Source: a virus
IMG/VR virus record: IMGVR_UViG_3300024990_000004
DNA: 56,946 nt
Direction: 5' to 3' (one strand)
In this document: one piece after another, positions 1 to 56,946 of the stretch
Layout of the letters: the number at the start of each line of letters is the position of its first letter
Numbering within the stretch: the stretch's first letter is position 1
The notes under the pieces: generated by a model
Databases searched by the model: none
The model's input: the letters and a program-made list of their open reading frames with translations, nothing else
Told to the model about the DNA's origin: nothing
Made by a program: the position numbers and the translations under genes

Positions 1-127
1 GTATCCTGGCTGAAACCCAGGGCGACGAAACCCGCAAGGCCCATGAAAGCGACGGCGAGGCAAAGCTGGCGCTGCCCGTCATCCAGGCCATCAAAGCCAC
101 CGGATGGCTGCCGCCCGCGCTGCGCAC
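1..127. repeat. Terminal overlap identical to 56820..56946 (circular closure of the contig; 56,819 bp unique)
   Basis: Base-by-base comparison of the first and last 127 nt shows identity. An ORF reads through the junction in frame. Confidence 0.95.
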
Positions 128-209
128 CAGGGCCTATGCCGGACCCAGCGCGAAGACCGCCTCCAGGCCCCAGGCCAAAAAGGCCGCGAAGAAGAAGGCC
201 CGCAGCTGA
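3..209 (+). CDS. C-terminal end of the large ParB/Srx-domain protein that starts at 55181 (wraps the junction; 615 aa joined)
   Basis: Frame 3 continues in frame the ORF left open at 56946. Lys/Ala-rich tail, stop TGA 207-209. Confidence 0.85.
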   Translation: MLAETQGDETRKAHESDGEAKLALPVIQAIKATGWLPPALRTRAYAGPSAKTASRPQAKKAAKKKARS

Positions 210-709
210 TGACATTCTACGCCCACGAAAATCTGGTGCTGGTGGTGGACGGGGAGAACACCTGGCACACCGCCAGGGCCCTCGATCTCGACATTGATTG
301 GGGCAAGCTGCGCGACCTGTTCGCGCGGCAAGCCACCCTTACCGGCGCCTACTACTTCACACCAATGTACGAGCAGGAAGACGGCTTCGCGCCCGTCAAG
401 CGCCTGGTCGACTGGCTGGACTTCAACGGCTGGCAGACCTGGACGGATGGCCGCGACGTATCTGCGGACATGGCGACCGCGGTGATGGAAATGGCGCGCA
501 ACGGTGCCGAGCACTTCGTCATCGCCAGCGGGAACGCAACCTTTGCCGAACTGGTTGCCGCGCTGAAACGTCAGAACAAGGTGGTCACGATCCTGTCCGC
601 CCTGCCGCAATGCTCCGAAGACCTGCGGCGCGCGGCGGACGCCTTCCTCGATCTCTCTACCATCCGCAACTACATCAGCCGGGCGAAGAAGGAGACGGTA
701 GCGGCATGA
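209..709 (+). CDS. NYN/LabA-like (PIN-fold) domain protein with a degenerate acidic motif
   Basis: 166 aa. VVDGEN, SADMATAV and FVIASGNATFAELVAALKRQNKVV follow the NYN layout, but the usual SGDSDF reads SGNATF. The ATG shares its A with the upstream TGA. Confidence 0.7.
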   Translation: MTFYAHENLVLVVDGENTWHTARALDLDIDWGKLRDLFARQATLTGAYYFTPMYEQEDGFAPVKRLVDWLDFNGWQTWTDGRDVSADMATAVMEMARNGAEHFVIASGNATFAELVAALKRQNKVVTILSALPQCSEDLRRAADAFLDLSTIRNYISRAKKETVAA

Positions 710-2490
710 AGTTTCCTATCAGCGACGACGCCCTGGATGACCGCTTGGCTATACTGGGAACAGCCGGGAGTGGGAAAACGTACCTCACCACAACAGCTAT
801 TGAGCGCCTGCTGAAATCTGGCAACCGCGTGGTGGCAGTTGACCCCCTTGGCGTCATGTGGGGCCTGCGGTTGAAGGCGGACGGCAAGACGGCATCCCCA
901 TTCAATGTCGTGATCTTCGGGGGGCGGCACGGTGATTTGCCTCTCACTGAACACGCTGGCGCGCTGATCGGTGAAACCGTCGCCACGATGCGGGAAAGCT
1001 GCATCATTGACCTATCGGAATTGCCGACGAAGGCGGCAGAGCGCCGGTTCATGACTGCGTTCCTGGAAGCCATCTATCGGCACACCGACCCGACCAAGGT
1101 TGATCCATTCCACCTCATCATTGACGAGGCCGACCGCTTCGCGCCGCAAAAGCCGCCCGCCGGCGACGAAACTATGCTGAACCGCATGGAGGAAATCGTG
1201 CGGCGCGGGCGGGTGAAGGGCTTCATCCCCTGGCTCATCACCCAGCGCCCCGCCGTTTTGAACAAGAACGTCCTCAGCCAGGCGGACGGGCTGGTACTGC
1301 TGAAGTTGACCAGTTCGCAGGACCGCGACCAGGTGGGGGCATGGATTGAGGGCCAGGCCGACAAGGCGCAGGGCAAAGCGATCCTGGGGTCCCTGCCCGC
1401 AATGCAGCGCGGCCAGGGTGTGGTCTGGATTCCGGGCCGAGGCATTCTCGAAACAGTACAGTTCCCCAAGAAAACTACCTTCGACAGTTCCAGCGCTCCC
1501 AAGCGCGGCGAGAAGCGCAACGCCAACGAACTGAAGCCTCTCGACGTGGGGAAGCTGAAGGACCGGCTGGCGACGGTAGAAGCCGACACCAAGGCGAACG
1601 ATCCCAAGGCGCTCAGGGCCGAAGTGACCAAGCTTCGGGCGGAACTGGCGAAGGTTGACGGAACGCGCCCAAATTCGCATTTGGTTGCACAACGTGCCGT
1701 GCAACCGAATGCCGCTGACCAGAAGGCTCAGGAACGGGCGCTGGCTGCGGCGCGAGAGGAAGGCGCCCAGGCCGTTCGGGATCAAATCCCCGCTATGCTG
1801 GACGCCCAGCACCAGGCCAGCTTCCAAGCTGGATTCGAGTTCCTGGCCGGCCGCCGGGCCGTATTTGAGACGGACTTCATACCGGCTCGGAAGCCCCTGC
1901 CAGGCAGATCGACCAAGGCGCTCCCGATGGCAGCGAGCCGGCCTGCCCACGCCCCAACCGCCCCCAGCGGCCCGAAACCAACGCTCTCGCGCGCCATCGG
2001 CGCCGGGGACGCTTCCGGCCTGACGCAGCCGCAGCGCCGGATCCTGGCTTCTATCGGCTTCTGGCTATCGGTGGGGAATGAAGCCCCCACCCGCGCCCAG
2101 GTGGGCGGCGTGGCGGGCTACAGCCCCTCATCCGGCGGTTTCAACAACCTCCTGGGCCAGCTCAACAGCGCCGGGCTCATAACCATCCCCGCCCAGGGCC
2201 GCGTCTCCCTGGCACCGGGCGCGCCCTATGACGCCCTCGATCTGGAAGAGGCAAAGGCCAAGGTCCATTCGGTCCTGAGCAACCCCGAGCGCAAGCTGGT
2301 GAACGCGATGGTGGAGGCCGGCGGCGGCCCCATGACGCGCGATGACTTGGGCGCGGCCACCGAATACTCGCCCACCAGCGGAGGCTTCAACAATCTGATC
2401 GGCGGCCTTTGCACACTGACGATCTTCGAGAAACCGGCGCAAGGCCAGGTCGCGCTATCGGCATGGGCGCGCGAGGTGCTGGCGGCATGA
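706..2490 (+). CDS. HerA/FtsK-type (DUF87-like) P-loop ATPase with two C-terminal winged-helix-like repeats
   Basis: 594 aa from ATG 706 (ATGA overlap). Walker A LGTAGSGKTY, Walker B HLIIDEADRF, then RGRVKGFIPWLITQRP..LSQADGLVLLKL. Tandem repeats GYSPSSGGFNNLLGQL / EYSPTSGGFNNLIGGL. Confidence 0.8.
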   Translation: MKFPISDDALDDRLAILGTAGSGKTYLTTTAIERLLKSGNRVVAVDPLGVMWGLRLKADGKTASPFNVVIFGGRHGDLPLTEHAGALIGETVATMRESCIIDLSELPTKAAERRFMTAFLEAIYRHTDPTKVDPFHLIIDEADRFAPQKPPAGDETMLNRMEEIVRRGRVKGFIPWLITQRPAVLNKNVLSQADGLVLLKLTSSQDRDQVGAWIEGQADKAQGKAILGSLPAMQRGQGVVWIPGRGILETVQFPKKTTFDSSSAPKRGEKRNANELKPLDVGKLKDRLATVEADTKANDPKALRAEVTKLRAELAKVDGTRPNSHLVAQRAVQPNAADQKAQERALAAAREEGAQAVRDQIPAMLDAQHQASFQAGFEFLAGRRAVFETDFIPARKPLPGRSTKALPMAASRPAHAPTAPSGPKPTLSRAIGAGDASGLTQPQRRILASIGFWLSVGNEAPTRAQVGGVAGYSPSSGGFNNLLGQLNSAGLITIPAQGRVSLAPGAPYDALDLEEAKAKVHSVLSNPERKLVNAMVEAGGGPMTRDDLGAATEYSPTSGGFNNLIGGLCTLTIFEKPAQGQVALSAWAREVLAA

Positions 2491-2717
2491 CCACCCTTGC
2501 CGAAGCCCTGGAAGCCCCCAAGCGCGCCCAACAGCAACGGTGGGCGCTGCGCCACCTGTTGCGCGTGAATGAGGCGAACGCTTCACCGGAAGATCTGGCG
2601 CTCATCCAGCGCGTCCAGGATGTGAAGACGCCAGACGATTATGACCGCGCCATTGCCGACAAGCGCGTGAGCGAGCTGTTCCGGCGTGGTGTGCTGGTTA
2701 TCGGGAGAGGGCCATGA
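2487..2717 (+). CDS. hypothetical protein (76 aa)
   Basis: ATGA overlaps at both ends; high third-position GC. Confidence 0.6.
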   Translation: MTTLAEALEAPKRAQQQRWALRHLLRVNEANASPEDLALIQRVQDVKTPDDYDRAIADKRVSELFRRGVLVIGRGP

Positions 2718-3064
2718 CCATCACAGTTGCAGACCAAATCCGCTGCGTCCGGCGCGAGCTGGCCCTCCGCGCGAATGTCTATCCCGGCTTCGTGAAGCGC
2801 GGGAAAATGAAGCAGGAGGAAGCCGACCGGGAAATTGCCGCCATGCAGGCGGTCCACGACAGCCTGTGCGCGAACTGGAAGGACATCACCCTGCAGCCGG
2901 TGCCGATGGACGGAAAGCTCTATCGGATCCGATGCAGAAACGACCGCGGCGTTGCCTGGTGGATTCCCGAACAGGAGGCTTATGGCTGGCTTGCCGAAGC
3001 CGGAGAGCTGGACGCCGACAATATCACCCATTGGGCGAAGTTCGACGGGGGCGATCAGCCGTGA
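2714..3064 (+). CDS. hypothetical protein (116 aa)
   Basis: Tracked ORF with ATGA/GTGA coupling to its neighbours. Confidence 0.65.
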   Translation: MTITVADQIRCVRRELALRANVYPGFVKRGKMKQEEADREIAAMQAVHDSLCANWKDITLQPVPMDGKLYRIRCRNDRGVAWWIPEQEAYGWLAEAGELDADNITHWAKFDGGDQP

Positions 3065-3435
3065 CAGGACAAAAATCGGCACGCGCCGTTCCCTGCGGGG
3101 AATGCACGATATGCTGCCGTGGCGGCGAGGCGATCACGCTGCACCCCGAAGATGGCGACGTCCCAGCCTTTTACCAAACCAGCCTGGTGCGCCATCCGCT
3201 GACGGGCGCTCCTATCCAGATACTCAAGCAGAAGCCCGATGGCAGTTGCATCTATCTCGGTGCGACCGGCTGCACGATCTACGAGCGGCGTCCAGTCATC
3301 TGCAAGGCATTCGACTGCCGCCTGTTCGCCAAGAGGATAAAGGGCGAGCTGCGCCGCAAGATATTGGCCGACGGCTTGGGCGCTGCCGAGGTTTTCGAGC
3401 GTGGCGAGCAAATGGCGAGGCTCTATCCGCCATGA
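3061..3435 (+). CDS. YkgJ-type cysteine-cluster (CxxCxxCC zinc/iron-chelating) protein
   Basis: GTG 3061 in a GTGA overlap. Contains CGECTICCRGG ... CIYLGATGCTIYERRPVICKAFDC. Confidence 0.7.
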   Translation: MTGQKSARAVPCGECTICCRGGEAITLHPEDGDVPAFYQTSLVRHPLTGAPIQILKQKPDGSCIYLGATGCTIYERRPVICKAFDCRLFAKRIKGELRRKILADGLGAAEVFERGEQMARLYPP

Positions 3436-3695
3436 TGCCCTGCATCCCATTCCAGACCAAGGATGGCGCGACCGGGATCATATGCACCGGCCGGCGCGGC
3501 CGTCGCCGCTGTTCAACCTGCAAGAATGCCTGGACTTCGCTGGAATGCGACTATCCCATGCCCGATCATAAGAGCGGCACTTGCGACAAGCCGCTATGCG
3601 CCAGGTGTGCGGTGAGCATTGGCCCGAACGTCGATCATTGCCCACACCACCCGAAGGAATTGCCTGCCCACCAGCCGAGGATGGAAGGGCTATGA
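3432..3695 (+). CDS. Cys/His-rich small protein (87 aa), probably metal-binding
   Basis: ATGA overlap. Contains CSTC, CDKPLCARC and HCPHH motifs. Confidence 0.6.
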   Translation: MMPCIPFQTKDGATGIICTGRRGRRRCSTCKNAWTSLECDYPMPDHKSGTCDKPLCARCAVSIGPNVDHCPHHPKELPAHQPRMEGL

Positions 3696-3958
3696 GCGCC
3701 ATCACCAGCGGCAAGGACGTGATCGCCGCCATCAAGGCCGGGGCCGAGCTCTGGCATATCAGCGACAGCCCTTTGCCTGGGCATTGGGAATTGCGCCGCG
3801 CCCGGCAACCCATCCAGCGCGTGCATTGGGACGCCATCGAGATTATCCGCCGGCACTATCTGCCCTGGTTCGAGGCCAACACGGTCTACAGCGAAGAAGG
3901 CCGGTACAATACCGGCTGCTACCAGTTTAAGCAGCGATCACTGGCGGGGCTCGCATGA
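3692..3958 (+). CDS. hypothetical protein (88 aa)
   Basis: ATGA overlaps at both ends; coding-like composition. Confidence 0.6.
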   Translation: MSAITSGKDVIAAIKAGAELWHISDSPLPGHWELRRARQPIQRVHWDAIEIIRRHYLPWFEANTVYSEEGRYNTGCYQFKQRSLAGLA

Positions 3959-4131
3959 GCCCCCGCCCCGCTCGGTTCACGAAGGTCGACCTGCGCCGCG
4001 CCATTGAGACGGCGCGGGAGCTCGGAGACGACTATGTTGTGGATATTCTGCCCAACGGGACGATTCGCATTTCCCATGCACATGACGCCAGGCCCGACAA
4101 GACTGACCAGGAAGAGAGACTCGTGTTTTGA
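3955..4131 (+). CDS. small protein (58 aa) immediately upstream of int; possible directionality factor
   Basis: Not in the ORF track (<60 aa). ATG 3955 in an ATGA overlap, stop TGA 4129-4131. The function is inferred from position only. Confidence 0.5.
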   Translation: MSPRPARFTKVDLRRAIETARELGDDYVVDILPNGTIRISHAHDARPDKTDQEERLVF

Positions 4132-5222
4132 CCGAGGACGTGCCTCGCCCCCGCGCCCAATATCTCCACCGTTTCAAGACGCGCCACGGCAAATTCGTCT
4201 GGTACGTGCGCCCGCCTGGCCACCAGCGGGTCAGAATAAGAGGAGAGTTCGGCACCCCGGAATTTGATGATCAGGTGCGGGTCGCTCTATCGGGAGAACC
4301 CGCACCGGACCGCATGCGCCGCCAGAAGGCGCTATCGGGCACAGTGGAATGGCTGTGGGAGAGGTACCGGGATAGTACCGCATGGACGACCCTTTCGCCC
4401 GCAACGCGCCGTCAGCGCGAGAACATCATGGATGGCGTGAACAAGGCCATCGGTCAAAAGCCGTTCGTGAAGATCAACCGCGCCTCGATCGTGGCCAGCA
4501 GAGACAGCAGAGCCGCCACCCCAGCCCAGGCCCGGAACTTCCTCGACTGCATGCGCGGGCTGTTCCGTTGGGCTCTGGATGCCCAGCATGTCAAGATTGA
4601 CCCTACGGCTGGGGTGAAAAACCCATCACGCCCGCCAGGCGAAGGATTCCCTGTCTGGACCGAGGATGATGTTGAGCGGTACCACGAGAAATGGCGGGTC
4701 GGGACCAAAGAGCGGGTTTGGCTGGACATCCTGCTCTATACCGGCTTGCGGCGGGGCGATGCGGTGCGCATCGGTCGACAGCATGTCCGCGACGGCGTTG
4801 CCAGCATCAAGACCGAAAAGAGCCAGGGCGAGATCGACGTCCATATCCCGATCCTGCCCGTACTGGCCGTCACGCTCGCTGCCGGGCCCACCGGAGACAT
4901 GGCGTTTATCTGCGGCGACCGCGGCGAGCCCCTGACCAAGGAAAGCTTCGGCAACATGTTCCGCGCGGCCTGCCGAAAGGCGGGCGTCAACAAATCCGCC
5001 CACGGGGTTCGCAAAATCGCCGCCACGACCGCGGCCAACAACGGAGCCACCGTGGCTCAGCTGGAAGCGATCTTCGGCTGGCAGGGCGGGCAGATGGCGG
5101 CGCTGTACACCCGGGCGGCGAACCGCCGACGCCTGGCTTTGGAGGCCATGCATTTGCTAGGCGGCCGCCCGGAATCGGTGGGCACGGCACCCGAAAAAGC
5201 CCTTTCTGATCAGAAGGGGTAA
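4128..5222 (+). CDS. int: tyrosine recombinase / phage integrase
   Basis: LYTGLRRGD (Arg), HGVRKIAAT (HxxR) and AALYTRAA (Tyr). The TTG start overlaps the upstream TGA; GTG 4140 is an alternative start. Confidence 0.9.
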   Translation: MTEDVPRPRAQYLHRFKTRHGKFVWYVRPPGHQRVRIRGEFGTPEFDDQVRVALSGEPAPDRMRRQKALSGTVEWLWERYRDSTAWTTLSPATRRQRENIMDGVNKAIGQKPFVKINRASIVASRDSRAATPAQARNFLDCMRGLFRWALDAQHVKIDPTAGVKNPSRPPGEGFPVWTEDDVERYHEKWRVGTKERVWLDILLYTGLRRGDAVRIGRQHVRDGVASIKTEKSQGEIDVHIPILPVLAVTLAAGPTGDMAFICGDRGEPLTKESFGNMFRAACRKAGVNKSAHGVRKIAATTAANNGATVAQLEAIFGWQGGQMAALYTRAANRRRLALEAMHLLGGRPESVGTAPEKALSDQKG

Positions 5223-5463
5223 GGTGGGCACGAAACCACCCTTAACCCCTGCCAGGAAAAGGATTGTGCGCTAATTCTTGACCGCACCAGGCCAAAAATA
5301 AGCCTTTGAAAATATGTTCGTTTTAACGCTGGCGTGCCCACCTTCCAGCAAGGTGGGCATATAGAGCGTTCTCGAATTGCCCCAACTGGCCCAGCGCGAT
5401 ACTTTCCCCACCCCGTCGCCTTGCCCATTCACCCTGTCGCCGGGACCAAGACGGGGATTCGAC
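5221..5463. promoter_or_regulatory. candidate attP / integrase-binding region
   Basis: Non-coding stretch after int. AAGGTGGGCA occurs at 5221-5230 and 5350-5359, with its inverse TGCCCACCTT at 5335-5344. AT-rich segment at 5292-5328. Confidence 0.4.
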
Positions 5464-5730
5464 ATGGGCGATATTCGCAACAAAATTGCCAAGATCGAGC
5501 GCGCCAAGGCCGAGAAAGCCGCTATGGAGACGTTCCTGCGCGCAGGTGGATGGACGCCTGGCCCCCGACGCCGAGAGGAACCCCTGCCCCGCTGCGCCTG
5601 TGGGAACACCTGGAAGGATGCTCCCGCCTTCTGGGCCTGTCATGGAGGCCATTTCGAGCCCGTCCGCTTCTATTGCCCTGCCTGCCTGCCGGATGAGATG
5701 CGGGCTTCGATGCTAGACGACAGGACATAA
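5464..5730 (+). CDS. small Cys-rich protein (88 aa)
   Basis: ATG 5464. Contains CACG..., CHGGH and CPAC motifs. It is the last plus-strand gene before the terminator. Confidence 0.55.
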   Translation: MGDIRNKIAKIERAKAEKAAMETFLRAGGWTPGPRRREEPLPRCACGNTWKDAPAFWACHGGHFEPVRFYCPACLPDEMRASMLDDRT

Positions 5731-5735
5731 AAAAA

Positions 5736-5763
5736 GCCCCCGCCAGTATGTGCTGGCGAGGGC
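5736..5763. terminator. bidirectional intrinsic terminator hairpin
   Basis: GCCCCCGCCAG-tatgtg-CTGGCGAGGGC, preceded by an A-run, between convergent gene blocks. Confidence 0.65.
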
Positions 5764-5789
5764 TGATCATGTCCATTTCGGGGTGGCTG

Positions 5790-6080
5790 CTATCCGACGC
5801 CGAAGATCACCTTCATCAAAGATGCGATGTCCGGAAACGCTCGGGCTAGGAGCGCCACGGCCACGATCAGCATGATCGCGCGAATCTGCGCCAGCTGGGC
5901 ATGGTTCTGCCGACTGGCACGATAACTCATCGCCCACCGCTGGGCGCATCGTTCGACATGAAGGGCCAAATCATTCGCCTCCGCTTCGACTGGCTTGCCC
6001 AAATCCTCTTCGGCCTGGTCGAGGGCGGGCGGCCGTCCCAAGAAAACGTCTATGAATGTCATGCGTTCATCCCTGAGCAT
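5790..6080 (-). CDS. small membrane protein (C-terminal TM helix), lysis-region candidate
   Basis: Tracked ORF. Hydrophobic IMLIVAVALLA segment. Alternative ATG at 6062. Confidence 0.55.
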   Translation of the reverse strand: MLRDERMTFIDVFLGRPPALDQAEEDLGKPVEAEANDLALHVERCAQRWAMSYRASRQNHAQLAQIRAIMLIVAVALLARAFPDIASLMKVIFGVG

Positions 6081-6092
6081 GGGTATTTGCGA

Positions 6093-6476
6093 TCAGTCGT
6101 CCGGGTTGGCCAGGACGGCCGAATGATCCCGGCTGGTTTTGTCCTGCATGCAGTGCTTGGCGACATTGCGCTTGCTCTGGCTCATGACGCCTAGGCCTTG
6201 CGCCAGGGCTGCGCCGGCGCCCCCAGCTGCGCCGATAACCGGAACCAGCGGGTTCACCACCCCGCCGACCAGGTTATTGACGCCCCCGCCCACCGCGCCC
6301 AGAGCAACCGCCGTGGCACTGACGTGGGGCTGATAGCTCGCGGCCGCCTGCGCACATTCGTTCAGGTCCGCCTGGAACTGGTCCCGATCCGTGATCTCGA
6401 TCGGCATGGCGACATAGGGTTGCGCGCAGCCGCAGAGCATGGCGCAACATGCAAGGATCGGGACCAGGCGCTTCAT
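6093..6476 (-). CDS. lipoprotein with glycine-zipper region
   Basis: Signal peptide with Cys lipobox (CAMLCGC). Contains GAVGGGVNNLVGGVVN...GAAGGAGAA. Confidence 0.7.
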   Translation of the reverse strand: MKRLVPILACCAMLCGCAQPYVAMPIEITDRDQFQADLNECAQAAASYQPHVSATAVALGAVGGGVNNLVGGVVNPLVPVIGAAGGAGAALAQGLGVMSQSKRNVAKHCMQDKTSRDHSAVLANPDD

Positions 6477-6748
6477 GCGACCTTGGTCCCGGTGAAGCTC
6501 TTCGAAAAGAAGATGGCGACCCGCAGCGTGCCGCTGATGGCGTTGCCCGCGATGTGCGCGGTAAAGCGCGCATGGTGGCCCATCAGTTCCACATTGCCGC
6601 CGATATTGCCGGCCCCGTCATCCTGGCCGTCGGTGATGGCGCCTTTGCCATATTCCGGGCTGGTGATGGTCCCGGTAAAGCCGCCCTTGCCATCGAATGC
6701 GATATCCACCTGCGCGGCGTGTCCCTCAACGGAAACGTCGAATTTCAT
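6473..6748 (-). CDS. hypothetical protein (91 aa)
   Basis: Tracked ORF; ATGA overlap with the downstream gene. Confidence 0.6.
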   Translation of the reverse strand: MKFDVSVEGHAAQVDIAFDGKGGFTGTITSPEYGKGAITDGQDDGAGNIGGNVELMGHHARFTAHIAGNAISGTLRVAIFFSKSFTGTKVA

Positions 6749-6767
6749 GTGACCCTCTCGAATGGAA

Positions 6768-6791
6768 AGGGGCGGCGCTCAGGCCGCCCCT
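6768..6791 (-). terminator. strong hairpin (9-bp perfect GC stem), terminator or attenuator
   Basis: AGGGGCGGC-gctcag-GCCGCCCCT in the 6749-6807 gap. On the minus strand it is followed by TTCCATT. Confidence 0.5.
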
Positions 6792-6807
6792 CAAGCCCCA
6801 ATGCCGT

Positions 6808-7461
6808 TCAGTGTGCGGCGGCCGCCAACATTGCGGCCTTCTTGGCCTGCATCAGATTGACGATCTTCTCGAACGCAGCATCGGCGTCCTGCACGGCTTT
6901 GACGGCCGCGGCGACCTGCTGGGTGGTCGAGCTGCCCTTGGCCAGCACGGTATTGGCGGTGTCGATCGCGCTGCGCACCGCGTCGGCCGCTGCGTTCGCC
7001 GCGTCCATATCTGCCTTGCTGCAGAAGGAGAGGCTCTGATTGTTGGCGCAGACCGAATTATAGAGCACCTGGGCTGTGGTGAAGGCCTGCTCGACCAGGG
7101 TCAGCGTGGTCGGGATGCTGTTGGCCGTGGCGCAGCCGCCCAGGAAGATGGAACATGCGATGATGCATGCCAGCAGAGCCGGGGCAGTCTTGCGCGCGGT
7201 GCCCTCTGCCTTCGACACCACATTGCTGATTGCGGTCTTCGCCGCCACCTGGTTCTTGGGATGGTTGATGAAGGTGTGGAAGAATATGACCGCGGCGGGG
7301 ATCACCAAGCCAGCCAGTACCAGCAGGTCCGTCTGCTGCTTGAGCGTCAGCGGCAGGCCAAAATCCACCAGCACGACAAAGAGCGCGCCGAGAATGGACA
7401 CGATGTTGATGTTCTGCTTCATGGGGACAGGGGTGGGATTGCTGTTATCGACGTCAGACAT
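6808..7461 (-). CDS. membrane protein: holin-like double TM, then an internal lipobox-like signal and a coiled C-terminal domain
   Basis: TM segments IVSILGALFVVLVDFGL and LLVLAGLVIPAAVIFFHTFI, then PALLACIIACSIFLGGC. RBS AAAGGAG upstream. Confidence 0.65.
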   Translation of the reverse strand: MSDVDNSNPTPVPMKQNINIVSILGALFVVLVDFGLPLTLKQQTDLLVLAGLVIPAAVIFFHTFINHPKNQVAAKTAISNVVSKAEGTARKTAPALLACIIACSIFLGGCATANSIPTTLTLVEQAFTTAQVLYNSVCANNQSLSFCSKADMDAANAAADAVRSAIDTANTVLAKGSSTTQQVAAAVKAVQDADAAFEKIVNLMQAKKAAMLAAAAH

Positions 7462-7514
7462 GACTTCTCCTTTGCGCCCGCGGGCGCGGTTGGTGATGGG
7501 GTCGTTTGGGAAAA

Positions 7515-8309
7515 TCAGGCGGGGGATTTGCCGACTTCAGCCAGGTCCGCCTTGAGCTGGGAGAAGTTGAAGGTATTGGGCGCGAGCTGGTTGGCGCCGA
7601 TCCAGTCCTCTGACAGCAGTGCCCAGGCTTCCTCGCCATAGGCATCCCACCAGTCCCAGGTCATGCGCTTTTCCTGGCCCCAGGTGACGCATGTGAGACC
7701 GCTTGCGTCATAGCCGATGACGGCCACGCAATGACCGCCCCAGGAACCCGGTTCGGCATCACCCTTCAGCAAGCGATTGGTGACGCGCCACACGCCCTGG
7801 TTCTGCGCGCTGATCGGCAGTTTCAGGCCAACATAGGCGCCGCCGAACATATAGATCGCAGCTTTCAACAGTTCGTGCCTGCGCACATCCACCGCCACGA
7901 AGGCATCGACCTTGCGGCCGGCAAACTGCCAGTCGCGCAAGGTCCTCAGCACATCGAGCTCGACGCAGCCATTGTCGTTCTTGCCGGTTGTAGGATCGAA
8001 CTGCGCGCCTTCATTGCGCGTGACGATCTCATAGAGCGCCAGGATGTCAGCGTTGGTGACGATGGCTTCCCGGCCGCAACGGTCGTTCCACAGCTTGACC
8101 AGGTGACCGGCGCCGGCTGCCGTGCAGCAGCCATACTGGTCGTTCAGGAACATGTCCCAGCCAGAAATCCCATGTCCCCAGTCGACAGAATCAGGGACGG
8201 CGGGGAGGCTCTTGGGCGACAGATAGCGGGCCAGGCGAAGCGTCCGCGTGTCCTTGATCGCTGGCTTGCGGCCAAGTTTGATGCCGGCGGGATCGTGGAT
8301 TAGGGGCAT
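7515..8309 (-). CDS. papain-like (C1-type) cysteine peptidase
   Basis: 264 aa from ATG 8309 (ATGA overlap). QYGCCTAAG (Cys), GGHCVAVIGYD (His), VTWGQEKRMTWDWW. Confidence 0.65.
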   Translation of the reverse strand: MPLIHDPAGIKLGRKPAIKDTRTLRLARYLSPKSLPAVPDSVDWGHGISGWDMFLNDQYGCCTAAGAGHLVKLWNDRCGREAIVTNADILALYEIVTRNEGAQFDPTTGKNDNGCVELDVLRTLRDWQFAGRKVDAFVAVDVRRHELLKAAIYMFGGAYVGLKLPISAQNQGVWRVTNRLLKGDAEPGSWGGHCVAVIGYDASGLTCVTWGQEKRMTWDWWDAYGEEAWALLSEDWIGANQLAPNTFNFSQLKADLAEVGKSPA

Positions 8310-8701
8310 CAGGATACCGTCGCGCTGGCGAAGACGGCGAAGGACCCCTGGCCGGTCGAGCCGTTCACATAGCGACAGCGCCAGAACCTGGCCCGCACGC
8401 GCGCATTGAGGTCTGTGGTCGTGTTGGCGGAGACGGATGCCGTTGCCTGGACGGTCCAGGCCGAGGCGTCGGCCGACATGTCGAGATAGGCCGTGCCGGA
8501 TTGATCGGCGCGGAAGACGCATCCGACCTGGTCGTAATAGGGGATGGGCCCGACATCGTGCGCGCTGCCCGTATAGGTGGCGCTGCCGGTCAGGGCCGTC
8601 GCCGTCTCCGAATAGAGAGCCGTAGCTTGGCCCAATTGCTGGGCATAAGCCGGGACGCAGAAGGCCAGCGCGAGCGCCAGTCCCAAAAGGATCTTCTTCA
8701 T
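8309..8701 (-). CDS. secreted hypothetical protein (Sec signal peptide)
   Basis: N-terminus MKKILLGLALALAFCVPAYA-QQ. Confidence 0.65.
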   Translation of the reverse strand: MKKILLGLALALAFCVPAYAQQLGQATALYSETATALTGSATYTGSAHDVGPIPYYDQVGCVFRADQSGTAYLDMSADASAWTVQATASVSANTTTDLNARVRARFWRCRYVNGSTGQGSFAVFASATVS

Positions 8702-9135
8702 TTCACACCTCGATAGAAAAGCTGATTGCCGAACTGGCCGCAGAAGATGGCCGGCGGGACGCGGCGCAGAAGCGAGCCCGCAACCCAGGACGGCGCCTTG
8801 ACGATCTTTGGGTTAAAATAGTGGGTCGCGCCGCCGGTTGGATCGGCTTCCCCGATAAGGGCGGCCCCAAGCATTTGCGCCAGGCTAACCAGGACGGGGT
8901 CATTGTCTGCCAGGCGGAAAGCCTTGGCGCGGTTCGGGTCGTCGCGGTTCCAGCCCGAGAACTGAAACCAGCCCTTGTATTCGGAGAAGACCACTTCCCC
9001 GAGGCTGTCGCCCCAACGCCCGTCATGCAGACGGTTGACCAGCACATGACAGACCGCCCGCTGGCCCTCGATTGGCTCGCCCCTGCATTCCTGCCACGCC
9101 GTGCGCGCGCCCGCGCCGATGTTCCAGTCCATCAA
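8698..9135 (-). CDS. SleB/CwlJ-family cell-wall hydrolase (endolysin)
   Basis: ARTAWQECRGEPIEGQRAVCHVLVNR...FQFSGWN matches the Hydrolase_2 signature. Confidence 0.85.
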   Translation of the reverse strand: MMDWNIGAGARTAWQECRGEPIEGQRAVCHVLVNRLHDGRWGDSLGEVVFSEYKGWFQFSGWNRDDPNRAKAFRLADNDPVLVSLAQMLGAALIGEADPTGGATHYFNPKIVKAPSWVAGSLLRRVPPAIFCGQFGNQLFYRGVK

Positions 9136-9878
9136 CAGGTGTAGGCAAAGGTGACCGAGCCCGGAGAGGCCGCGCCGGGCAGGTTCACTCCGTCGCCGCC
9201 GTCACCGCCCAAGCCGCCAGACCCGGAGCCAGAGCCGCCAGAGCCCCCACTGCCGCCGCCGATACCACCGCTTCCCACTCCGCCGGTGCCACCCGTGATA
9301 TTGCTGGAGCCGCCAGAAGCCGTGCCGCCGCTCGCACCTGAACCGCCCCCTGAGCTGGTGGCGTTGTGCCCTGTCCCGCCAGGACCTCCCGACATGGAAT
9401 AACTGCCGCTGCTGAGGCTGGCTGAGGCCGTGGAAGTCCCGGCCGCCCCGCCGACCGAATAGGAAAAGCCGGCGCTGCGATCCGACGTGCCCAAGGTGAT
9501 GGCGCGCACGGCGCTGCCGCCCTGCCCGCCACCGCCGCCGCCATAATAGGTATCGGCGCCATCGTAATAGCCGAAGCCACCGGAACCACCCCCGCCTGCC
9601 ACAGTGACCGTGAGCGTTCCGCTGGCATTGGGGATGGTCTCAGTGCCGCTGCCGCTGTTGTAGGTGTGGGTGACGGCGGAGCAAGCCTGATAGACCAGCT
9701 GCCAGGTACCGGAAACGTTCTCATAGACAGAGTTGACCGAGTGCCATGTGCCCGAGACTTTGACGCTCGGGGTGACAACGGTGTGATAGGTGCCTCCGAC
9801 ATTAACGGAAAGCGTCGGCGCGGCGACTGCTGACTGGGTCAGCAGCGCGGCGAAGATGAGAGCGAGAAACCGACGCAT
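9132..9878 (-). CDS. glycine-rich protein with N-terminal signal peptide (tail-fibre module)
   Basis: ATG 9878 in an ATGA overlap. MRRFLALIFAALLTQSAVAA, followed by long GGxGG tracts. Confidence 0.7.
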   Translation of the reverse strand: MRRFLALIFAALLTQSAVAAPTLSVNVGGTYHTVVTPSVKVSGTWHSVNSVYENVSGTWQLVYQACSAVTHTYNSGSGTETIPNASGTLTVTVAGGGGSGGFGYYDGADTYYGGGGGGQGGSAVRAITLGTSDRSAGFSYSVGGAAGTSTASASLSSGSYSMSGGPGGTGHNATSSGGGSGASGGTASGGSSNITGGTGGVGSGGIGGGSGGSGGSGSGSGGLGGDGGDGVNLPGAASPGSVTFAYTC

Positions 9879-10990
9879 CAGTATTGCATCCATATATCAC
9901 CATCGCTGCCACCGCTCGGGCCTGATGTCGAAATGGTGATGTTGTGCGTGGCTATGGATCCAAGACCGAGATTGCTTCGCGCGCTCGATGCGTTGGACAG
10001 ATCGCTCAAGTTGTTGGAGCGATAGGCATATGTGGTATCGCCACCGGTCGCGGTTACGCCAAGATTGGAACGAGCATTTGCAACATTCGAGAGATCGGAA
10101 AGATTGTAGCTTTTGCGCATCACATCGGAATAGGTGATCCCGGACGTCGCCAACTTTCCGCTGTAATAAATGGCAAGATCGTTGTTGCCCATGCTCTCAT
10201 AAAGCATCGGCACATTCCCCGCGCTGCTGCCATAGCTGAGAGTCGCAGCCGTACCCAGCCCAAGATTGCTTCTTGCCGTGGATGCGCTGGTCAGGTCGAA
10301 AAGATTGGACGATTTCTGCAGGCTTGCTGCCTGGGCGCTGGCTGCGGCGCCGGCGGCATCAAACGCCCCAGTGTTTTGGGTCGCGGCAGTTCCCAGCCCA
10401 AGGTTGCTGCGTGCCGTCGCTGCGCTCGACACATCCGACAGGTTGCTGTTGGCCTTCAGAAAGGCCGAAAGGTCCGGATAGGTCGCGCTGAGGATCTGAA
10501 AGCCGCCGCTGCCGCTGTTCAGGGTCCCGTCATAAGCGGCACAGAACTGTCCGCCACTGACGATCTGTCCCGCCCCGATGGCGACAATCGACGAGCCCGT
10601 ATTGACATAGATGGGCTTGGCACCGAGGGAATTGATCTTCAGCGTATCGCTACCGACCGACGTGAAATTCGCCTTGGCGCAGTAGATCTCGCCCTGGCTG
10701 TAGGTGGTGGGAAAAGCGGTATTGGTGGTGGTGATCACATAGGCGCCGGCCGAGCCGGTCGTGCTCAGCGTGGGGTTCGCCCGCTCCCACCACCGCTTGG
10801 TCGCGCCCATGTTGGCGCGCGCGGCCGGTTCGACCTGGTTTGCGAACATGCCACTTGGCCAGCCGTTCGGGGGCGCCGAATTGTTGCTGCCGTCGGTGGT
10901 GGAGTAGCTGCCGTTGGAGATGTCGTCTGCCAGAACGGCAGATGGCAGCAACAAGAGCACGCACAGAAGCGCGCGGCGGATCATACGCAT
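9878..10990 (-). CDS. tail fibre protein with four NLSDLSN..ARSNLGLG repeats
   Basis: The repeated ARSNLGLG motif is typical of phage fibre repeats. N-terminus looks like a Sec signal (LLCVLLLLPSAVLA-DD). Confidence 0.75.
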   Translation of the reverse strand: MRMIRRALLCVLLLLPSAVLADDISNGSYSTTDGSNNSAPPNGWPSGMFANQVEPAARANMGATKRWWERANPTLSTTGSAGAYVITTTNTAFPTTYSQGEIYCAKANFTSVGSDTLKINSLGAKPIYVNTGSSIVAIGAGQIVSGGQFCAAYDGTLNSGSGGFQILSATYPDLSAFLKANSNLSDVSSAATARSNLGLGTAATQNTGAFDAAGAAASAQAASLQKSSNLFDLTSASTARSNLGLGTAATLSYGSSAGNVPMLYESMGNNDLAIYYSGKLATSGITYSDVMRKSYNLSDLSNVANARSNLGVTATGGDTTYAYRSNNLSDLSNASSARSNLGLGSIATHNITISTSGPSGGSDGDIWMQY

Positions 10991-11002
10991 GGATGGCTCC
11001 GA

Positions 11003-13096
11003 TTACTGGCTGGTGAGGGCCTTGACCGCGGGCTGCGCGGTTTGGGCGCCCAGGACGCCGAAGATCTTCGCCCGGCGCGGCGGGGGCAGCAGCTTGGCGT
11101 TCGAATTGCTGGCCTTCATCATGAGGTCCTTGGCCAGCTGGGGATCGTGCATGGCCTCGGTGATGAGATCGACGACCTTGTCGCGCGGCGCCGCATAGAG
11201 CTTGTTGATAAGCCCGGCGACCTTCTCGCCGCCGAACATGCCCGCAACGGCTCCAATTTTGCCTTCGGTCAGATAGCCCGCCGCGGCACCACCCATGGTG
11301 GCCACGCCATTGACCAACTTGGACGCGCCTGGGCCGATCAGGGCGTCGATGAACTTGTCGCCCTGCAGGTTCTGGAAGGTGTCGCTCCCCATGCCCGGCG
11401 GCCTGGCGTTCACCGTGCGATTTGCCATCTGCGTCGCCTTGGCGATGCGCCCGACCAGATCGCGCTGTGGCTGGGTGAATGCCGGCGAGTTGATGACGTG
11501 CCCATAGTCGGACAGGAATTTCTGCATCTTCGCCAGCGATACGAGCTGCTGACCGTTGGCATCGAGGCCGGCATTGCTGACCTGGCCGAGAAATTTCTGG
11601 GTGAAGGCATCCTGGGCGGCTTTTAACCCGTCGGGGTCATAGGTGACCTTTCCGTTCGCATCCTTGGTGGCAATGGCGTTCAGATAGGCGTTGAAATCCT
11701 CCCGCGCGCCCTTGCCGGTGCGGATGAAGTGATCGGCCGTCGCGCTGACGGGCACGCGATCAGCGCCATGGGAGTCGACACCCAGGGCTTTGCGCACTGC
11801 TGGCGGCTGATCGAAGGCCTGCTTCATCTCGCGCGTGTCGGCGCGCGCCTGATTATACAGCGGCAGCTTTTGGCCTAGATTGGCAGCCTTCATGTCGATG
11901 AAGGACTCGGTTTGATCTGCGAGCCCCTTCAGGACCCGGGCCGTATTGGTGTCGCCGCTGCGCGCCGCCATCGTGGCCATGCTGCCCAGGCGCGACCGGA
12001 TCGCCTGCACATCGCTCAGGTTCTGCGTCTTCGCCGCGCCCATCTTCTCGATGGTGCCCATCACATCCTGCGGGACGATGTCCTGGTCGGGAATGGGAAG
12101 CCCCGCCACATACTTCTTCATGAAGTCGTTGAACTGGAAGCCCGAGATGCCGCCGGTGTTCGAGACGTCGGCCGCTTTCCATGCGGCGGAGTTGGCAGCC
12201 TTGCGGTTCGCCCAGGACCGATCCAGCGCAGCAGACATTGCCGCAGAAGCATCGCTGCCCGTGTCGCCCAATGTGCCGATGGCGTTCCGCACGGCGCCAT
12301 TGTTCGCCGTGTTCGCGTCGGCTGCGCGCTGCGCCCCCATAGGCGTGGCCTGGCTGACATTGCGTTCCAGCCAGAGCAGCCCTGCATCCCCGGTGGATTG
12401 CCCCGTCGTCAAATGCATGCCGGGGAGCGGCGCTTGTTCGAAGACGTTCCCGTTGGTCTTGGTGTCATTGATGACGCGACCGGCGGCGGTCTCTATCCCG
12501 TCCTTGCCAAAGACATTGGCGCGCGCCGCAAGCCGGAAGGGAACCTTGGCGATGCCCGTGACAACAGGCATGGCCGCGCCAGCCACCCCACCAGCAGCAG
12601 CGCCCAGGCCGGTCGCGGTCAAGTCCTGACCCAGACTCGTATCGTCCGTGCTGCCGAAGCCATAGGCCCCGCCCACGGCCGCTCCGGTCAGGCCGCTGCG
12701 CAGGGCGGCGCCACCCATTGTCTTCGCCGCCGCCGCTTCGGGCCCGGCGATCAGCATGGGGGCGATGACGCCCGCCGCCTTGGCCGACTTGGCGCCCCCC
12801 CATCCCGGATTTGCCGCTTCATAGTCCCCGAAATCGCGCCGGACGTTCACCAGGCTTTTCTGGTACCTGTCCCCGAAATCACCCTCCTGGACGCCCCCAG
12901 GAAGCTCTCCAGAGGCTTTCAGGGCCGCCTCGACCTTATCGCTGAGGCCGCCCGTCGCCTGGTGAAGGGCGTCCTCGAACCAGTTGGTGCGGTTGTCGGG
13001 GGCCGCCCGGACCGCCGTGGGGCCGATAGCCTTGAAAAGGTCCGTCTGGGAGGCCTCTGGGGCGATTCCGGCGGCCGAAAAGAGGTCGTCTGCCAT
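11003..13096 (-). CDS. large internal virion / ejection protein (697 aa)
   Basis: Gly/Ala-rich hydrophobic segment near the N-terminus. Sits in the block of three large proteins downstream of the tail genes. Confidence 0.6.
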   Translation of the reverse strand: MADDLFSAAGIAPEASQTDLFKAIGPTAVRAAPDNRTNWFEDALHQATGGLSDKVEAALKASGELPGGVQEGDFGDRYQKSLVNVRRDFGDYEAANPGWGGAKSAKAAGVIAPMLIAGPEAAAAKTMGGAALRSGLTGAAVGGAYGFGSTDDTSLGQDLTATGLGAAAGGVAGAAMPVVTGIAKVPFRLAARANVFGKDGIETAAGRVINDTKTNGNVFEQAPLPGMHLTTGQSTGDAGLLWLERNVSQATPMGAQRAADANTANNGAVRNAIGTLGDTGSDASAAMSAALDRSWANRKAANSAAWKAADVSNTGGISGFQFNDFMKKYVAGLPIPDQDIVPQDVMGTIEKMGAAKTQNLSDVQAIRSRLGSMATMAARSGDTNTARVLKGLADQTESFIDMKAANLGQKLPLYNQARADTREMKQAFDQPPAVRKALGVDSHGADRVPVSATADHFIRTGKGAREDFNAYLNAIATKDANGKVTYDPDGLKAAQDAFTQKFLGQVSNAGLDANGQQLVSLAKMQKFLSDYGHVINSPAFTQPQRDLVGRIAKATQMANRTVNARPPGMGSDTFQNLQGDKFIDALIGPGASKLVNGVATMGGAAAGYLTEGKIGAVAGMFGGEKVAGLINKLYAAPRDKVVDLITEAMHDPQLAKDLMMKASNSNAKLLPPPRRAKIFGVLGAQTAQPAVKALTSQ

Positions 13097-13144
13097 TTAA
13101 GACCCCCTCCGAAGGGGTTATATTGTGACCAGGAAGGAACCCTG

Positions 13145-13378
13145 ATGCGCCTCTACAACCGCCACGGCTTCGAAATCCCCGAACCCAGCTTCATCTGGGC
13201 GGACCGGCTGGGCATCGGCTTCTGGCTGCTGATCGGCTTCCCGGGGAGCCTGGTCTATCTGTTCTGGGGCGACCCTGGAGCTTTCAAGCTGTTCGAGCAG
13301 ATCATCGGCGTTCTGACGCTGGGCTTCTGGTTTTCCCTGCGCGTCATCGACTGGATGGCCACAGGGCGCATCCGTTAA
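13145..13378 (+). CDS. small two-TM membrane protein on the opposite strand (moron-like)
   Basis: 77 aa. RBS AGGAAGGA lies 7 nt before the ATG. It fills the only gap in the structural block, and its stop overlaps the convergent stop (TTAA). Confidence 0.55.
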   Translation: MRLYNRHGFEIPEPSFIWADRLGIGFWLLIGFPGSLVYLFWGDPGAFKLFEQIIGVLTLGFWFSLRVIDWMATGRIR

Positions 13379-15669
13379 GGCACCTTGTATCCGGCCGCCC
13401 GCATCTGCTGCTTCACATAATCCTCGGTCTTGCCGTACTTCTTCGCGGTCGCGGCGATAGCTTTCGGCGTGATTTTTGCCTGCACGGCGGGGTCTGGCCC
13501 CTTCTTGTCGCGGCCTGACGGGGTGTCCTTTCCGCCCGGCATCTTCCAGCCGGACGCCGCTGCCTTGTCCGCGATCCGATTGTAGGCATCCACCTCGGGA
13601 TACATTTCATTGAACCTGGCGTCGAAGTCCCCGAGCGAGCCGAAGCGGGCCATGTACTGCCGCGCCAGGTCGGCGCGCGAGTCCCGCCAGCGCTGGTCGG
13701 CCAGGATGTTGTTCAGGATTTCGACGTTGGCGGCCACCGGAAGGCCGGTGTTCGGGTTGGCCTGCTTCAGGCCTTCGATCTCGCTCACCATCGGACGTCC
13801 ACCGATCTGCTTGAGCTGGGCAAACACCAGATCGGTCGCGAGCTTGTTGAAAGCGGCGGCGTCGTTTGGGTCGAAATTCTTGGGCACCAGGCGCGCGGCG
13901 CCGATCTGCTGCGCATAGTTTGCCAGGTTGGAAGCGGCGTTGGTCATATTGCCGGTGGACAGCCCCCGGCCCATGATCTGATAGAGCTGCTGCAGGTTGG
14001 TGTAGACCTTCTGGCCGCCCGCCGCTTCCTTCGAATACTGCTCGAGGCGATCGGCATCCAGCTTCTGGATCTCTTCGGTGCCCTTGCTCGGCTCGCCCAG
14101 AAGCGCGCCGGCCGGTGCCATCGGCCGCCCAGGCACCTGATAGTTCGGGCCCAGCTTGGAAAGAAAATCCTCCAGCTTCGTCGGGATGCCGATGGCGCTG
14201 TTCTGCACCGGCGTATTGGGCTGGCCGGCGGCGGGAGCCGGCTGCTGTTGCGGGGTGACGGAGGGCGCATTGAACTGGACGCCCTTCATTTCCTGGCGGG
14301 CGTGGGAATAGACATCCGCCACGGTCGCGTCCTTAAGATCGGGATTGGCCGCGATCACCGCGGGCGGCAAAATCTTGGTCAGCGGCGTGTTGGCTGGGGC
14401 CTTCAGGATCGTGGCCGCGCCCTGCGGTCCGAAATGGTGCGCCATGTAGAGTTCGGGCGCGCCGATATTCTGCACGCCGGAGGCCTGCAGGGCCCCGGCG
14501 TTTTCCCGCGCATAGGCGTTCGTCACGAAAGACGACACCTGCGGGTCTTTTCGCAGCGCCAGCAGCTGCTGATCGGTGCGGCCCTGCGTGATGTTCGCCG
14601 GCAGATATTTCTTGGCCTGTTCCAGCCAGGTCTGGTTCAGGAACTGGTGCGCGCCTTCGGCCGACGAGGCGCCATTCTCGGCGCCGGCGTTACCGCCGCT
14701 TTCGATTTGGGCCACGCGCTGGGCATACCCGCCGCCGGGAGCAGAGGCACCGGGCTGGGCGGGCGCGCCGTTGACCAAAGCTGTCCTTGGCACGATGTAC
14801 TCGTTGCCCGCCTGGTCGTAGGTTTCGAGCGGCTGGTACTGGGCTTTCGCGCCTTCCTTGACGGAAGCCACCTTCCCAATCAGCGGCATGGCGCCAGGCA
14901 CTTCGACGGCCTCGCCCTGGTCGTTCAGCGTGGTGCCCTCCGGCAGCTGCGGGTTCTTGAAGGCGATGTCGTAGCCCCCGACTGTGCCGTCATCATTCTT
15001 CTTGCTGGGATTCCAGATCGTCACGACGCCGCCCTGACGAACATCCGGGGTCATATTGATACCCGCGGAATGCGCAGCGGCGCGTTCGGCCTCTGCGCGC
15101 TCCGGGCTGCCGGGGCGCAGCATCGAGGCATAGAGCTTTGCCTTGCCGTAATCGGTGGGTGCGAAACCCAGAAGCTTCTGCACCAGGGCCGTTCCCATGG
15201 CTGAACCGTCCGATGCCGGACCGCCAGGCTGATTGGATGCAGCGCCATCCGCGCCGGTTCCAGGCGCGGCGCCCGCGCCGGAAATGCTCGGCGGTGTCAC
15301 GGCCGGTTTCTGTGGCGGCTGGAACGTCCCGAAGAGCGGACTGGAAGCGCCTGCGCCCTGCATCTGCTGGGCCGTCAGGGGCGGCATACCCATGGCCTTG
15401 CGCAACACATTCTCGATGATGAGCGCCTGGTCGACACCAACCGCCTTGCCTGTGTTTTCGAGCTGGCCACCCTGATAGGCCTGGGCGGCCTTGGCACCTC
15501 CCACGCCCCCCTGATAGGCGCCATCGGCAGCCATGCCGAGGGCCGCACCCGTTCCGATCGGCAATGTGCTTGGCATAGCTGCCTTGCCAAAACCCGAGGC
15601 GAGGCCCGCCAGCGTGCCCAGCGCGGCCTGCGTGTTGGGGTCCTGCCAGTTGAGGTCGAAGAAGCCCAT
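13375..15669 (-). CDS. internal virion protein with lytic transglycosylase domain
   Basis: QIESGGNAGAENGASSAEGAHQFLNQTW is an SLT-like catalytic Glu-Ser motif. 764 aa. Confidence 0.8.
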   Translation of the reverse strand: MGFFDLNWQDPNTQAALGTLAGLASGFGKAAMPSTLPIGTGAALGMAADGAYQGGVGGAKAAQAYQGGQLENTGKAVGVDQALIIENVLRKAMGMPPLTAQQMQGAGASSPLFGTFQPPQKPAVTPPSISGAGAAPGTGADGAASNQPGGPASDGSAMGTALVQKLLGFAPTDYGKAKLYASMLRPGSPERAEAERAAAHSAGINMTPDVRQGGVVTIWNPSKKNDDGTVGGYDIAFKNPQLPEGTTLNDQGEAVEVPGAMPLIGKVASVKEGAKAQYQPLETYDQAGNEYIVPRTALVNGAPAQPGASAPGGGYAQRVAQIESGGNAGAENGASSAEGAHQFLNQTWLEQAKKYLPANITQGRTDQQLLALRKDPQVSSFVTNAYARENAGALQASGVQNIGAPELYMAHHFGPQGAATILKAPANTPLTKILPPAVIAANPDLKDATVADVYSHARQEMKGVQFNAPSVTPQQQPAPAAGQPNTPVQNSAIGIPTKLEDFLSKLGPNYQVPGRPMAPAGALLGEPSKGTEEIQKLDADRLEQYSKEAAGGQKVYTNLQQLYQIMGRGLSTGNMTNAASNLANYAQQIGAARLVPKNFDPNDAAAFNKLATDLVFAQLKQIGGRPMVSEIEGLKQANPNTGLPVAANVEILNNILADQRWRDSRADLARQYMARFGSLGDFDARFNEMYPEVDAYNRIADKAAASGWKMPGGKDTPSGRDKKGPDPAVQAKITPKAIAATAKKYGKTEDYVKQQMRAAGYKVP

Positions 15670-16175
15670 CAGTTCATCATCCCTGAAAATCTGCGCTGTA
15701 ACGCCAGTTCGGCGGTGGTGACATGGACATCACCTCCAGCGGGCACCTGACGCGCCGCCGCGTCAATCGACAGCTGCATGCGGGCATAGGAGGCGAACGC
15801 TTCCCAGATCACATTGCCATCCCGGTCCCGCGCCTGGACAACAGCGCCGCCCCCCGAGTCGAGCACATCGGCTTTCGCTTCTGGATAGCCGAGCATCGCC
15901 GCCAGAGCGCCATCGGTCACCTTCGGCATGGTCTTGAAGATATAGGCCAACTCGGCCGAGACGGTAATCAGCGTGCCTTCTTCGCGCCGCTCGACAAACA
16001 CCCAGACCGGCAAACCCCACTTCAGTTCTGTGCCGGCCGCCAGAAACACGGCTTTCTTCGGATGATCTTCATCCATCAATGCGCGCAGTTGGGCCTCGAT
16101 GTCCCTGTCCAATTCGCGCACGGTCGGCATAACGGCGCGGCGGCTGAAGCGGGCAAAATCGGCCGCATCCATCAT
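15669..16175 (-). CDS. hypothetical protein (168 aa)
   Basis: Tracked ORF, coupled to both neighbours. Confidence 0.6.
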   Translation of the reverse strand: MMDAADFARFSRRAVMPTVRELDRDIEAQLRALMDEDHPKKAVFLAAGTELKWGLPVWVFVERREEGTLITVSAELAYIFKTMPKVTDGALAAMLGYPEAKADVLDSGGGAVVQARDRDGNVIWEAFASYARMQLSIDAAARQVPAGGDVHVTTAELALQRRFSGMMN

Positions 16176-17674
16176 AGGAACGCCGCCAGTGAGCCGATCA
16201 GGCTGGCACCAGATGAAATGGTTCCGAGCGTGTTGGCCGTGTCGTTGGTGTAGTATGGCGTTTTGGTGGTCTGCGTGCCGCCATAATTGCCGGTGACAGC
16301 CTGCATATAAGCCTGCAACTGCTGATAGGGCGACATCTGGCCGAAATTGTACGAGGCATCTTTCGCGCTGGCCTCATTCTGCGCCTGGGTCTGCTGGGCC
16401 GTGCCGGCATTGAACAGCTGCTGCAGGTCCGAATAGCTGAGCGCCTGGTTCTGCGGCGCCAGGGCGTTGCCCTTCAGCATGTTGTCCAGCACGTCCTGGA
16501 AGTTCTGCGAAATACCGCCGGCAGCTGTGGTCTGGGTATTGGCGCCGCTGATCGCGCCGGAAGTGAGATCGCCGGCCGCACCGATCTGCTGGCCCTGGCC
16601 GGTGATGTAATTCCCGGCAAGGTCCTGCGCGGCATTGCCGGACAGCTGGGCGCCGCTGAGCGTGTTGCCAGCGATGTTCTGCGCCAGATTCCCCTGCAGC
16701 TCCGCGCCGGAGAGGCCCAACTGTTGCGCGAGATTGGCGAAGGTCCCCTGCGAGTTCGCACCCGCGATCTGGTTGGACGCGAGTGTGCTGGCGGCATCCT
16801 TCTGCAGACCTTCCTGGGTCTGGAAGTTTTGATATTCGATGGGCGCCAAGGCAGAGGTGACGCCTTCGGCCGCGGCGCGCGCCACCGAGGGATTGTTGAT
16901 GGCGTTGCCGCGATTGAAGACGGCCGAAACCTGCGGCACGACCTGCGACATGACATTTTGGGCGACGTCATCGCCATAGCCATTGGCATTGAGATATTTG
17001 CCGCTGGCATAGTCGTTGAGGGCAGATGATCCGGCGCCGCCCACACCAGGGTTGGACTTGGCAAGGGTATCCAGAACCCCCGCGCCCGCCCCACTGGTAC
17101 CGAAATTCGTTCCTGCCAGGTTCGACAGAATGTCAGTGCCGGGATTGCTCGCGCCGACGTTGCTTCCGGCCAGGTTCGACAGAATGTCTGATCCGGGCGC
17201 GCCGGCGCCCGCATTGGTACCCCCAAGCGATTGCAACAGCGTCGCCCCCGGACTTGTCAGACCCAGGTTGGTACCGGCCAGGCTCTGGAAATAGGACAGC
17301 GCGGGGTTGGAATTGAAATAGCCGCCGTTTTCCAGATTGGTGGCGAAGCCGTTTGCTGCATCCACGATGGGGCTGCCGTTCGCCGCAGTCTGGATGATGC
17401 CGTTCAGCGCCGAAGACTGCGCGCCGTTGAAGGGCGCAACGGTATTCTGCTGCTGCGGCGGGTTGCCGTTCAGCAAGTTTCCGGCTGCGCTGAACCCGCT
17501 TGTCAGATAGGGCTGCTGGGGGGCCCAGGGCTGGTTCGTCTGGGTCTGGGTGCTGGTGTGCTCGGACGAACCGAAATGGCACCGGCCGGGGTTGAACACC
17601 CCGTGCCACCCATCCTCGAAGGGATAGGCCGAGCTTGGAAAGCCGAGATCGTCTTCCTTAAATCGGAGCATCAC
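16172..17674 (-). CDS. virion protein with degenerate SNLAG(S/T)N.G repeats (500 aa)
   Basis: Gln/Asn/Gly-rich repeats and a C-terminal hydrophobic tail. Placed in the structural block. Confidence 0.6.
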   Translation of the reverse strand: MMLRFKEDDLGFPSSAYPFEDGWHGVFNPGRCHFGSSEHTSTQTQTNQPWAPQQPYLTSGFSAAGNLLNGNPPQQQNTVAPFNGAQSSALNGIIQTAANGSPIVDAANGFATNLENGGYFNSNPALSYFQSLAGTNLGLTSPGATLLQSLGGTNAGAGAPGSDILSNLAGSNVGASNPGTDILSNLAGTNFGTSGAGAGVLDTLAKSNPGVGGAGSSALNDYASGKYLNANGYGDDVAQNVMSQVVPQVSAVFNRGNAINNPSVARAAAEGVTSALAPIEYQNFQTQEGLQKDAASTLASNQIAGANSQGTFANLAQQLGLSGAELQGNLAQNIAGNTLSGAQLSGNAAQDLAGNYITGQGQQIGAAGDLTSGAISGANTQTTAAGGISQNFQDVLDNMLKGNALAPQNQALSYSDLQQLFNAGTAQQTQAQNEASAKDASYNFGQMSPYQQLQAYMQAVTGNYGGTQTTKTPYYTNDTANTLGTISSGASLIGSLAAFL

Positions 17675-18084
17675 AGGACCTGTTCAAGGGAATCGTGGGT
17701 GTGGCGCCAGCCCGGCAGCACGCGCCGCCAGCCTTTTCGAAAACTGCCTTCAGCAAGGGCGCAGCCCTGCGACTTTCCCCACCGCAGGATGTCGCCCATG
17801 AAGTGCTGCCAGAGATGCCGATCCCGGCCGGTGCCGAACTTGATGTCGATGGCTTTCAGGCCGGTGTCGTAGGTGACGATGCGCGTCCCAGCGACGGCGC
17901 AGATTTCGCCGGTAGCGTCCAAGGCGATCCACAATTGCCAGTGGCCATGCAGGGCGTGACCGAGAATGATGGGGGCGGTGTAGCGGCCGTGAGACCGCTT
18001 CGCCGCCTGGCTGATCCATCCTTCGATGCGCGGCCAGGTCGCCAGAACCGCCGCGGGCTCAAGGCGAATGAGGGTCGCTGGAAT
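17671..18084 (-). CDS. hypothetical protein, possibly GNAT-like; start uncertain (tracked ORF is 17671..17934)
   Basis: The frame stays open with high GC3 for 50 codons upstream of TTG 17934, with no ATG/GTG/TTG. ATT 18084-18082 follows GGAG by 7 nt and shares a base with the upstream TAA. Confidence 0.45.
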   Translation of the reverse strand: MPATLIRLEPAAVLATWPRIEGWISQAAKRSHGRYTAPIILGHALHGHWQLWIALDATGEICAVAGTRIVTYDTGLKAIDIKFGTGRDRHLWQHFMGDILRWGKSQGCALAEGSFRKGWRRVLPGWRHTHDSLEQVL

Positions 18085-18470
18085 TAAGGTGCTCCGACCG
18101 GTGGGGTGCCGCCTACGCCGATCTTCTGCAGCATTGCCATCACCTGTGGGTTTTTCAGCAGGTCGGCCAGGCCGTTCGTCGGCTGTTGCTGTGCGGGCTG
18201 CTGCTGGGGCGCCTGGGGCATAAAGGGCGACATCGAGTTGGGCGGCAGGGAGCTTGCCCCCGGTGTCCCCGCCCCGGTCCCGGCACTCTGGTTCTGCAAC
18301 TGTGTCAGCAGCGCCAAAATCTTCGGGTCGATGGGAGGTGATGTCATGCTCGTCGGCGCCTGTGCGCCGATATTGCCGCCCATCCCGCCGTTGCCGGACA
18401 ACATTGAGCCGAAGAAACCGCCATTGGCGGGCTGGGTCGTGGGCTGCATGAACATGGGTCGCCTATCCAA
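18084..18470 (-). CDS. low-complexity Gln/Pro/Gly-rich protein (128 aa)
   Basis: Tracked ORF in the structural block. Confidence 0.55.
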   Translation of the reverse strand: MDRRPMFMQPTTQPANGGFFGSMLSGNGGMGGNIGAQAPTSMTSPPIDPKILALLTQLQNQSAGTGAGTPGASSLPPNSMSPFMPQAPQQQPAQQQPTNGLADLLKNPQVMAMLQKIGVGGTPPVGAP

Positions 18471-20298
18471 TGATGAGGAGGTTGAAGGTGCGGTCCGCCT
18501 GGGCGTTGTTGGCGTGGGCGAGCGTGACTTGGCCCTGCTTCTGACCGCTCGCCAGGACGTAGGGCGCGCCTGCCAAGGCGGCTGCGGCGTTGGTGGTCAA
18601 AGGCTGAAGAAACAGTCCGGAGAAAGGCCCGATGCGCGCGTCCAGGATCAGCGAACTATCGACATTGGCCGCGAGCGTGATGGTCAGAACGACATTCTGG
18701 CGCCCACGCAGGACATTGTTGAGCACATCCGCGACATTGCGGACCCAGCCCTTGTCCGCCGCATCGGACGGTTTGGAAACCGACCCGCCGGTAAGTGCGG
18801 CGGGCGAATAGCCCGGTCGGTTCGTGACCGTGACCAGCGCGCCGAAGACGGTCCCCGAACCGCTTGCGGTTGGAGCTGGTCCTGCACCGGACCCAGTCCC
18901 GGTGACTTCGAGAAAGCCGGCGCCATCCCCTTCCGGGGCGGGCGCCGTGCCATCACCACTCCCTGAAATAGCGGAGAGCGAAGTGCCAGAACCCGAACCT
19001 TCAGGGCTATCAGCAGCCCCCGAACCAGCGCCGGATTCGTCGAGGGTCCCACTGCCCGAGCCGCCCGGCGATGGCGCAATGCCTTCGCCAGTCCCGGTAT
19101 AAGTGGGCGCCGATACAGTGCCCGAGCCTGCGCCTTCCGGCGCGGGCGCCGTGCCCTGCCCCGTCCCGCTTTCATCGAGAGTGCCAGTGCCGGACCCGGA
19201 TGGCCCTGGAGCAGCAGCCGATCCGCTGCCGCTCTCGTCCAGAGATCCGCTGCCGGTGCCGTCTGGCGATGGTGCTATACCGGAACCGGAGCCTTGCTCA
19301 TCCAGCGTGCCGGAACCGGAAGCGGAAGGTGATGGCGCTGCACCGCTCCCCGAGCCGCTTTCATCCAGAGTGCCCACGCCCTCTGCGGCCGGACTGGGCG
19401 CCGAACCCTGGCCGGTACCGGCTTCATCAAGCGTCCCAATACCGGCACCAACGGCATCGCCTGGCGCGCCTTCGCCTGTTCCAGCTTCGTCCAGGCTGCC
19501 TTGACCGCTACCCTCCGCAGCGGGTGCCTGGGCCTCCCCAGTACCGGAAACATCTGCAGCCCCGACAGTGCCCGATCCTGAGGCTGCTGGCGCGCCTGAC
19601 GGAGCGCTGCCGGTGCCAGTCTCATCGAGCGTGCCGGCGCCGGCCCCGGCTGCACTTCCTGCGGCACCGGCACCAGTGCCGGTAACGGCAGACGTTGCCT
19701 GCAAAATCTCCAGGGCGAAGGAAATCCACCCAGAGCCGTTAATGGATTGGGTCTTCCCGGCAAAGGACGACACGCCGCCATCGGTATCGCACCCCATGAA
19801 GGCTGGTGGGCTGGAGGAACTTGCATCATCCTCATTGCCCATGCCCGCGGGGGCAGCGGTCATGTTGGTGGCGGCGACAGCAAAATTGCCGGCCACAACC
19901 CAGGATGTTCCGTCCGTGACATTCAGGGGCACGGCCGGTATGGCGAGCGTGCCGTTGCTGCCGTTGTTCTGCGCCGACGCACCAATCCCACTGGCGCCGG
20001 AACACACCCTGGCTTCGATCAGGGCCGCATTGGTGAAGCCGCTTACACCAGTTTCGCCACCGGCCGCGATTTTATGACAAGCAATCCCGGCGTTTGATGC
20101 GCCTGAGTAGCTTAGATCGGTATCGTACCCGGCTGGAACAGTCGGCACCGTATTGTTGGCGCCGTTGAAGGCAAAGACGATGATCAGATCGCCGGGGTTG
20201 GCCGTGATGTTGCTGAACGCAGGCGCATTTACAGGCCAGTCGCCAAATAAGACGCTGGTGCCGCTAGTCGAGTTGGCGCCGCGAAATGCGTTTGCCAT
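18463..20298 (-). CDS. tail/fibre-associated protein with a central array of about 17-aa tandem repeats (611 aa)
   Basis: Globular N- and C-terminal parts flank repeats of GTLDE(S/A)G(S/T)G.G.AP.P..G.GS. Confidence 0.65.
   Translation of the reverse strand: MANAFRGANSTSGTSVLFGDWPVNAPAFSNITANPGDLIIVFAFNGANNTVPTVPAGYDTDLSYSGASNAGIACHKIAAGGETGVSGFTNAALIEARVCSGASGIGASAQNNGSNGTLAIPAVPLNVTDGTSWVVAGNFAVAATNMTAAPAGMGNEDDASSSSPPAFMGCDTDGGVSSFAGKTQSINGSGWISFALEILQATSAVTGTGAGAAGSAAGAGAGTLDETGTGSAPSGAPAASGSGTVGAADVSGTGEAQAPAAEGSGQGSLDEAGTGEGAPGDAVGAGIGTLDEAGTGQGSAPSPAAEGVGTLDESGSGSGAAPSPSASGSGTLDEQGSGSGIAPSPDGTGSGSLDESGSGSAAAPGPSGSGTGTLDESGTGQGTAPAPEGAGSGTVSAPTYTGTGEGIAPSPGGSGSGTLDESGAGSGAADSPEGSGSGTSLSAISGSGDGTAPAPEGDGAGFLEVTGTGSGAGPAPTASGSGTVFGALVTVTNRPGYSPAALTGGSVSKPSDAADKGWVRNVADVLNNVLRGRQNVVLTITLAANVDSSLILDARIGPFSGLFLQPLTTNAAAALAGAPYVLASGQKQGQVTLAHANNAQADRTFNLLIIG
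18844..19686 (-). repeat. imperfect in-frame tandem repeats (about 51-bp unit, more than 12 copies)
   Basis: GTLDESG motifs recur at a period of about 17 aa across residues 205-485 of the 611-aa protein. Confidence 0.8.
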
Positions 20299-20375
20299 TA
20301 CGGCGTCGCGCCGACAGGTGTAGGGCCGGCCATCTATGCCACCTTGCGATCAGGCGGGCGCGAGCACCCCGGGGA

Positions 20376-20879
20376 TCAGTGGAACGGCTGCTTCAGCGTC
20401 ATTGACGACAGCGTGACATTGCCGCCCGAAGTAATGGCGGTGCTGTTCAGATTTATGTCGGCGCCGGAGGTGCCCACCGTCCAATCCTCGATCACGGTCG
20501 TGCCGTCGCTCTTAAAGCCGCGGGCAAAGGTCGCCGTTCCAGTGGCAGATGCGGTGACCGTGCTGGCGCTGAACGACAGCGTGCATACCCGATAGGTGCT
20601 GGAGGTGGAGTCCGAGCCGCAGGCCGTCGTACTGAAGGTGAAGGTGGCCAGCGCGGTATTGCCCGACAACGCCGTATCAGGATCGGCGGGCTCGGTACCG
20701 GAATAGATGACGATGGTGCCGGAGTTGTACTCGGCCTTGCGGGCATCCAGCATGCCATCCGCGGTGGCGGTAGCGATCTTGAGGGCAAAGGCAGGCGCCA
20801 CGAACTGCGGCGCGGAGACAAAGAGCGCGAAGGCCAGGAGGGCGAATGCGCGAATACGCAAAGTCTTGAACAGGTTCAT
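20376..20879 (-). CDS. secreted hypothetical protein (167 aa)
   Basis: ATG 20879, with AGGA 8 nt upstream. Signal-like MNLFKTLRIRAFALLAFALFVSAPQFVAPAFA. Confidence 0.6.
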   Translation of the reverse strand: MNLFKTLRIRAFALLAFALFVSAPQFVAPAFALKIATATADGMLDARKAEYNSGTIVIYSGTEPADPDTALSGNTALATFTFSTTACGSDSTSSTYRVCTLSFSASTVTASATGTATFARGFKSDGTTVIEDWTVGTSGADINLNSTAITSGGNVTLSSMTLKQPFH

Positions 20880-20919
20880 GACGAACATCCTTCTACGTGG
20901 GAGTGGGAGACGACAGTCG

Positions 20920-22437
20920 TTAGCGATCGCCGCCGGGCGTCGCGATGAGCTGGAGACCCTGGATCTGGCTGAAGTCAGACCCGGCAGGCATGGCAATCCG
21001 CCCCCTGACATAGCGTCCGCTGCCGCGGACTGGGCATAAGCCCAGGCCATTCATGGCGACTGGCGCTGTGGCGACGGGATTGCTCTGTTGGAGTTCGCGC
21101 TTGATGACGGCGATGGAGGGTGTACCGCCATCCACAAGCGGGCGCGCACCCGTGAATTTTGTGCGCCGGCCGACGAAGGGCTGCACTTCCATGGTTTCGA
21201 CAGTCGCCGCGAGATTTGCCCCGGTGAAGTAATTGAGCTTGTGCAGTGTGTCGAAGGTGCCCAGCAATTGCAGGCCACCCGTCCAAACCCGGCTGTCGAG
21301 GGGTGCCGGCAGTGTGTCGAGGCTGTAGCCCAGAACGGTATAGAGCTCGTCCAGCGTATAGCCGATCGACAGAAGGCGCAGCACGGTTTCGCACTCAACG
21401 TCCAGGATCGAACCGCGCTTCAGGCGGACATTGTAGACGATCAGGTGATTGGGATTGCCGTTGACATTGCCTTGGCCGGGATAGGCCCACAGGATCAGAT
21501 GGTTGACCGGATCAACCGCACCCACCACCCGGTCGAGATAACCTTGGTCAAGATCACCGAGGAAAGTCTGCGCCCATTGGTCGAGTGCGATTGGAGCCGA
21601 CTCCAGGCCATCGAAGTAATAGGGGCCATCCGCTGCCACATAATAGGCGACATTGCCATATTGCACGATGGAGTTGGGCGCCACACAGCCCTGTACCCCT
21701 TCTGCCGGTGGAAAATCGAATACTTCCGGGGGCCCGGAATAGATCATGCGGAAGACGGCGCGTTCCATGAACACAGCGCCATCGGCATTGCCGAGATTTC
21801 CGACAATGCCCGTGCAAAACCCGTTGTCACCCAGCAGATCGTCAAAGCTGGACTGCACGATGGCCGCAGCGGTTGTCCCCGGTGTCGGCCAGTTCGTTGG
21901 ATCGTTCAGCGCCGGCCACCACACCCGCTGTGGCTGGTCGGCGTCGATGGGGTCATAGGTTCCGGCCAGGACCAGGAAGTTTTTTACGATGGCAGCATAG
22001 CGGGCGCGCGGCGCGTCCGGCGACAGATCGGCAAAAGTGGAGGAAGAAGCGAGATCGAATGACTGTATCGCGTCGTTGTAGTTCGTGGCGATTGCCAGAC
22101 CATTGGCGTAGGAGAAATTCCACTGTCCGTCCTGGGGCGTGGCATAGCCACCACCCCGCGAGACATCGACCCAGCCCACCGAACCGGAAATCAGCCGATA
22201 AAGCTTGCCGGCATCGCCGGCGAACATGCTGACATTGCCGAGCTTGTCAATAAAAGCGGCCCCGCCCTGACACCGCGCATCCAGGGCACCTGAATAGGGC
22301 ATCGGTGATGGCCATGGGCCATATCCCTTTGAGGTCTTGGGATAGACGTTGCGGGCCTGGGTGCAGCCGGGATTGCCCAAGGCCGGCAGGTCCGGCAGCC
22401 ACGGCCCGATTGCCAATGTGATCGGATCATCTGCCAT
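20920..22437 (-). CDS. virion structural protein, positionally equivalent to a podoviral nozzle / tail tubular protein B
   Basis: 505 aa, directly downstream of the adaptor-like gene. The function is inferred from synteny only. Confidence 0.45.
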   Translation of the reverse strand: MADDPITLAIGPWLPDLPALGNPGCTQARNVYPKTSKGYGPWPSPMPYSGALDARCQGGAAFIDKLGNVSMFAGDAGKLYRLISGSVGWVDVSRGGGYATPQDGQWNFSYANGLAIATNYNDAIQSFDLASSSTFADLSPDAPRARYAAIVKNFLVLAGTYDPIDADQPQRVWWPALNDPTNWPTPGTTAAAIVQSSFDDLLGDNGFCTGIVGNLGNADGAVFMERAVFRMIYSGPPEVFDFPPAEGVQGCVAPNSIVQYGNVAYYVAADGPYYFDGLESAPIALDQWAQTFLGDLDQGYLDRVVGAVDPVNHLILWAYPGQGNVNGNPNHLIVYNVRLKRGSILDVECETVLRLLSIGYTLDELYTVLGYSLDTLPAPLDSRVWTGGLQLLGTFDTLHKLNYFTGANLAATVETMEVQPFVGRRTKFTGARPLVDGGTPSIAVIKRELQQSNPVATAPVAMNGLGLCPVRGSGRYVRGRIAMPAGSDFSQIQGLQLIATPGGDR

Positions 22438-23156
22438 CAGAAGTACGTCGGGCGGATGCGAGAGCGCGAGGAATTGCGCCGGGTGGTTTCGTCCTTCAGC
22501 GCTCTCAGGTAGCCGCGGGCGCGCGGGATCATGGGGTCGCCGTAAATCGCCTTTTCCATCGCCGTTTCCAACCCGGCATCGTGGATGACCTCGCGCGCAA
22601 GGATCAATTTGGCCTGGCTCTTGATGAGATCGAAGCCGTCCGCGGTCCAGGCGTTGCTGTCACTGTCCTCGACCAGGTCCGCGAAGCGCTGCGTGCCGAC
22701 AATGCCGACCGGATAGGCCACATCGGGAATGGGATAGATGCGCAGCTGCAGCGCGAAATAGGAATAATCGGTCGGCAGACCACGCCATGCGTCATTGACC
22801 GCGATGTTATCGAGATAGTCGTTTGTCCGCTCTTTCAGCGTGAAGCGGTTCTGGCCGCCCTGCAGGATGCGGATCGTCTTGATACAGGCCAGCGTCCCCA
22901 GGGGCGGATAGTCGGCCGCTCCGTAGAACTCCTGTCCCGCCACCAGCTGGAAGGGAGAGCCTGCGTCCGGCTCGATACGAAAGCCGTTGAAATAGAACGG
23001 CTCCCGCTCCCACAGGGCGATGGCGGACTGCACCGCGTTGTCGATCGGGGAAGACAGGCCGGAGGCATCCGAAAGCGGTTGCAGCAACGCCTGATCGTCG
23101 CTGCATTCGTCCGCGATCTGCTTCTTCAGCAGGCCGTAATTGCGGTTGATGGCCAC
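22437..23156 (-). CDS. head-tail adaptor / tail tubular protein A-like protein
   Basis: 239 aa. First gene after the capsid-module terminator. Weak resemblance to the gp11-type layout. Confidence 0.4.
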   Translation of the reverse strand: MAINRNYGLLKKQIADECSDDQALLQPLSDASGLSSPIDNAVQSAIALWEREPFYFNGFRIEPDAGSPFQLVAGQEFYGAADYPPLGTLACIKTIRILQGGQNRFTLKERTNDYLDNIAVNDAWRGLPTDYSYFALQLRIYPIPDVAYPVGIVGTQRFADLVEDSDSNAWTADGFDLIKSQAKLILAREVIHDAGLETAMEKAIYGDPMIPRARGYLRALKDETTRRNSSRSRIRPTYF

Positions 23157-23184
23157 GCGCTACCCCGATGCATGGAGAAAACGC

Positions 23185-23208
23185 GGGAGGGGTTTTAAGG
23201 CCCCTCCC
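23185..23208 (-). terminator. intrinsic terminator after the capsid module
   Basis: On the minus strand GGGAGGGG-ccttaaaa-CCCCTCCC is followed by GCGTTTTCTCC. Confidence 0.6.
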
Positions 23209-23213
23209 CGTTC

Positions 23214-23399
23214 TCAGCCTTCTTCCCGGCCGCGCGTGCGGTTTTTGGGCTTGATGCCCTTGCCGCTCGCCGCCGGCTGGGTGCCGAACGCCGTGTCGTC
23301 GGTGCGCGAACGCGACTCCCGGCTCATGCCAGGGCCTTTCGCGTCCTGCTCCTCGGCGCCCTTGGGGCCTGCGCCCCGGTACGATTTGCTGCTTCCCAT
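23214..23399 (-). CDS. small, highly charged, disordered protein (61 aa)
   Basis: Internal ATG of the tracked ORF, preceded by GAAGGAG at a 6-nt spacing. Begins MGSSKSYRGAGPKGAEEQD... Confidence 0.5.
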   Translation of the reverse strand: MGSSKSYRGAGPKGAEEQDAKGPGMSRESRSRTDDTAFGTQPAASGKGIKPKNRTRGREEG

Positions 23400-23436
23400 G
23401 CGGGTGCTCCTTCTGATGGCCTGGATCGGCCAGGGG

Positions 23437-23919
23437 TTACGGGTCGTAGGTGTACTCGCACATGACCCGCACGCTGCCGTTCTGCCAGGTCGCCGCAGCG
23501 GTATGGCATTTGAGCACCAGCGTGTAGAGCTGCTGGGAGTCGGTCGGGTAGGCGTCGAACGCCGCCGCGAACGGTTGATACCCGATCGCTCCGGCCACAT
23601 TGGGACTCACAATGCCGCCCGCCTTGGCATTGGTGACCTGCGACATGTAACGCGCGGCAGTGGTCGCGTCGCCCAGGTCGAAGGTGATGGTGGGGGCACC
23701 ATTGCTGTCCAGCTGGTCGCTGTCGAACAGCATGTTCATGATGGTGGGGCCGTTGCCGTTCGGATTGGACGGTGCGGCTTCCAGCTGAAGCATGTTGATC
23801 GTGTCGTTGGCCACGAGAGCGGCCGCCAGCGCCAGGCTGGACAGCACACCGATCAGGCCGGTGGGAGAGACGCGCGGCTGAATGCCAGCCGCCATCTTCG
23901 ATGCATTATAGACGGTCAT
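23437..23919 (-). CDS. capsid-module protein (possible decoration or auxiliary capsid protein)
   Basis: ATG 23919 after AAGGAGGG. 160 aa, immediately downstream of the major capsid gene. Confidence 0.5.
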   Translation of the reverse strand: MTVYNASKMAAGIQPRVSPTGLIGVLSSLALAAALVANDTINMLQLEAAPSNPNGNGPTIMNMLFDSDQLDSNGAPTITFDLGDATTAARYMSQVTNAKAGGIVSPNVAGAIGYQPFAAAFDAYPTDSQQLYTLVLKCHTAAATWQNGSVRVMCEYTYDP

Positions 23920-23989
23920 CAGACCCTCCTTCGTGATGGTGGGGGAAAGAGGGACCGGAGCAACAGCCCCGGCCCTTCTCATTCAGGCG

Positions 23990-25129
23990 CTAGTGCGCGG
24001 CGGCGTAGGACGCCATCACGCAGGTGCCGAAGTCCTTGGCATTGAACCTCGACTTCTTCATGCCGAAGATGGTTCCGGCGGCCACACCCAGCTCGTTCTC
24101 ATAGTCGAAGAGCTCTTCGACCCAGGTATAGCGGTTCGGACCTTCGTCACGGCCGAAGCCCATGGTGACGGACTGCGCCCCGCACATGACCGCGCGCCGT
24201 ACGGTGTCGATCGCCGCGCCGGCGTTCACCCCCGTGGTCACGCGGGTATCCTCATGCAGGATGCAGCTGTTGTAGACGCCCAGCGCGCCGGTGAAGATGG
24301 GGTTGTCCTCCACCTCACCGCCGGTCATGGCAGCCTTCTGGATGTCCAGCCACTGGCCTGACGCCGTGTTGGTGCGCAGGTCGGTCACCTGGTAGGTGTG
24401 CAGGAAGCCCACCCAGTACTTCTTCTTGCCGACCATGACCGGACGCATCGCGGGCGACAGCGTGCGGGCACGCTCGACCGCACGGTCGATCAGGGTCAGG
24501 TTGAAGACGTCCGCCGCGACCAGGTCACTGTCCGCAATGCTGGCCGCCGAATGGGCGTTCAGGTAGTGGGCATTGTCCGGGGCCAGCGGTGCCTGCAGGC
24601 CGGTGTATTCGACTTCGGTCTCGGCGGTATTGCCGCAGAGCTGGTTGAAGCCGGACAGGTCGATGCGGTCCGTCCACCAGTCCTTGAGGCCCGACAGGGC
24701 TTCCTCGCGGATGGAGAAGGGGACACGCTGCTGGGACATGCGGCCGCCGGAGCGGACGGCATGGCGCAGTTGGTCGATATAGACGGCGTCGTTGTAGGTG
24801 GTCAGCGATTCCTCGTTGCCCTCCAACGTGCCGTCGCCGATGACGCCTTTGCCCTTCAGCTGCATGCGCAGACCGAAGGTAATCTTGTCGCCGGCCGACT
24901 TTTTCAGGTCGTCCTTGATCTGGATCAGCGAGTTCGAGGTGTTACCCATGAACTTCGACAGCCAGGTTGCTTTGAGGGTTTCGACGCTCAGCTTCTTCGA
25001 CCAAAGCTTGACCGCCAGGGGATCGTTCACCCCGTAGCTCGTTACCGCTATGACACGTACTCCTCTATTGGAGGTTGATGTTTGGATTTCGATTGGTGCT
25101 TCGATGACGCTTGAAGCTGCGAAACCCAC
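23990..25129 (-). CDS. major capsid protein, N4-gp56-like (HK97 fold)
   Basis: DPLAVKLWSKK..LSKFMG, DWWTDRIDLSGFNQL and a C-terminal FGMKKSRFN match the N4-type MCP pattern. The start is uncertain (GTG 25129; strong AGAGGAG at 25060-25066). Confidence 0.8.
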   Translation of the reverse strand: MGFAASSVIEAPIEIQTSTSNRGVRVIAVTSYGVNDPLAVKLWSKKLSVETLKATWLSKFMGNTSNSLIQIKDDLKKSAGDKITFGLRMQLKGKGVIGDGTLEGNEESLTTYNDAVYIDQLRHAVRSGGRMSQQRVPFSIREEALSGLKDWWTDRIDLSGFNQLCGNTAETEVEYTGLQAPLAPDNAHYLNAHSAASIADSDLVAADVFNLTLIDRAVERARTLSPAMRPVMVGKKKYWVGFLHTYQVTDLRTNTASGQWLDIQKAAMTGGEVEDNPIFTGALGVYNSCILHEDTRVTTGVNAGAAIDTVRRAVMCGAQSVTMGFGRDEGPNRYTWVEELFDYENELGVAAGTIFGMKKSRFNAKDFGTCVMASYAAAH

Positions 25130-25173
25130 CCATCACGCAGGGCGGAGTGCGAAGTGCGATTAACGTGTCGCGA

Positions 25174-25755
25174 TCACGAGCGGCGTTTGTTCTGCTTGAT
25201 GAGACTGACCATCGCGGTGGAGATGCCGAACTCCGATGCGATGGCGACGCCCTTTTCACCGTGGGCGAGGCGATTTCTGATGCTGGCCACCTGCTCATCA
25301 GACAAGGTGGCTGCCGCTTTGTTGCGCTGAGCCAGATCAGGCCGGGCTTTCCCGGTTATGGCGGCGGAGAGCTTAGCTCGCGTTTCTTGCGAGAATTGCC
25401 GCCCTCTGAGTTTGGCGGAGACTCTTGCCCGTTTTTCGGGGGTTGGCAGGACACCAGTCGCACCTTGTCCACCATCGGCCTTGTTGAACAAAGGCGCGCG
25501 CTGATTTCGGAAATGCGCGATCCAGCGCCGCTCGCCGTCGATCCCGTCTGAAGGCACTCTTTCAAGGATGACGACGGAAGGATTCAGTCCGGCGACCATT
25601 AATTCATCGAACCATGTGGCAAGACCCGGTATCCGGGCTTTGGCATGGCATCTGTGCTCGTTAAGCCGGACAAACGCCGATCTGCTGGTGATGCCGATGT
25701 ATCGGGGAAGTGCCGTTCTCGGATCGACAAGGGCGTAAACGGTAAAGCGCTTCAT
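25174..25755 (-). CDS. free-standing GIY-YIG homing endonuclease (NUMOD3 repeats plus a C-terminal HTH)
   Basis: VYALVDP...RYIGIT..R..EH, ERRWIAHF, LFNKADGG. Two (E/K)xRAKxSA NUMOD3-like motifs. HTH GVAIASEFGISTAMVSLI. Confidence 0.85.
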   Translation of the reverse strand: MKRFTVYALVDPRTALPRYIGITSRSAFVRLNEHRCHAKARIPGLATWFDELMVAGLNPSVVILERVPSDGIDGERRWIAHFRNQRAPLFNKADGGQGATGVLPTPEKRARVSAKLRGRQFSQETRAKLSAAITGKARPDLAQRNKAAATLSDEQVASIRNRLAHGEKGVAIASEFGISTAMVSLIKQNKRRS

Positions 25756-25762
25756 GTCGAAA

Positions 25763-25790
25763 GTTTACACCATGTTGGCAAGGTGTAAAC
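25763..25790 (-). promoter_or_regulatory. perfect 9-bp inverted repeat just upstream of the HEG start
   Basis: GTTTACACC-atgttggcaa-GGTGTAAAC, located 8 to 35 nt upstream of ATG 25755. Confidence 0.5.
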
Positions 25791-25866
25791 ACAATCCATG
25801 TCGCAGGATTGGAGCGAAGGCCCGGATTGACGGCCCGGGCGGGCCGAAGACAGGCTTGAGGTGCTG

Positions 25867-26133
25867 TCAGACCGTCAGGTGCTTGCTCGGAACATTGAGC
25901 TTCTCAAAAGGCGCGAGCACGGCGGTGACCTTGCTCACGAACTGGTCGACGGTGTCGCGGGGAGAATTGGCCCGCACCACCTTCTTCACGCGACCATTGC
26001 CCCACTCGGCGCGTACCGACATTGGAGTGGAGGGGTTAGCATCGTCATTGGTGTGGAAGGTCGCGGACGGAAACCTGCGCTCCAGTTCCGCCCGCGCTTT
26101 ACCGAGCTGCTCAGTACGGGACAGCTCTTCCAT
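25867..26133 (-). CDS. hypothetical protein (88 aa)
   Basis: Tracked ORF, coupled to the scaffold-like gene. Confidence 0.55.
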   Translation of the reverse strand: MEELSRTEQLGKARAELERRFPSATFHTNDDANPSTPMSVRAEWGNGRVKKVVRANSPRDTVDQFVSKVTAVLAPFEKLNVPSKHLTV

Positions 26134-27215
26134 TACGCCCCCAGCAGGGCGCGGCCCTCGGGGGTCTGGATAGCCTTGTCGAACTCGGCCTCAGACATTT
26201 CCAGGAGCCGCTGGGCCGTCAGGGGCGACGGGCTGTTGCCGCGGGCGCCGCTGAGGGACTGCGACTGCTCGCGTCCGCCGCGCATGCCTTCCAGCTTCTG
26301 CTGGGAAACCTGGCGCTGCTCGCCCTGATCCTGGCCCTGGTCGTCGTCGTCACTGGCAGCATTCTTGTAACCGCGCTTCTTGGCGATGTTGTAGACCACC
26401 TCGGCCGGGTTCTTCTTCGACTGCATGCACTGGTTGGCGATGGTCAGGCGCTCGGTGTTGATGATCTGCTGGATCTGGCCGTCGGAATAGCCCAGGTCGG
26501 CCAGTTCGTCCGTCCGCGATTTTATCAGGTAGGCGGACGCGGCGTCATAGTCCGGCGTCTTGGCCTTGAAGCCCTTCTCCTGCTCGATGGCGTAGCCGAG
26601 GATGCCGTTTATCGTCTCGGCCTGCTTTCTCTGCTCCGCGGTCTGGGTTTCGGCCTGCTGCTTCTGCGCCTTCTGCTCGTTGATATAGGACAGGACCTCT
26701 TCCAGGGTCTTGCCGGTCTTCTTCATGACCCCCTGAATGTGACCAGCGGGATCGGCATCGAAATCGGGGACGGGCTCCTCTTTCGGCGCTTCTTCCTTGG
26801 GGGCGAAGGCTTTTAGGGCACGTTCGAAGCGGTCCATGGCCGTGGCCATGCGCTGTTCGTGTTCCTGCTGCTGGCGGGCCAGCTCGGCCTTCAATTCGCG
26901 GTTGGTGGCGCGCGACTCATGCAGGGCCTGGAGAGGCACCAGCTTGTTGGCGGCGCCGGCATCGCCTTCGGCATCGCCTTCGTCGCCTTCCGCATCGTCC
27001 TGACCTTCATCGGCCTGGGCCTGCTGCTGGGCTGCCTTCGGGGCTTTCTTCGGTGTCTTCTTCGGAGCCGGAGGCGGTGCGCCGCCCTCATCGTTGACGC
27101 CAGCGCCCTGGTCGTCGTTCTCCATCTGCTTGAGGAGCGCCTGTTCGTCTGCGCTCAGGGTATCCTGGTCGGTGATGTTGATGTCGTCGCCCATGTGGTG
27201 GGGTTTGCTCTCCAT
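26133..27215 (-). CDS. scaffolding-like protein (acidic, coiled-coil)
   Basis: Lies between portal and capsid. Long Glu/Gln/Lys/Ala helical stretches and acidic tracts. Confidence 0.55.
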   Translation of the reverse strand: MESKPHHMGDDINITDQDTLSADEQALLKQMENDDQGAGVNDEGGAPPPAPKKTPKKAPKAAQQQAQADEGQDDAEGDEGDAEGDAGAANKLVPLQALHESRATNRELKAELARQQQEHEQRMATAMDRFERALKAFAPKEEAPKEEPVPDFDADPAGHIQGVMKKTGKTLEEVLSYINEQKAQKQQAETQTAEQRKQAETINGILGYAIEQEKGFKAKTPDYDAASAYLIKSRTDELADLGYSDGQIQQIINTERLTIANQCMQSKKNPAEVVYNIAKKRGYKNAASDDDDQGQDQGEQRQVSQQKLEGMRGGREQSQSLSGARGNSPSPLTAQRLLEMSEAEFDKAIQTPEGRALLGA

Positions 27216-27286
27216 CCGGGATACGGCCCGGGCCGATGCGTGACACGCTCACGCGGCGATGCGCCGGAACGCCCGGCGCGGCGATG

Positions 27287-27664
27287 TCAGTCTTCGTCCA
27301 CCGTTTCGGAGGTGGGACCGGCAATACTGTTCAGGTGTTCGTCTTCCGCCCTGGCCTTCTTCATGGCCTTGGTGTCGATCGCCAGGTCGGTGATCTGCAG
27401 GCGGACTTCGCTGCGATCCGGGCCGCGCTGGCGCTGTTCTTCGGTGGTGCCCACCACCTCGACCTTGGCGGTGATTTCCAGCACCTGGTTGGTCTTGAAG
27501 TCCGAGGGCTTCACGCCGAGCTTGTCCAGGACCTCGTTGCCGAGTGTGATCTTGGTGTCCCAGGGGTACTTCGGCAGGTTTTCATCTTTGCCGACCTGCT
27601 CGGGATAGCCAATTTCGGACTTGGCTTCCTTCTTAGACAGCTTGAGGCTGACCATTTTGGCCAT
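27287..27664 (-). CDS. head-morphogenesis module protein (125 aa)
   Basis: Tracked ORF directly downstream of the portal gene. Confidence 0.55.
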   Translation of the reverse strand: MAKMVSLKLSKKEAKSEIGYPEQVGKDENLPKYPWDTKITLGNEVLDKLGVKPSDFKTNQVLEITAKVEVVGTTEEQRQRGPDRSEVRLQITDLAIDTKAMKKARAEDEHLNSIAGPTSETVDED

Positions 27665-27674
27665 GGCGGGTCTC

Positions 27675-29822
27675 CTATGCAGCGGCTTGGGCTGCGGGGT
27701 CAGTGTTGGCGGGCTGGCGCAGCGTACGGATGCGGTCGAGGATTTCGACCATGCCCAGCAGCTGATCGAGCGGGATGCCCTGCTTCTCGGCTTCGGCCTT
27801 GGCCAGGTTCAGGATCGCCTGCGACCGCTTCAGTTCGACATCGGCGTGCGTGTCGAGGGCATCGGCCTGGGCCTGGGCGGCTTCCACCGTGGTCTTCAGG
27901 TTTTCGGCGCGGGCGCGCATCGTGTCGATGGTGTTCTGGCTGGCCACGTCCTGCGCCTGCGCTTCCAGCAGCTTGGCCTTGCCCTGCGCCTCCATGACCC
28001 GGGCCTGCGCTGTGATGACCTGCGGGCTTGGCGGTGGCGGTGGCTGGTTCTGCATCGCCTTTTCGACGTTGGACACCACACTGGCGGGCAGCGGCGAGTA
28101 TTTCATCAGCTCCATCAGCGCCGCCGGCGGCAGACCTGCTCCCTTCAGGAAGGGGAACAGCTGCGTGAGCGTCATCCAGATTTGCTCTTTCATGTTCGGG
28201 CTGGTGGGCGCCTCGTCCACGATGACGTCGTATTCCAGCGTGTCTGGCATCTTCACCAGCGGGACATACTGGACATTTTCCGGACCGCCGATGCGGATCA
28301 GACGGCCGTCGCTCAGGAACTTGGTGATGAAGAACAGCATCAGCTTGCCCTGCTCCTTACGGTAGCGGCGCAGCGAGTTGAAGATGTCCTGCAGCACGGT
28401 CATTCCGGCCTGCTTGCGCATGTGCTCGACGATGCCCGGCTGGTCCTGGGCAACCTGGCCCAGCAGTTCCAGATTGACGCCGGCGCAATCGCGGATCGAC
28501 GAGATGGCCAGGGTGAGCAGCTTGTCCAGGCCGGGCGGGATCTGGTTCACCGGCCGATCCATGATCTTCTTTTCTTTCACCGCGCCGGCGGCTGCCTTGA
28601 CGATGCTGTCCGGGCTGGCCCAGTCCTCCAGGGCCTGGTCCCAGTCGTCGAACGCATCCTCTTCTGCGATGATACCGCCCTTGGCGCCGGTATTCAGGAT
28701 ATGCAGGGACTGCGACAGCCACTTATTGGCCCAGCGCTGCGGGTCCATCATGGCCGAGACGATGCCATACCAGGTGTTCTTGTTGCGGTCGCGCTTGGCG
28801 GTCATCGCCTTGTAGCAGAAACCGCCCTTTTCTGGGCCTTTCCACTTGCGCAGCACCTTCGAGCCCACCAGGGCACGCCAGTAAACCTTGCGGCGCATGG
28901 GCACGCCGTCCAGATCGCCCCAGCCCAGGCGGCTCACCCGGTCCGCCAGGATACGATAATCCTTCCGCGAGACAGTGATCAGCTGATGGGTGAAAGGGTC
29001 GATGGTGCGGACGCAGTGCTCATAGTCCCACCACTCGAACTCGACGACACGCACCGTCTTGCGCTCGGTGTCGATCTTGTCGGACTGGTCGTTGCGATAG
29101 AACGGGGCGGCCTGTGCATCATGGGGCGATGACGCCGCCCCAGTGTCTTCCGCCCATTTCGCGTCGAGTTCCTCAGCCGTCGCGCCCGGAATCAGGTCCA
29201 TCGCGTCATCGGTCGGCATGTCCTTGACGCGGCAGTGATAGCGGCGGTCCTGCAGGTTTTTTCGGCGCGCGCTGGGGTCCCAGAACATTTCCATGGGATC
29301 GACACGCGGCGTTTCCAGCATTCCGTCCTGGTCATCGTCATAGTCCAGCCGGGTTTCGGTCCAGCCCATGCCGCAGATCACCAGGTCACGGAAGGCATCG
29401 GACTCCTCATCGTCCGAATAGGCCTCTTCGCGGAAGAAGTGCGCCGCCGAGGTCAGCAGGTCGTTGACGCCCTGCTTGCCCACCTGGCGGGGGATGTAAT
29501 TGATATTCTGCCGGTTGCCCGCTTCCAGGCCGGCAATGGTGTCCACCATGGGGCCGACACGATTGAAGGTGATGACGGGGCGCAGCTGGTCCTTCAGCGT
29601 GGCCACATCCGTGTCAGACCACTGGCGCCCTGGCACGAAGTCATAATTCGTGCGCGATTCCTGCCGCCAGTCATGGCTGAAATCCCGCGCGTGCCGGTAC
29701 CAGCCCACCAGTCGCTTGAAGTCGGACTGGTCGGCCTGATCCCGGGACTGCCCCTGCAGTTCGTCATCGCCGGTGACGGCCTGCTCGTCGCTGACCCCGG
29801 TCAAGTCCTGATCGTCACCCAT
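27675..29822 (-). CDS. portal protein
   Basis: 715 aa. [34 protein letters not shown] matches portal N-terminal motifs. Position between TerL and the scaffold. Confidence 0.8.
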
Positions 29823-29825
29823 CGG

Positions 29826-30149
29826 CTAGGCCTGTGCGCGTTGAATGAGCGGCTGAGAACCGCGAGCGGCAATGGATGCCAGGATTTGCAGGGCGTGGTC
29901 GACGCAGGCCTCCACATTTCCCATCAGCGGCTTGGCCTCGAGCAGGTTGAAGCGCATGGCACCCTGCCACTCCACGCCGTCACGCGCACCCTTGAACCAG
30001 ATGGTCAGCTTGCCATCGATCTTGCTTTCGACCTTCCAGACCGGGCAGCCATGCATGGTAGCGTCGTGCTGTTTCAGGCCCTGCAGGACGTCGGTCTCGA
30101 AATCACGGTGGATCTCGCCCGCCGCCAGCGGCGTGGAACGCAACGCCAC
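29826..30149 (-). CDS. hypothetical protein (107 aa)
   Basis: Tracked ORF. Confidence 0.55.
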   Translation of the reverse strand: MALRSTPLAAGEIHRDFETDVLQGLKQHDATMHGCPVWKVESKIDGKLTIWFKGARDGVEWQGAMRFNLLEAKPLMGNVEACVDHALQILASIAARGSQPLIQRAQA

Positions 30150-30553
30150 TATTTGCGCTCACTGGAAGGGCTCGCAGAACTGCCCCAGCGGCCACGCAGG
30201 CCTGTGCCGGTCACGAACTGGCGCGGGCCTTCCTTCTTGGGGACTGCCAACAGGTTCGAGAACACCGTCTCGCGCCTGACCACCTTCAGTTGCTCTGCAA
30301 TCTCGTCGATCTCATTCAGCAGGTGACTGTGTTCGAACTCGGCCGGCAGATCGAAGAAGCTTCTGGGGTCAATCAAGCCTTCGCGGCCAATGCGGTCCTT
30401 CAGAATGAGCCAGACGCCAACCGCGATATATGGCGGCGTGGCATTCGGGTGGTTCTCGACCTTAAGGTCCGCGATCTCGGTCTTGCCCGGCTCATGCAGG
30501 CGCTTGAAGATCGCGTTCTCGATGGTCGCCTTGTCGTCGAAGGTCAGCATCAC
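30149..30553 (-). CDS. hypothetical protein (134 aa)
   Basis: Tracked ORF, coupled to its neighbours. Confidence 0.55.
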   Translation of the reverse strand: MMLTFDDKATIENAIFKRLHEPGKTEIADLKVENHPNATPPYIAVGVWLILKDRIGREGLIDPRSFFDLPAEFEHSHLLNEIDEIAEQLKVVRRETVFSNLLAVPKKEGPRQFVTGTGLRGRWGSSASPSSERK

Positions 30554-30846
30554 GATCCTCTCGCCCAGGCGGCTTTTGCGCCCTGATCACCGTCCAAAAG
30601 CCAACGGCTGAGCACCTGGCGGCGTGGATAGCTGGTCACGTTCATCGCCACATATTTGATGCTGCGGAACCAGGCTATGGCATTTGCGTCCGCTTCTTTG
30701 GCTCCGTTCTCGCTGCAAGCCACCTGGAAGCTGCACGTCTCGCCGCCGAAATCAAAGCTGGCCTGGGCCCCTGCATACTTCACCACAAGGAAAGGCCGCT
30801 GCGCTGCAAACCAGGCTTCGAAGTCGGTTGCGGTCCATACCGTCAT
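30550..30846 (-). CDS. hypothetical protein (98 aa)
   Basis: Tracked ORF with an ATGA overlap. Confidence 0.55.
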   Translation of the reverse strand: MTVWTATDFEAWFAAQRPFLVVKYAGAQASFDFGGETCSFQVACSENGAKEADANAIAWFRSIKYVAMNVTSYPRRQVLSRWLLDGDQGAKAAWARGS

Positions 30847-30855
30847 GCCACAACC

Positions 30856-33363
30856 TCAACTGGCCCAAGCGGATGGCGCCCGTTGTCGGCGGCGCTTTCG
30901 CAGCGCATAGCGCGAGCTTTCGTCTTCCACGTCCGGCTTCGGCCACTTCACGTCGAGAGCGGGATCTTCGATGCGGGCCAGCATGTCAAAGAAGTCTTCG
31001 TGCATGGCGACGGGGAACGCCTTGTATTCCTCGTCGACGAACATCTGCACGATGTCGATCTGCCGGTCTTCATAGTCCGTTTTTACCAGGACTTCCGGGA
31101 GCCAGAAGCGTCCGGCCTCGAAGAGGGGTACCAGCTTGCGGATGCGGTCATGCTTGGCCAGGCCGCCGCCCAGGGGCGTGATCTCGAAGCGATATTCCTC
31201 TTCGGTCATCTGGGTTTCGAAATGCTGCAGGTCCGACTGCAAGCCGTATTGCTCGTATCCGACACCCTTGGGCCGCCACCGGCGATGCAGCTGGGAAAGG
31301 GCCTGCCACCGTTCCGTCAGGCTGAGGCGGTCGCGGATACCGTCCAGAAGGTAATAGTTCTGGTCGGGGCCCAGCCCGATCACGCCCATGGCGGTGAAGT
31401 CGCTGTCCTTCTTCTTGGCGTTGGCCGGATCGCACAGCAGATATTTGACCATGCGGTCGCCGCTGATGCGGCCAGAATAGTAGCGCAGCCACTCTTCCTT
31501 GAAGCCGGCCTTCTTGTCGGCGGTGGGGTCTTGGAGCATCTGCGAGCTGAAGGTGTAGATGCCCTGGTCACGCCGCTTCTTGGCCAGCACGTCCGCCGGC
31601 ATCAAGACGGGCGTGCCTGGGAAGGTTCCCTCCACCGTGCAGGTGTGAATGCGGGGTTTGACCGAGCCGCGCGCCATCATTTCACGATACGGATCGGCAT
31701 AGTGATAGCGGGTGCCGATGTAGCGTTCCCACCCGCCGACCTTGCCCAAGTTCAGGCTCAATTCCCAGGCGCCGGTGGTGCGCCGGATGGCATCGGGGTT
31801 GCGCACCGAGTCCTGGTCGATCACGTCGTCATAGACGCGGCCCATGAAGTGCTTGCCGGTAGGCATGCCTTCGACCAGTCCCCAGCATTCGAGCGTGGCT
31901 TCCTTGGGGTTGCCGGTGCGCTTGACGATCAAGCCTTCGTTCTCAGACCATTTCGGCGCCTGCTTCTTCGGCTCCATCCACAGGATGTCGCTGAACAGCC
32001 GCTTCAGGTCGTCGTTGTTCTCGAACTCAGCCTTGATCGGGCGCAAGAAGCCTTTGGCGGCTGCCCGGGTGTGGCTGAAGATGCCGATCGTCACCTCGGG
32101 ATCGATCAGGATGTCCTGGATCGTCTTGGCGAAGGTGATAATCGTGCTGTTGTGTGTCGTCACCATTTGGCGGCCGGCCAGATAGAGGCCATCCGCTCGT
32201 TCAACCTGAATGCAAGACATGGCTCGGCGGCCAATGGCTTTGCAGCTGATGATGAAACGCTTGGCGTTACGGCTGCCCGGCTTCGCTCTTTCTGCTTTGC
32301 GCCGAATGTGGAATGGATTCTGAGCCTGGTAAGCCTGGAATGACACCTGCCAGAACGTTCCGTGCGACGCGCGATATTCCCGTTTGACGGGCTTCATTCC
32401 GAGACTGGTGGCCAGATCGAAGACCAAGGTGGCAAGGACGCCGGTCTTGTTGGTGAAGGTGGCTGTTCCCCGAGTGTTGCAATGGCCATCTGTGTCCATC
32501 AGGCCGCGCAACAAGGCCAACCGCTGCTGCTCGCTGCCCCGCAGATAGTCCATCGGAAGCGCTGTTGCTTTGCTTCCGATCAGACCAAGCCCCCGGAGCA
32601 GAGGACTCAGCCCGTAGACCGTGCGCCGCAACCTATTCGCTGGCCCGATCTTAAACCCCTCGGACTGGATACCTTCTGCGATGTCGGCATCGCCAAAAGT
32701 AATTGAACCATCCGCGCTCGTCCCGTCTCCAAGCCAGCAACCGAGTGTGTATGGGCCGATTGGAAGAATGGCCTCCGGCATATCCAGCGGAGCATTGACC
32801 GGGATGGCAAGGCGCTTGTCAGGCCGGTGCGATATGGCAGCGATTTCCTCGGTTGCGATGACCTTTGGTTCACGATAAGCGCGGCCGCCAGTAATCCTGC
32901 GCCTGGAACGCGCCTCGACCTGCCACAGGTGATCGCGGCTTGCCTCCATCCTGGAGCCGTCATCGAAAACCAACTCGAACGCCGGTGCCTCATCAAAGAC
33001 CTTGGAGACGGCAACCACACGGGTTGGCTGGCCATCAGGGCCAAAGACCCAGTCATCAGGCTTCAGGTCGCCATGGCGAGCCCAGCCGGACGGTGTTGGT
33101 ACTGGCTCATCCAGCCGCAGGGCTTTGTAATGTTCGCGCGCCCACAGGTCCAAGTGCCCATTGGGCGAGGCCTGGACTTCGCAGCACCGCTCGAACAGCC
33201 AATCCCGGTTGATGTCCTTTCGCTTCAGCGGGAACAGCAGCAGATAGAACAGGTCCGCGCGGCAGAGTTTGCGCTGGGCCTCGATGAAATGGCTTTCGCC
33301 CTGCTCGCGGGCGCGGTCCAGAATGCGCCGATAGGCGCTCAGCCGCTCAAGGCGTGGGTTCAC
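30856..33363 (-). CDS. terL: terminase large subunit interrupted by an intein (835-aa precursor, 510-aa exteins)
   Basis: P-loop LDLWAREHYK|..intein..|STIITFAKT. The C-terminal half has terminase nuclease-type motifs (LLCDPA.., AMGVIG). Confidence 0.85.
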   Translation of the reverse strand: MNPRLERLSAYRRILDRAREQGESHFIEAQRKLCRADLFYLLLFPLKRKDINRDWLFERCCEVQASPNGHLDLWAREHYKALRLDEPVPTPSGWARHGDLKPDDWVFGPDGQPTRVVAVSKVFDEAPAFELVFDDGSRMEASRDHLWQVEARSRRRITGGRAYREPKVIATEEIAAISHRPDKRLAIPVNAPLDMPEAILPIGPYTLGCWLGDGTSADGSITFGDADIAEGIQSEGFKIGPANRLRRTVYGLSPLLRGLGLIGSKATALPMDYLRGSEQQRLALLRGLMDTDGHCNTRGTATFTNKTGVLATLVFDLATSLGMKPVKREYRASHGTFWQVSFQAYQAQNPFHIRRKAERAKPGSRNAKRFIISCKAIGRRAMSCIQVERADGLYLAGRQMVTTHNSTIITFAKTIQDILIDPEVTIGIFSHTRAAAKGFLRPIKAEFENNDDLKRLFSDILWMEPKKQAPKWSENEGLIVKRTGNPKEATLECWGLVEGMPTGKHFMGRVYDDVIDQDSVRNPDAIRRTTGAWELSLNLGKVGGWERYIGTRYHYADPYREMMARGSVKPRIHTCTVEGTFPGTPVLMPADVLAKKRRDQGIYTFSSQMLQDPTADKKAGFKEEWLRYYSGRISGDRMVKYLLCDPANAKKKDSDFTAMGVIGLGPDQNYYLLDGIRDRLSLTERWQALSQLHRRWRPKGVGYEQYGLQSDLQHFETQMTEEEYRFEITPLGGGLAKHDRIRKLVPLFEAGRFWLPEVLVKTDYEDRQIDIVQMFVDEEYKAFPVAMHEDFFDMLARIEDPALDVKWPKPDVEDESSRYALRKRRRQRAPSAWAS
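32149..33123 (-). mobile_element. intein (325 aa) with LAGLIDADG homing-endonuclease domain; class-3-like (Ala1, W-C-T)
   Basis: Starts ALRLDEPV and ends VTTHN|S. Block B is SRDHLW and block F is AMSCIQVE. LAGLIDADG motifs LGCWLGDGT and LLRGLMDTDG. Confidence 0.8.
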
Positions 33364-33689
33364 TCGGACGCAAACTTGCGCGCCTGTTCATTGCGCTTCT
33401 TTCCGGGTTTGTTGGCCTTGGGCACTAGATGCGGCCTCACATTGCCGTCCTTCGCCGTTGCCTTGGGGTTTTCGTCCGCAACGGGTACCGGCGCGGGTTG
33501 CGAAGCCTTGTGGAAAGTCTCGACATGTCCGAGCAATTCGTCATGCGCGCCCGCGACCTGTTTGAGGGCTTCGTGGAAGGTGTCGGCCACCAGGCGCTTG
33601 CGACCGGCGCGGCCGATGCTGGAAACCTCGATCTGGGAGACGTACTTGCCGTTCACCCGCTCGATCTCGACCTTGGAATTGTGCTGCAT
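33360..33689 (-). CDS. hypothetical protein (109 aa)
   Basis: Tracked ORF; ATGA overlap with terL. Confidence 0.55.
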   Translation of the reverse strand: MQHNSKVEIERVNGKYVSQIEVSSIGRAGRKRLVADTFHEALKQVAGAHDELLGHVETFHKASQPAPVPVADENPKATAKDGNVRPHLVPKANKPGKKRNEQARKFASE

Positions 33690-33774
33690 CAGAAACCTTT
33701 ATCGTCAGGCTGGCCGATGTCGTCGGCCGCGGTGGCGCTGATCAGCGCCAGAACAAATTGCCAGAACCGGCGCA

Positions 33775-33999
33775 TTAGCCTTTCCAGCTGCGGGTCTTGC
33801 CAGTGCGCTGCTTGGCGCCATGGCCGAGCTTGGCCCGCGCCTTGGCCTTGATCGTGTCCTCTTCGGACTCGCTGATGTTGCCCGCGTTGAAGGAGCGGGT
33901 GGCGCCGCCGATGGCCAGGCGGGCATGCTTGTCATCCCCGATGGGGAAGGACTTGCCGGGACCGGCGAACGGACCAGGGCGGCTGCGCTTCTTGGCCAT
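33775..33999 (-). CDS. small basic protein (74 aa)
   Basis: Tracked ORF. Confidence 0.5.
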   Translation of the reverse strand: MAKKRSRPGPFAGPGKSFPIGDDKHARLAIGGATRSFNAGNISESEEDTIKAKARAKLGHGAKQRTGKTRSWKG

Positions 34000-34009
34000 G
34001 TCGATTGCC

Positions 34010-34438
34010 TCAGTCCCAGTTTGCCTTCCGCATGCGCATGGCGGGCGACCATGTCAGCAGCCCGTAATCGCAGCAGACGATACGGCCTTCGAACATCCCG
34101 AAGTTTGATAATTTCAAATCACTCAGGAACGACGGCACGCGTTCTGGCAGCTGGCCCTTCTGCAGCGGCTCGACCCGCTTCTGCAACAGCACCCGGCCAT
34201 AACCGGATAGCGCCACGCAAGGGGCGAGCCACTTTGCGCACGGTTCCTTGCAGTAGCTCTCCCAGAACTCGTACTCGCCAACATTGGCGAAGCTGTCCGT
34301 CTTTGCCTCGACCTTCACCACCAGGGTGGGATCAACCCGGCAGGCGAAGACCTTCCGATAGCACCCCTCCCCCAGCATTGTGCCGCACAGAAGATTGAAC
34401 GCCTCCTCGAAGGCGAACTGATTGTCGTCTATCGCCAT
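34010..34438 (-). CDS. minimal protein-kinase-like protein (142 aa)
   Basis: LGEGCYRKVF (Gly loop), VVKVE (Lys), EYEFWE, SDLKLSNFG (catalytic loop DxKxxN), CCDYG (DFG-like). Confidence 0.6.
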   Translation of the reverse strand: MAIDDNQFAFEEAFNLLCGTMLGEGCYRKVFACRVDPTLVVKVEAKTDSFANVGEYEFWESYCKEPCAKWLAPCVALSGYGRVLLQKRVEPLQKGQLPERVPSFLSDLKLSNFGMFEGRIVCCDYGLLTWSPAMRMRKANWD

Positions 34439-34442
34439 GGGT

Positions 34443-34937
34443 TCAATGCTTGGTGGCTGGCTGGCGTTTGCCGCTGCCGAGCTCTTCGCGGATCAGTTCG
34501 TCCACCTCGTCGATGACGGTGTGGTTGTGTGAGATCGGATCACCATCCTTGCCCGTGTGCTCGATGCGCTCGCTGAAGCCCAGGGCCTTCCCCTTGGTCT
34601 TGAGCAGGAAGCAGATCGCGCCCAGTTCGGGCCTGACCTCATCCCTGATCTTGTTGCCCTTCTCATCGAAGATGGCGGGCGCGCCCAGGGCCATCCGGCC
34701 CAGCTGGTTGACCGCGCCTGCGAGCAGCTTGGTTAGGCCATAGTCCAGTTCGGTGCGGAAATACTCCCGCAGAGTCTTCTCGTCGATCTGGATGTCGGGA
34801 TAGCCGGCGATCACCGTCTGGTTCATGCCGAGCGCGGCCAGGGCCTCGACGATGCCGCGCTGTTTGTCTGTGGGTTCGAAGCGGGGGCGCCCGCGTCCTC
34901 TTGGTTTGGCCACCGCCGCGGCCGTCTTTTTTGCCAT
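34443..34937 (-). CDS. terminase small subunit candidate (HTH protein)
   Basis: 164 aa from ATG 34937. Basic N-terminus plus HTH FEPTDKQRGIVEALAALGMNQTVIA. Lies upstream of the packaging genes. Confidence 0.45.
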   Translation of the reverse strand: MAKKTAAAVAKPRGRGRPRFEPTDKQRGIVEALAALGMNQTVIAGYPDIQIDEKTLREYFRTELDYGLTKLLAGAVNQLGRMALGAPAIFDEKGNKIRDEVRPELGAICFLLKTKGKALGFSERIEHTGKDGDPISHNHTVIDEVDELIREELGSGKRQPATKH

Positions 34938-35101
34938 AGTGCCTTTGCTCGAAAAGACCCCGGACGGTGCTTGGCCGCCCGGGGAAGTTGTTGAGGGAAC
35001 GCCCAAGAAGGCTGCGAAAGCCGAGGGGGGCTCGGCGCCGCAGGCAAAGGCCGCAAGGCCTGTGCTGGTGTGTTCCGACAGCGTGGCGGAACTGTTGAGG
35101 C

Positions 35102-35227
35102 TTAAGGAATAGCCGCGCCCTGATAGGAGGCGCCCAATTTCGGGCAGTCCGACAGCTTGTTGAACGGATCGAGGCACGATCCGCAGCCGGCGAGCAGCAG
35201 AAGCGAAAGCAGGACGAGCAGCTTCAT
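35102..35227 (-). CDS. 41-aa lipoprotein
   Basis: Not in the ORF track. MKLLVLLSLLLLAGC has a canonical lipobox. Weak RBS. Confidence 0.45.
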   Translation of the reverse strand: MKLLVLLSLLLLAGCGSCLDPFNKLSDCPKLGASYQGAAIP

Positions 35228-35267
35228 GGCTGGATTTCCATTTTTAGGGCGGGAATTAATCCCCGGC

Positions 35268-35579
35268 TTATTCGGGGACGCGATAGACCTTTGCGCTCAT
35301 GCCGCTTTCGTTCATGCGCCTGGCCCCGGTGTCGACCACCAGGCCATCAGCGACGAGCTCGCTCACGCGGGGGCGTATTGAGAGGATGGATGCCCTGAGC
35401 GAGGTGGCGCATTCATCTGGAGTCATGGGTCCGAAGGCCCGGAACTCACCCAGAACGCGCTCGCGCAACGTGGGGGCCCTTTCCCGCATTACCTTGGCGG
35501 CATCATGCGAGGTGTCGCCACGCTTGAAGCCAGGCACCTTGGGATAGATCTCGGAATAGGTGAACAGGGTGCGTTCCAT
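35268..35579 (-). CDS. winged-helix DNA-binding protein (103 aa)
   Basis: ATG 35579 after GAAGG. MTPDECATSLRASILSIRPRVSELVADGLV is wHTH-like. Confidence 0.6.
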   Translation of the reverse strand: MERTLFTYSEIYPKVPGFKRGDTSHDAAKVMRERAPTLRERVLGEFRAFGPMTPDECATSLRASILSIRPRVSELVADGLVVDTGARRMNESGMSAKVYRVPE

Positions 35580-35888
35580 GTCGACCTTCAGTGGGCGGGC
35601 CGCCCCTGTAGCTTTAGGTCCCATACGGGCCCCCGCCGGTGAATGCCGGCGTGCAGCTTTCAAGGGTTGAGCGCGCTGGGCCAAAGCCCAGGTTGCTCGT
35701 TCGGTCGCAGGTTTGGGTGCTGTTCCATGCGGGTGGCAGGCGGCCTTCGCCATGCCTACCGACTTGGGCCAAAGCGGCATATCGCGCCGCGCCCCTCGGA
35801 ACAGCCGCATTTCTGCGGCGATTTGGGATTCCGCGTCAAGACCTAGTTTCTTAACGGCCGTTTTTCATGCCACTTCAGAGTGACACGC
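35580..35888 (-). promoter_or_regulatory. largest non-coding gap in the minus-strand block; candidate late promoter / leader
   Basis: 309 bp with no credible ORF. Contains TTGACG, the 11-bp direct repeat TGGGCCAAAGC (35677-35687 and 35765-35775) and several hairpins. Confidence 0.3.
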
Positions 35889-36119
35889 CTAGAAGGCGCC
35901 CACATCCTCGCGCAATTCCTCGTACAGCGCCCCCAGTTCGGCGATCTGGTTCTCCACCAGCTGCAGCAGCTCCCGCTTGAGCTCGGCCGGGGGACTATCA
36001 TCCCGCCAGCGGAATATCGTGCGGCGGTGCTTCTTCAGGCGGTGGGCCATGACCGAGGGCCAGCTGTCACCATAGAGTGCCAGGCCGATTTCTTGGAGCT
36101 TGGAGCCCGTCAGGATCAC
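35889..36119 (-). CDS. small HTH-like protein (76 aa)
   Basis: GTG 36119 lies 7 nt after GAGG and 14 nt after the upstream stop. Sequence VILTGSKLQEIGLALYGDSWPSVMAHRLKKHRRTIFRWRDD. Confidence 0.5.
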   Translation of the reverse strand: MILTGSKLQEIGLALYGDSWPSVMAHRLKKHRRTIFRWRDDSPPAELKRELLQLVENQIAELGALYEELREDVGAF

Positions 36120-36132
36120 AAGGTTGCCTCGG

Positions 36133-36918
36133 TCAGTGAACGGAATTGTTGCGAGAGGTATTCGGGACAGCCATGCCAATCCCGCCGCACCGACCATGAT
36201 AGACATGCTTCTCGCCCTGCAAAAACTTGAGCGGAGGCGTATCCCAGCAATCGGATGTGGGACTTTCACCCCAGGCGAAGCGACCGCCACATTTGCAGCA
36301 CCGCGACAATGCCCAGCGGCGAAAGGTCTGCCACAGGTGAATTTGCACAGTCCAGTGATGGACATGCCAGCGAGGATGGCGCCACCACGGCTTGAAGCGG
36401 CGATGGAGGCAGGCGGCGACGATGCGCACCATGCCTTCCGCGTCTTCTGTGGCCGACAGATTATCAAGCGGGTCCAAGGCCAGATCGGCAGCGATGGAAC
36501 CCACCTTGCGCCTGCGGGTGAAGTGGCGCAGCCAGAACGAGGCATGGGCGCCCGCCTTGCCGTCCTGGCCGTTCCACCAGCGCCGCAGTTCCAGATAGTT
36601 CGCCACCATCAAGGTCGCAGCCAGGACCTCTCCGGCAGGCATCCGGGGAAATGTGTGGCCGTGATAGCCGGTGACGGGCTTGCGCGTGGCAATCGACCTT
36701 TTCAAATCGTGCATGAACTCGTTGTCGTTCAGCAGATATATGACCGCATCGGCGTATTCGCGCGGGCGACGGTCGAACCAGCCGCAACTATCGTCTGACC
36801 GCTGCCCCCTACAGGGCTTCTCGGGGTCAACGTGCCAGATCGTGACCAGCGGAATGCCGTAGGCGCGACCAGGCCAGGGCAGGCGAATGTCGAAGGCTTG
36901 GGTCAGTGGATCGTGCAT
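36133..36918 (-). CDS. hypothetical protein with a C-terminal Cys/His cluster (261 aa)
   Basis: Tracked ORF with RBS GGGGGAG. Contains CCKCGG...HGRCGG. Confidence 0.65.
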   Translation of the reverse strand: MHDPLTQAFDIRLPWPGRAYGIPLVTIWHVDPEKPCRGQRSDDSCGWFDRRPREYADAVIYLLNDNEFMHDLKRSIATRKPVTGYHGHTFPRMPAGEVLAATLMVANYLELRRWWNGQDGKAGAHASFWLRHFTRRRKVGSIAADLALDPLDNLSATEDAEGMVRIVAACLHRRFKPWWRHPRWHVHHWTVQIHLWQTFRRWALSRCCKCGGRFAWGESPTSDCWDTPPLKFLQGEKHVYHGRCGGIGMAVPNTSRNNSVH

Positions 36919-36937
36919 GGTCTTGTGACTCCCCCGG

Positions 36938-37075
36938 TTATGAGATTTTGATGTGATGGACGGCCCATACGATCAGGTCCAGCAGCTTCCAGATGCCAAG
37001 CGGCACGGAGATAGCCATGATCCAAAAGCTGGCCGTGATGAACGTGCCGAGGCCGTCAAACATTCCCGGGCCCAT
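36938..37075 (-). CDS. 45-aa hydrophobic membrane peptide
   Basis: Not in the ORF track. AGGAGGA lies 6 nt upstream of the ATG. One TM segment. Confidence 0.5.
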   Translation of the reverse strand: MGPGMFDGLGTFITASFWIMAISVPLGIWKLLDLIVWAVHHIKIS

Positions 37076-37077
37076 CT

Positions 37078-37278
37078 TCAATCCTCCTGCGTGTTGGGTC
37101 GCGTGTGCATGATGATCTTGCCGTGCGGGATATGCTCAATTCGCCCGTCATGATGGAGGAGGACAAAGCCGGTGCCGTAGTTGCGCGCGTCCTGATAGGC
37201 CCTCTCGCGTTCCTCGATAAAGCAACTGCACCGCAAGCCGGTGTGGCTGGCGCAACCTGGGGTGTGCATTGCGATCAT
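37078..37278 (-). CDS. hypothetical protein (66 aa)
   Basis: Tracked ORF. Confidence 0.5.
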   Translation of the reverse strand: MIAMHTPGCASHTGLRCSCFIEERERAYQDARNYGTGFVLLHHDGRIEHIPHGKIIMHTRPNTQED

Positions 37279-37293
37279 CGCTGCGGCTCGCCT

Positions 37294-37533
37294 TTAGTTG
37301 GAAGTTGTTTCGAGACTGATTGGCGGCTGGGCCGTGCTGACGATGCAGACCCGAACCGGAGTTCCTAACAGCACCGACAGGCGCTCGCGCCAAGTCAGGC
37401 GCCACCACGAATAGATGTAGGGGTCATCGGTCATGTGGACCGGCAAGCCCCTGCACTCGCCGTGCGCCGAGGCGTTCCAGCCCTGCGGCGCTCCCAATGT
37501 CCGGTTCGTGTGCTTGGTGACAATTGCTTCCAT
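37294..37533 (-). CDS. hypothetical protein (79 aa)
   Basis: Tracked ORF. Confidence 0.5.
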   Translation of the reverse strand: MEAIVTKHTNRTLGAPQGWNASAHGECRGLPVHMTDDPYIYSWWRLTWRERLSVLLGTPVRVCIVSTAQPPISLETTSN

Positions 37534-37547
37534 AAAATCTGCTCGCT

Positions 37548-37925
37548 CTATGTGACGGGTTGGAGGGATTGACGGGCATCCAGCGCCGCAATGCAGATTG
37601 CGATGGCCACGCTGGCGCCTTCGCCTTCACCCAGCGGGTTCAGATCATCGCCTGGGCGGAACACCTGCGCGCCACCAAGAGGTTCGGCGGGGCGCGTCTT
37701 GCCGTGACCGGCAAGCCAGAACATGCCGTCCGGGATCAGCTTCACAGCATCGTCAAGCGACCGGGTGAAGTCTAGCGGCTCACGGGTGGATAGCCCGGCC
37801 GGTCGCCAGAATTTGCGATTGGCAGGGTCGAACACACCGTTGCCGGTGACGGCCTCGAAAATCTCTGTATCCAGTTCACGGCTGGCGTCTTTGGCCGCTT
37901 TCAGTCTGTCGATGATGTTTTGCAT
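37548..37925 (-). CDS. hypothetical protein (125 aa)
   Basis: ATG 37925 after GAAGGAG. Confidence 0.6.
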   Translation of the reverse strand: MQNIIDRLKAAKDASRELDTEIFEAVTGNGVFDPANRKFWRPAGLSTREPLDFTRSLDDAVKLIPDGMFWLAGHGKTRPAEPLGGAQVFRPGDDLNPLGEGEGASVAIAICIAALDARQSLQPVT

Positions 37926-37936
37926 GTGGCGCTCCT

Positions 37937-38398
37937 TCAGCGTGATGGCGGCGCGGCGCGCCAGGTAAAATCTCCCTTGTCTTCGACAATGGCCGGCTCT
38001 TCGGCTTTGCATCGGCACTCCATGCCGATCAGGCCGGTGGCGACGGGACGCCAGAAGTTGCGGACCATGCCGCTGGGGACGTGGTTGTCTTCCTCCGCAC
38101 CGTCCAGCGCGAATTGTTCCAGTACCCAGCGCGCCTCCTCGGATGAGCAACGCTGTGTCCGCAGGCCAATGACCTGTTTGCTGATGCTGATGTGGTATTC
38201 TGGCCCCTTGTTTTCGTCGCTGGCGACTTCAACAGCGCTAAGGACTGCGAGATAGGTCTTGTCGTGAAAGAAGGCGCGGCAGGGATACCCCATCATGTGC
38301 TGCTGGGGAATTTCCCGCCAGCCCGCGCCTTGGGGCCGAAGAACCGGCGTCAGGCATGGCGTGCCATCCGCGTAGGTATCTTGATTTCGTACTGGCAT
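37937..38398 (-). CDS. hypothetical protein (153 aa)
   Basis: ATG 38398 after AGGGAG. Confidence 0.6.
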   Translation of the reverse strand: MPVRNQDTYADGTPCLTPVLRPQGAGWREIPQQHMMGYPCRAFFHDKTYLAVLSAVEVASDENKGPEYHISISKQVIGLRTQRCSSEEARWVLEQFALDGAEEDNHVPSGMVRNFWRPVATGLIGMECRCKAEEPAIVEDKGDFTWRAAPPSR

Positions 38399-38408
38399 CG
38401 GCGGCTCC

Positions 38409-38606
38409 CTACTCTCTGACCAGCGCATAGCAAGCCGCGCCCACCATCGACACGGCGATGAACAGCACCATGCCGGTAATCCACATGGCGATCATCACCG
38501 CACGCAGCGGCCAAAGCAGCGCGCGACCGATAAATCGCAACCCGTCAGAAGCGGTGGACATGCCGTCTCGGCCGACGCTGCTGACAGGTGCTTTCTGTGA
38601 CGTCAC
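38409..38606 (-). CDS. small membrane protein (65 aa)
   Basis: Two hydrophobic helices; ATGA overlap with the upstream gene. Confidence 0.55.
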   Translation of the reverse strand: MTSQKAPVSSVGRDGMSTASDGLRFIGRALLWPLRAVMIAMWITGMVLFIAVSMVGAACYALVRE

Positions 38607-39274
38607 GCCGCTTTTACCTCCTGCTCGATCTTCTTCAGGGTCCAGTCGGGCACCTTCCAGCAGGCAAAGCCGATGAAGACGCTGGCCATGCCGCGGTCGC
38701 TGCCGACATAGACGCCTTTGCGCCCAAAGGCATGATTGTCGCGGTCGCCGGCGATCATCACTTGGTCGCCCGGCACCAGGTCGGCGCGGGGCTTGGGTTT
38801 CTTGCGGGCCAAGGCGCGCGCCATCTCTTCGTCCTCGGCCTGGCGCAGGCCTTCGATGATGGATGCAGGAATCGGCGTGGGCCGGTCCCCGCCCAGCAGG
38901 GCCGCGCCATCGGAGTCATCCATCCCGCGCGTATTGCTGATCTGCCCGAAGGGATCGCGCTGCAGGTCGAAGGCGACGAAAATGTATCCGGTGAATCGCA
39001 GGATGCTCCGGGCCTCGATCTTTCTGCCATCCTGCCAGCGCATATGGATCTTCGGCAGATAGACCGCAAAGCCCTGCTCGCGGAGATTGGAAGCTGCCAC
39101 CCATTCCTGCTGGTCCTTGGTTACCCCCGCAAACCACTGCTTGTTGGGCAAAACACCGATCACGGCCCGCGCCAGGGTGTGGCACGTCACATCATCCAGT
39201 TGCAGCTCGTTGGCTTTGGCCCTGGTGCGCAGAGCGAGCGCGGCGCGGCGAATGTGGGTCTGAATGTCAAACAT
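38603..39274 (-). CDS. NusG/RfaH-like transcription elongation (antitermination) factor
   Basis: NGN-like WVAASNLREQGFAVYLPKI...RFTGYIFVAFD and KOW-like VPGDQVMIAGD..FGRKGVYVG. Confidence 0.65.
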   Translation of the reverse strand: MFDIQTHIRRAALALRTRAKANELQLDDVTCHTLARAVIGVLPNKQWFAGVTKDQQEWVAASNLREQGFAVYLPKIHMRWQDGRKIEARSILRFTGYIFVAFDLQRDPFGQISNTRGMDDSDGAALLGGDRPTPIPASIIEGLRQAEDEEMARALARKKPKPRADLVPGDQVMIAGDRDNHAFGRKGVYVGSDRGMASVFIGFACWKVPDWTLKKIEQEVKAA

Positions 39275-39280
39275 GGCTGG

Positions 39281-39988
39281 CTACGCAACTTCGTTTCTGG
39301 GAGGGTAGCGGCGTTCTATATCCTCAACCGTCACCCCGACTTTCTTGGCAATCGCGGCCTTGAGCTCGGCGGCATCTGTGCTGTCACGGCCCGTTTTGAT
39401 CCTGGCCGAAAGCTGGGTTTCTTCGTCGTCCCGCCGCGTGTCGCTGACCACGCGCATACGGTCCCCCAGTTCGTTAAGCCGCTGCGCCATGCTTCCTAGC
39501 GCATCGTCGGCCGGCGGCGGGAGCGCCAGCAGCTGGTTTGCCTTTTCCAGCGCAAGCATTTTCTGCCGCCGGGTCTTGATATCGTCTGCGCACAGATCAC
39601 GCAGCTGGCCGGGATCGGGAAACCATTTTGCCTTCCCCTCATTCGGCGCCATGACGAACCGCTCGGCCGCCGAGCGGAGCATTTTTCCAGTCACGCCTGC
39701 CCGGCTCAGAAGCTGGAAATAAAGGTCCAGCATTGTGTGCGCGTCATCGGGCGATAGGTTCGCCCTGGGCATTAGGATCGCCAAGTTCTTCAGCACACTG
39801 TCGCATTCCTCTTTCCGCAGCGGCACACCCAGGGCCGCCTCGAGTGCCTGCAGTTCGCGCTTAAGCTGGGGCACGGGGAGAGATGACAATCTCCTCGCCT
39901 CCGCCATCGAATAGGCCGTTCCCATTGCGCTCTTGAACGGCACGACCGACTGTGGCGGCAAAGCCTGTGAGGGCAGGTTTTTGGACAT
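39281..39988 (-). CDS. replication-module protein of unknown function (235 aa)
   Basis: ATG 39988 after AGAGG. This frame has clearly higher GC3 than the overlapping tail of the initiator gene. Confidence 0.55.
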   Translation of the reverse strand: MSKNLPSQALPPQSVVPFKSAMGTAYSMAEARRLSSLPVPQLKRELQALEAALGVPLRKEECDSVLKNLAILMPRANLSPDDAHTMLDLYFQLLSRAGVTGKMLRSAAERFVMAPNEGKAKWFPDPGQLRDLCADDIKTRRQKMLALEKANQLLALPPPADDALGSMAQRLNELGDRMRVVSDTRRDDEETQLSARIKTGRDSTDAAELKAAIAKKVGVTVEDIERRYPPRNEVA

Positions 39989-40694
39989 GGTCACCTCTGT
40001 CCGATTTGAGTTTGAAAACATCGCGCCAACTGTTCCTGGTGGATTGATCGAGAACTTCCCCGGGGTCATGGCCATGCTTCCGCAGTTCGTCGAGCTTGCT
40101 GACGATCAGCGTCTTGGCGCGATCGGTGAGCGGGTAGCGGATTTTATTCCGCATAGCGACGAAGCCTGTCCAGGCATCGACTGGTAGCCAAGCAGGCAAC
40201 CCCAGATCGAGTTCAGCCTGGGGCTTGGAATGGGAGCCGCCCGAAGGGCGTTGCGCCTTTGGTTCCTCTGGCGGTTCTATTGACGGTTCATCCTTATATG
40301 GGATTCCACCTGGTGGAATGGTTTTTCCACCTCCGGGAATCTTATTTCCACGAGGTGGAATCGATTTTCCACCGGGTGGAATCGCACCCTTCCGCTTTCC
40401 ACGAGGTGGAATCTCCTGCCAAGCCTCCGGGACGGCGATCTGAAAGGCCTTGATGGCGTAGCCATGTTCGGGGTGGAGCGCGTCAAGGGCCTTTATCAGC
40501 CCCAGGCCCTCAAGAGCCGTCAGGTGCTTGTAGACAGTCGATTGGCCCAATTCGGTGTGCTCGATGAGCAATTCTATGGACGGCCAGCAGAAGCCCTGCT
40601 CGTTGGCATTGTCGGCTAGCTTCGCCAGCACCAGCTTGGCTGCCGGTGACCCGGTGTGCTGCTCCATGGCCCAAGAAACGACTTTTCCACTCAT
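39861..40694 (-). CDS. replication initiator (N-terminal wHTH), lambda O-like with an internal origin
   Basis: wHTH PAAKLVLAKLADNANEQGFCWPSIELLIEHTELGQSTVYKHLTALE. The central IPPGG/IPPRG repeats are encoded by the iterons. Confidence 0.75.
   Translation of the reverse strand: MSGKVVSWAMEQHTGSPAAKLVLAKLADNANEQGFCWPSIELLIEHTELGQSTVYKHLTALEGLGLIKALDALHPEHGYAIKAFQIAVPEAWQEIPPRGKRKGAIPPGGKSIPPRGNKIPGGGKTIPPGGIPYKDEPSIEPPEEPKAQRPSGGSHSKPQAELDLGLPAWLPVDAWTGFVAMRNKIRYPLTDRAKTLIVSKLDELRKHGHDPGEVLDQSTRNSWRDVFKLKSDRGDHVQKPALTGFAATVGRAVQERNGNGLFDGGGEEIVISPRAPA
40303..40412. repeat. five 17-bp palindromic iterons (candidate origin of replication)
   Basis: (A/T)TTCCAC-N3-G(G/T)GGAAT starting at 40303, 40324, 40345, 40366 and 40396, giving spacings of 21, 21, 21 and 30 bp. 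Confidence 0.8.
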
Positions 40695-40704
40695 GCTGCA
40701 TTAC

Positions 40705-41331
40705 TCAAATGGGAGCTCTGAGGAATTGCGGGGGGGGGGGGGGGGGGGGGGGGGCTTCATTGCCTTCGTCGTCGAACTTTCCTGTCTGATGACCCCAACC
40801 GTCGTAGCCGGGCCGCGATTTTCGGCTGAACAGATCGGCGCGGCCTTGCAGGTTCGGGCAGCACGCGTCCACCATCCGGTAAAATTCCTCCGGCTTGCGC
40901 GAGTGCTGGCGGGCGATACCGTCGAAGCAGGACAAGAAGGGCTCGTGAGTGGGATTGCCCGTCACGCAGAGCAAGATTGGCTCGTGACATGTCCGGACAC
41001 GATAACCGGTGCCCATGCGGACCTTCCCGCTAGTCGTGGTCTTGCGCCACACAATCTCGGTCAAAGGCCGGAACCCCCAGGCAGCGGCCACTTGCTGTGC
41101 CTGCCCGGTGGCAATTGTCCAACCGCATGTCCACATCAAAAGCAGACAATCTCGGGCGGCGAGTTCTCCCACCCGCAGGGCCTTGATCGCATCGAGGCTC
41201 ATCACCTGATAGTGGGGATCGGCGCCCTTGGCGGTGCCGGCGTCGGAATAGTTCTCGAAGTCCCACGGCGGGTCCGCAACGATAAGGTCGTAGCCGAACA
41301 TCTGCATGGAACCGAACTGCCAAGCCGTCAT
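40705..41331 (-). CDS. MT-A70-family DNA N6-adenine methyltransferase
   Basis: DLIVADPPWDF motif. ATG 41331 follows GGGGAG. The C-terminal Pro8 is encoded by the homopolymer. Confidence 0.85.
   Translation of the reverse strand: MTAWQFGSMQMFGYDLIVADPPWDFENYSDAGTAKGADPHYQVMSLDAIKALRVGELAARDCLLLMWTCGWTIATGQAQQVAAAWGFRPLTEIVWRKTTTSGKVRMGTGYRVRTCHEPILLCVTGNPTHEPFLSCFDGIARQHSRKPEEFYRMVDACCPNLQGRADLFSRKSRPGYDGWGHQTGKFDDEGNEAPPPPPPPPQFLRAPI
40730..40754. repeat. 25-nt G homopolymer (poly-C on the coding strand)
   Basis: Counted directly. It lies in the last 16 codons of the methylase and 35 nt upstream of the initiator ATG. Confidence 0.9.
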
Positions 41332-41501
41332 GCCGCTCCCCCGTCCCGGGCGATGACGCCCGTCATTGCCTTCACAGGCTCGGCCTTTCCGGTCTTGAGG
41401 ATGCGCCGCACATCCCCCAGCCGTTTCTCGTCCAGAGCGGCGATGGCATCTGCGATGACGCCCTGCAGGCGGCCGACTTCCCTTTCCAGATCGACGGTCA
41501 T
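41328..41501 (-). CDS. small protein (57 aa)
   Basis: Not in the ORF track. ATGA overlaps at both ends link ParB-like, this ORF and the methylase. Confidence 0.5.
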   Translation of the reverse strand: MTVDLEREVGRLQGVIADAIAALDEKRLGDVRRILKTGKAEPVKAMTGVIARDGGAA

Positions 41502-42838
41502 GTGAACGACCCCGATGGCTTGTTGCCCTTGAACACGGCGGGCGCATTGGTCAGCGGTTCGAGCTTGAACTTCTGGCGCACCTTGTTGACGAAATTGAAC
41601 AGGCCCGACAGGTCGTACATCTTGCCGTCGATGACGTAGGGCTTGCGCAACCGAGATTTGCCACGGCGGGCGGAGTGACCGTTGCGGTTCAGCCAGTCCA
41701 GCAAGTCGCTGGTGTTTCCGGTAGCGCCGCTCTCAAACCGGCGCACGCCATGCTTTTTCAAATGCGCCTCGATCAGCGCGCGCTCGTCGACTTTGGGCTT
41801 CGGCGGCGTCACAGGTCTGGCTTCGCGCTCCATGACCAGCCGATGGGCTTCCTGAGTCCGTGCGAGGGCAGCCGCTCTATCGCGTTCCACCTTGGAAGGG
41901 GCTTTCGGCGCCTGCCGCTTCTGGAATGCGACCGGGGCGCGCCCCTTTCGAGCTGCCTTCAAAGCCTCTGCCCTCTCGACTTCCAGGGGGTTGATGGTCT
42001 TGCCGCCATCGCCCAGGGATTCGTGAAGGGTGTGGGCGAGAACCTGGGCCACCATTGCCCGCAACGTGCCCTCACCGTTGCCCTGGCGCTGCATGGCGGC
42101 GGTCAGGATCGCCCTCACCGTCTTGCGGTGAACCACGCGGCGACATTCATCTTCGGTCGCCAGCCATTTCGGATGGGTGGCATAGACGTCGCAGAACCCC
42201 TCGATCATGGAGGCCTTGACCAGACCCGCATTGCCCGAGCCCGTGCGCGTGATGAGCTCCAAGGCGGCAACCAGGGCGGTGCGCCCTACCCGCTGCAGCT
42301 CCAATTCGATGGTCTTGCCGGCGAGCGTCTCGCCCACTTTCAGCAGGGAAGACGCGACCGGGTAGGCCAGGATTTTGACCCCTGCCGCCATCGCAGCTTC
42401 ATTTCCCGCAACTGCGGACTTGTCACCGGCCGCGATCCGGGCCCGGAACAGATATTGCGGATGCATCCTGGTGACGATGCCGTTGATCGTGGCGAAAGCC
42501 GCGGCTTCTTCCGCCGGCGTGCATGACAGGATGTGGCAGGGTACCTCTTTGATGCCCCCATGCAGCGCGCACGCTACGGCCCGGTGCTGGCCGTCGACGA
42601 CGGCATAAAGGCCGCCCGGCCTTGGGGACACCACCAAGGGTGCGAACTTCGTCCAGCTGAAATTCTCGATAATGCCGCGAATGGTCTTGCGTCCAGCCGC
42701 ATCGACCGGGCGCTGATAACTTTCGTCGATGCGCAGCTGCACCAGAGGCAGCCATGCCTCTTTGCCTTTCGCGCCCAGGTCGCGCGCGGGAGTGGGCGGC
42801 GGCTCGAAAGAAAAGCTGGCCAGGGGAAGCAAGCTCAT
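41498..42838 (-). CDS. ParB/Srx N-terminal-domain (DGQHR) nuclease-like protein
   Basis: LRIDESYQRP..., LYAVVDGQHRAVA. 446 aa. Confidence 0.75.
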   Translation of the reverse strand: MSLLPLASFSFEPPPTPARDLGAKGKEAWLPLVQLRIDESYQRPVDAAGRKTIRGIIENFSWTKFAPLVVSPRPGGLYAVVDGQHRAVACALHGGIKEVPCHILSCTPAEEAAAFATINGIVTRMHPQYLFRARIAAGDKSAVAGNEAAMAAGVKILAYPVASSLLKVGETLAGKTIELELQRVGRTALVAALELITRTGSGNAGLVKASMIEGFCDVYATHPKWLATEDECRRVVHRKTVRAILTAAMQRQGNGEGTLRAMVAQVLAHTLHESLGDGGKTINPLEVERAEALKAARKGRAPVAFQKRQAPKAPSKVERDRAAALARTQEAHRLVMEREARPVTPPKPKVDERALIEAHLKKHGVRRFESGATGNTSDLLDWLNRNGHSARRGKSRLRKPYVIDGKMYDLSGLFNFVNKVRQKFKLEPLTNAPAVFKGNKPSGSFT

Positions 42839-43368
42839 CAGCGCGTCCCTCCGACTGAAAAGAGTTGTGGCTGGTTTGGCTTCCAGCCGGGATATTCGCG
42901 GGCCATGCCGTAGGCCCAGACCGCCTTTGCGTCGGACTCGTCGTCGTTCGCATATGACCAGCCCAGATTGTCACACAAACTCTGGACCGCTTCCTTCGCC
43001 TCCTTCCGAGGCAGATAGGGATTGACGCCGAATGCCTTGCGGACGTTGAAGACCGAACACATCACCACCCGGATGTGGAGCATCCCGAGCTGCATGCGGA
43101 TGCCGCCGGTCATCTGGGCCAGAGCAGCCGCGCTGGCTTCGCTGTGGTTTCGGTCCACCTTCGACATGGGGGCTTCGAGATAGACGGCGCGCGGCCGCAG
43201 GAATTGCACCTGCTGAACCAGCGAGCGCCCAACACTGCCGAGCGTGTGGTCAAACAAATGTTCGTCGCAGCCTGCAAGCTTCCAGACGCCGCCACGGGGA
43301 GCCGGATCGACCGGCCCCCCATGGGCAAAGCCCATTGCAACGGTTGAAGCGTCGTATGCCAGTATCAC
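42838..43368 (-). CDS. RuvC-like Holliday junction resolvase
   Basis: ILAYDAS...GFA, AVYLEAP and DESDAKAVWAYG give the acidic catalytic pattern. Confidence 0.7.
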   Translation of the reverse strand: MILAYDASTVAMGFAHGGPVDPAPRGGVWKLAGCDEHLFDHTLGSVGRSLVQQVQFLRPRAVYLEAPMSKVDRNHSEASAAALAQMTGGIRMQLGMLHIRVVMCSVFNVRKAFGVNPYLPRKEAKEAVQSLCDNLGWSYANDDESDAKAVWAYGMAREYPGWKPNQPQLFSVGGTR

Positions 43369-43380
43369 GCGGGCCTCTGT

Positions 43381-44019
43381 TCAGTGCTGCGTCAGCTGCG
43401 ATTGCGCTGTCATGGTTGGGGGAGGCGGCAGACGGCTTTCCACTTCCGCGATGCCCTCTTCGAGATCGGCATCGGCCTGCTGCGGCGTGACACCCAACTG
43501 GGCGGCCATGCCATGGCGCCAGGCGCGCGCTGCCTGGGCAGCCATGTCCGTGCCGACCGGATAGCGGTTGTCCAGCGCCTTGCCGCTTTTGCCGTCCTCG
43601 AAATAGCGGCGGTAAACCTGCTCCATATGATCACCGGCCAGCGTATCGAAGATCTCCAGCTGAACCGGGAAGCCCAAGGCGCCGAGCACGCGATTGCGAA
43701 CCTTCATCTTGCGCGCATAGGCAGACGGATCGTTTTTCCGCTGCAGCTTCATGACATGCTCGATCTCGTCCGACAGGCCGGCGCAGGTGTCGTTCGCCCG
43801 CTTCTTGGCCGTGCGAAGGCCGGACACGGCGGTGTCCTTGCGCTCGGTGGCGGTTTTGATCGCGTTGAAGTGGACCTTGATGTCGGCGTCATCGAGATCG
43901 ACATCGTCGATGGAAAGCGGCGTGCGGACTTCGACCTGGCCAGCTTCGGCGCCCGTCATGTCCTCGCCCTGGCCCCGGCGCTTTCTGCCGCCTCGGCCCG
44001 ATGGTTTACGCTTTGCCAT
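43381..44019 (-). CDS. hypothetical protein with a basic N-terminus (212 aa)
   Basis: ATG 44019 after AAGGAAG. Confidence 0.6.
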   Translation of the reverse strand: MAKRKPSGRGGRKRRGQGEDMTGAEAGQVEVRTPLSIDDVDLDDADIKVHFNAIKTATERKDTAVSGLRTAKKRANDTCAGLSDEIEHVMKLQRKNDPSAYARKMKVRNRVLGALGFPVQLEIFDTLAGDHMEQVYRRYFEDGKSGKALDNRYPVGTDMAAQAARAWRHGMAAQLGVTPQQADADLEEGIAEVESRLPPPPTMTAQSQLTQH

Positions 44020-44089
44020 TCTGCTTCTTCCTTTCCGCCTTCTGCGGTTTGAATGTCTGAGGCGCCGTTGCTGCCGCGCGCCCCGGCGG

Positions 44090-44242
44090 CTATTGGATCG
44101 GACCCGCCAGGATCGGCGTTCCATATTCGAGGATCAGCCCGAAGATCAGACCGCAAATGCCGAGAAAGAGAGTCCACGCGAGGATGACCAGCGCCTGTTC
44201 GGCCAGCGTGAGGTCCCGGAGGCGTGGCTGGTCGTTTCTCAT
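44090..44242 (-). CDS. 50-aa membrane peptide
   Basis: Not in the ORF track. ATGA overlap with the upstream gene; one TM segment. Confidence 0.45.
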   Translation of the reverse strand: MRNDQPRLRDLTLAEQALVILAWTLFLGICGLIFGLILEYGTPILAGPIQ

Positions 44243-44517
44243 ACCAGCCCCTTTTCCAGCGCCGTCTCGAGCTCGACCTGAATGGATATCGGCATGTCTT
44301 TCGTGGCCCGCCCCACCACCAGACGCGATGCGGGCTCGACCTTCCGCAGCGGAATCCAGGTGGGGACAGTCATGCGCTCGGTGGTGAGCAGCACGGCCTT
44401 GTCGGTGCCGTTGAGGTAGACGCCTTTCACAATGGCGTATTCGACGTGCCTTCTTGCGTTCTCACGGCCCGGGGGCTGGTGGAAGGCGCGGCGCCGCGAT
44501 GAGGTCAAGCGCATCAT
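44239..44517 (-). CDS. hypothetical protein (92 aa)
   Basis: Tracked ORF with an ATGA overlap. Confidence 0.55.
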   Translation of the reverse strand: MMRLTSSRRRAFHQPPGRENARRHVEYAIVKGVYLNGTDKAVLLTTERMTVPTWIPLRKVEPASRLVVGRATKDMPISIQVELETALEKGLV

Positions 44518-45251
44518 TGGAGCACCCCTGCCGCCTTAAGATTGGCGATGACTTCTCTTAGGCCCGCTCCATGTGGACCCTTCATCACCATGTGAGGGTC
44601 TGCCAAAAACTGAGCGGAAGCCGCCTTGAGATACGCTGCGGTCGCGGGTCCGTCAGGATCGGCCTTTACCAGAGCGGTAATCGGTGGGTGAGCCAATACG
44701 ATGAACAGGGGCTCTATCTGATTTGAGAACTCGCACACTTCTGCGACCTTCAGAATGGCCGCGCACATTTCCGCAACAGTCCGGCTCAATAGACCGCAGC
44801 TAGCCAGCGGTTCGAGATGGCCAAGGGTTAGGGAGGTCTCGCCAGTCTCGAACCCCCTCACCTCGCGCACTGGAAGGTTGGTGATCTTGGCCGCTTTGAC
44901 GGCCCATGCTTCCGCGAACTGCTTTTTTAGCTCCGTCACAACCAACATCGCGACGTAAAGCGGCTCACGGGTCGGCGTGACCGAACTTTTCAGCGCCGAA
45001 CATCTACGCTCACCCTCTTCAAGAAGCAGAGGGTCTGGCGCAAACCATTCCCCGCGAATGTGAAACTGGGAGAATTGTAGATGAAACTCTGCCTCAAGAG
45101 CTTCATCGCCATCGCAGGTTCCAAGCAGAGTTAATGGTTCATGGGATGAAGTCTGGAGTTGCCAAAGCCGCTTACGAACATCCTTGGCGACACCGATTTT
45201 GATCGGCCCATTCTGCCCTGACTGGATAAAATAGACCTTCCTGTCAGCCAT
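44514..45251 (-). CDS. T5orf172 / GIY-YIG-like domain protein with a C-terminal extension
   Basis: KVYFIQSGQNGPIKIGVAKDVRKRLWQLQT...EAEFHLQFSQFHIRGEWF. GC looks lower than in neighbouring genes. GTG 45266 is an alternative start. Confidence 0.65.
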   Translation of the reverse strand: MADRKVYFIQSGQNGPIKIGVAKDVRKRLWQLQTSSHEPLTLLGTCDGDEALEAEFHLQFSQFHIRGEWFAPDPLLLEEGERRCSALKSSVTPTREPLYVAMLVVTELKKQFAEAWAVKAAKITNLPVREVRGFETGETSLTLGHLEPLASCGLLSRTVAEMCAAILKVAEVCEFSNQIEPLFIVLAHPPITALVKADPDGPATAAYLKAASAQFLADPHMVMKGPHGAGLREVIANLKAAGVLQ

Positions 45252-45828
45252 TCTCGCCGCCACCACCGAGAGTTAGATTGCCGCCTTCGATACGGAGCAC
45301 GATCTCCCGATGCCCGCGCGCCAGCTCCTTTGCGAACTGCGGATCGGACGGGGAAAGCCCCATCATCATCGCGCCCCAGGCTTGAAGCTCGGGGATTGCC
45401 TGACAGGCGTTGAAGAAGTCGGCCAGGTTCATGCTGTTGAGCCCGGCGATCTGGTTGCGGCAGGCCCGCTCATTCAGCCCGGTTTCCCGGGCCATTTCCT
45501 TGGCCGGGCTTTTGAGATTGCCGAAAACGCCTTGCAGGACTTCGGCTTGGGCCTTGGCCACCTCGTCGGAGGCGAAGCGCTTCTTCGGAAGATCATTGCC
45601 GTTGCGCGGCAAGTTGTGGTCACGCCGTGACTGAATTTTTCGGCGTTCGTGGAACCTAGAATTGCTCGCGTTCATGATGACACCCTCGTTGAGGCCGCGC
45701 ATGTCTGCACGGCGGTTACCCATCAATCTGGCCTGACGGTCCATGCCGTCAGGTCCGTTATTCGAGGCAGACGTCCATGCGCCAACCCCGGAATAGATGC
45801 CCCGCGAAGCAGCGAGAGGCCGGCTCAT
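45244..45828 (-). CDS. HTH-containing regulator-like protein (194 aa)
   Basis: The ATG shares a base with the upstream stop. ARETGLNERACRNQIAG is HTH-like. Internal ATG 45675 is an alternative start. Confidence 0.55.
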   Translation of the reverse strand: MSRPLAASRGIYSGVGAWTSASNNGPDGMDRQARLMGNRRADMRGLNEGVIMNASNSRFHERRKIQSRRDHNLPRNGNDLPKKRFASDEVAKAQAEVLQGVFGNLKSPAKEMARETGLNERACRNQIAGLNSMNLADFFNACQAIPELQAWGAMMMGLSPSDPQFAKELARGHREIVLRIEGGNLTLGGGGENG

Positions 45829-46265
45829 CAGCGGGCCTCGCGGGGAAGCGCCGTCCGCGTGCGCGGGGCGGCGTTATTCCGACCTCTTCCAACCGCGAGG
45901 AGTTCGTCGCGGACAGTCAGGGGCAGAGGGCGGAAATTGTCGGCGCGGACTTTCAGGACCGCGACTGGCGCATCGACTTTGAGGCCCTGGATCAGCTTGA
46001 GTTGGGCGATGTAGCGGCTGTCAGAGCACACCGCGCAATCGCAATCGGCGGGATGGCTCAGCAATTCGATCCCCCGTGCCCTGTTCTTGAGCCGCCGGAC
46101 GTGTCCGCGTTCCACCAGGTTGTCGAGCAGCCGACCGACTCGCCCCTTGGACGTCAGGTCCATGGCGACGCGGATTTCCTCGCACGATGGCGCGATGCCA
46201 TACGCGCTGAGATGGGACCGGATGAATACCAGGCATTCCTGCTGGCGCGGCGTAAGACCGATCAT
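45828..46265 (-). CDS. LexA DNA-binding-domain protein without an S24 peptidase domain
   Basis: LTPRQQECLVFIRSHLSAYGIAPSCEEIRVAM..KGRVGRLLDNLVERGHVRRL.NRARGIELL parallels the LexA N-terminal wHTH. The 75-aa tail has no Ser/Lys protease motifs. Confidence 0.7.
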   Translation of the reverse strand: MIGLTPRQQECLVFIRSHLSAYGIAPSCEEIRVAMDLTSKGRVGRLLDNLVERGHVRRLKNRARGIELLSHPADCDCAVCSDSRYIAQLKLIQGLKVDAPVAVLKVRADNFRPLPLTVRDELLAVGRGRNNAAPRTRTALPREAR

Positions 46266-46474
46266 GGCCGGCCTCCCAAATGAATGCGCCGCTCATCTTC
46301 TTCATGACGGCTGATCCGGCTGGACAGCATGCAGGCCGCCAGGGCGAGGCCGCACCCCAGCAAGGCGCCGGTGATCAGAAAGATTGCGAGGATCACCAGC
46401 GGGTCGATCATGCCGAAGCCCCGTATGGAGTATTGTGGGTACCCCCGATTAACCAATGGCGAAATTTTCTGCAC
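46262..46474 (-). CDS. small membrane protein; first gene of the minus-strand early block
   Basis: TM segment PLVILAIFLITGALLGCGLALAACML. Alternative ATG at 46411. Confidence 0.5.
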   Translation of the reverse strand: MQKISPLVNRGYPQYSIRGFGMIDPLVILAIFLITGALLGCGLALAACMLSSRISRHEEDERRIHLGGRP

Positions 46475-46545
46475 CGCGCCGCGCGTGATTCAGAAAACGG
46501 AAAATCTTCCGCATGCAAACATTCCCCCGGCTGGGAGGAATGTTC

Positions 46546-46818
46546 ATGCATGACAAAACCGAAATCCTTGAGGTTTCTGACATGACCAACAAGGAAGCGC
46601 CGTTCACGGAGCCGGAGATCGTTCCGTGCCTTTACGTCAATGGGATCGGCATCGAGATTGCGGACTCGATCGTGCGCTTTGTCGGCTGGGTCAGCATGCT
46701 GGCGCTTGGCGGGGAAATGGATGAGCGGCGCATCTGCGTCCGCTTCGCCATGTCGAACAACCAGGCGAGAAACCTGCAAACGGTTTTGCGCAAGGGCCTG
46801 GCCAGGGGTGGGCACTGA
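46546..46818 (+). CDS. hypothetical protein (90 aa)
   Basis: ATG 46546 lies 6 nt after GGGAGGA. High GC3, while the antisense ORF looks like junk. Confidence 0.6.
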   Translation: MHDKTEILEVSDMTNKEAPFTEPEIVPCLYVNGIGIEIADSIVRFVGWVSMLALGGEMDERRICVRFAMSNNQARNLQTVLRKGLARGGH

Positions 46819-46823
46819 TGCCA

Positions 46824-47045
46824 TCACGCCGCTTCCCCTCTGCGCTGGGCAACGACATAAGCCGCATGGAGGTCGTCAGGAGTGACGGCGCCAGCCGTTG
46901 CTCGGAAGATCGCGTCCTGGACGCTGAGCGGGATGTTCTGCTGTCCCGCGATGATCCGGGTGATTGTCGGCGGCTTTACGTCGATCCGCTTGGCAAATTC
47001 CGCCCGCGTCATTTTCTGGAGTTCCAGCCATGAGTCCAATCGCAT
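46824..47045 (-). CDS. Cro/XRE-like HTH regulator
   Basis: MTRAEFAKRIDVKPPTITRIIAGQQ is HTH-like. Divergent from the CI-like gene. Confidence 0.7.
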   Translation of the reverse strand: MRLDSWLELQKMTRAEFAKRIDVKPPTITRIIAGQQNIPLSVQDAIFRATAGAVTPDDLHAAYVVAQRRGEAA

Positions 47046-47053
47046 GCCCGGAA

Positions 47054-47097
47054 TTTACACCACATGTAAGTTTTTTCAAGCCGAATGCCTTACACCG
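47054..47097. promoter_or_regulatory. operator-like sites in the divergent Cro-like / CI-like intergenic region
   Basis: TTTACACCacaTGTAAGTT at 47054-47072 and CCTTACACC at 47088-47096. They share the GGTGTAAG/CTTACACC core with 48085-48130. Confidence 0.5.
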
Positions 47098-47128
47098 GAC
47101 GTCATGGACGAAAATGCCAGCGGATTCC

Positions 47129-47482
47129 ATGCTTTACGCCATGGGTAAGGTGGGCAAAAAGGGTCAGCCTGAGCGGAAGTACCGGCGCACGCACCTCAAG
47201 GAATGGCGCGAGCATCGGGGGATGACCATCGAGGAGCTGGCCAACGCGGTCGAAACCAGCGATGCGACTATCTCGCGGCTGGAAAACGGCAAGCAGCCTT
47301 ATACCCAAGCCCTCTTTGAGCGCCTGGCGCGCGCGCTCCATTGCACCCCATCGGATCTGATCGACCGAACGCCCACGGAAGCCGAATCGCTGGGATCGCT
47401 GTTCGCGGGGATGTCAGAGGCAAGCCGGGAATACACGCTGACCGTCATGAAATCGCTGCGGGACAAAGACCGGCCGCAATGA
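47129..47482 (+). CDS. XRE-family CI-like repressor (no peptidase domain)
   Basis: LKEWREHRGMTIEELANAVETSDATISRLENGKQ is HTH_3-like. Alternative ATG at 47141. Confidence 0.75.
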   Translation: MLYAMGKVGKKGQPERKYRRTHLKEWREHRGMTIEELANAVETSDATISRLENGKQPYTQALFERLARALHCTPSDLIDRTPTEAESLGSLFAGMSEASREYTLTVMKSLRDKDRPQ

Positions 47483-47515
47483 CGGCACGGACAACGGGCT
47501 GCTGAGGGGCATACC

Positions 47516-47968
47516 ATGAAGAAGACCATTGCACTGGTTTCCGTGGCTCTGCTTGCAGGCTGCGTCCGAACGGAAACATCTCAGATCGATGCCAGGACGG
47601 CGATCATTTCAGCACGCGGCACTGCTTTCGACACGCCGGCGAAGGTGCAATTGAGCGTCATGGTTGAAGCCGCGAAGATGACCCAGGCGCATGGTTTCAA
47701 ATACTTCGCGCTGTTGAGCGCCCAAGATGCGACCACCCACGGCGCCGTCTATATCCCAGGCCAGACAACCAGCAACACTACTGTCACCGGCTTCGGCAAT
47801 TCCGCCTATGCCACAACGACCACATATACCTCGCCGGGCAGCGTGGTGGGGATCGTCAAGCCGGGCGAAGACATCACCATACGGATGTTCAAAGAGGGCG
47901 AGGTTCCGGCCAATGCGCCCGGTGTCTGGGAAGCTGCCAGCATCCTGGCCCAGAACCCGCCCAAATAG
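47516..47968 (+). CDS. lipoprotein co-transcribed with the repressor
   Basis: MKKTIALVSVALLAGC has a canonical lipobox. 150 aa. Confidence 0.75.
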   Translation: MKKTIALVSVALLAGCVRTETSQIDARTAIISARGTAFDTPAKVQLSVMVEAAKMTQAHGFKYFALLSAQDATTHGAVYIPGQTTSNTTVTGFGNSAYATTTTYTSPGSVVGIVKPGEDITIRMFKEGEVPANAPGVWEAASILAQNPPK

Positions 47969-47994
47969 CCCCTCCCCCACCGATTCGCTCCTGA

Positions 47995-48012
47995 CCGTCC
48001 CTGACGGGACGG
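47995..48012 (+). terminator. hairpin downstream of the lipoprotein gene
   Basis: CCGTCCC-tgac-GGGACGG, with no U-tract. Confidence 0.35.
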
Positions 48013-48084
48013 CCTGAGCCTGCCCAAAGCGCGGCTTTCCAGCCGTGCAAGGCCGTTTTCTCATGCCTATCCAGCAGTTACGCA

Positions 48085-48130
48085 TGGTGTAAGTTTTTGC
48101 TTGCAGGCGGACTTACGCCGGGTGTAAGTT
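48085..48130. promoter_or_regulatory. operator-like sites upstream of the early plus-strand operon
   Basis: GGTGTAAGTT occurs at 48086-48095 and 48121-48130. ACTTACgccggGTGTAAGT is an imperfect palindrome at 48111-48129. Confidence 0.5.
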
Positions 48131-48187
48131 CTTTTCAGCTGATTTGAGCCGGGGTCGCCCCGGCCAGCCCTGAAAGGAGACGGCAAT

Positions 48188-48400
48188 ATGGCCGGCAAGT
48201 TCACCTGGAAAGATGCCCCGGATTTGATGGAGGCGCTGGCCCGCGCCCAGAACCATCCGGCCAACATCGGCGTCGATATCGTGTCGTTTGCTGGCCTCTG
48301 CGATAGCCGCGACGAGTTGGAAGCCCATCTCTGTCGCTACGAAATCCGGGCCCAGAACTGGGATCAGGATGTCGAATACGGCGTCCGGGAGGCGGTGTGA
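48188..48400 (+). CDS. hypothetical protein (70 aa)
   Basis: RBS AAAGGAGA. First gene of the coupled operon. Confidence 0.6.
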   Translation: MAGKFTWKDAPDLMEALARAQNHPANIGVDIVSFAGLCDSRDELEAHLCRYEIRAQNWDQDVEYGVREAV

Positions 48401-48804
48401 TGTCGGACACTATCTCCCAGCCCATTCATCGCAGCTATGCCAGGGGCTGGTTCGGCTCCCACGGCATCTTTCATGGCCTCAAGGCCGTCGAGAGCGGCGA
48501 GCAGGCGATTGTCACCTTCGCCATCGCCCCCCATCCCTGTACCAGCGATGCCCCCGACAGCGGGTCCATCTTCGTCACGGTGGGCCGGTCGGTGGTTGAG
48601 GGCGTCCTGAGCTGGCGCTTCGGCGGTGGGGATGATGGACGCGACCCTGACGGGCATTCGTCCCATGCCCTGGTCGCCTCCTGGGAGGAGCAGGACCTGG
48701 CGCTGGCGGTTGCCGGGCTGGCGCTCTACCTGCAGCGCAAGTGCCCGACGGGCTGGGCGATCTACCGCCAGCCGGTCGAGGCCAAGATGGCGGAGGCCGC
48801 CTGA
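48397..48804 (+). CDS. hypothetical protein (135 aa)
   Basis: Tracked ORF with an ATGA overlap. Confidence 0.6.
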   Translation: MMSDTISQPIHRSYARGWFGSHGIFHGLKAVESGEQAIVTFAIAPHPCTSDAPDSGSIFVTVGRSVVEGVLSWRFGGGDDGRDPDGHSSHALVASWEEQDLALAVAGLALYLQRKCPTGWAIYRQPVEAKMAEAA

Positions 48805-49040
48805 TGCTTCGCCCCACCCCCTCCTATCGCGGCCCCTGGGAATGGCAGGGCCCCAATGCGGACAGCCGCCTGAGCCAGCAGGGCATCAACACGATGCAGT
48901 CCTGCCAGTGGCGCGGGTATCACCGCTGCGACGGGCCTACGGGCAATCCTGGCCCCTGTCGGGACTGTGGCTGCGATGGTCGCACCGCGATCCTTTCGAC
49001 GGTTGAGCGTCGCCAGCATGAAGCGCGGAGGGCGGCATGA
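48804..49040 (+). CDS. Cys-rich small protein (78 aa)
   Basis: The ATG shares a base with the upstream TGA. Contains CRDCGCDG. Confidence 0.5.
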   Translation: MLRPTPSYRGPWEWQGPNADSRLSQQGINTMQSCQWRGYHRCDGPTGNPGPCRDCGCDGRTAILSTVERRQHEARRAA

Positions 49041-49390
49041 AGACCCGCATCCGCGTCATCCGCCCTGGCCAGCCCGACGAAGTCCAGGAGCACGATCTGC
49101 CGCGTGAGCCCAGTTATGAAAAGCTGGCGGCGCTGATCGAGCCAATCCTTGGCAAAGGACACTGGTTGGAGCGCGTCTCGGTTCTGGCGGACTTCGATGG
49201 CGGCGAGAACCACCAGCCCACCGACATGTTCGTCGATGAGAACGGCCACTACTTGCAGCTTCCCTTCAATCGGGAAGCGACCCGCATCTATCGCCGCGCC
49301 TATCTCAAGCGTCATCCCCATCACGACCCGGCAGAAATGCCCCACGTCGTCGGCCCCGCCATTCTTTTCGACCGGAGGGTTTGGTTCTGA
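49037..49390 (+). CDS. hypothetical protein (117 aa)
   Basis: Tracked ORF with an ATGA overlap. Confidence 0.6.
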   Translation: MKTRIRVIRPGQPDEVQEHDLPREPSYEKLAALIEPILGKGHWLERVSVLADFDGGENHQPTDMFVDENGHYLQLPFNREATRIYRRAYLKRHPHHDPAEMPHVVGPAILFDRRVWF

Positions 49391-49554
49391 TGAGCATGAT
49401 GCGCTGCCACACGTGCGGCTTCGTCGTCGATACCGACGACGATCCCGAAGCCATCCAACCCTACCCCAGCCATCAGGTTCGCGGCGCTCCTGACATTTGC
49501 CTGTGCGAGCGGTGCCGTGAGTGTGAGGAAGCATATCGGGAGAACGCGCCGTGA
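49390..49554 (+). CDS. zinc-ribbon-like small protein (54 aa)
   Basis: Not in the ORF track. CHTCG ... CLCERCRECE. Coupled at both ends. Confidence 0.5.
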   Translation: MSMMRCHTCGFVVDTDDDPEAIQPYPSHQVRGAPDICLCERCRECEEAYRENAP

Positions 49555-49898
49555 AGATCGACCTTCCCATCACCATCATCTTCGACAACAACAACGACCG
49601 GCAATCAATTCCTGCTGGAACGCAGGTCTTCACTCTGCGCTACGAGCTAGATGGCGACGGCACCGATGCGTTGCTGATCCCTGGATTTCCGCCATCGGAA
49701 CCCGTTGACGAAAAGTATAGCGAAAGCGGGCAGTCAATCCTCGCGCACATTTCGAAGGCGACAGACGACAAGATAAAGGTCAGGGCGCGCCGCAGCCCCT
49801 ACGACTACATGGTCGGCACCGAGCAAGAGCGCGCCGTCGCTCAAGAGGAAGTCGATGAGGCTGAGGCCCAGGGCGCCCAATTCGGAGCGGGCGCATGA
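49551..49898 (+). CDS. hypothetical protein (115 aa)
   Basis: GTG start in a GTGA overlap. Confidence 0.55.
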   Translation: MKIDLPITIIFDNNNDRQSIPAGTQVFTLRYELDGDGTDALLIPGFPPSEPVDEKYSESGQSILAHISKATDDKIKVRARRSPYDYMVGTEQERAVAQEEVDEAEAQGAQFGAGA

Positions 49899-50413
49899 GC
49901 GACCGCGCGCCCTGGACTGACGGGATCGGCAACGAGGGTCTTTGGACAACTCTTCAGACCGGGCCGAGTTTTCTGCTTGACCGCAAATCGACCCGCAATG
50001 ACGCGATGTGGGACCGGATTGTTGAAGTGCGGAAGCTCCTGATCGAAAAAGCGCTGGCGTGGCGAGAATCCGCTATCCGCGATGGGTGGGCTAGCCGCCC
50101 CACCTACGGGCATGAACCCGAGCACCAAGCCTTTTCGCTGGACCGCGCGGGCTTCCATGTTTCGGGCTTGGCACGCCCAGCGACCGAGGACACGGTTGGT
50201 TCTGGCCATATCGAATGCTGGGGTCCGGACGGACTCCATATCGCGGTTGCCGAAACCTACGACTGGCCCGCCATCCTGGATGGCGTGACCACCTGCGGCT
50301 ATTGCCACAAGACGGGGGTGGACACGAAGCGCGTCGGTTTCGCTGGCCGCTGCTGCGCCTCATGCCTGCCCGACATGCGCAAAGCTATTGAGACGCCAGG
50401 GTGGGACGCATGA
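49895..50413 (+). CDS. hypothetical protein with a C-terminal Cys cluster (172 aa)
   Basis: Tracked ORF. Contains CGYCHK...CCASC. Confidence 0.6.
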   Translation: MSDRAPWTDGIGNEGLWTTLQTGPSFLLDRKSTRNDAMWDRIVEVRKLLIEKALAWRESAIRDGWASRPTYGHEPEHQAFSLDRAGFHVSGLARPATEDTVGSGHIECWGPDGLHIAVAETYDWPAILDGVTTCGYCHKTGVDTKRVGFAGRCCASCLPDMRKAIETPGWDA

Positions 50414-50748
50414 CCAGCGCCTTCACCCCCGAAGAAGCAGCAGTGCTTCGCATCATGGCCGAAGATGCCTTTGACGTCCTGAATTGGGCACGCCGCCTCG
50501 GCATGAAGCGCGATCAACAACTGGACCAAGTCGTCGCCGCCTATCAGAAGTCGCTTTGTGACGCGGCCATGTGCCTTCACCCCATCCGCGCAAGCGGTAC
50601 TCGGCCCACCGGCGAGCCCGGTGCCAACAAGCCCCCCAGCCCCGAAGCATCGGGCCCGGTGGGTCGGGATGTTTCACATGAATCATTCGGCGCCCTGGTC
50701 ATCGACATTCGCGCGCCGGAATGGGCGGCGACGGGAGGTCTACGGTGA
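50410..50748 (+). CDS. hypothetical protein (112 aa)
   Basis: ATGA overlap. Confidence 0.55.
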   Translation: MTSAFTPEEAAVLRIMAEDAFDVLNWARRLGMKRDQQLDQVVAAYQKSLCDAAMCLHPIRASGTRPTGEPGANKPPSPEASGPVGRDVSHESFGALVIDIRAPEWAATGGLR

Positions 50749-50897
50749 GAGGCACGCCGCTTCCTCTCATGTCCGCCTCGCAGCGCGAAGCCTATGTGCG
50801 CTGGCTCGAGGCCAAGGCCAAAGGCCGGCGCGGCTCGCTGGCCGACTTCTTCCGCAGAGCAGCGCGTGAACTGCGCGACCAATGGAGTGACGCATGA
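50745..50897 (+). CDS. small protein (50 aa)
   Basis: Not in the ORF track. GTGA and ATGA overlaps. Confidence 0.45.
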   Translation: MRGTPLPLMSASQREAYVRWLEAKAKGRRGSLADFFRRAARELRDQWSDA

Positions 50898-51070
50898 CCG
50901 ATTATGAGAAGTTCGGCCCGTGGATTGGCAACGCCGTGCATGTCCCGCCCGCCCGGCGCGGCCACCGGCATATCCCTTGGGTGAAGCCGGTGTTCATCGC
51001 GCTTTGCATCATCGCCGTCTGCCTGGGCCTCGCCGCCGCCCTGGCTGGCTATCAGGGGCCGCAGCTTTGA
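50894..51070 (+). CDS. small membrane protein (58 aa)
   Basis: Not in the ORF track. TM segment VFIALCIIAVCLGLAAALAG. Confidence 0.45.
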   Translation: MTDYEKFGPWIGNAVHVPPARRGHRHIPWVKPVFIALCIIAVCLGLAAALAGYQGPQL

Positions 51071-51309
51071 CCGTCGATCCCGACAAGACCCGCATGGTGG
51101 TCGATTATGGTGGACTCCAAATCCACGAAAGTCGCTCGCACATCCGCGTCATTATCCTCAAGGGCGCGCCCGACACGGTGCGCGATCACCTGCGCATCCA
51201 CGGCTTCAAAATGCGCCAGGACGGGACATGGGAGCGCGCCAATAGCCCCGACGCCATCTTTTGCGCCCAGGCCATCGGCCGGACCTTCTTCCACACGGAG
51301 AACTCATGA
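51067..51309 (+). CDS. hypothetical protein (80 aa)
   Basis: TTG start in a TTGA overlap. Alternative ATG at 51094. Confidence 0.5.
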   Translation: MTVDPDKTRMVVDYGGLQIHESRSHIRVIILKGAPDTVRDHLRIHGFKMRQDGTWERANSPDAIFCAQAIGRTFFHTENS

Positions 51310-52112
51310 GCGAGAACACCGCCATTGCGGAACGCTCTGCGGAATACCTGCCCGCCGAGCAGCCCAAGCGCCGCCCGCCCACGATGCTCGACATAATCGA
51401 GCGCGCCGCTTTCGATCCCCGTGTGGATGCCGACAAGGTTGCAAAGCTGGTTGATATGGCGCGCACGGTCAGAGCGGATGACGCCAAAGCCGCCTACATC
51501 AAGGCGATGATCAGGATGAAGCCCGAGCTCCCGATCATCGAGCGCAAGGGCCGCATCATCATCCATGAAAAGGGCATGGCGAAGACCGACGCAAACATCA
51601 TCCAGGCCACGCCGTATGCCCGTTGGGAAGATATTGACGAGGCCATCACCCCGATCTTGAACAAGCACGGCTTCACCCTGACACACCGCACCGGATTCCT
51701 GCCTGACGGCAAGGTGACGGTGACGGCCATTGTTTCCCACAAGCTGGGCCACAGCGAGGAGTCCACGATGGCCATGCCGCTGGACACTTCGGGCAGCAAG
51801 AACAATGTCCAGGCGGTCGGCTCGAGCATCAGCTACGGCAAGCGGTATACCGCCAGCGCCTTGCTCAATCTTCGCACCAAGGACGAAGACGATGACGGCA
51901 AGGCCGGCGGCGATCCCGGCATCATCACCGAGGAACAGGCCGAGCGCCTGCTGGAAATGCTCGAGCGCGACAAGGCCAGCGTCCCGCTGTTCTGCAAGAG
52001 CATGGCCATCGAAAGCCTGATCGAGCTCCCCGCCACTCGCTACGAGGAGGCCATCACCCGCATCAACACCCGCTCCGCAAAACTCGCTGCTCAGAAAGGA
52101 AAGACACAATGA
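51306..52112 (+). CDS. ERF-family single-strand annealing protein
   Basis: NNVQAVGSSISYGKRYTASALLNL is the ERF signature. 268 aa. Confidence 0.8.
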   Translation: MSENTAIAERSAEYLPAEQPKRRPPTMLDIIERAAFDPRVDADKVAKLVDMARTVRADDAKAAYIKAMIRMKPELPIIERKGRIIIHEKGMAKTDANIIQATPYARWEDIDEAITPILNKHGFTLTHRTGFLPDGKVTVTAIVSHKLGHSEESTMAMPLDTSGSKNNVQAVGSSISYGKRYTASALLNLRTKDEDDDGKAGGDPGIITEEQAERLLEMLERDKASVPLFCKSMAIESLIELPATRYEEAITRINTRSAKLAAQKGKTQ

Positions 52113-53110
52113 ATATCGAAACCCCTAGCGAAGCCCGCCAGCTCGTCACGGTAAAGCCGGCGGACGTGTTCGCGCTGTTCACCACGGACAATGCCATCGA
52201 CCCAATCCTTGCCCACATCCGCAAGGAAATCGATGCCTTCCAGGGCGATGCCAGCACGGCCAAGGGCCGCAAGGCCATCGCCTCGATGGCCTACACCATC
52301 GCGCAATCCAAGACCTATCTGGAAAACATCGGCAAGGACCTGGCTGCCAAGCAGAAGGAAATTCCCAAAAAGATTGACGCCTGCCGCAAGACGCTCCGCG
52401 ACACGCTGGACCAATGGCGCGATGAAGTGCGCGCGCCGCTGACTGCCTGGGAAGAAGCCGAGGAATCCCGGATCAAGAAGCACACCGACGCCATCACCGC
52501 CCTGAACGAACTGTCCCGGCTCGCCCCCGGCCAGAGCGTCGAATGGTTGCGCGGCGCCTTGCTGTCTGTCGATGCCGTCGCCATCGGTCCCGCCTGCGAG
52601 GAATTTGAGGCGGACTATGCCAGGGCGAAGGACGCGGCCCGCGCCTCGATCACCGAGGAACTGCCCATGGCGGAAAAGCGGGAGGCCGACGCCGCCGAGC
52701 TCGAAAAGCTGCGCGCGGAATCTGCCGCCCGCGCCGAGGCCGACCGCATCGCCAAAATCCAGCAGGACGCCGCCGACAAGGCGAAGGCGGACGCTGAGGC
52801 AGCGGCCCAGGCCAAGATCGACCAGGAGCGCGCCGCCGCCACTGCAAAACAACAGGAAGCCGAGCAGGCGAAAGCCGCCGCTGAGGCCGAAGCGGCGCGG
52901 CTCAAGAAAGAGGCCGATGACGCTGCCGCCGCCAAAGCGGCCGAGGAAGCCGAGAAAGCCAAGCGCGAGGCCAACACCCGGCACAAAGGCAAGGTCAATC
53001 GCGCTGCTGCCGACGCATTCATTGCGGGCGGATTGACCGAGGACGCAGCCATGACCGCCGTGCGCCTGATCGCCAAGGGCGCGATCCCCGCCTGCACCAT
53101 CACCTATTGA
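52109..53110 (+). CDS. coiled-coil recombination-module protein (DUF1351-like)
   Basis: Lies between Erf and the exonuclease. Long Ala/Glu/Lys helical region. Confidence 0.5.
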   Translation: MNIETPSEARQLVTVKPADVFALFTTDNAIDPILAHIRKEIDAFQGDASTAKGRKAIASMAYTIAQSKTYLENIGKDLAAKQKEIPKKIDACRKTLRDTLDQWRDEVRAPLTAWEEAEESRIKKHTDAITALNELSRLAPGQSVEWLRGALLSVDAVAIGPACEEFEADYARAKDAARASITEELPMAEKREADAAELEKLRAESAARAEADRIAKIQQDAADKAKADAEAAAQAKIDQERAAATAKQQEAEQAKAAAEAEAARLKKEADDAAAAKAAEEAEKAKREANTRHKGKVNRAAADAFIAGGLTEDAAMTAVRLIAKGAIPACTITY

Positions 53111-53118
53111 GGACCGCC

Positions 53119-53748
53119 ATGGCCATCCAGATTTTCGACTGCGAGCAGAACTCGCCGGAATGGTATGCCGCCCGTGCCGGCATCCCCACCGCGTCGATGT
53201 TCGCCACCGTTATGGCATCTGGCCGTGGCGGTGGGCCCAGCCTCACCCGCGCCAAGTACATGCGTGAGCTCGTGGGGGAGCGTATCACCGGCGAGGTCGA
53301 GGAAGGCTATACCAACGCGCATATGGAGCGCGGCAAAGAGCGGGAGACCGAGGCGCGCGACCTGTACGCCTTCCTGCACGATGAACCTCTCACCCAGGTC
53401 GGGTTTATCCGCAATGGCGACAAGGGATATAGCCCGGACTCGCTCGCCGGCACGAAGGGCCTGGTCGAAGTCAAAACCACGCTATCACATATCCAGATCG
53501 ACATATTGCTCAAGGACCAGGTTCCTCCCGAGCACATGGCCCAATGCCAGGGCGGCCTTTGGGTGGCCGAGCGTGAATGGCTGGATTTGGTTATCTATCG
53601 GCCCAAGCTGCCGCTGTTCGTGAAGCGCGTCTATCGAGACGAAGCCTATATCGCCACGATGGCCAAGGCCGTCCGCCTATTCAACGAGGAACTGGCGGAA
53701 ATGGAAGCCGCGATCCGCAAGCTCTTTGGCGAACGGGTTGCGGCATGA
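53119..53748 (+). CDS. YqaJ/lambda-Exo-like recombination exonuclease
   Basis: NSPEWYAARAGIPTASMF, GYSPDSL, LVEVKT (PD-(D/E)XK). ATG 53119 follows GAGGA; TTG 53107 is an alternative start. Confidence 0.8.
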   Translation: MAIQIFDCEQNSPEWYAARAGIPTASMFATVMASGRGGGPSLTRAKYMRELVGERITGEVEEGYTNAHMERGKERETEARDLYAFLHDEPLTQVGFIRNGDKGYSPDSLAGTKGLVEVKTTLSHIQIDILLKDQVPPEHMAQCQGGLWVAEREWLDLVIYRPKLPLFVKRVYRDEAYIATMAKAVRLFNEELAEMEAAIRKLFGERVAA

Positions 53749-53966
53749 GCGCCATTCGCACGGACTTCGACAAGCTGCAGGACGGCGCGCGCATAACGCT
53801 CCACCCGCTGCCTGGGAATCCTCTCCATAATCGACCCGTCACCGCCATCTATTCAGGCGGCTATTTCTACTGCGACGGCACCGATCCAGCCGAGGGCCCG
53901 GATTACTACTTGGCCGACGTGCTGGTTTTCAACGCCGGATTTACCGCCGAAGGCGCCGAGGCATGA
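53745..53966 (+). CDS. hypothetical protein (73 aa)
   Basis: ATGA overlaps. Confidence 0.55.
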   Translation: MSAIRTDFDKLQDGARITLHPLPGNPLHNRPVTAIYSGGYFYCDGTDPAEGPDYYLADVLVFNAGFTAEGAEA

Positions 53967-54484
53967 GCGACGGTCGGCCCATCGAGGCAGTTTGGACGGG
54001 CGAGGTCTTCAAGCCCGTCGACTCCTACTGGCAGCGGCGCGCCGACAAGCAGTTCGCGCGGGGCGAAATCCTGCGCCTGGTGCACATGGCCGAAACCTCC
54101 CACGCCTCCTATGGGCACTACTTCGCCACGCTCAAGGAAGCCTGGCAGAACATGCCCACGTTGTTGAGCGAACGCTTCCCCAGCGTCGATCATCTGCGGG
54201 CCTATGCCCTGATAAAGACCGGGTGGCACAATTCGCACACCATCCCCTGCGGTTCACCGTCTGCCGCCCGCAAGATGGTTGCCTATATCCGTCCCATTGA
54301 CGAGTTCGCGGTGGTGACGGCGCACGGCTCGGTTGTCCATGTCTTTACAGCCAAAAGCCAATCCCGCCAGCACATGAACATAAAGGACTTCCGCGAGAGC
54401 AAGAATGCAGTCCTCGAGTTCGTCGCCAACCTGATCCGCGTCACCAAGGAAGAACTCACGGCCAATACGGGACGCGCCGCATGA
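53963..54484 (+). CDS. hypothetical protein (173 aa)
   Basis: Tracked ORF, coupled to its neighbours. Confidence 0.6.
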   Translation: MSDGRPIEAVWTGEVFKPVDSYWQRRADKQFARGEILRLVHMAETSHASYGHYFATLKEAWQNMPTLLSERFPSVDHLRAYALIKTGWHNSHTIPCGSPSAARKMVAYIRPIDEFAVVTAHGSVVHVFTAKSQSRQHMNIKDFRESKNAVLEFVANLIRVTKEELTANTGRAA

Positions 54485-54918
54485 CCCGACGCGACCGCCA
54501 GTTCAAAGAGCGCGAGACGATTGAGGTTCTGCTTCTGCAGAAGGCCATCATCCCCTGCTATCGCTGCAAGGTCGCCTTCACGATGGAGGATTTGGAAACC
54601 GGCAACATCGAGAAAGAGCATCTTCACGAACGCCGCCTTGGCGGGCCAGATGAACCGGGCAACTGCCGCTATAGCCATTGCGATTGCCACGCCAAGATCA
54701 CCAACGGCAACGGCGCCACCACGGCAGGCAGCAGCAAGAACCGCATCGCCAAGGCCACCGAGCCTAAGCGGATCGAAAAATTCAAGGTGGTGAAGCCGCC
54801 ACTGGATAGACCTGCGGTCATCAACCCGGGCGAGAAATGCCGCCGCTGCGGTGAATGGGGCGATGATTGCCTATGTCCGCCTCACCAGCAGCGCTCCAGC
54901 TTCGGGAGGGCGCGGTGA
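54481..54918 (+). CDS. HNH endonuclease
   Basis: CYRC ... EKEHLHERRLGGPDEPGNCRYSHCDCHAKIT. Confidence 0.7.
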   Translation: MTRRDRQFKERETIEVLLLQKAIIPCYRCKVAFTMEDLETGNIEKEHLHERRLGGPDEPGNCRYSHCDCHAKITNGNGATTAGSSKNRIAKATEPKRIEKFKVVKPPLDRPAVINPGEKCRRCGEWGDDCLCPPHQQRSSFGRAR

Positions 54919-55148
54919 TGCCAATATTCCCATCCGACCAGGCCAAGGCCCGAGCCCTCTCCGAAGAACAGAAGCGCGCCCGCGCCGCCGCGCTCGCTGA
55001 TGCGAAGGAACAGGAGCGCCAGGCCCAGGAGCGCAACAACAAGATCATGCGCGATTTCGCCAATGAATTGCGCGCTCGGGACGGCCTGCCACCACTGGCA
55101 TCAGACGAACCTGTCCACGCCATCATCTGCAGGCGGGGTCGCCGCTGA
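54918..55148 (+). CDS. hypothetical protein (76 aa)
   Basis: The ATG shares a base with the upstream TGA. Confidence 0.5.
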   Translation: MPIFPSDQAKARALSEEQKRARAAALADAKEQERQAQERNNKIMRDFANELRARDGLPPLASDEPVHAIICRRGRR

Positions 55149-55180
55149 TTTTCAAACGTCAACCACAAAAGGAACCCGAC

Positions 55181-56946
55181 ATGAACGCCCACGCCAAGAT
55201 CGCCATCGCCACCGCAATGCTGTCCCAGCTCAAGCCGGGATCGGAATACCCCGGCGGCAATATCAACGCCCGCCTCACCTATACCGATGACGAAATTGAG
55301 GAACTGGCCGCCAGCCTGAAAGGCCCGGATGGACAAATTCGCCCACTCCTGGTCGCCACCCATCCCAAGAAGCCGGGTGTGTTTTTCGTCTTCGGCGGAG
55401 GGCGCCGACGCATTGCCTTCGAGCGGCTGATTGTGCGCGGCGATCTTCCCAAGGATCACCCCATTGAGATCATCGACCATGGCGAGATCACGCCCGCCCA
55501 GGCCCTGTCGCGGTCTTTTGCAGATAACCAGGCGGTTCCCATGCACCCCGCCGACCAGGCAGCGACTTTTGCCAAGCTGGCCGCGGATCGAACCCCAGAA
55601 GAAATTGCCAGGGAACGGGGCATGACGGTTCGAGGCGTGAAGCAGTCCATCGCGTTGGGTACAGTCCTGGCCCCCGAGGTTCTGGCGGCGTGGCGGGCTG
55701 GGAAGCTGTCCCGCGAAGAGGTCGAGGTTTTCACCATCGCTTCCGACTTCGAGTCCCAGGCAAAGGCCCTAGCTGACAGCTACAGCTTCAAGAATGGCCA
55801 CGGCATTAAGGCCAATGAGGTCCGCCGCGAGCTGACCAAAAACAAAGAGCCGGAAATGAAACGGCTGCTGGGCTTTGTCGGAGTGGCGGATTACCGGGCC
55901 CAAGGCGGCGAAGTGGCCGAGGACTTTTTTGGCGAAGGCGGCAACGTCAAGGACATGAAGCTGCTGCGCAAGCTGGCCAAGGCCAAGATGGAAGGCATTG
56001 CCGCCGACCTCGAATCCACCGGCTGGGCATGGGTGGAAGCCGATCTGGCGGAAGCGCGCAGCCACCATGGCTATGGCGCGGTCCATGCGGACCCGGATTA
56101 CACCGTCGAGGAAAAGAAACGGATCGGGGAACTGACCGCAGCCCTCGAGGCCATGGCCAATTCTGATGAAGATCACGATTACATCGGGGAAATGCGTCTC
56201 GAAAGAGAGCGCGATGCTATCGAAGAGATAGCCACGTTCCGCGCCTTCACCGAAAAGCAGAAGAAAAAGAGCGGTGTCATTGTCTCGCTGAAAAGCGACG
56301 GCACGGTGGTGTGCCAAGGCGGGTTGCTCCGCAGGGATGAGCCCAAGGCAGCAGCGAAGCCGGGCACTCCTGCTGCACGCGCGTCGGAGCCGCCGAAGAT
56401 CCCCGACATCAATCGCGAGGTCGAGGAATCCTTGAACGATCTGCAGGATGATGTGCTGGCCAACCTGATAGCGGCCAAGCCCAAGGAAGCTTTTGCCCTG
56501 TTCCTCGCCGCCATCCCCCATTGTGATTGGCGCGGCGTTATCCGGTGGGCCGACCTAAACGATGCCGCCGATGATCTAATTCCGGGGAAGGACTTCGCAG
56601 CTTCATTCGCAGCGCTCCGCAAGCTGCCGATCGACAAGATGGCCGCCAAGCTGGCGGTAATGGTCGGAAAAGTCGCCAACGTCAGCGGCTATGTCAGCGG
56701 CAACAAGGATGCCATCGCCATTGTTGACATGGTCGGGGAAAAGAACCTGCAAACCGGGCTCGCCAAGGCGTTCGATCCCAAACCCTACGTCACTGGCGCA
56801 TCTAAGCAGCATCTTCTCGGTATCCTGGCTGAAACCCAGGGCGACGAAACCCGCAAGGCCCATGAAAGCGACGGCGAGGCAAAGCTGGCGCTGCCCGTCA
56901 TCCAGGCCATCAAAGCCACCGGATGGCTGCCGCCCGCGCTGCGCAC
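55181..56946 (+). CDS. large ParB/Srx-domain protein, N-terminal 588 codons (continues at 3..209)
   Basis: Not in the ORF track because it runs off the end. RBS AAGGAA. IRPLLVATHPKKPGVFFVFGGGRRRIAFERL, plus HTH TPEEIARERGMTVRGVKQSI. Confidence 0.8.
   Translation, partial: MNAHAKIAIATAMLSQLKPGSEYPGGNINARLTYTDDEIEELAASLKGPDGQIRPLLVATHPKKPGVFFVFGGGRRRIAFERLIVRGDLPKDHPIEIIDHGEITPAQALSRSFADNQAVPMHPADQAATFAKLAADRTPEEIARERGMTVRGVKQSIALGTVLAPEVLAAWRAGKLSREEVEVFTIASDFESQAKALADSYSFKNGHGIKANEVRRELTKNKEPEMKRLLGFVGVADYRAQGGEVAEDFFGEGGNVKDMKLLRKLAKAKMEGIAADLESTGWAWVEADLAEARSHHGYGAVHADPDYTVEEKKRIGELTAALEAMANSDEDHDYIGEMRLERERDAIEEIATFRAFTEKQKKKSGVIVSLKSDGTVVCQGGLLRRDEPKAAAKPGTPAARASEPPKIPDINREVEESLNDLQDDVLANLIAAKPKEAFALFLAAIPHCDWRGVIRWADLNDAADDLIPGKDFAASFAALRKLPIDKMAAKLAVMVGKVANVSGYVSGNKDAIAIVDMVGEKNLQTGLAKAFDPKPYVTGASKQHLLGILAETQGDETRKAHESDGEAKLALPVIQAIKATGWLPPALR
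56820..56946. repeat. terminal overlap identical to 1..127
   Basis: See feature 1..127. Confidence 0.95.

What the first reader, a model, noticed from the sequence alone, without database searches (positions are those of the whole stretch)
209..2490. Degenerate NYN domain plus HerA-like ATPase with twin wHTH tail: candidate undescribed effector-translocase module next to int
These are two translationally coupled genes. Gene 1 has the LabA/NYN (PIN-fold) layout (VVDGEN, SADMATAV), but the two acidic residues of the canonical SGDSDF motif read SGNATF. Gene 2 is a DUF87/HerA-FtsK-type P-loop ATPase (Walker A LGTAGSGKTY, Walker B IIDEADRF, ITQRP..LSQADG) fused to two tandem winged-helix-like repeats. 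A small effector followed by HerA is the architecture of archaeal NurA-HerA end-resection machines and of the SIR2-HerA and DUF4297-HerA anti-phage systems. I am not aware of a described NYN-HerA-wHTH pairing. The pair sits at the int-proximal accessory end of the early operon, just after a 615-aa ParB/Srx protein and the Erf/YqaJ recombination genes. It could therefore be a prophage-borne exclusion system or a phage DNA-processing/anti-defence machine.
Basis: partly seen in the sequence, partly recalled or inferred. Interest (0 to 1): 0.8.

Follow-up and report, generated by a model that had tools for sequence, protein, structure and literature searches.

The report
Phage DNA-pump ATPase with optional NYN
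The two genes are real, but only the second matters broadly: it is a very widespread, uncharacterised phage ATPase of the FtsK/HerA DNA-pump type with two matched DNA-reading domains, and the nuclease-like gene in front of it is an occasional, here probably inactive, passenger.

Summary
Gene 1 (209-709) is an NYN protein with SGNATF in place of SGDxDF. Gene 2 (706-2490) overlaps it by 4 bp and is a HerA/FtsK-fold ATPase followed by a coiled coil, a disordered linker and two winged-helix repeats.

The "NYN-HerA module" reading is largely not supported. Gene 2 belongs to a huge family (9,033 clusters at 50% identity), mostly in temperate phages and prophages of Alphaproteobacteria. None of about 91 distinct sampled family loci carries an NYN gene. 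No neighbouring gene family occurs in more than 19 of 102 loci. The slots directly upstream and downstream are hypervariable. NYN is one rare occupant: 5 of 7 phage NYN genes examined sit there.

Gene 2 lacks HerA's HAS-barrel. The phage has its own terminase. It also has a lambda-O-like initiator whose gene contains five iterons. Packaging and replication initiation are therefore unlikely roles.

One new observation: the recognition-helix regions of the two repeats are 69% identical within a protein but 30% identical between proteins. About half of the matching residues use different codons, so selection maintains the match.

Best reading: a stand-alone, sequence-targeted ring DNA translocase made early in lytic growth. 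Its biological role is unknown.

The parts
209..709 (+). Gene 1: NYN/LabA-like protein, 166 aa, with a degenerate acidic motif (SGNATF; N109 and T111 replace the two Asp residues).
   Evidence: Pfam NYN 7.7e-15. PADLOC NYN model 1.4e-9. Alignments with homologues.
706..2490 (+). Gene 2: 594-aa ATPase - coiled coil - linker - twin wHTH protein. ATGA overlap with gene 1. A 76-aa gene starts 4 bp before its stop.
706..1515 (+). Minimal FtsK/HerA-superfamily ATPase domain (residues 1-270) with no HAS-barrel. Walker A K24, Walker B D140/E141, candidate Arg fingers R166/R167/R169, sensor Q180.
   Evidence: Invariant columns. PDB sequence hits to HerA. Foldseek hits to HerA and STIV2 B204 with TMt 0.73-0.76. 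BFVD top hit is the PH1 ATPase.
1549..1866 (+). Long helical, coiled-coil-like stalk (residues 282-387).
   Evidence: AF2 secondary structure: H282-297, H300-319, H336-387.
1867..2019 (+). Pro/Ala-rich disordered linker (about residues 388-438).
   Evidence: pLDDT below 50 for residues 387-434.
2020..2211 (+). Winged-helix repeat 1 (residues 439-502). Turn plus recognition helix: GYSPSSGGFNNLLGQL.
   Evidence: Internal repeat. Model at pLDDT 92.6. Repeat profile finds exactly two copies in 337 of 343 family proteins.
2275..2457 (+). Winged-helix repeat 2 (residues 524-584). Turn plus recognition helix: EYSPTSGGFNNLIGGL.
55181..56946 (+). Context: 615-aa ParB_N-domain protein. It runs across the circular junction and ends at position 209. 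It is present upstream in only about 10 of 102 family loci.
2487..2717 (+). Context: 76-aa gene in the hypervariable slot directly downstream. A gene starts at the same -3 position in 63 of 93 loci, but these genes fall into 85 sequence clusters.
4128..5222 (+). Context: tyrosine integrase at the end of the same + strand operon.
   Evidence: Pfam Phage_integrase.

Best explanation
Gene 2 is a stand-alone member of a very large, uncharacterised family of temperate-phage early proteins.

Architecture: a minimal FtsK/HerA-type ATPase with all catalytic residues intact. The trans-acting arginine finger implies a ring oligomer. A helical stalk and a flexible linker join it to two winged-helix domains.

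Inferred mechanism: the two winged helices read the same short DNA element, present twice. They load or orient the ring on double-stranded DNA carrying that element, and the motor then pumps or unwinds DNA using ATP. This is the logic of FtsK-gamma/KOPS and of Streptomyces TraB with its plasmid-specific repeats.

Timing and role: the protein is made from the early-left operon (recombination genes to integrase), so it acts during lytic development or induction. It most likely works on phage DNA metabolism or in conflict with other DNA. It is not the packaging motor and not the replication initiator.

Gene 1 is not an obligate partner. It is an optional NYN gene occupying the hypervariable slot just upstream. 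In this phage it has lost two of its four acidic residues and is probably catalytically dead or decaying.

Shown: fold, motifs, family size, lack of a conserved partner, and co-variation of the two repeats. Inferred: ring formation, DNA translocation, sequence targeting and the biological role.
For: Fold and active site.

No HAS-barrel.

Family size and uniform architecture: more than 2,205 close homologues; 9,033 clusters at 50% identity with E<=1e-3 and 3,784 with E<=1e-30, nearly all listed hits 540-620 aa and full length; exactly two WH repeats in 337 of 343.

Phage setting: the contigs carrying the protein are all about 56.8 kb with different end points, and the window has a 127-bp terminal overlap. 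Terminase, portal and major head genes are present. Prophage copies occur in Bradyrhizobium, Afipia and Xanthobacteraceae genomes.

Acts alone: apart from the ATPase, no gene family occurs in more than 19 of 102 loci. NYN occurs in 0 of about 91 distinct loci. The upstream slot is variable. The downstream slot gives 85 clusters from 93 loci.

Sequence-specific, diversifying DNA reading: across 18 turn-plus-helix-3 columns, the two repeats are 69% identical within a protein and 30% identical between proteins (218 non-redundant proteins). Of 1,102 identical residue pairs in 92 loci, 54% use different codons, and in the window 7 of 12 do. The match is therefore kept by selection, not by recent gene conversion.

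Not the terminase: TerL lies at 30856-33363.

Not the initiator: an HTH_36 protein at 39861-40694 carries five 18-bp dyad iterons inside its gene. DnaB-type helicases lie near the ATPase in 4 loci.

Co-transcribed early gene: start/stop overlaps, and no + strand promoter-like or terminator-like site between positions 1 and 5400.
Against: No DNA target was found. There are no iterons near the gene and no over-represented or strand-skewed 7-8-mers in the phage genome.

The winged-helix pair has no specific solved relative. The best Foldseek E-value is 4e-3, to generic tandem-WH proteins, so DNA binding is inferred from the fold only.

Ring formation and translocation are inferred from superfamily membership; no multimer model or assay was available.

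The commonest recognition-helix variant (SGGFNNL) is shared by many phages, which fits a common host or structural target as well as it fits a phage-specific site.

NYN adjacency in 5 of 7 phage NYN contexts, next to diverged ATPases, is more than a random slot would easily give. A facultative functional link cannot be excluded.

A related operon (L011) lacks the ATPase, so the gene is dispensable for at least some relatives.
Confidence: 0.5

Rival explanations
1. NYN plus the HerA-like ATPase form a two-gene effector-translocase system, like NurA-HerA, SIR2-HerA or DUF4297-HerA. It would serve as a prophage-borne exclusion or defence system, with the motor feeding nucleic acid to the NYN nuclease.
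For: 4-bp translational coupling. Five of seven phage NYN homologues lie directly upstream of a family ATPase, and those ATPases are diverged. PADLOC HerA and NYN models match at domain level. Published HerA/FtsK 'capture' systems combine this motor with wHTH domains and nucleases (PMC10853773).
Against: NYN is absent from about 91 distinct sampled ATPase loci and from four of five closer relatives looked up individually. The window's NYN lacks both Asp residues of SGDxDF. There is no HAS-barrel; from my own knowledge of the HerA complex structures, this is the domain on which NurA, SIR2 and DUF4297 dock. 4-bp overlaps with whatever gene sits upstream are the rule: 43 of 81 loci. The gene lies in an early lytic operon with no + strand promoter-like site found. 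No PADLOC system partner is present.
Confidence: 0.1
2. Gene 2 is a counter-defence or inter-element conflict factor. Its fast-evolving twin wHTH recognises competitor or host DNA (or a defence nucleoprotein), and the motor strips, displaces or captures it. The variable upstream genes (NYN, HNH and others) would be interchangeable accessory effectors.
For: The recognition helices diversify quickly between phages while staying matched within a protein. The neighbourhood is rich in methyltransferases, HNH, a Lar-like protein, DUF5131, DUF1643 and similar anti-restriction-type genes. The gene is dispensable in a related operon. Fast-evolving wHTH with HerA/FtsK has a precedent in conflict systems.
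Against: The ATPase core is highly conserved (50-60% identity across many phages), and the architecture is uniform across thousands of clusters. This looks more like housekeeping phage DNA metabolism than an arms-race gene. Most upstream genes have no nuclease signature. No known anti-defence family matched.
Confidence: 0.2
3. Gene 2 is the phage's replication initiator and/or replicative helicase: an origin-binding domain joined to a hexameric motor, as in E1, large T antigen or P4 alpha.
For: It is an early gene placed next to the recombination genes. It combines a twin WH with a ring motor. No DnaB, primase or polymerase was recognised in the window.
Against: The window encodes a lambda-O-like HTH_36 protein (39861-40694, - strand) with five 21-bp-spaced dyad iterons inside its own gene. 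This is a classical initiator-plus-origin arrangement. DnaB-type helicases accompany the ATPase in 4 loci. There are no iterons near gene 2. A related operon lacks the gene.
Confidence: 0.07
4. Gene 2 is a genome-packaging ATPase, as the best PHROG hit suggests (phrog_2666, 'terminase large subunit') and as the structural similarity to STIV2 B204 and the PH1 ATPase might imply.
For: phrog_2666, E=3.9e-23. Foldseek TMt 0.73-0.76 to B204. The top BFVD hit is the Haloarcula virus PH1 ATPase.
Against: The phage has a canonical TerL (phrog_38, 4.5e-47), a TerS-like protein, a portal and a major head protein in the late operon. Gene 2 is in the early operon next to the integrase. The similarity covers only the shared minimal ATPase core.
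Confidence: 0.02

Closest known systems
FtsK/SpoIIIE and Streptomyces plasmid TraB (sequence-directed dsDNA translocases)
   Same: An FtsK-HerA-superfamily ring motor followed by C-terminal winged-helix domain(s) that read short repeated DNA motifs: KOPS, SRS, or plasmid-specific clt repeats (my own knowledge of these systems). TraB specificity differs between plasmids, much as the recognition helices differ between phages here.
   Different: No Pfam FtsK_SpoIIIE match at E<=1. There is no room for an N-terminal membrane anchor or alpha domain, because the P-loop starts at residue 18. There are two WH domains per chain, after a coiled coil. No FtsK-gamma hit appears among the top 50 structural matches. 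The gene is encoded in a tailed-phage early operon.
HerA helicase with its partners (NurA-HerA, SIR2-HerA, DUF4297-HerA)
   Same: These are the best sequence and structure matches for the ATPase core. They share Walker A/B, the arginine finger and the QRP sensor motif.
   Different: No HAS-barrel. Scores are far below the NCBIfam HerA cut-offs: 38.5 bits against 970. No NurA, SIR2 or DUF4297 partner is present. The protein also has the added coiled coil and twin wHTH.
HerA/FtsK 'capture' conflict systems (PMC10853773; PMC12839542)
   Same: A HerA/FtsK motor combined with rapidly evolving wHTH domains, and sometimes with nucleases, on mobile elements.
   Different: Those are multi-gene cellular or transposon-derived loci with Orc/Cdc6, REase, SF3 helicase or BREX parts. 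Here a single polypeptide sits in a phage early operon with no conserved partner.
Minimal packaging ATPases of membrane-containing viruses (STIV2 B204, PH1/SH1, PM2, A32-like)
   Same: An ATPase domain of the same size and fold, with no HAS-barrel.
   Different: Those proteins are about 200-250 aa and consist of the ATPase alone, in viruses without terminase or portal. This phage has TerL, a portal and a major head protein.
LabA-like NYN proteins of Alphaproteobacteria (PF01936)
   Same: Gene 1 aligns end to end with them. More distant homologues (about 32-41% identity) include a copy in a cellular context beside HPPK and UDG genes.
   Different: The phage clade lacks a roughly 13-residue insertion and the acidic tail. 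Several members, including the window's, have substitutions in the acidic motif.

Membership tests
HerA helicase (NCBIfam NF040819, NF042943; Pfam DUF87 + HerA_C) | RecA-like core with Walker A, Walker B, trans arginine finger and sensor-1 Gln | tested here: met
   K24, D140/E141, R166/R167/R169 and Q180 are invariant in 50 homologues. Sequence hits to PDB HerA chains. Foldseek probability 1.00 to HerA chains.
HerA helicase (NCBIfam NF040819, NF042943; Pfam DUF87 + HerA_C) | N-terminal HAS-barrel domain | tested here: not met
   In the model the first strand (residues 14-17) runs straight into the P-loop. Residue 11 of gene 2 aligns to HerA residue 178.
HerA helicase (NCBIfam NF040819, NF042943; Pfam DUF87 + HerA_C) | Whole-protein score above the curated cut-off | tested here: not met
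   NF040819: 38.5 bits against 970. NF042943: 35.2 bits against 800. Pfam DUF87 is only just above its cut-off (24.2 against 23.2 bits) and matches residues 10-47 only.
HerA-based two-gene systems (NurA-HerA, SIR2-HerA, DUF4297-HerA) | Conserved adjacent effector gene | tested here: not met
   No such partner in the window. No neighbour family occurs in more than 19 of 102 loci. NYN occurs in 0 of about 91 distinct loci. Census of the upstream slot.
FtsK/SpoIIIE/TraB translocases | FtsK_SpoIIIE motor domain signature | tested here: not met
   No Pfam FtsK_SpoIIIE hit at E<=1. Only a weak phrog_1358 'FtsK/SpoIIIE-like' hit at 2e-4.
FtsK/SpoIIIE/TraB translocases | C-terminal winged-helix DNA-recognition domain | tested here: inconclusive
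   Twin WH domains are present at high model confidence. Their best structural matches are generic (SelB, STIV19-unrelated tandem-WH proteins such as STK19, ScpB, MarR; E>=4e-3), and FtsK-gamma is not among the top 50. DNA binding was not tested.
FtsK/SpoIIIE/TraB translocases | Hexameric ring that translocates dsDNA | not testable with these tools
   No multimer prediction or assay was available. It is inferred from the conserved arginine finger and the superfamily.
NYN domain (PF01936) | Profile match above the gathering threshold | tested here: met
   56.1 bits against 24.2, covering residues 10-149.
NYN domain (PF01936) | Complete set of conserved acidic (metal-binding) residues | tested here: not met
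   D14 and the D of SADMA are kept. SGDxDF reads SGNATF, so both Asp residues are lost. The relative in L124 (51% identical) keeps TGDCDF. That these residues are catalytic comes from my general knowledge of PIN/NYN domains.
Tailed-phage large terminase | Is the phage's packaging ATPase-nuclease in the late operon | tested here: not met
   A separate TerL lies at 30856-33363 (phrog_38, 4.5e-47) with the portal next to it. Gene 2 is in the early operon.

The most novel reading that the evidence does not exclude
The family is a new class of phage-encoded, site-directed DNA pumps. Each phage's twin recognition helices co-evolve with a phage-specific (or rival-specific) repeated DNA element. The ring motor uses that address to move, clear or capture DNA early in infection. 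The genes that rotate through the coupled upstream slot (NYN, HNH and others) would be interchangeable nucleases fed by the motor. That would make it a phage-side counterpart of the cellular HerA/FtsK 'capture' systems.
Probability: 0.15. Interest if true: 0.8.

Novelty: new variant of a known kind. Interest (0 to 1): 0.5.

Why it matters
Thousands of soil and freshwater temperate phages and prophages carry this one conserved early gene. Hosts include Bradyrhizobium, Afipia, Devosia, Sphingomonadales and some Actinomycetes, and some actinobacterial plasmids carry it too. Nobody appears to have named it.

It joins a DNA-pump motor to a pair of DNA-reading heads that change together. That suggests a programmable, sequence-addressed translocase. 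Finding its DNA address would show what a tailed phage needs such a pump for, in addition to its terminase and replication machinery. It could also provide a set of orthogonal DNA-targeted motors.

For annotation, two points follow. The NYN-HerA pair should not be catalogued as a defence system. The PHROG label 'terminase large subunit' should not be transferred to this family.

Tried and rejected
1. Terminase reading, prompted by phrog_2666. Rejected: a canonical TerL, portal and major head protein are present.

2. Replication initiator/helicase. I first favoured this because no replication gene was recognised. Rejected after finding an HTH_36 O-like protein with five internal iterons and DnaB genes in 4 family loci.

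3. Iterons or repeats near gene 2: only chance-level two-copy matches.

4. KOPS-like over-represented or strand-skewed 7-8-mers in the phage genome: none, best z about 3.

5. A conserved partner gene. Clustering all ORFs of at least 60 aa across about 105 loci found none. The small gene directly downstream is hypervariable.

6. A general 'nuclease upstream' rule. Of 81 upstream genes, only 5 are HNH and none is NYN.

7. PDB sequence search for the NYN protein: no hit at E<=1. For the twin WH profile there was only one chance-level hit.

8. GenBank phages: a single 34%-identical hit, annotated 'hera helicase', in an uncultured Caudoviricetes genome. The blastn search of 1-5300 found nothing useful.

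9. Plasmid homologues: annotated only as 'helicase HerA-like domain-containing protein' or DUF87, in phage-like regions of actinobacterial plasmids.

10. Literature searches found no description of this family or of an NYN-HerA pair.

11. Gene conversion as the cause of repeat similarity. Rejected because 54% of identical residue pairs use different codons.
Full report
**What is at 209-2490**

The window is a circularly closed assembly of a phage genome of about 56.8 kb. Its first and last 127 bases are identical. The gene 2 protein is on record as a hypothetical or "ATP-binding" protein of "uncultured Devosia sp.". The contigs that carry it are all about 56.8 kb, with different end points.

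Gene 1 is 209-709 (166 aa). Gene 2 is 706-2490 (594 aa). They overlap in ATGA.

Gene 1 matches Pfam NYN at E=7.7e-15, which is 56.1 bits against a 24.2-bit threshold. In an alignment with its 15 detectable homologues, the invariant Asp of VVDGEN is kept. The SGDGDF/SGDSDF motif reads SGNATF, so both Asp residues are gone. The NYN of a close relative (L124) is 51% identical and keeps TGDCDF.

Gene 2 has four parts:
- An ATPase domain, residues 1-270.
- A long helical stalk, residues 282-387.
- A disordered Pro/Ala-rich linker.
- Two tandem winged-helix repeats, residues 439-502 and 524-584.

The evidence for this layout is the AF2 model at pLDDT 84.6, the internal repeat score of 121 against 27+/-5 for shuffles, and the C-terminal model at pLDDT 92.6.

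**What kind of ATPase gene 2 is**

Sequence searches put the core in the HerA branch of the FtsK-HerA superfamily. PADLOC HerA models reach 4e-20 and NCBIfam HerA models 5e-10, but both cover only the second half of the core and score far below the curated cut-offs. PDB HerA chains reach 2.7e-7.

Foldseek on the model returns two groups. One is HerA from the SIR2-HerA, HerA-NurA and DUF4297-HerA complexes. The other is the roughly 200-aa packaging NTPase B204 of STIV2, with TM-score 0.73-0.76 normalised to the target. In the viral structure library the top hit is the ATPase of Haloarcula virus PH1, followed by other minimal packaging ATPases.

Walker A (K24), Walker B (D140/E141), three arginines just upstream of the QRP strand (R166, R167, R169) and the sensor Gln (Q180) are invariant in 50 homologues. 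This matches the HerA/FtsK signature described in PMC10853773. It implies an active, oligomeric enzyme, because the arginine finger acts across subunits.

The protein has no HAS-barrel. The first strand (residues 14-17) leads directly to the P-loop. It is therefore a minimal FtsK/HerA-type motor, not a HerA proper. It is also not a VirB4 or coupling protein; only P-loop-level hits to those families were seen.

**Is NYN + ATPase a conserved pair?**

Seen from the ATPase, it is not.

- Family size. Gene 2 has more than 2,205 close homologues in the word-indexed search. The exhaustive search found 9,033 clusters at 50% identity with E<=1e-3 and 3,784 with E<=1e-30. Almost all listed hits are 540-620 aa and match full length.
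- Sampled loci. I fetched 106 loci with up to 10 kb of flank on each side: 37 from reference genomes and 69 from IMG/VR. The genomes are mostly Hyphomicrobiales and Sphingomonadales, with a few Burkholderiales, Actinomycetes and Gemmatimonadota. A profile built from the NYN alignment found no NYN ORF in any of them, which is about 91 distinct loci.
- Closer relatives looked up individually. P0004 (68% identical) has an NYN gene directly upstream. P0002 (70-75%), P0006 (61%), P0009 (60%) and P0078 (53%) do not.
- Neighbourhood. I clustered all ORFs of at least 60 aa from about 105 non-redundant loci. Apart from the ATPase, no family occurs in more than 19 of 102 loci. The commonest neighbours are DUF5131, PD-(D/E)XK-type and YqaJ exonucleases, Erf or RecT, integrases, the ParB-like protein, DUF1643, an RNase T-like exonuclease and DNA methyltransferases.
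- Upstream slot. A 4-bp overlap with whatever lies upstream is the rule: 43 of 81 loci. The occupant varies: HNH 5, methyltransferases 4, DUF1643 2, DUF6745 2, NYN 0, and most have no Pfam hit.
- Downstream slot. A gene starts 4 bp before the ATPase stop in 63 of 93 loci, yet these genes form 85 sequence clusters.

The ATPase is thus the one constant gene in a mosaic early operon, flanked on both sides by accessory slots.

Seen from NYN, the picture differs. The NYN protein has few detectable relatives: 15 hits. The more distant ones (about 32-41% identity) include a copy in a cellular context beside HPPK and UDG genes.

Seven phage-borne copies were examined:
- Five lie directly upstream of a family ATPase with a 4-bp overlap: the window, L124, L009, L010 and L120.
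- Two have no adjacent ATPase: L011 and L121.

The five linked ATPases are not each other's closest relatives. The window's is 38% identical to L009's, 28-31% to L010's and 32% to L120's, whereas NYN-less L006 and L007 are 60-61% identical to it. The NYN proteins themselves stay 47-54% identical.

So NYN has repeatedly ended up, or been kept, in the slot just before this ATPase. Two explanations fit. The slot may be a recombination-prone accessory position. Alternatively there may be a facultative functional link in a small minority of phages. I cannot separate the two with these tools. Either way the ATPase clearly does not need NYN, and the window's NYN has lost half of its acidic residues.

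**What gene 2 is not**

It is not the terminase. The late operon has a TerL (30856-33363, phrog_38 at 4.5e-47), a TerS-like protein, a portal (phrog_156 at 7e-100) and a major head protein (phrog_334 at 4.6e-91). The phrog_2666 label "terminase large subunit" reflects only the shared ATPase core.

It is very unlikely to be the replication initiator. A k-mer scan led to five 18-bp dyad-symmetric repeats, TTTCCACNNGGTGGAATC, at 40303-40413 with 21-bp spacing. They lie inside a 277-aa ORF on the minus strand (39861-40694). That ORF has an HTH_36 domain (E=2.9e-11), and its middle region encodes IPPGG/IPPRG repeats from the iterons. This is the lambda O / ori-lambda arrangement. In addition, DnaB-type helicases occur within 10 kb of the ATPase in four family loci, and one related early operon (L011) has no ATPase at all.

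It is also unlikely to be a lysogen-expressed defence gene. It lies between Erf/YqaJ and the integrase in a run of genes with overlapping stops and starts. The simple scans found no + strand promoter-like or terminator-like site between positions 1 and 5400. Its position is analogous to the exo-to-int stretch of the lambda pL operon.

**A new clue: the two winged helices co-vary**

A repeat profile finds exactly two copies in 337 of 343 full-length family proteins.

I compared 218 non-redundant proteins over the 18 columns that cover the turn and the recognition helix. In the window these read YSPSSGGFNNLLGQLNSA and YSPTSGGFNNLIGGLCTL. The two repeats are 69% identical within a protein but 30% identical between proteins. 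Over the whole repeat the figures are 46% within a protein, 27% between proteins, and 31% for the same repeat compared across proteins.

Examples of the pairs:
- YSPSSTSYTNPRSALKTG / YSASSTSYTNPRSALKTK
- WKPGGSNIRGRLSELSTA / WEPGGSNIRGRLSEMSSL
- YKRSS--RDAYIQRLREK / YKRSS--RDAYLQRMKAK

Across 92 loci with DNA in hand, 600 of the 1,102 identical residue pairs (54%) use different codons. In the window the figure is 7 of 12. The match is therefore maintained at the protein level, not by recent gene conversion.

The simplest reading is that both domains read the same short element, and that this specificity diversifies between phages. This is the behaviour of sequence-specific DNA-binding modules such as TraB/clt, initiator/iteron or ParB/parS pairs.

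Structurally the pair resembles generic tandem winged-helix proteins (SelB, STK19, ScpB, MarR, DtxR; best E 4e-3) and has no close solved relative.

I did not find the target. There are no repeats near the gene and no over-represented or strand-skewed 7-8-mers on the phage genome.

**Most likely mechanism**

Shown: a catalytically complete minimal FtsK/HerA motor; a stalk, a tether and twin WH domains whose reading heads are matched but diversifying; a single-gene unit; early-operon expression context; very wide distribution in temperate phages, plus some actinobacterial plasmids.

Inferred: the protein forms a ring. Its twelve WH domains per hexamer dock it onto DNA carrying a repeated address. 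The motor then translocates or unwinds that DNA. This is the FtsK-gamma/KOPS and TraB/clt logic (my own knowledge of those systems).

The biological purpose is open. My estimates are:
- A role in phage DNA metabolism, such as processing or moving replicating or recombining phage DNA: about 0.3.
- A conflict or counter-defence role: about 0.2.
- An obligate NYN-ATPase module: about 0.1.
- Initiator or helicase: about 0.07.
- Packaging: about 0.02.

**Comparison with known systems and novelty**

It works like FtsK/SpoIIIE/TraB, but it fails their sequence signature and lacks their N-terminal parts. Its core is nearest to HerA, but it lacks the HAS-barrel and any of HerA's partners. It echoes the HerA/FtsK + wHTH + nuclease "capture" systems described in PMC10853773 and PMC12839542, but it is a single polypeptide in a phage operon.

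I found no paper or curated family describing it. RefSeq calls plasmid homologues "helicase HerA-like domain-containing protein" or DUF87.

I rate it a new variant of a known kind. The ATPase family itself, and the co-varying twin reading heads, deserve follow-up.

Noticed in passing
window 40303-40413 and 39861-40694 (- strand): Five 18-bp dyad-symmetric iterons (TTTCCACNNGGTGGAATC; spacing 21, 21, 21 and 30 bp) lie inside a 277-aa ORF. The ORF has an HTH_36 domain, and its middle encodes IPPGG/IPPRG repeats. This is very likely the phage origin inside a lambda-O-like initiator gene.
   Followed up: partly
window 40730-40754: A 25-nt homopolymer G run on the + strand. It encodes a poly-Pro stretch at the C-terminal end of the methyltransferase ORF 40705-41547 (-) and lies about 35-60 nt upstream of the initiator's ATG. 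It may be a slippage-prone tract or an assembly artefact.
   Followed up: no
window 1-127 and 56820-56946: The first and last 127 bases are identical, as in an assembler's circular overlap. The window is therefore a complete circular or terminally redundant genome of about 56.8 kb, and the 615-aa ParB-like gene (55181 to 209) spans the junction.
   Followed up: yes
window 5177-5344: A cluster of GGTGGGCA(CG) repeats in direct and inverted orientation lies just downstream of the integrase gene. These may be integrase binding sites of attP.
   Followed up: no
window 2487-2717 and L010:8189-8425: The 76-aa gene downstream of the ATPase has a clear homologue downstream of the L010 ATPase. The NYN genes upstream are also homologous (47% identical). 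The ATPases between them are only 28% identical. The flanks are conserved around a swapped or fast-diverged core gene.
   Followed up: partly
window 41498-43368 (- strand): A second ParB-like protein (446 aa, phrog_1033) and a RuvC-like resolvase sit in the other early operon. That operon also holds a LexA-DNA-binding-domain protein (45828-46265) and a T5orf172/GIY-YIG-like protein (44514-45266).
   Followed up: no
proteins P0291, P0301, P0305, P0324: A profile of the twin winged-helix module also finds ORFs of 135-300 aa. Some are on contigs of at least 40 kb or in a Bradyrhizobium chromosome. They could be stand-alone twin-WH proteins or split ATPase genes. Many other hits are fragments from short contigs.
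   Followed up: no
L118 (Clavibacter sepedonicus pCSL1) and L119 (Mycobacterium avium p1-JPH1): Full-length homologues (30-38% identity) lie on actinobacterial plasmids among phage-like early genes such as a C5 methyltransferase and DUF4326. pCSL1 also carries a separate FtsK/SpoIIIE-domain gene nearby.
   Followed up: partly
PHROG phrog_2666: The best PHROG match for gene 2 is labelled 'terminase large subunit'. In this phage, which has a canonical TerL, that label would be a misannotation if transferred.
   Followed up: yes
alignment A1 (NYN homologues): Substitutions in the acidic motifs are common across the phage NYN clade: SGNGDF, TGDVLF, TGDALF, and VNL in place of VDL. Relaxed or altered catalysis is therefore not unique to the window's copy.
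   Followed up: partly

Follow-up and report, generated by a model that had tools for sequence, protein, structure and literature searches.

The stretch of DNA analysed here, referred to as the window throughout, is a viral sequence of 56,946 nt. It carries a terminal direct repeat of 127 nt and therefore represents a circular assembly of about 56.8 kb, with the tract described below in its interior. As the window encodes an integrase together with a major head protein, a portal, a large terminase and tail or ejection proteins, we assign it to a temperate tailed phage. One NCBI copy of this phage was binned as 'uncultured Devosia sp.', and the host is probably an alphaproteobacterium. The region of interest lies in a string of minus-strand genes and comprises the following features:

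41498 to 42838, minus strand: DUF6551 gene (Pfam PF20188), which heads the conserved module DUF6551 - (small ORF) - MT-A70
41328 to 41501, minus strand: ORF of 57 aa with ATGA overlaps to both neighbours
40705 to 41331, minus strand: gene for an adenine methylase of the MT-A70 family, 208 aa in the allele with 25 C (Pfam PF05063, E=1.4e-25)
40730 to 40754, minus strand: poly(C) tract on the coding strand (G25 on the plus strand), a simple-sequence repeat that encodes proline in every frame
40691 to 40729, minus strand: junction of 35 nt plus the initiator ATG(A), with one stop codon for each frame leaving the tract
39861 to 40694, minus strand: lambda O-type replication-initiator-like gene with an N-terminal HTH_36 domain (Pfam PF13730, E=2.9e-11)
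40303 to 40413: five palindromic iterons of 18 nt, TTTCCAC-NNNN-GTGGAATC, spaced by 21, 21, 21 and 30 nt, a putative origin
38603 to 39274, minus strand: NusG-like gene (Pfam PF02357), which ends the same string of minus-strand genes

The DUF6551 family may resemble ParB. The methylase starts with the ATG at 41331, which forms an ATGA overlap with the stop codon of the 57-aa ORF. On the other side of the tract, the initiator DNA gave a weak match to the 'DNA replication protein O' of a Serratia phage. A blastn search against known phages found no close relative, with matches limited to some 60-90 nt of the HTH region, and a search for related loci with the initiator among viral contigs did not return a relative either. 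The iterons lie inside the initiator coding sequence, as in the O/ori layout of bacteriophage lambda, and the iteron origin that the first-pass annotation had placed near the tract is real, its five repeats being located about 310 bp away.

The tract itself is an uninterrupted run of 25 G at 40730-40754 of the plus strand, corresponding to C25 on the coding minus strand. The runner-up homopolymers in the window have a length of 7 nt (A7 at 5729 and C7 at 12795), bearing out the earlier statement that no comparable run was present, and an estimate from base composition puts the expected number of G or C runs of at least 25 nt in the window at about 2e-8. We also reproduced the placement given at that stage: C25 falls within the last 16 codons of the methylase ORF (40705-41331), whose tail reads APPPPPPPPQFLRAPI up to the stop codon, and 35 nt separate its end from the initiator ATG at 40694. 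All codons in the tract are CCC, a codon that accounts for 37% of the proline codons of the phage, and the other PPPP or PPPPP runs in phage proteins are free of long homopolymers. The exclusive use of CCC, together with the absence of a homopolymer from these other runs, points to growth by DNA slippage rather than to selection at the protein level. Selection for polyproline as the origin of the tract was rejected on the ground of this single-codon composition.

Exact DNA-pattern scans with the tract flanks in the viral_contigs, metagenome_contigs and genome_contigs collections yielded 0 matches. Variants were recovered through the methylase protein cluster at 90% identity and through exact-protein look-ups, and the DNA of the encoding contigs was then read; with the 57-aa ORF as a probe, 22 contigs of the same phage were obtained. 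The protein cluster has four members that differ only after the residues NEA. One continues with eight prolines and QFLRAPI (the window), one with four prolines and QFLRAPI and one with four prolines and AIPQSSHLSNAA, and the fourth is a partial protein that ends in PPPP at the end of its contig. At the level of DNA, alleles with both flanks contained 13 C (ENA ERZ28594250/SAMN05389822, two contigs with the variant), 14 C (Logan SRR3901707 with nine contigs carrying the protein variant, JGI 3300003489 and Logan SRR5626803) or 25 C (the window), 14 C being the commonest allele among assemblies. Other contigs, of about 52-57 kb, end inside the tract, namely after 15 C (JGI 3300025006), after 17 C in a node with 102x coverage (ENA ERZ17914460), after 21 C (Logan SRR3901706) and after 25 C (ENA ERZ28594721/SAMN05389821), and in three short contigs of low coverage only the last 2 C of the tract precede the downstream flank. 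Of the full-length assemblies of this phage, about half fail to cross the tract.

Outside the tract there were 0 mismatches to the window over 6.6 kb for L001 and L002, 0 for L003-L009, L135-L141 and L143, and 5 for the low-coverage contig L142, so that, with the exception of the latter, the tract is the sole variable site seen between these assemblies. G:C homopolymers of about 7-9 nt or more are long enough for slipped-strand mispairing, and the repeat has a slippage-capable length both in the window (25 nt) and elsewhere (13-14 nt). As in a contingency locus, its number varies between otherwise identical genomes (13, 14 and 25 C, lengths taken from assemblies and not from reads). The slipped-strand behaviour proposed in the first-pass annotation is supported by these 13, 14 or 25 C in otherwise identical assemblies and by the breaks after 15-25 C in others. 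The tract is almost certainly a genuine, hypermutable simple-sequence repeat, and slippage would be the mechanism by which its length changes.

Long G runs in sequence data call for some care. In viral metagenome contigs very long ones are mostly terminal, as would fit artefacts or assembly break points, and as most runs of at least 25 G among the IMG/VR matches listed sit at contig ends, the earlier caution that the tract might be a poly-G artefact of two-colour chemistry or a chimeric join was reasonable. This explanation, under which the run would not belong to the phage, is nevertheless effectively refuted, and the probability that we leave to it is negligible: the tract is internal to a circular assembly, the same unique flanks are found on both sides in JGI, ENA and Logan assemblies, the run is in frame at the end of a gene, the order of its neighbours from methylase to initiator is conserved in relatives, and one of these has a C9 counterpart. 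A real tract of fixed length, with a spread from 13 to 25 that is technical and due to PCR stutter, collapse of Illumina quality or the path choice of the assembler, would fit the assemblies that stop at the tract, the three low-coverage contigs that end 2 nt into it, the terminal position of most listed runs of at least 25 G, and the probable re-assembly of some contigs from the same reads. We consider it improbable all the same, because the both-flank alleles lie 11-12 nt apart (13/14 versus 25), far above the 1-2 nt of typical stutter, because the 14-C form occurs in at least ten contigs from three pipelines, and because at least 21 C are present in three assemblies (the window, L138 and L139). 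Moreover, the terminal overlap of 127 nt suggests an assembly with large k, in which real k-mers must span the 25-nt run. Stutter during library PCR, or the way in which assemblers resolve a long G:C homopolymer, could still account for part of the spread, and length differences of 1-2 nt in particular could be library stutter. JGI, ENA and Logan may in several cases have assembled the same read sets anew, which would make the independent samples fewer than the contigs. The differences of 11-12 nt between both-flank alleles appear hard to explain technically, the classes of 13-14 C and of at least 21 C each being recurrent.

What a change in tract length can do to the methylase is limited by its position. 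The motif KFD (residues 185-187) marks the approximate end of the catalytic domain, and the first residue of the tract is number 194. In the long ORF of 280 aa the Pfam MT-A70 match extends to residue 254, equivalent to residue 182 of the 208-aa protein. In the 25 homologues that were aligned, KFD is followed by 3-25 unrelated, variable residues before the proteins end. The methylase homologues of known phages are distant, with at most 45% identity, and their alignments reach residues 184-188 of the query, ending ahead of the prolines. With the domain and its homologues ending at KFD and only short unrelated tails following, the alignments show the methylase tail to be dispensable as far as sequence conservation goes, and we expect the enzyme to be produced whichever of the three frames the tract is in. 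A frameshift that abolishes the methyltransferase, as in a phasevarion, is not found here, the tract being located 3' of the domain. The claim that length changes spare the methylase domain thus stands, as the domain ends at KFD, about 20 codons upstream.

We recomputed the frame outcomes for 9-30 C, and those that the first-pass annotation had given for 24, 25 and 26 C turned out to be exact. Three stop codons are available downstream of the tract, a TGA at 40705-40707, a TAA at 40701-40703 and a TGA at 40691-40693 that overlaps the initiator ATG at 40692-40694. With 3n+1 C (13, 25) the tail ends in QFLRAPI and the first TGA is used, 10 nt 5' of the ATG. With 3n+2 C (14, 26) it ends in AIPQSSHLSNAA, and the TGA overlaps the initiator ATG as ATGA. 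With 3n C (15, 24) it ends in RNSSELPFE, and the TAA is located 6 nt 5' of the ATG. All alleles accordingly encode roughly n/3 consecutive prolines followed by one of three short tails, and the window's 25-C allele falls outside the ATGA-overlap frame, while the commonest allele with 14 C is in it. No frame truncates either the methylase domain or the initiator, and the methylase stop is never more than 10 nt away from the initiator ATG, at stop-to-ATG distances of -4 (the 4-nt overlap), 6 or 10 nt. Such an arrangement of three stops, with frames that are open for about 20 nt and then stopped within at most 13 nt, is found at 2 of the 1906 ATG triplets of the window by this post-hoc definition.

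Inspection of the 35-nt junction by eye did not reveal a clear Shine-Dalgarno motif, and 4-nt ATGA overlaps are found at many operon junctions, which together suggest that the initiator is probably translated by coupling. As bacterial termination-reinitiation tolerates stops a few nucleotides to either side of the start codon, and as all frames stop at most 10 nt from the ATG, the initiator should stay coupled at every tract length. The first-pass annotation had proposed that length changes could toggle this coupling. With stops in every frame that are compatible with termination-reinitiation, that proposal finds no support in the form given; from its sequence, the junction looks frame-robust and buffered, and not like a toggle. 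The rarity of the three-stop arrangement can be read as passive permissiveness or as selection that keeps the initiator coupled, and in the latter case the tract would matter.

The gene order DUF6551 - MT-A70 - (insert) - HTH_36 - x - NusG-like recurs in the related loci L011 and L013, in both of which the position of the NusG-like gene is conserved. An ATGA overlap closes the methylase gene in each of L010, L011 and L013, and the proteins of L011 and L013 have AA as their last residues, like the 14-C allele. This comparison shows the 3n+2 frame with its ATGA overlap to be the ancestral one. Relative to this frame, which is also the commonest, the 25-C allele of the window is a frameshifted form. 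In the syntenic relative L011/L012, represented by two independent assemblies, a run of C9 is present at the orthologous position of the tail (GKPSPPPASAS...), followed by GCA as in the window phage. L010 and L013, both read as DNA, are without a tract, and a PPP tail is found in 0 of the 116 other homologues listed outside the phage's own cluster. The first-pass annotation had counted relatives lacking any tract as evidence against a slipping repeat; this lack is indeed found in L010 and L013, and the 116 homologues are without a PPP tail, but the C9 of the syntenic L011/L012 stands against it. That a C-run has persisted at the same place although the two methylases share only 62% identity may point to something beyond neutral drift.

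Similarity to L011 drops sharply at this point of the genome. It amounts to 46% identity for DUF6551 and 62% for the methylase, and for the initiator to 29% over the 52-aa HTH only; in L011, moreover, an HNH gene is inserted directly after the methylase. The tract thus lies at a mosaic module boundary, with high similarity upstream and low similarity downstream.

The tract might be an adaptive contingency locus, in which the frame moves the methylase stop from the ATGA overlap to 6 or 10 nt upstream and thereby switches the efficiency of coupling to the initiator, such that the phage would be split into sub-populations that replicate or form lysogens differently. The both-flank alleles do span at least two frames (13 and 25 are 3n+1, 14 is 3n+2), and coupling probably matters, given the repeated ATGA overlaps and the lack of a clear Shine-Dalgarno motif by eye. 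The three-stop arrangement is rare by chance, C9 is found at the same place in one relative, and contingency loci are documented in phages (PMC12633550). We nevertheless regard this explanation as possible but unlikely. Stops within 10 nt of the ATG in all frames are still permissive and would cause a graded change at most, neither protein is abolished in any frame, predicted mRNA folding and start-codon accessibility are constant across tract lengths, and both the PPP-free tails of all 116 other listed homologues and the two tract-free relatives read as DNA argue against it.

It is also conceivable, if rather doubtful, that the tract acts as a rheostat that is insensitive to frame and graded by length. 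The number of prolines, from 4 to 8 or more, would then set the extent of EF-P-dependent stalling upstream of the coupled initiator start, the longest tracts might also set Rho loading on poly(C) RNA, and selection would have put the three stops in place, so that the system works whatever the tract length. If true, the repeat would be a constant source of variation across the phage population in the dose of the lambda-O-like initiator, and thereby in replication or in the outcome of the lysis-lysogeny decision.

Very unlikely, finally, is a role of the tract as a nucleic-acid element, either as a G-quadruplex or polymerase barrier on the template (plus) strand about 310 bp upstream of the iterons, which would modulate transcription into the origin or replication, or as a site for Rho loading on the mRNA, with a length-dependent polarity on the initiator gene. 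The tract is close to a lambda-type origin, and the lambda origin needs transcription nearby. G25 formally has the four G-runs of a three-tetrad quadruplex, but the common alleles of 13-14 G cannot form one, and as the RNA is C-rich and not G-rich, one would not expect an R-loop or quadruplex to be stabilised on the non-template strand. A Rho utilisation (rut) site is an unstructured RNA stretch of about 70-80 nt, rich in C and poor in G. The Rho ATPase is classically activated by poly(C), a NusG-like gene belongs to the same operon, and with 25 C the 80 nt around the tract are the most C-rich and G-poor of the minus strand (C minus G = +25, 3.8 sd); with 14 C, however, the region drops out of the top five on this measure, and its flanks are not rut-like. 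The tract is, moreover, missing from nearly all relatives that share the operon and its NusG-like gene. A consensus scan of 40200-41700 yielded 0 sigma-70-like sites on either strand, and a role as promoter spacer was rejected, as there is no sigma-70-like promoter around the tract, which lies inside an ORF. A structural switch in the mRNA was rejected as well. For 9-26 C the predicted fold energy is -83.7 to -83.8 kcal/mol, with the tract largely unpaired and the accessibility of the start codon unchanged.

The explanation that we favour, and hold to be probable, is that of a tolerated, buffered and hypermutable slippage tract in a permissive spot at a module junction, and not of an ON/OFF switch. 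The poly(C).poly(G) repeat sits in the dispensable methylase tail, between the conserved DUF6551/methylase module and a fast-diverging initiator/origin module of the lambda-O type, and its length would shift by slipped-strand mispairing during replication. Each change would alter the number of prolines, the choice among three C-terminal tails and the distance from stop to ATG, and nothing else. As the catalytic domain ends upstream and all frames end at the initiator start, the tract appears buffered; frameshifts would cost little here, and the repeat could have run away to 13-25 nt and beyond. Length changes would be close to neutral, and an effect on coupling is possible. EF-P-dependent stalling is established for PPP motifs, and at most we would expect tuning through the coupling distance or through such polyproline stalling. 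Any function is thus most likely a graded, quantitative effect on initiator translation.

That hypermutable repeats in phages can serve for bet-hedging has been recognised only recently, in 2021 for Campylobacter phages and in 2025 for T-even phages. The present tract adds a clear environmental example from a GC-rich temperate phage, with natural length alleles that are visible in public assemblies, and its locus is the junction of a methylase and a replication initiator rather than a receptor-binding or anti-defence gene. If tract length affects initiator dosage, phages would have a previously undescribed means of varying how they replicate; if it is without effect, the tract is a useful case of a runaway repeat that survives only where all three frames are harmless. 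There is a practical warning as well, for about half of the assemblies of this phage are broken at the tract, and from gene callers one obtains three or four different 'methylase' proteins for a single gene.

Among the known systems, the bacterial phasevarions (Mod or others, in Haemophilus, Neisseria, Helicobacter and Campylobacter) resemble the present case in having a repeat in a DNA methyltransferase gene. Their repeat lies in the 5' or central coding region, where a frameshift abolishes the enzyme and switches the methylome, whereas here it follows the domain, and all frames are predicted to yield the enzyme. The poly-C tracts of Bordetella fim and the poly-G/C tracts of Neisseria porA and opc are likewise long C or G runs, from bacteria that are GC-rich or pathogenic, with a graded and not a binary output. 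These sit between the -35 and -10 hexamers, whereas the present tract is inside an ORF, with no sigma-70-like promoter found nearby.

In phages, Fletchervirus members that infect Campylobacter are described as having hypermutable polyG tracts of 7-11 G in receptor-binding protein genes, with ON/OFF behaviour (Sorensen et al. 2021, as cited in PMC12633550). Common to both systems are a G:C homopolymer inside a phage gene, slippage and heterogeneity of the population. In contrast, the present tract is 13-25 nt or longer and follows the catalytic domain in a methylase tail, and no frame inactivates the protein. A polyG tract in the methylase of Bordetella phage BPP-1 is mentioned in the same source (as cited in PMC12633550). 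In the BPP-1 sequence (AY029185) we found a single homopolymer of at least 8 nt, G8 at 29922-29929, inside bpm at about codon 195 of 251. Both phages are temperate, have a GC-rich proteobacterial host and carry their sole long homopolymer in a DNA adenine methylase gene. The bpm tract, however, has 8 nt, and a frameshift there alters or removes the last 55 or so residues, unlike at the present 3'-tail tract; Bpm and the MT-A70 enzyme are not homologous (BLASTP E=0.27), and the BPP-1 annotation does not link bpm to a downstream initiator gene. For the contingency loci of T2 and T4, A-runs of 6-9 nt in agt and rIIA, reversion rates have been measured and a pay-off in the evasion of defence has been demonstrated (Gomez, Barrick and Waters 2025 preprint, PMC12633550). 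As would be the case at the present locus, slippage at a homopolymer leads to reversible frameshift variation in phage populations, although the tract studied here is two to three times longer. It is a phage poly-G/C tract of an already known type, and what sets it apart is its length, its 3' position and the three frames that are all closed at the start of the next gene.

G runs of at least 25 nt, like the one at 40730-40754 in the 3' tail of the MT-A70 methylase gene, were found in at least 120 viral contigs in a scan of IMG/VR. Among the 80 matches listed, about one fifth of these runs are internal and most are close to the end of a locus or contig, at a distance of no more than about 100 nt, and the survey provides a useful baseline when assessing such tracts. 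Three short, low-coverage contigs of the same phage from different assemblies (L007, L008 and L009) start exactly 2 C ahead of the tract's downstream flank, and this shared starting point may reflect trimming of poly-G/C reads or end trimming by the assembler. A further contig of the phage, L142 (ENA ERZ781401, 1233 nt), ends short of the tract. With 5 mismatches in 1233 nt it is the sole fetched copy to carry substitutions, and these reveal a slightly diverged strain in another sample.

The junction between methylase and initiator (40694-40705) marks a mosaic module boundary. Against L011, a syntenic relative in which the region set beside this junction spans 3136-3806, identity amounted to 46% and 62% upstream of the junction, but fell abruptly past the methylase to 29% downstream of it, confined to a 52-aa HTH segment. 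In L011 an HNH endonuclease gene is inserted at this same junction. The string of initiator and methylase genes ends with the following feature:

38603-39274, minus strand: NusG N-terminal domain protein (PF02357), 223 aa

The phage may thereby encode its own transcription factor of the NusG/RfaH-like type, and the position of the gene for this protein is retained in both syntenic relatives (L011, 5390-5636; L013, 4822-5502).

Elsewhere in the window, two separate ORFs match 'terminase large subunit' PHROGs, and a direct repeat is found at the termini:

610-2490, plus strand: terminase-like ORF, 626 aa
30856-33363, minus strand: terminase-like ORF, 835 aa
1-127 and 56820-56946: exact terminal direct repeat, 127 nt

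In the 626-aa ORF the match is confined to the C-terminal, nuclease-like part of the terminase profile, while the N-terminal part of the 835-aa ORF also matches a DNA primase family. The exact 127-nt repeat at the termini shows that the assembly in the window closes into a circle of about 56.8 kb.

The initiator ORF itself (39861-40694, minus strand) contains a repeat array:

40303-40413: five palindromic 18-nt iterons, TTTCCACnnnnGTGGAATC, at spacings of 21, 21, 21 and 30 nt

These iterons encode the repeated peptide IPPGG/IPPRG. In lambda O/ori the iterons likewise lie within the initiator coding sequence, and the phage studied here, with its GC-rich host, shows the same layout.
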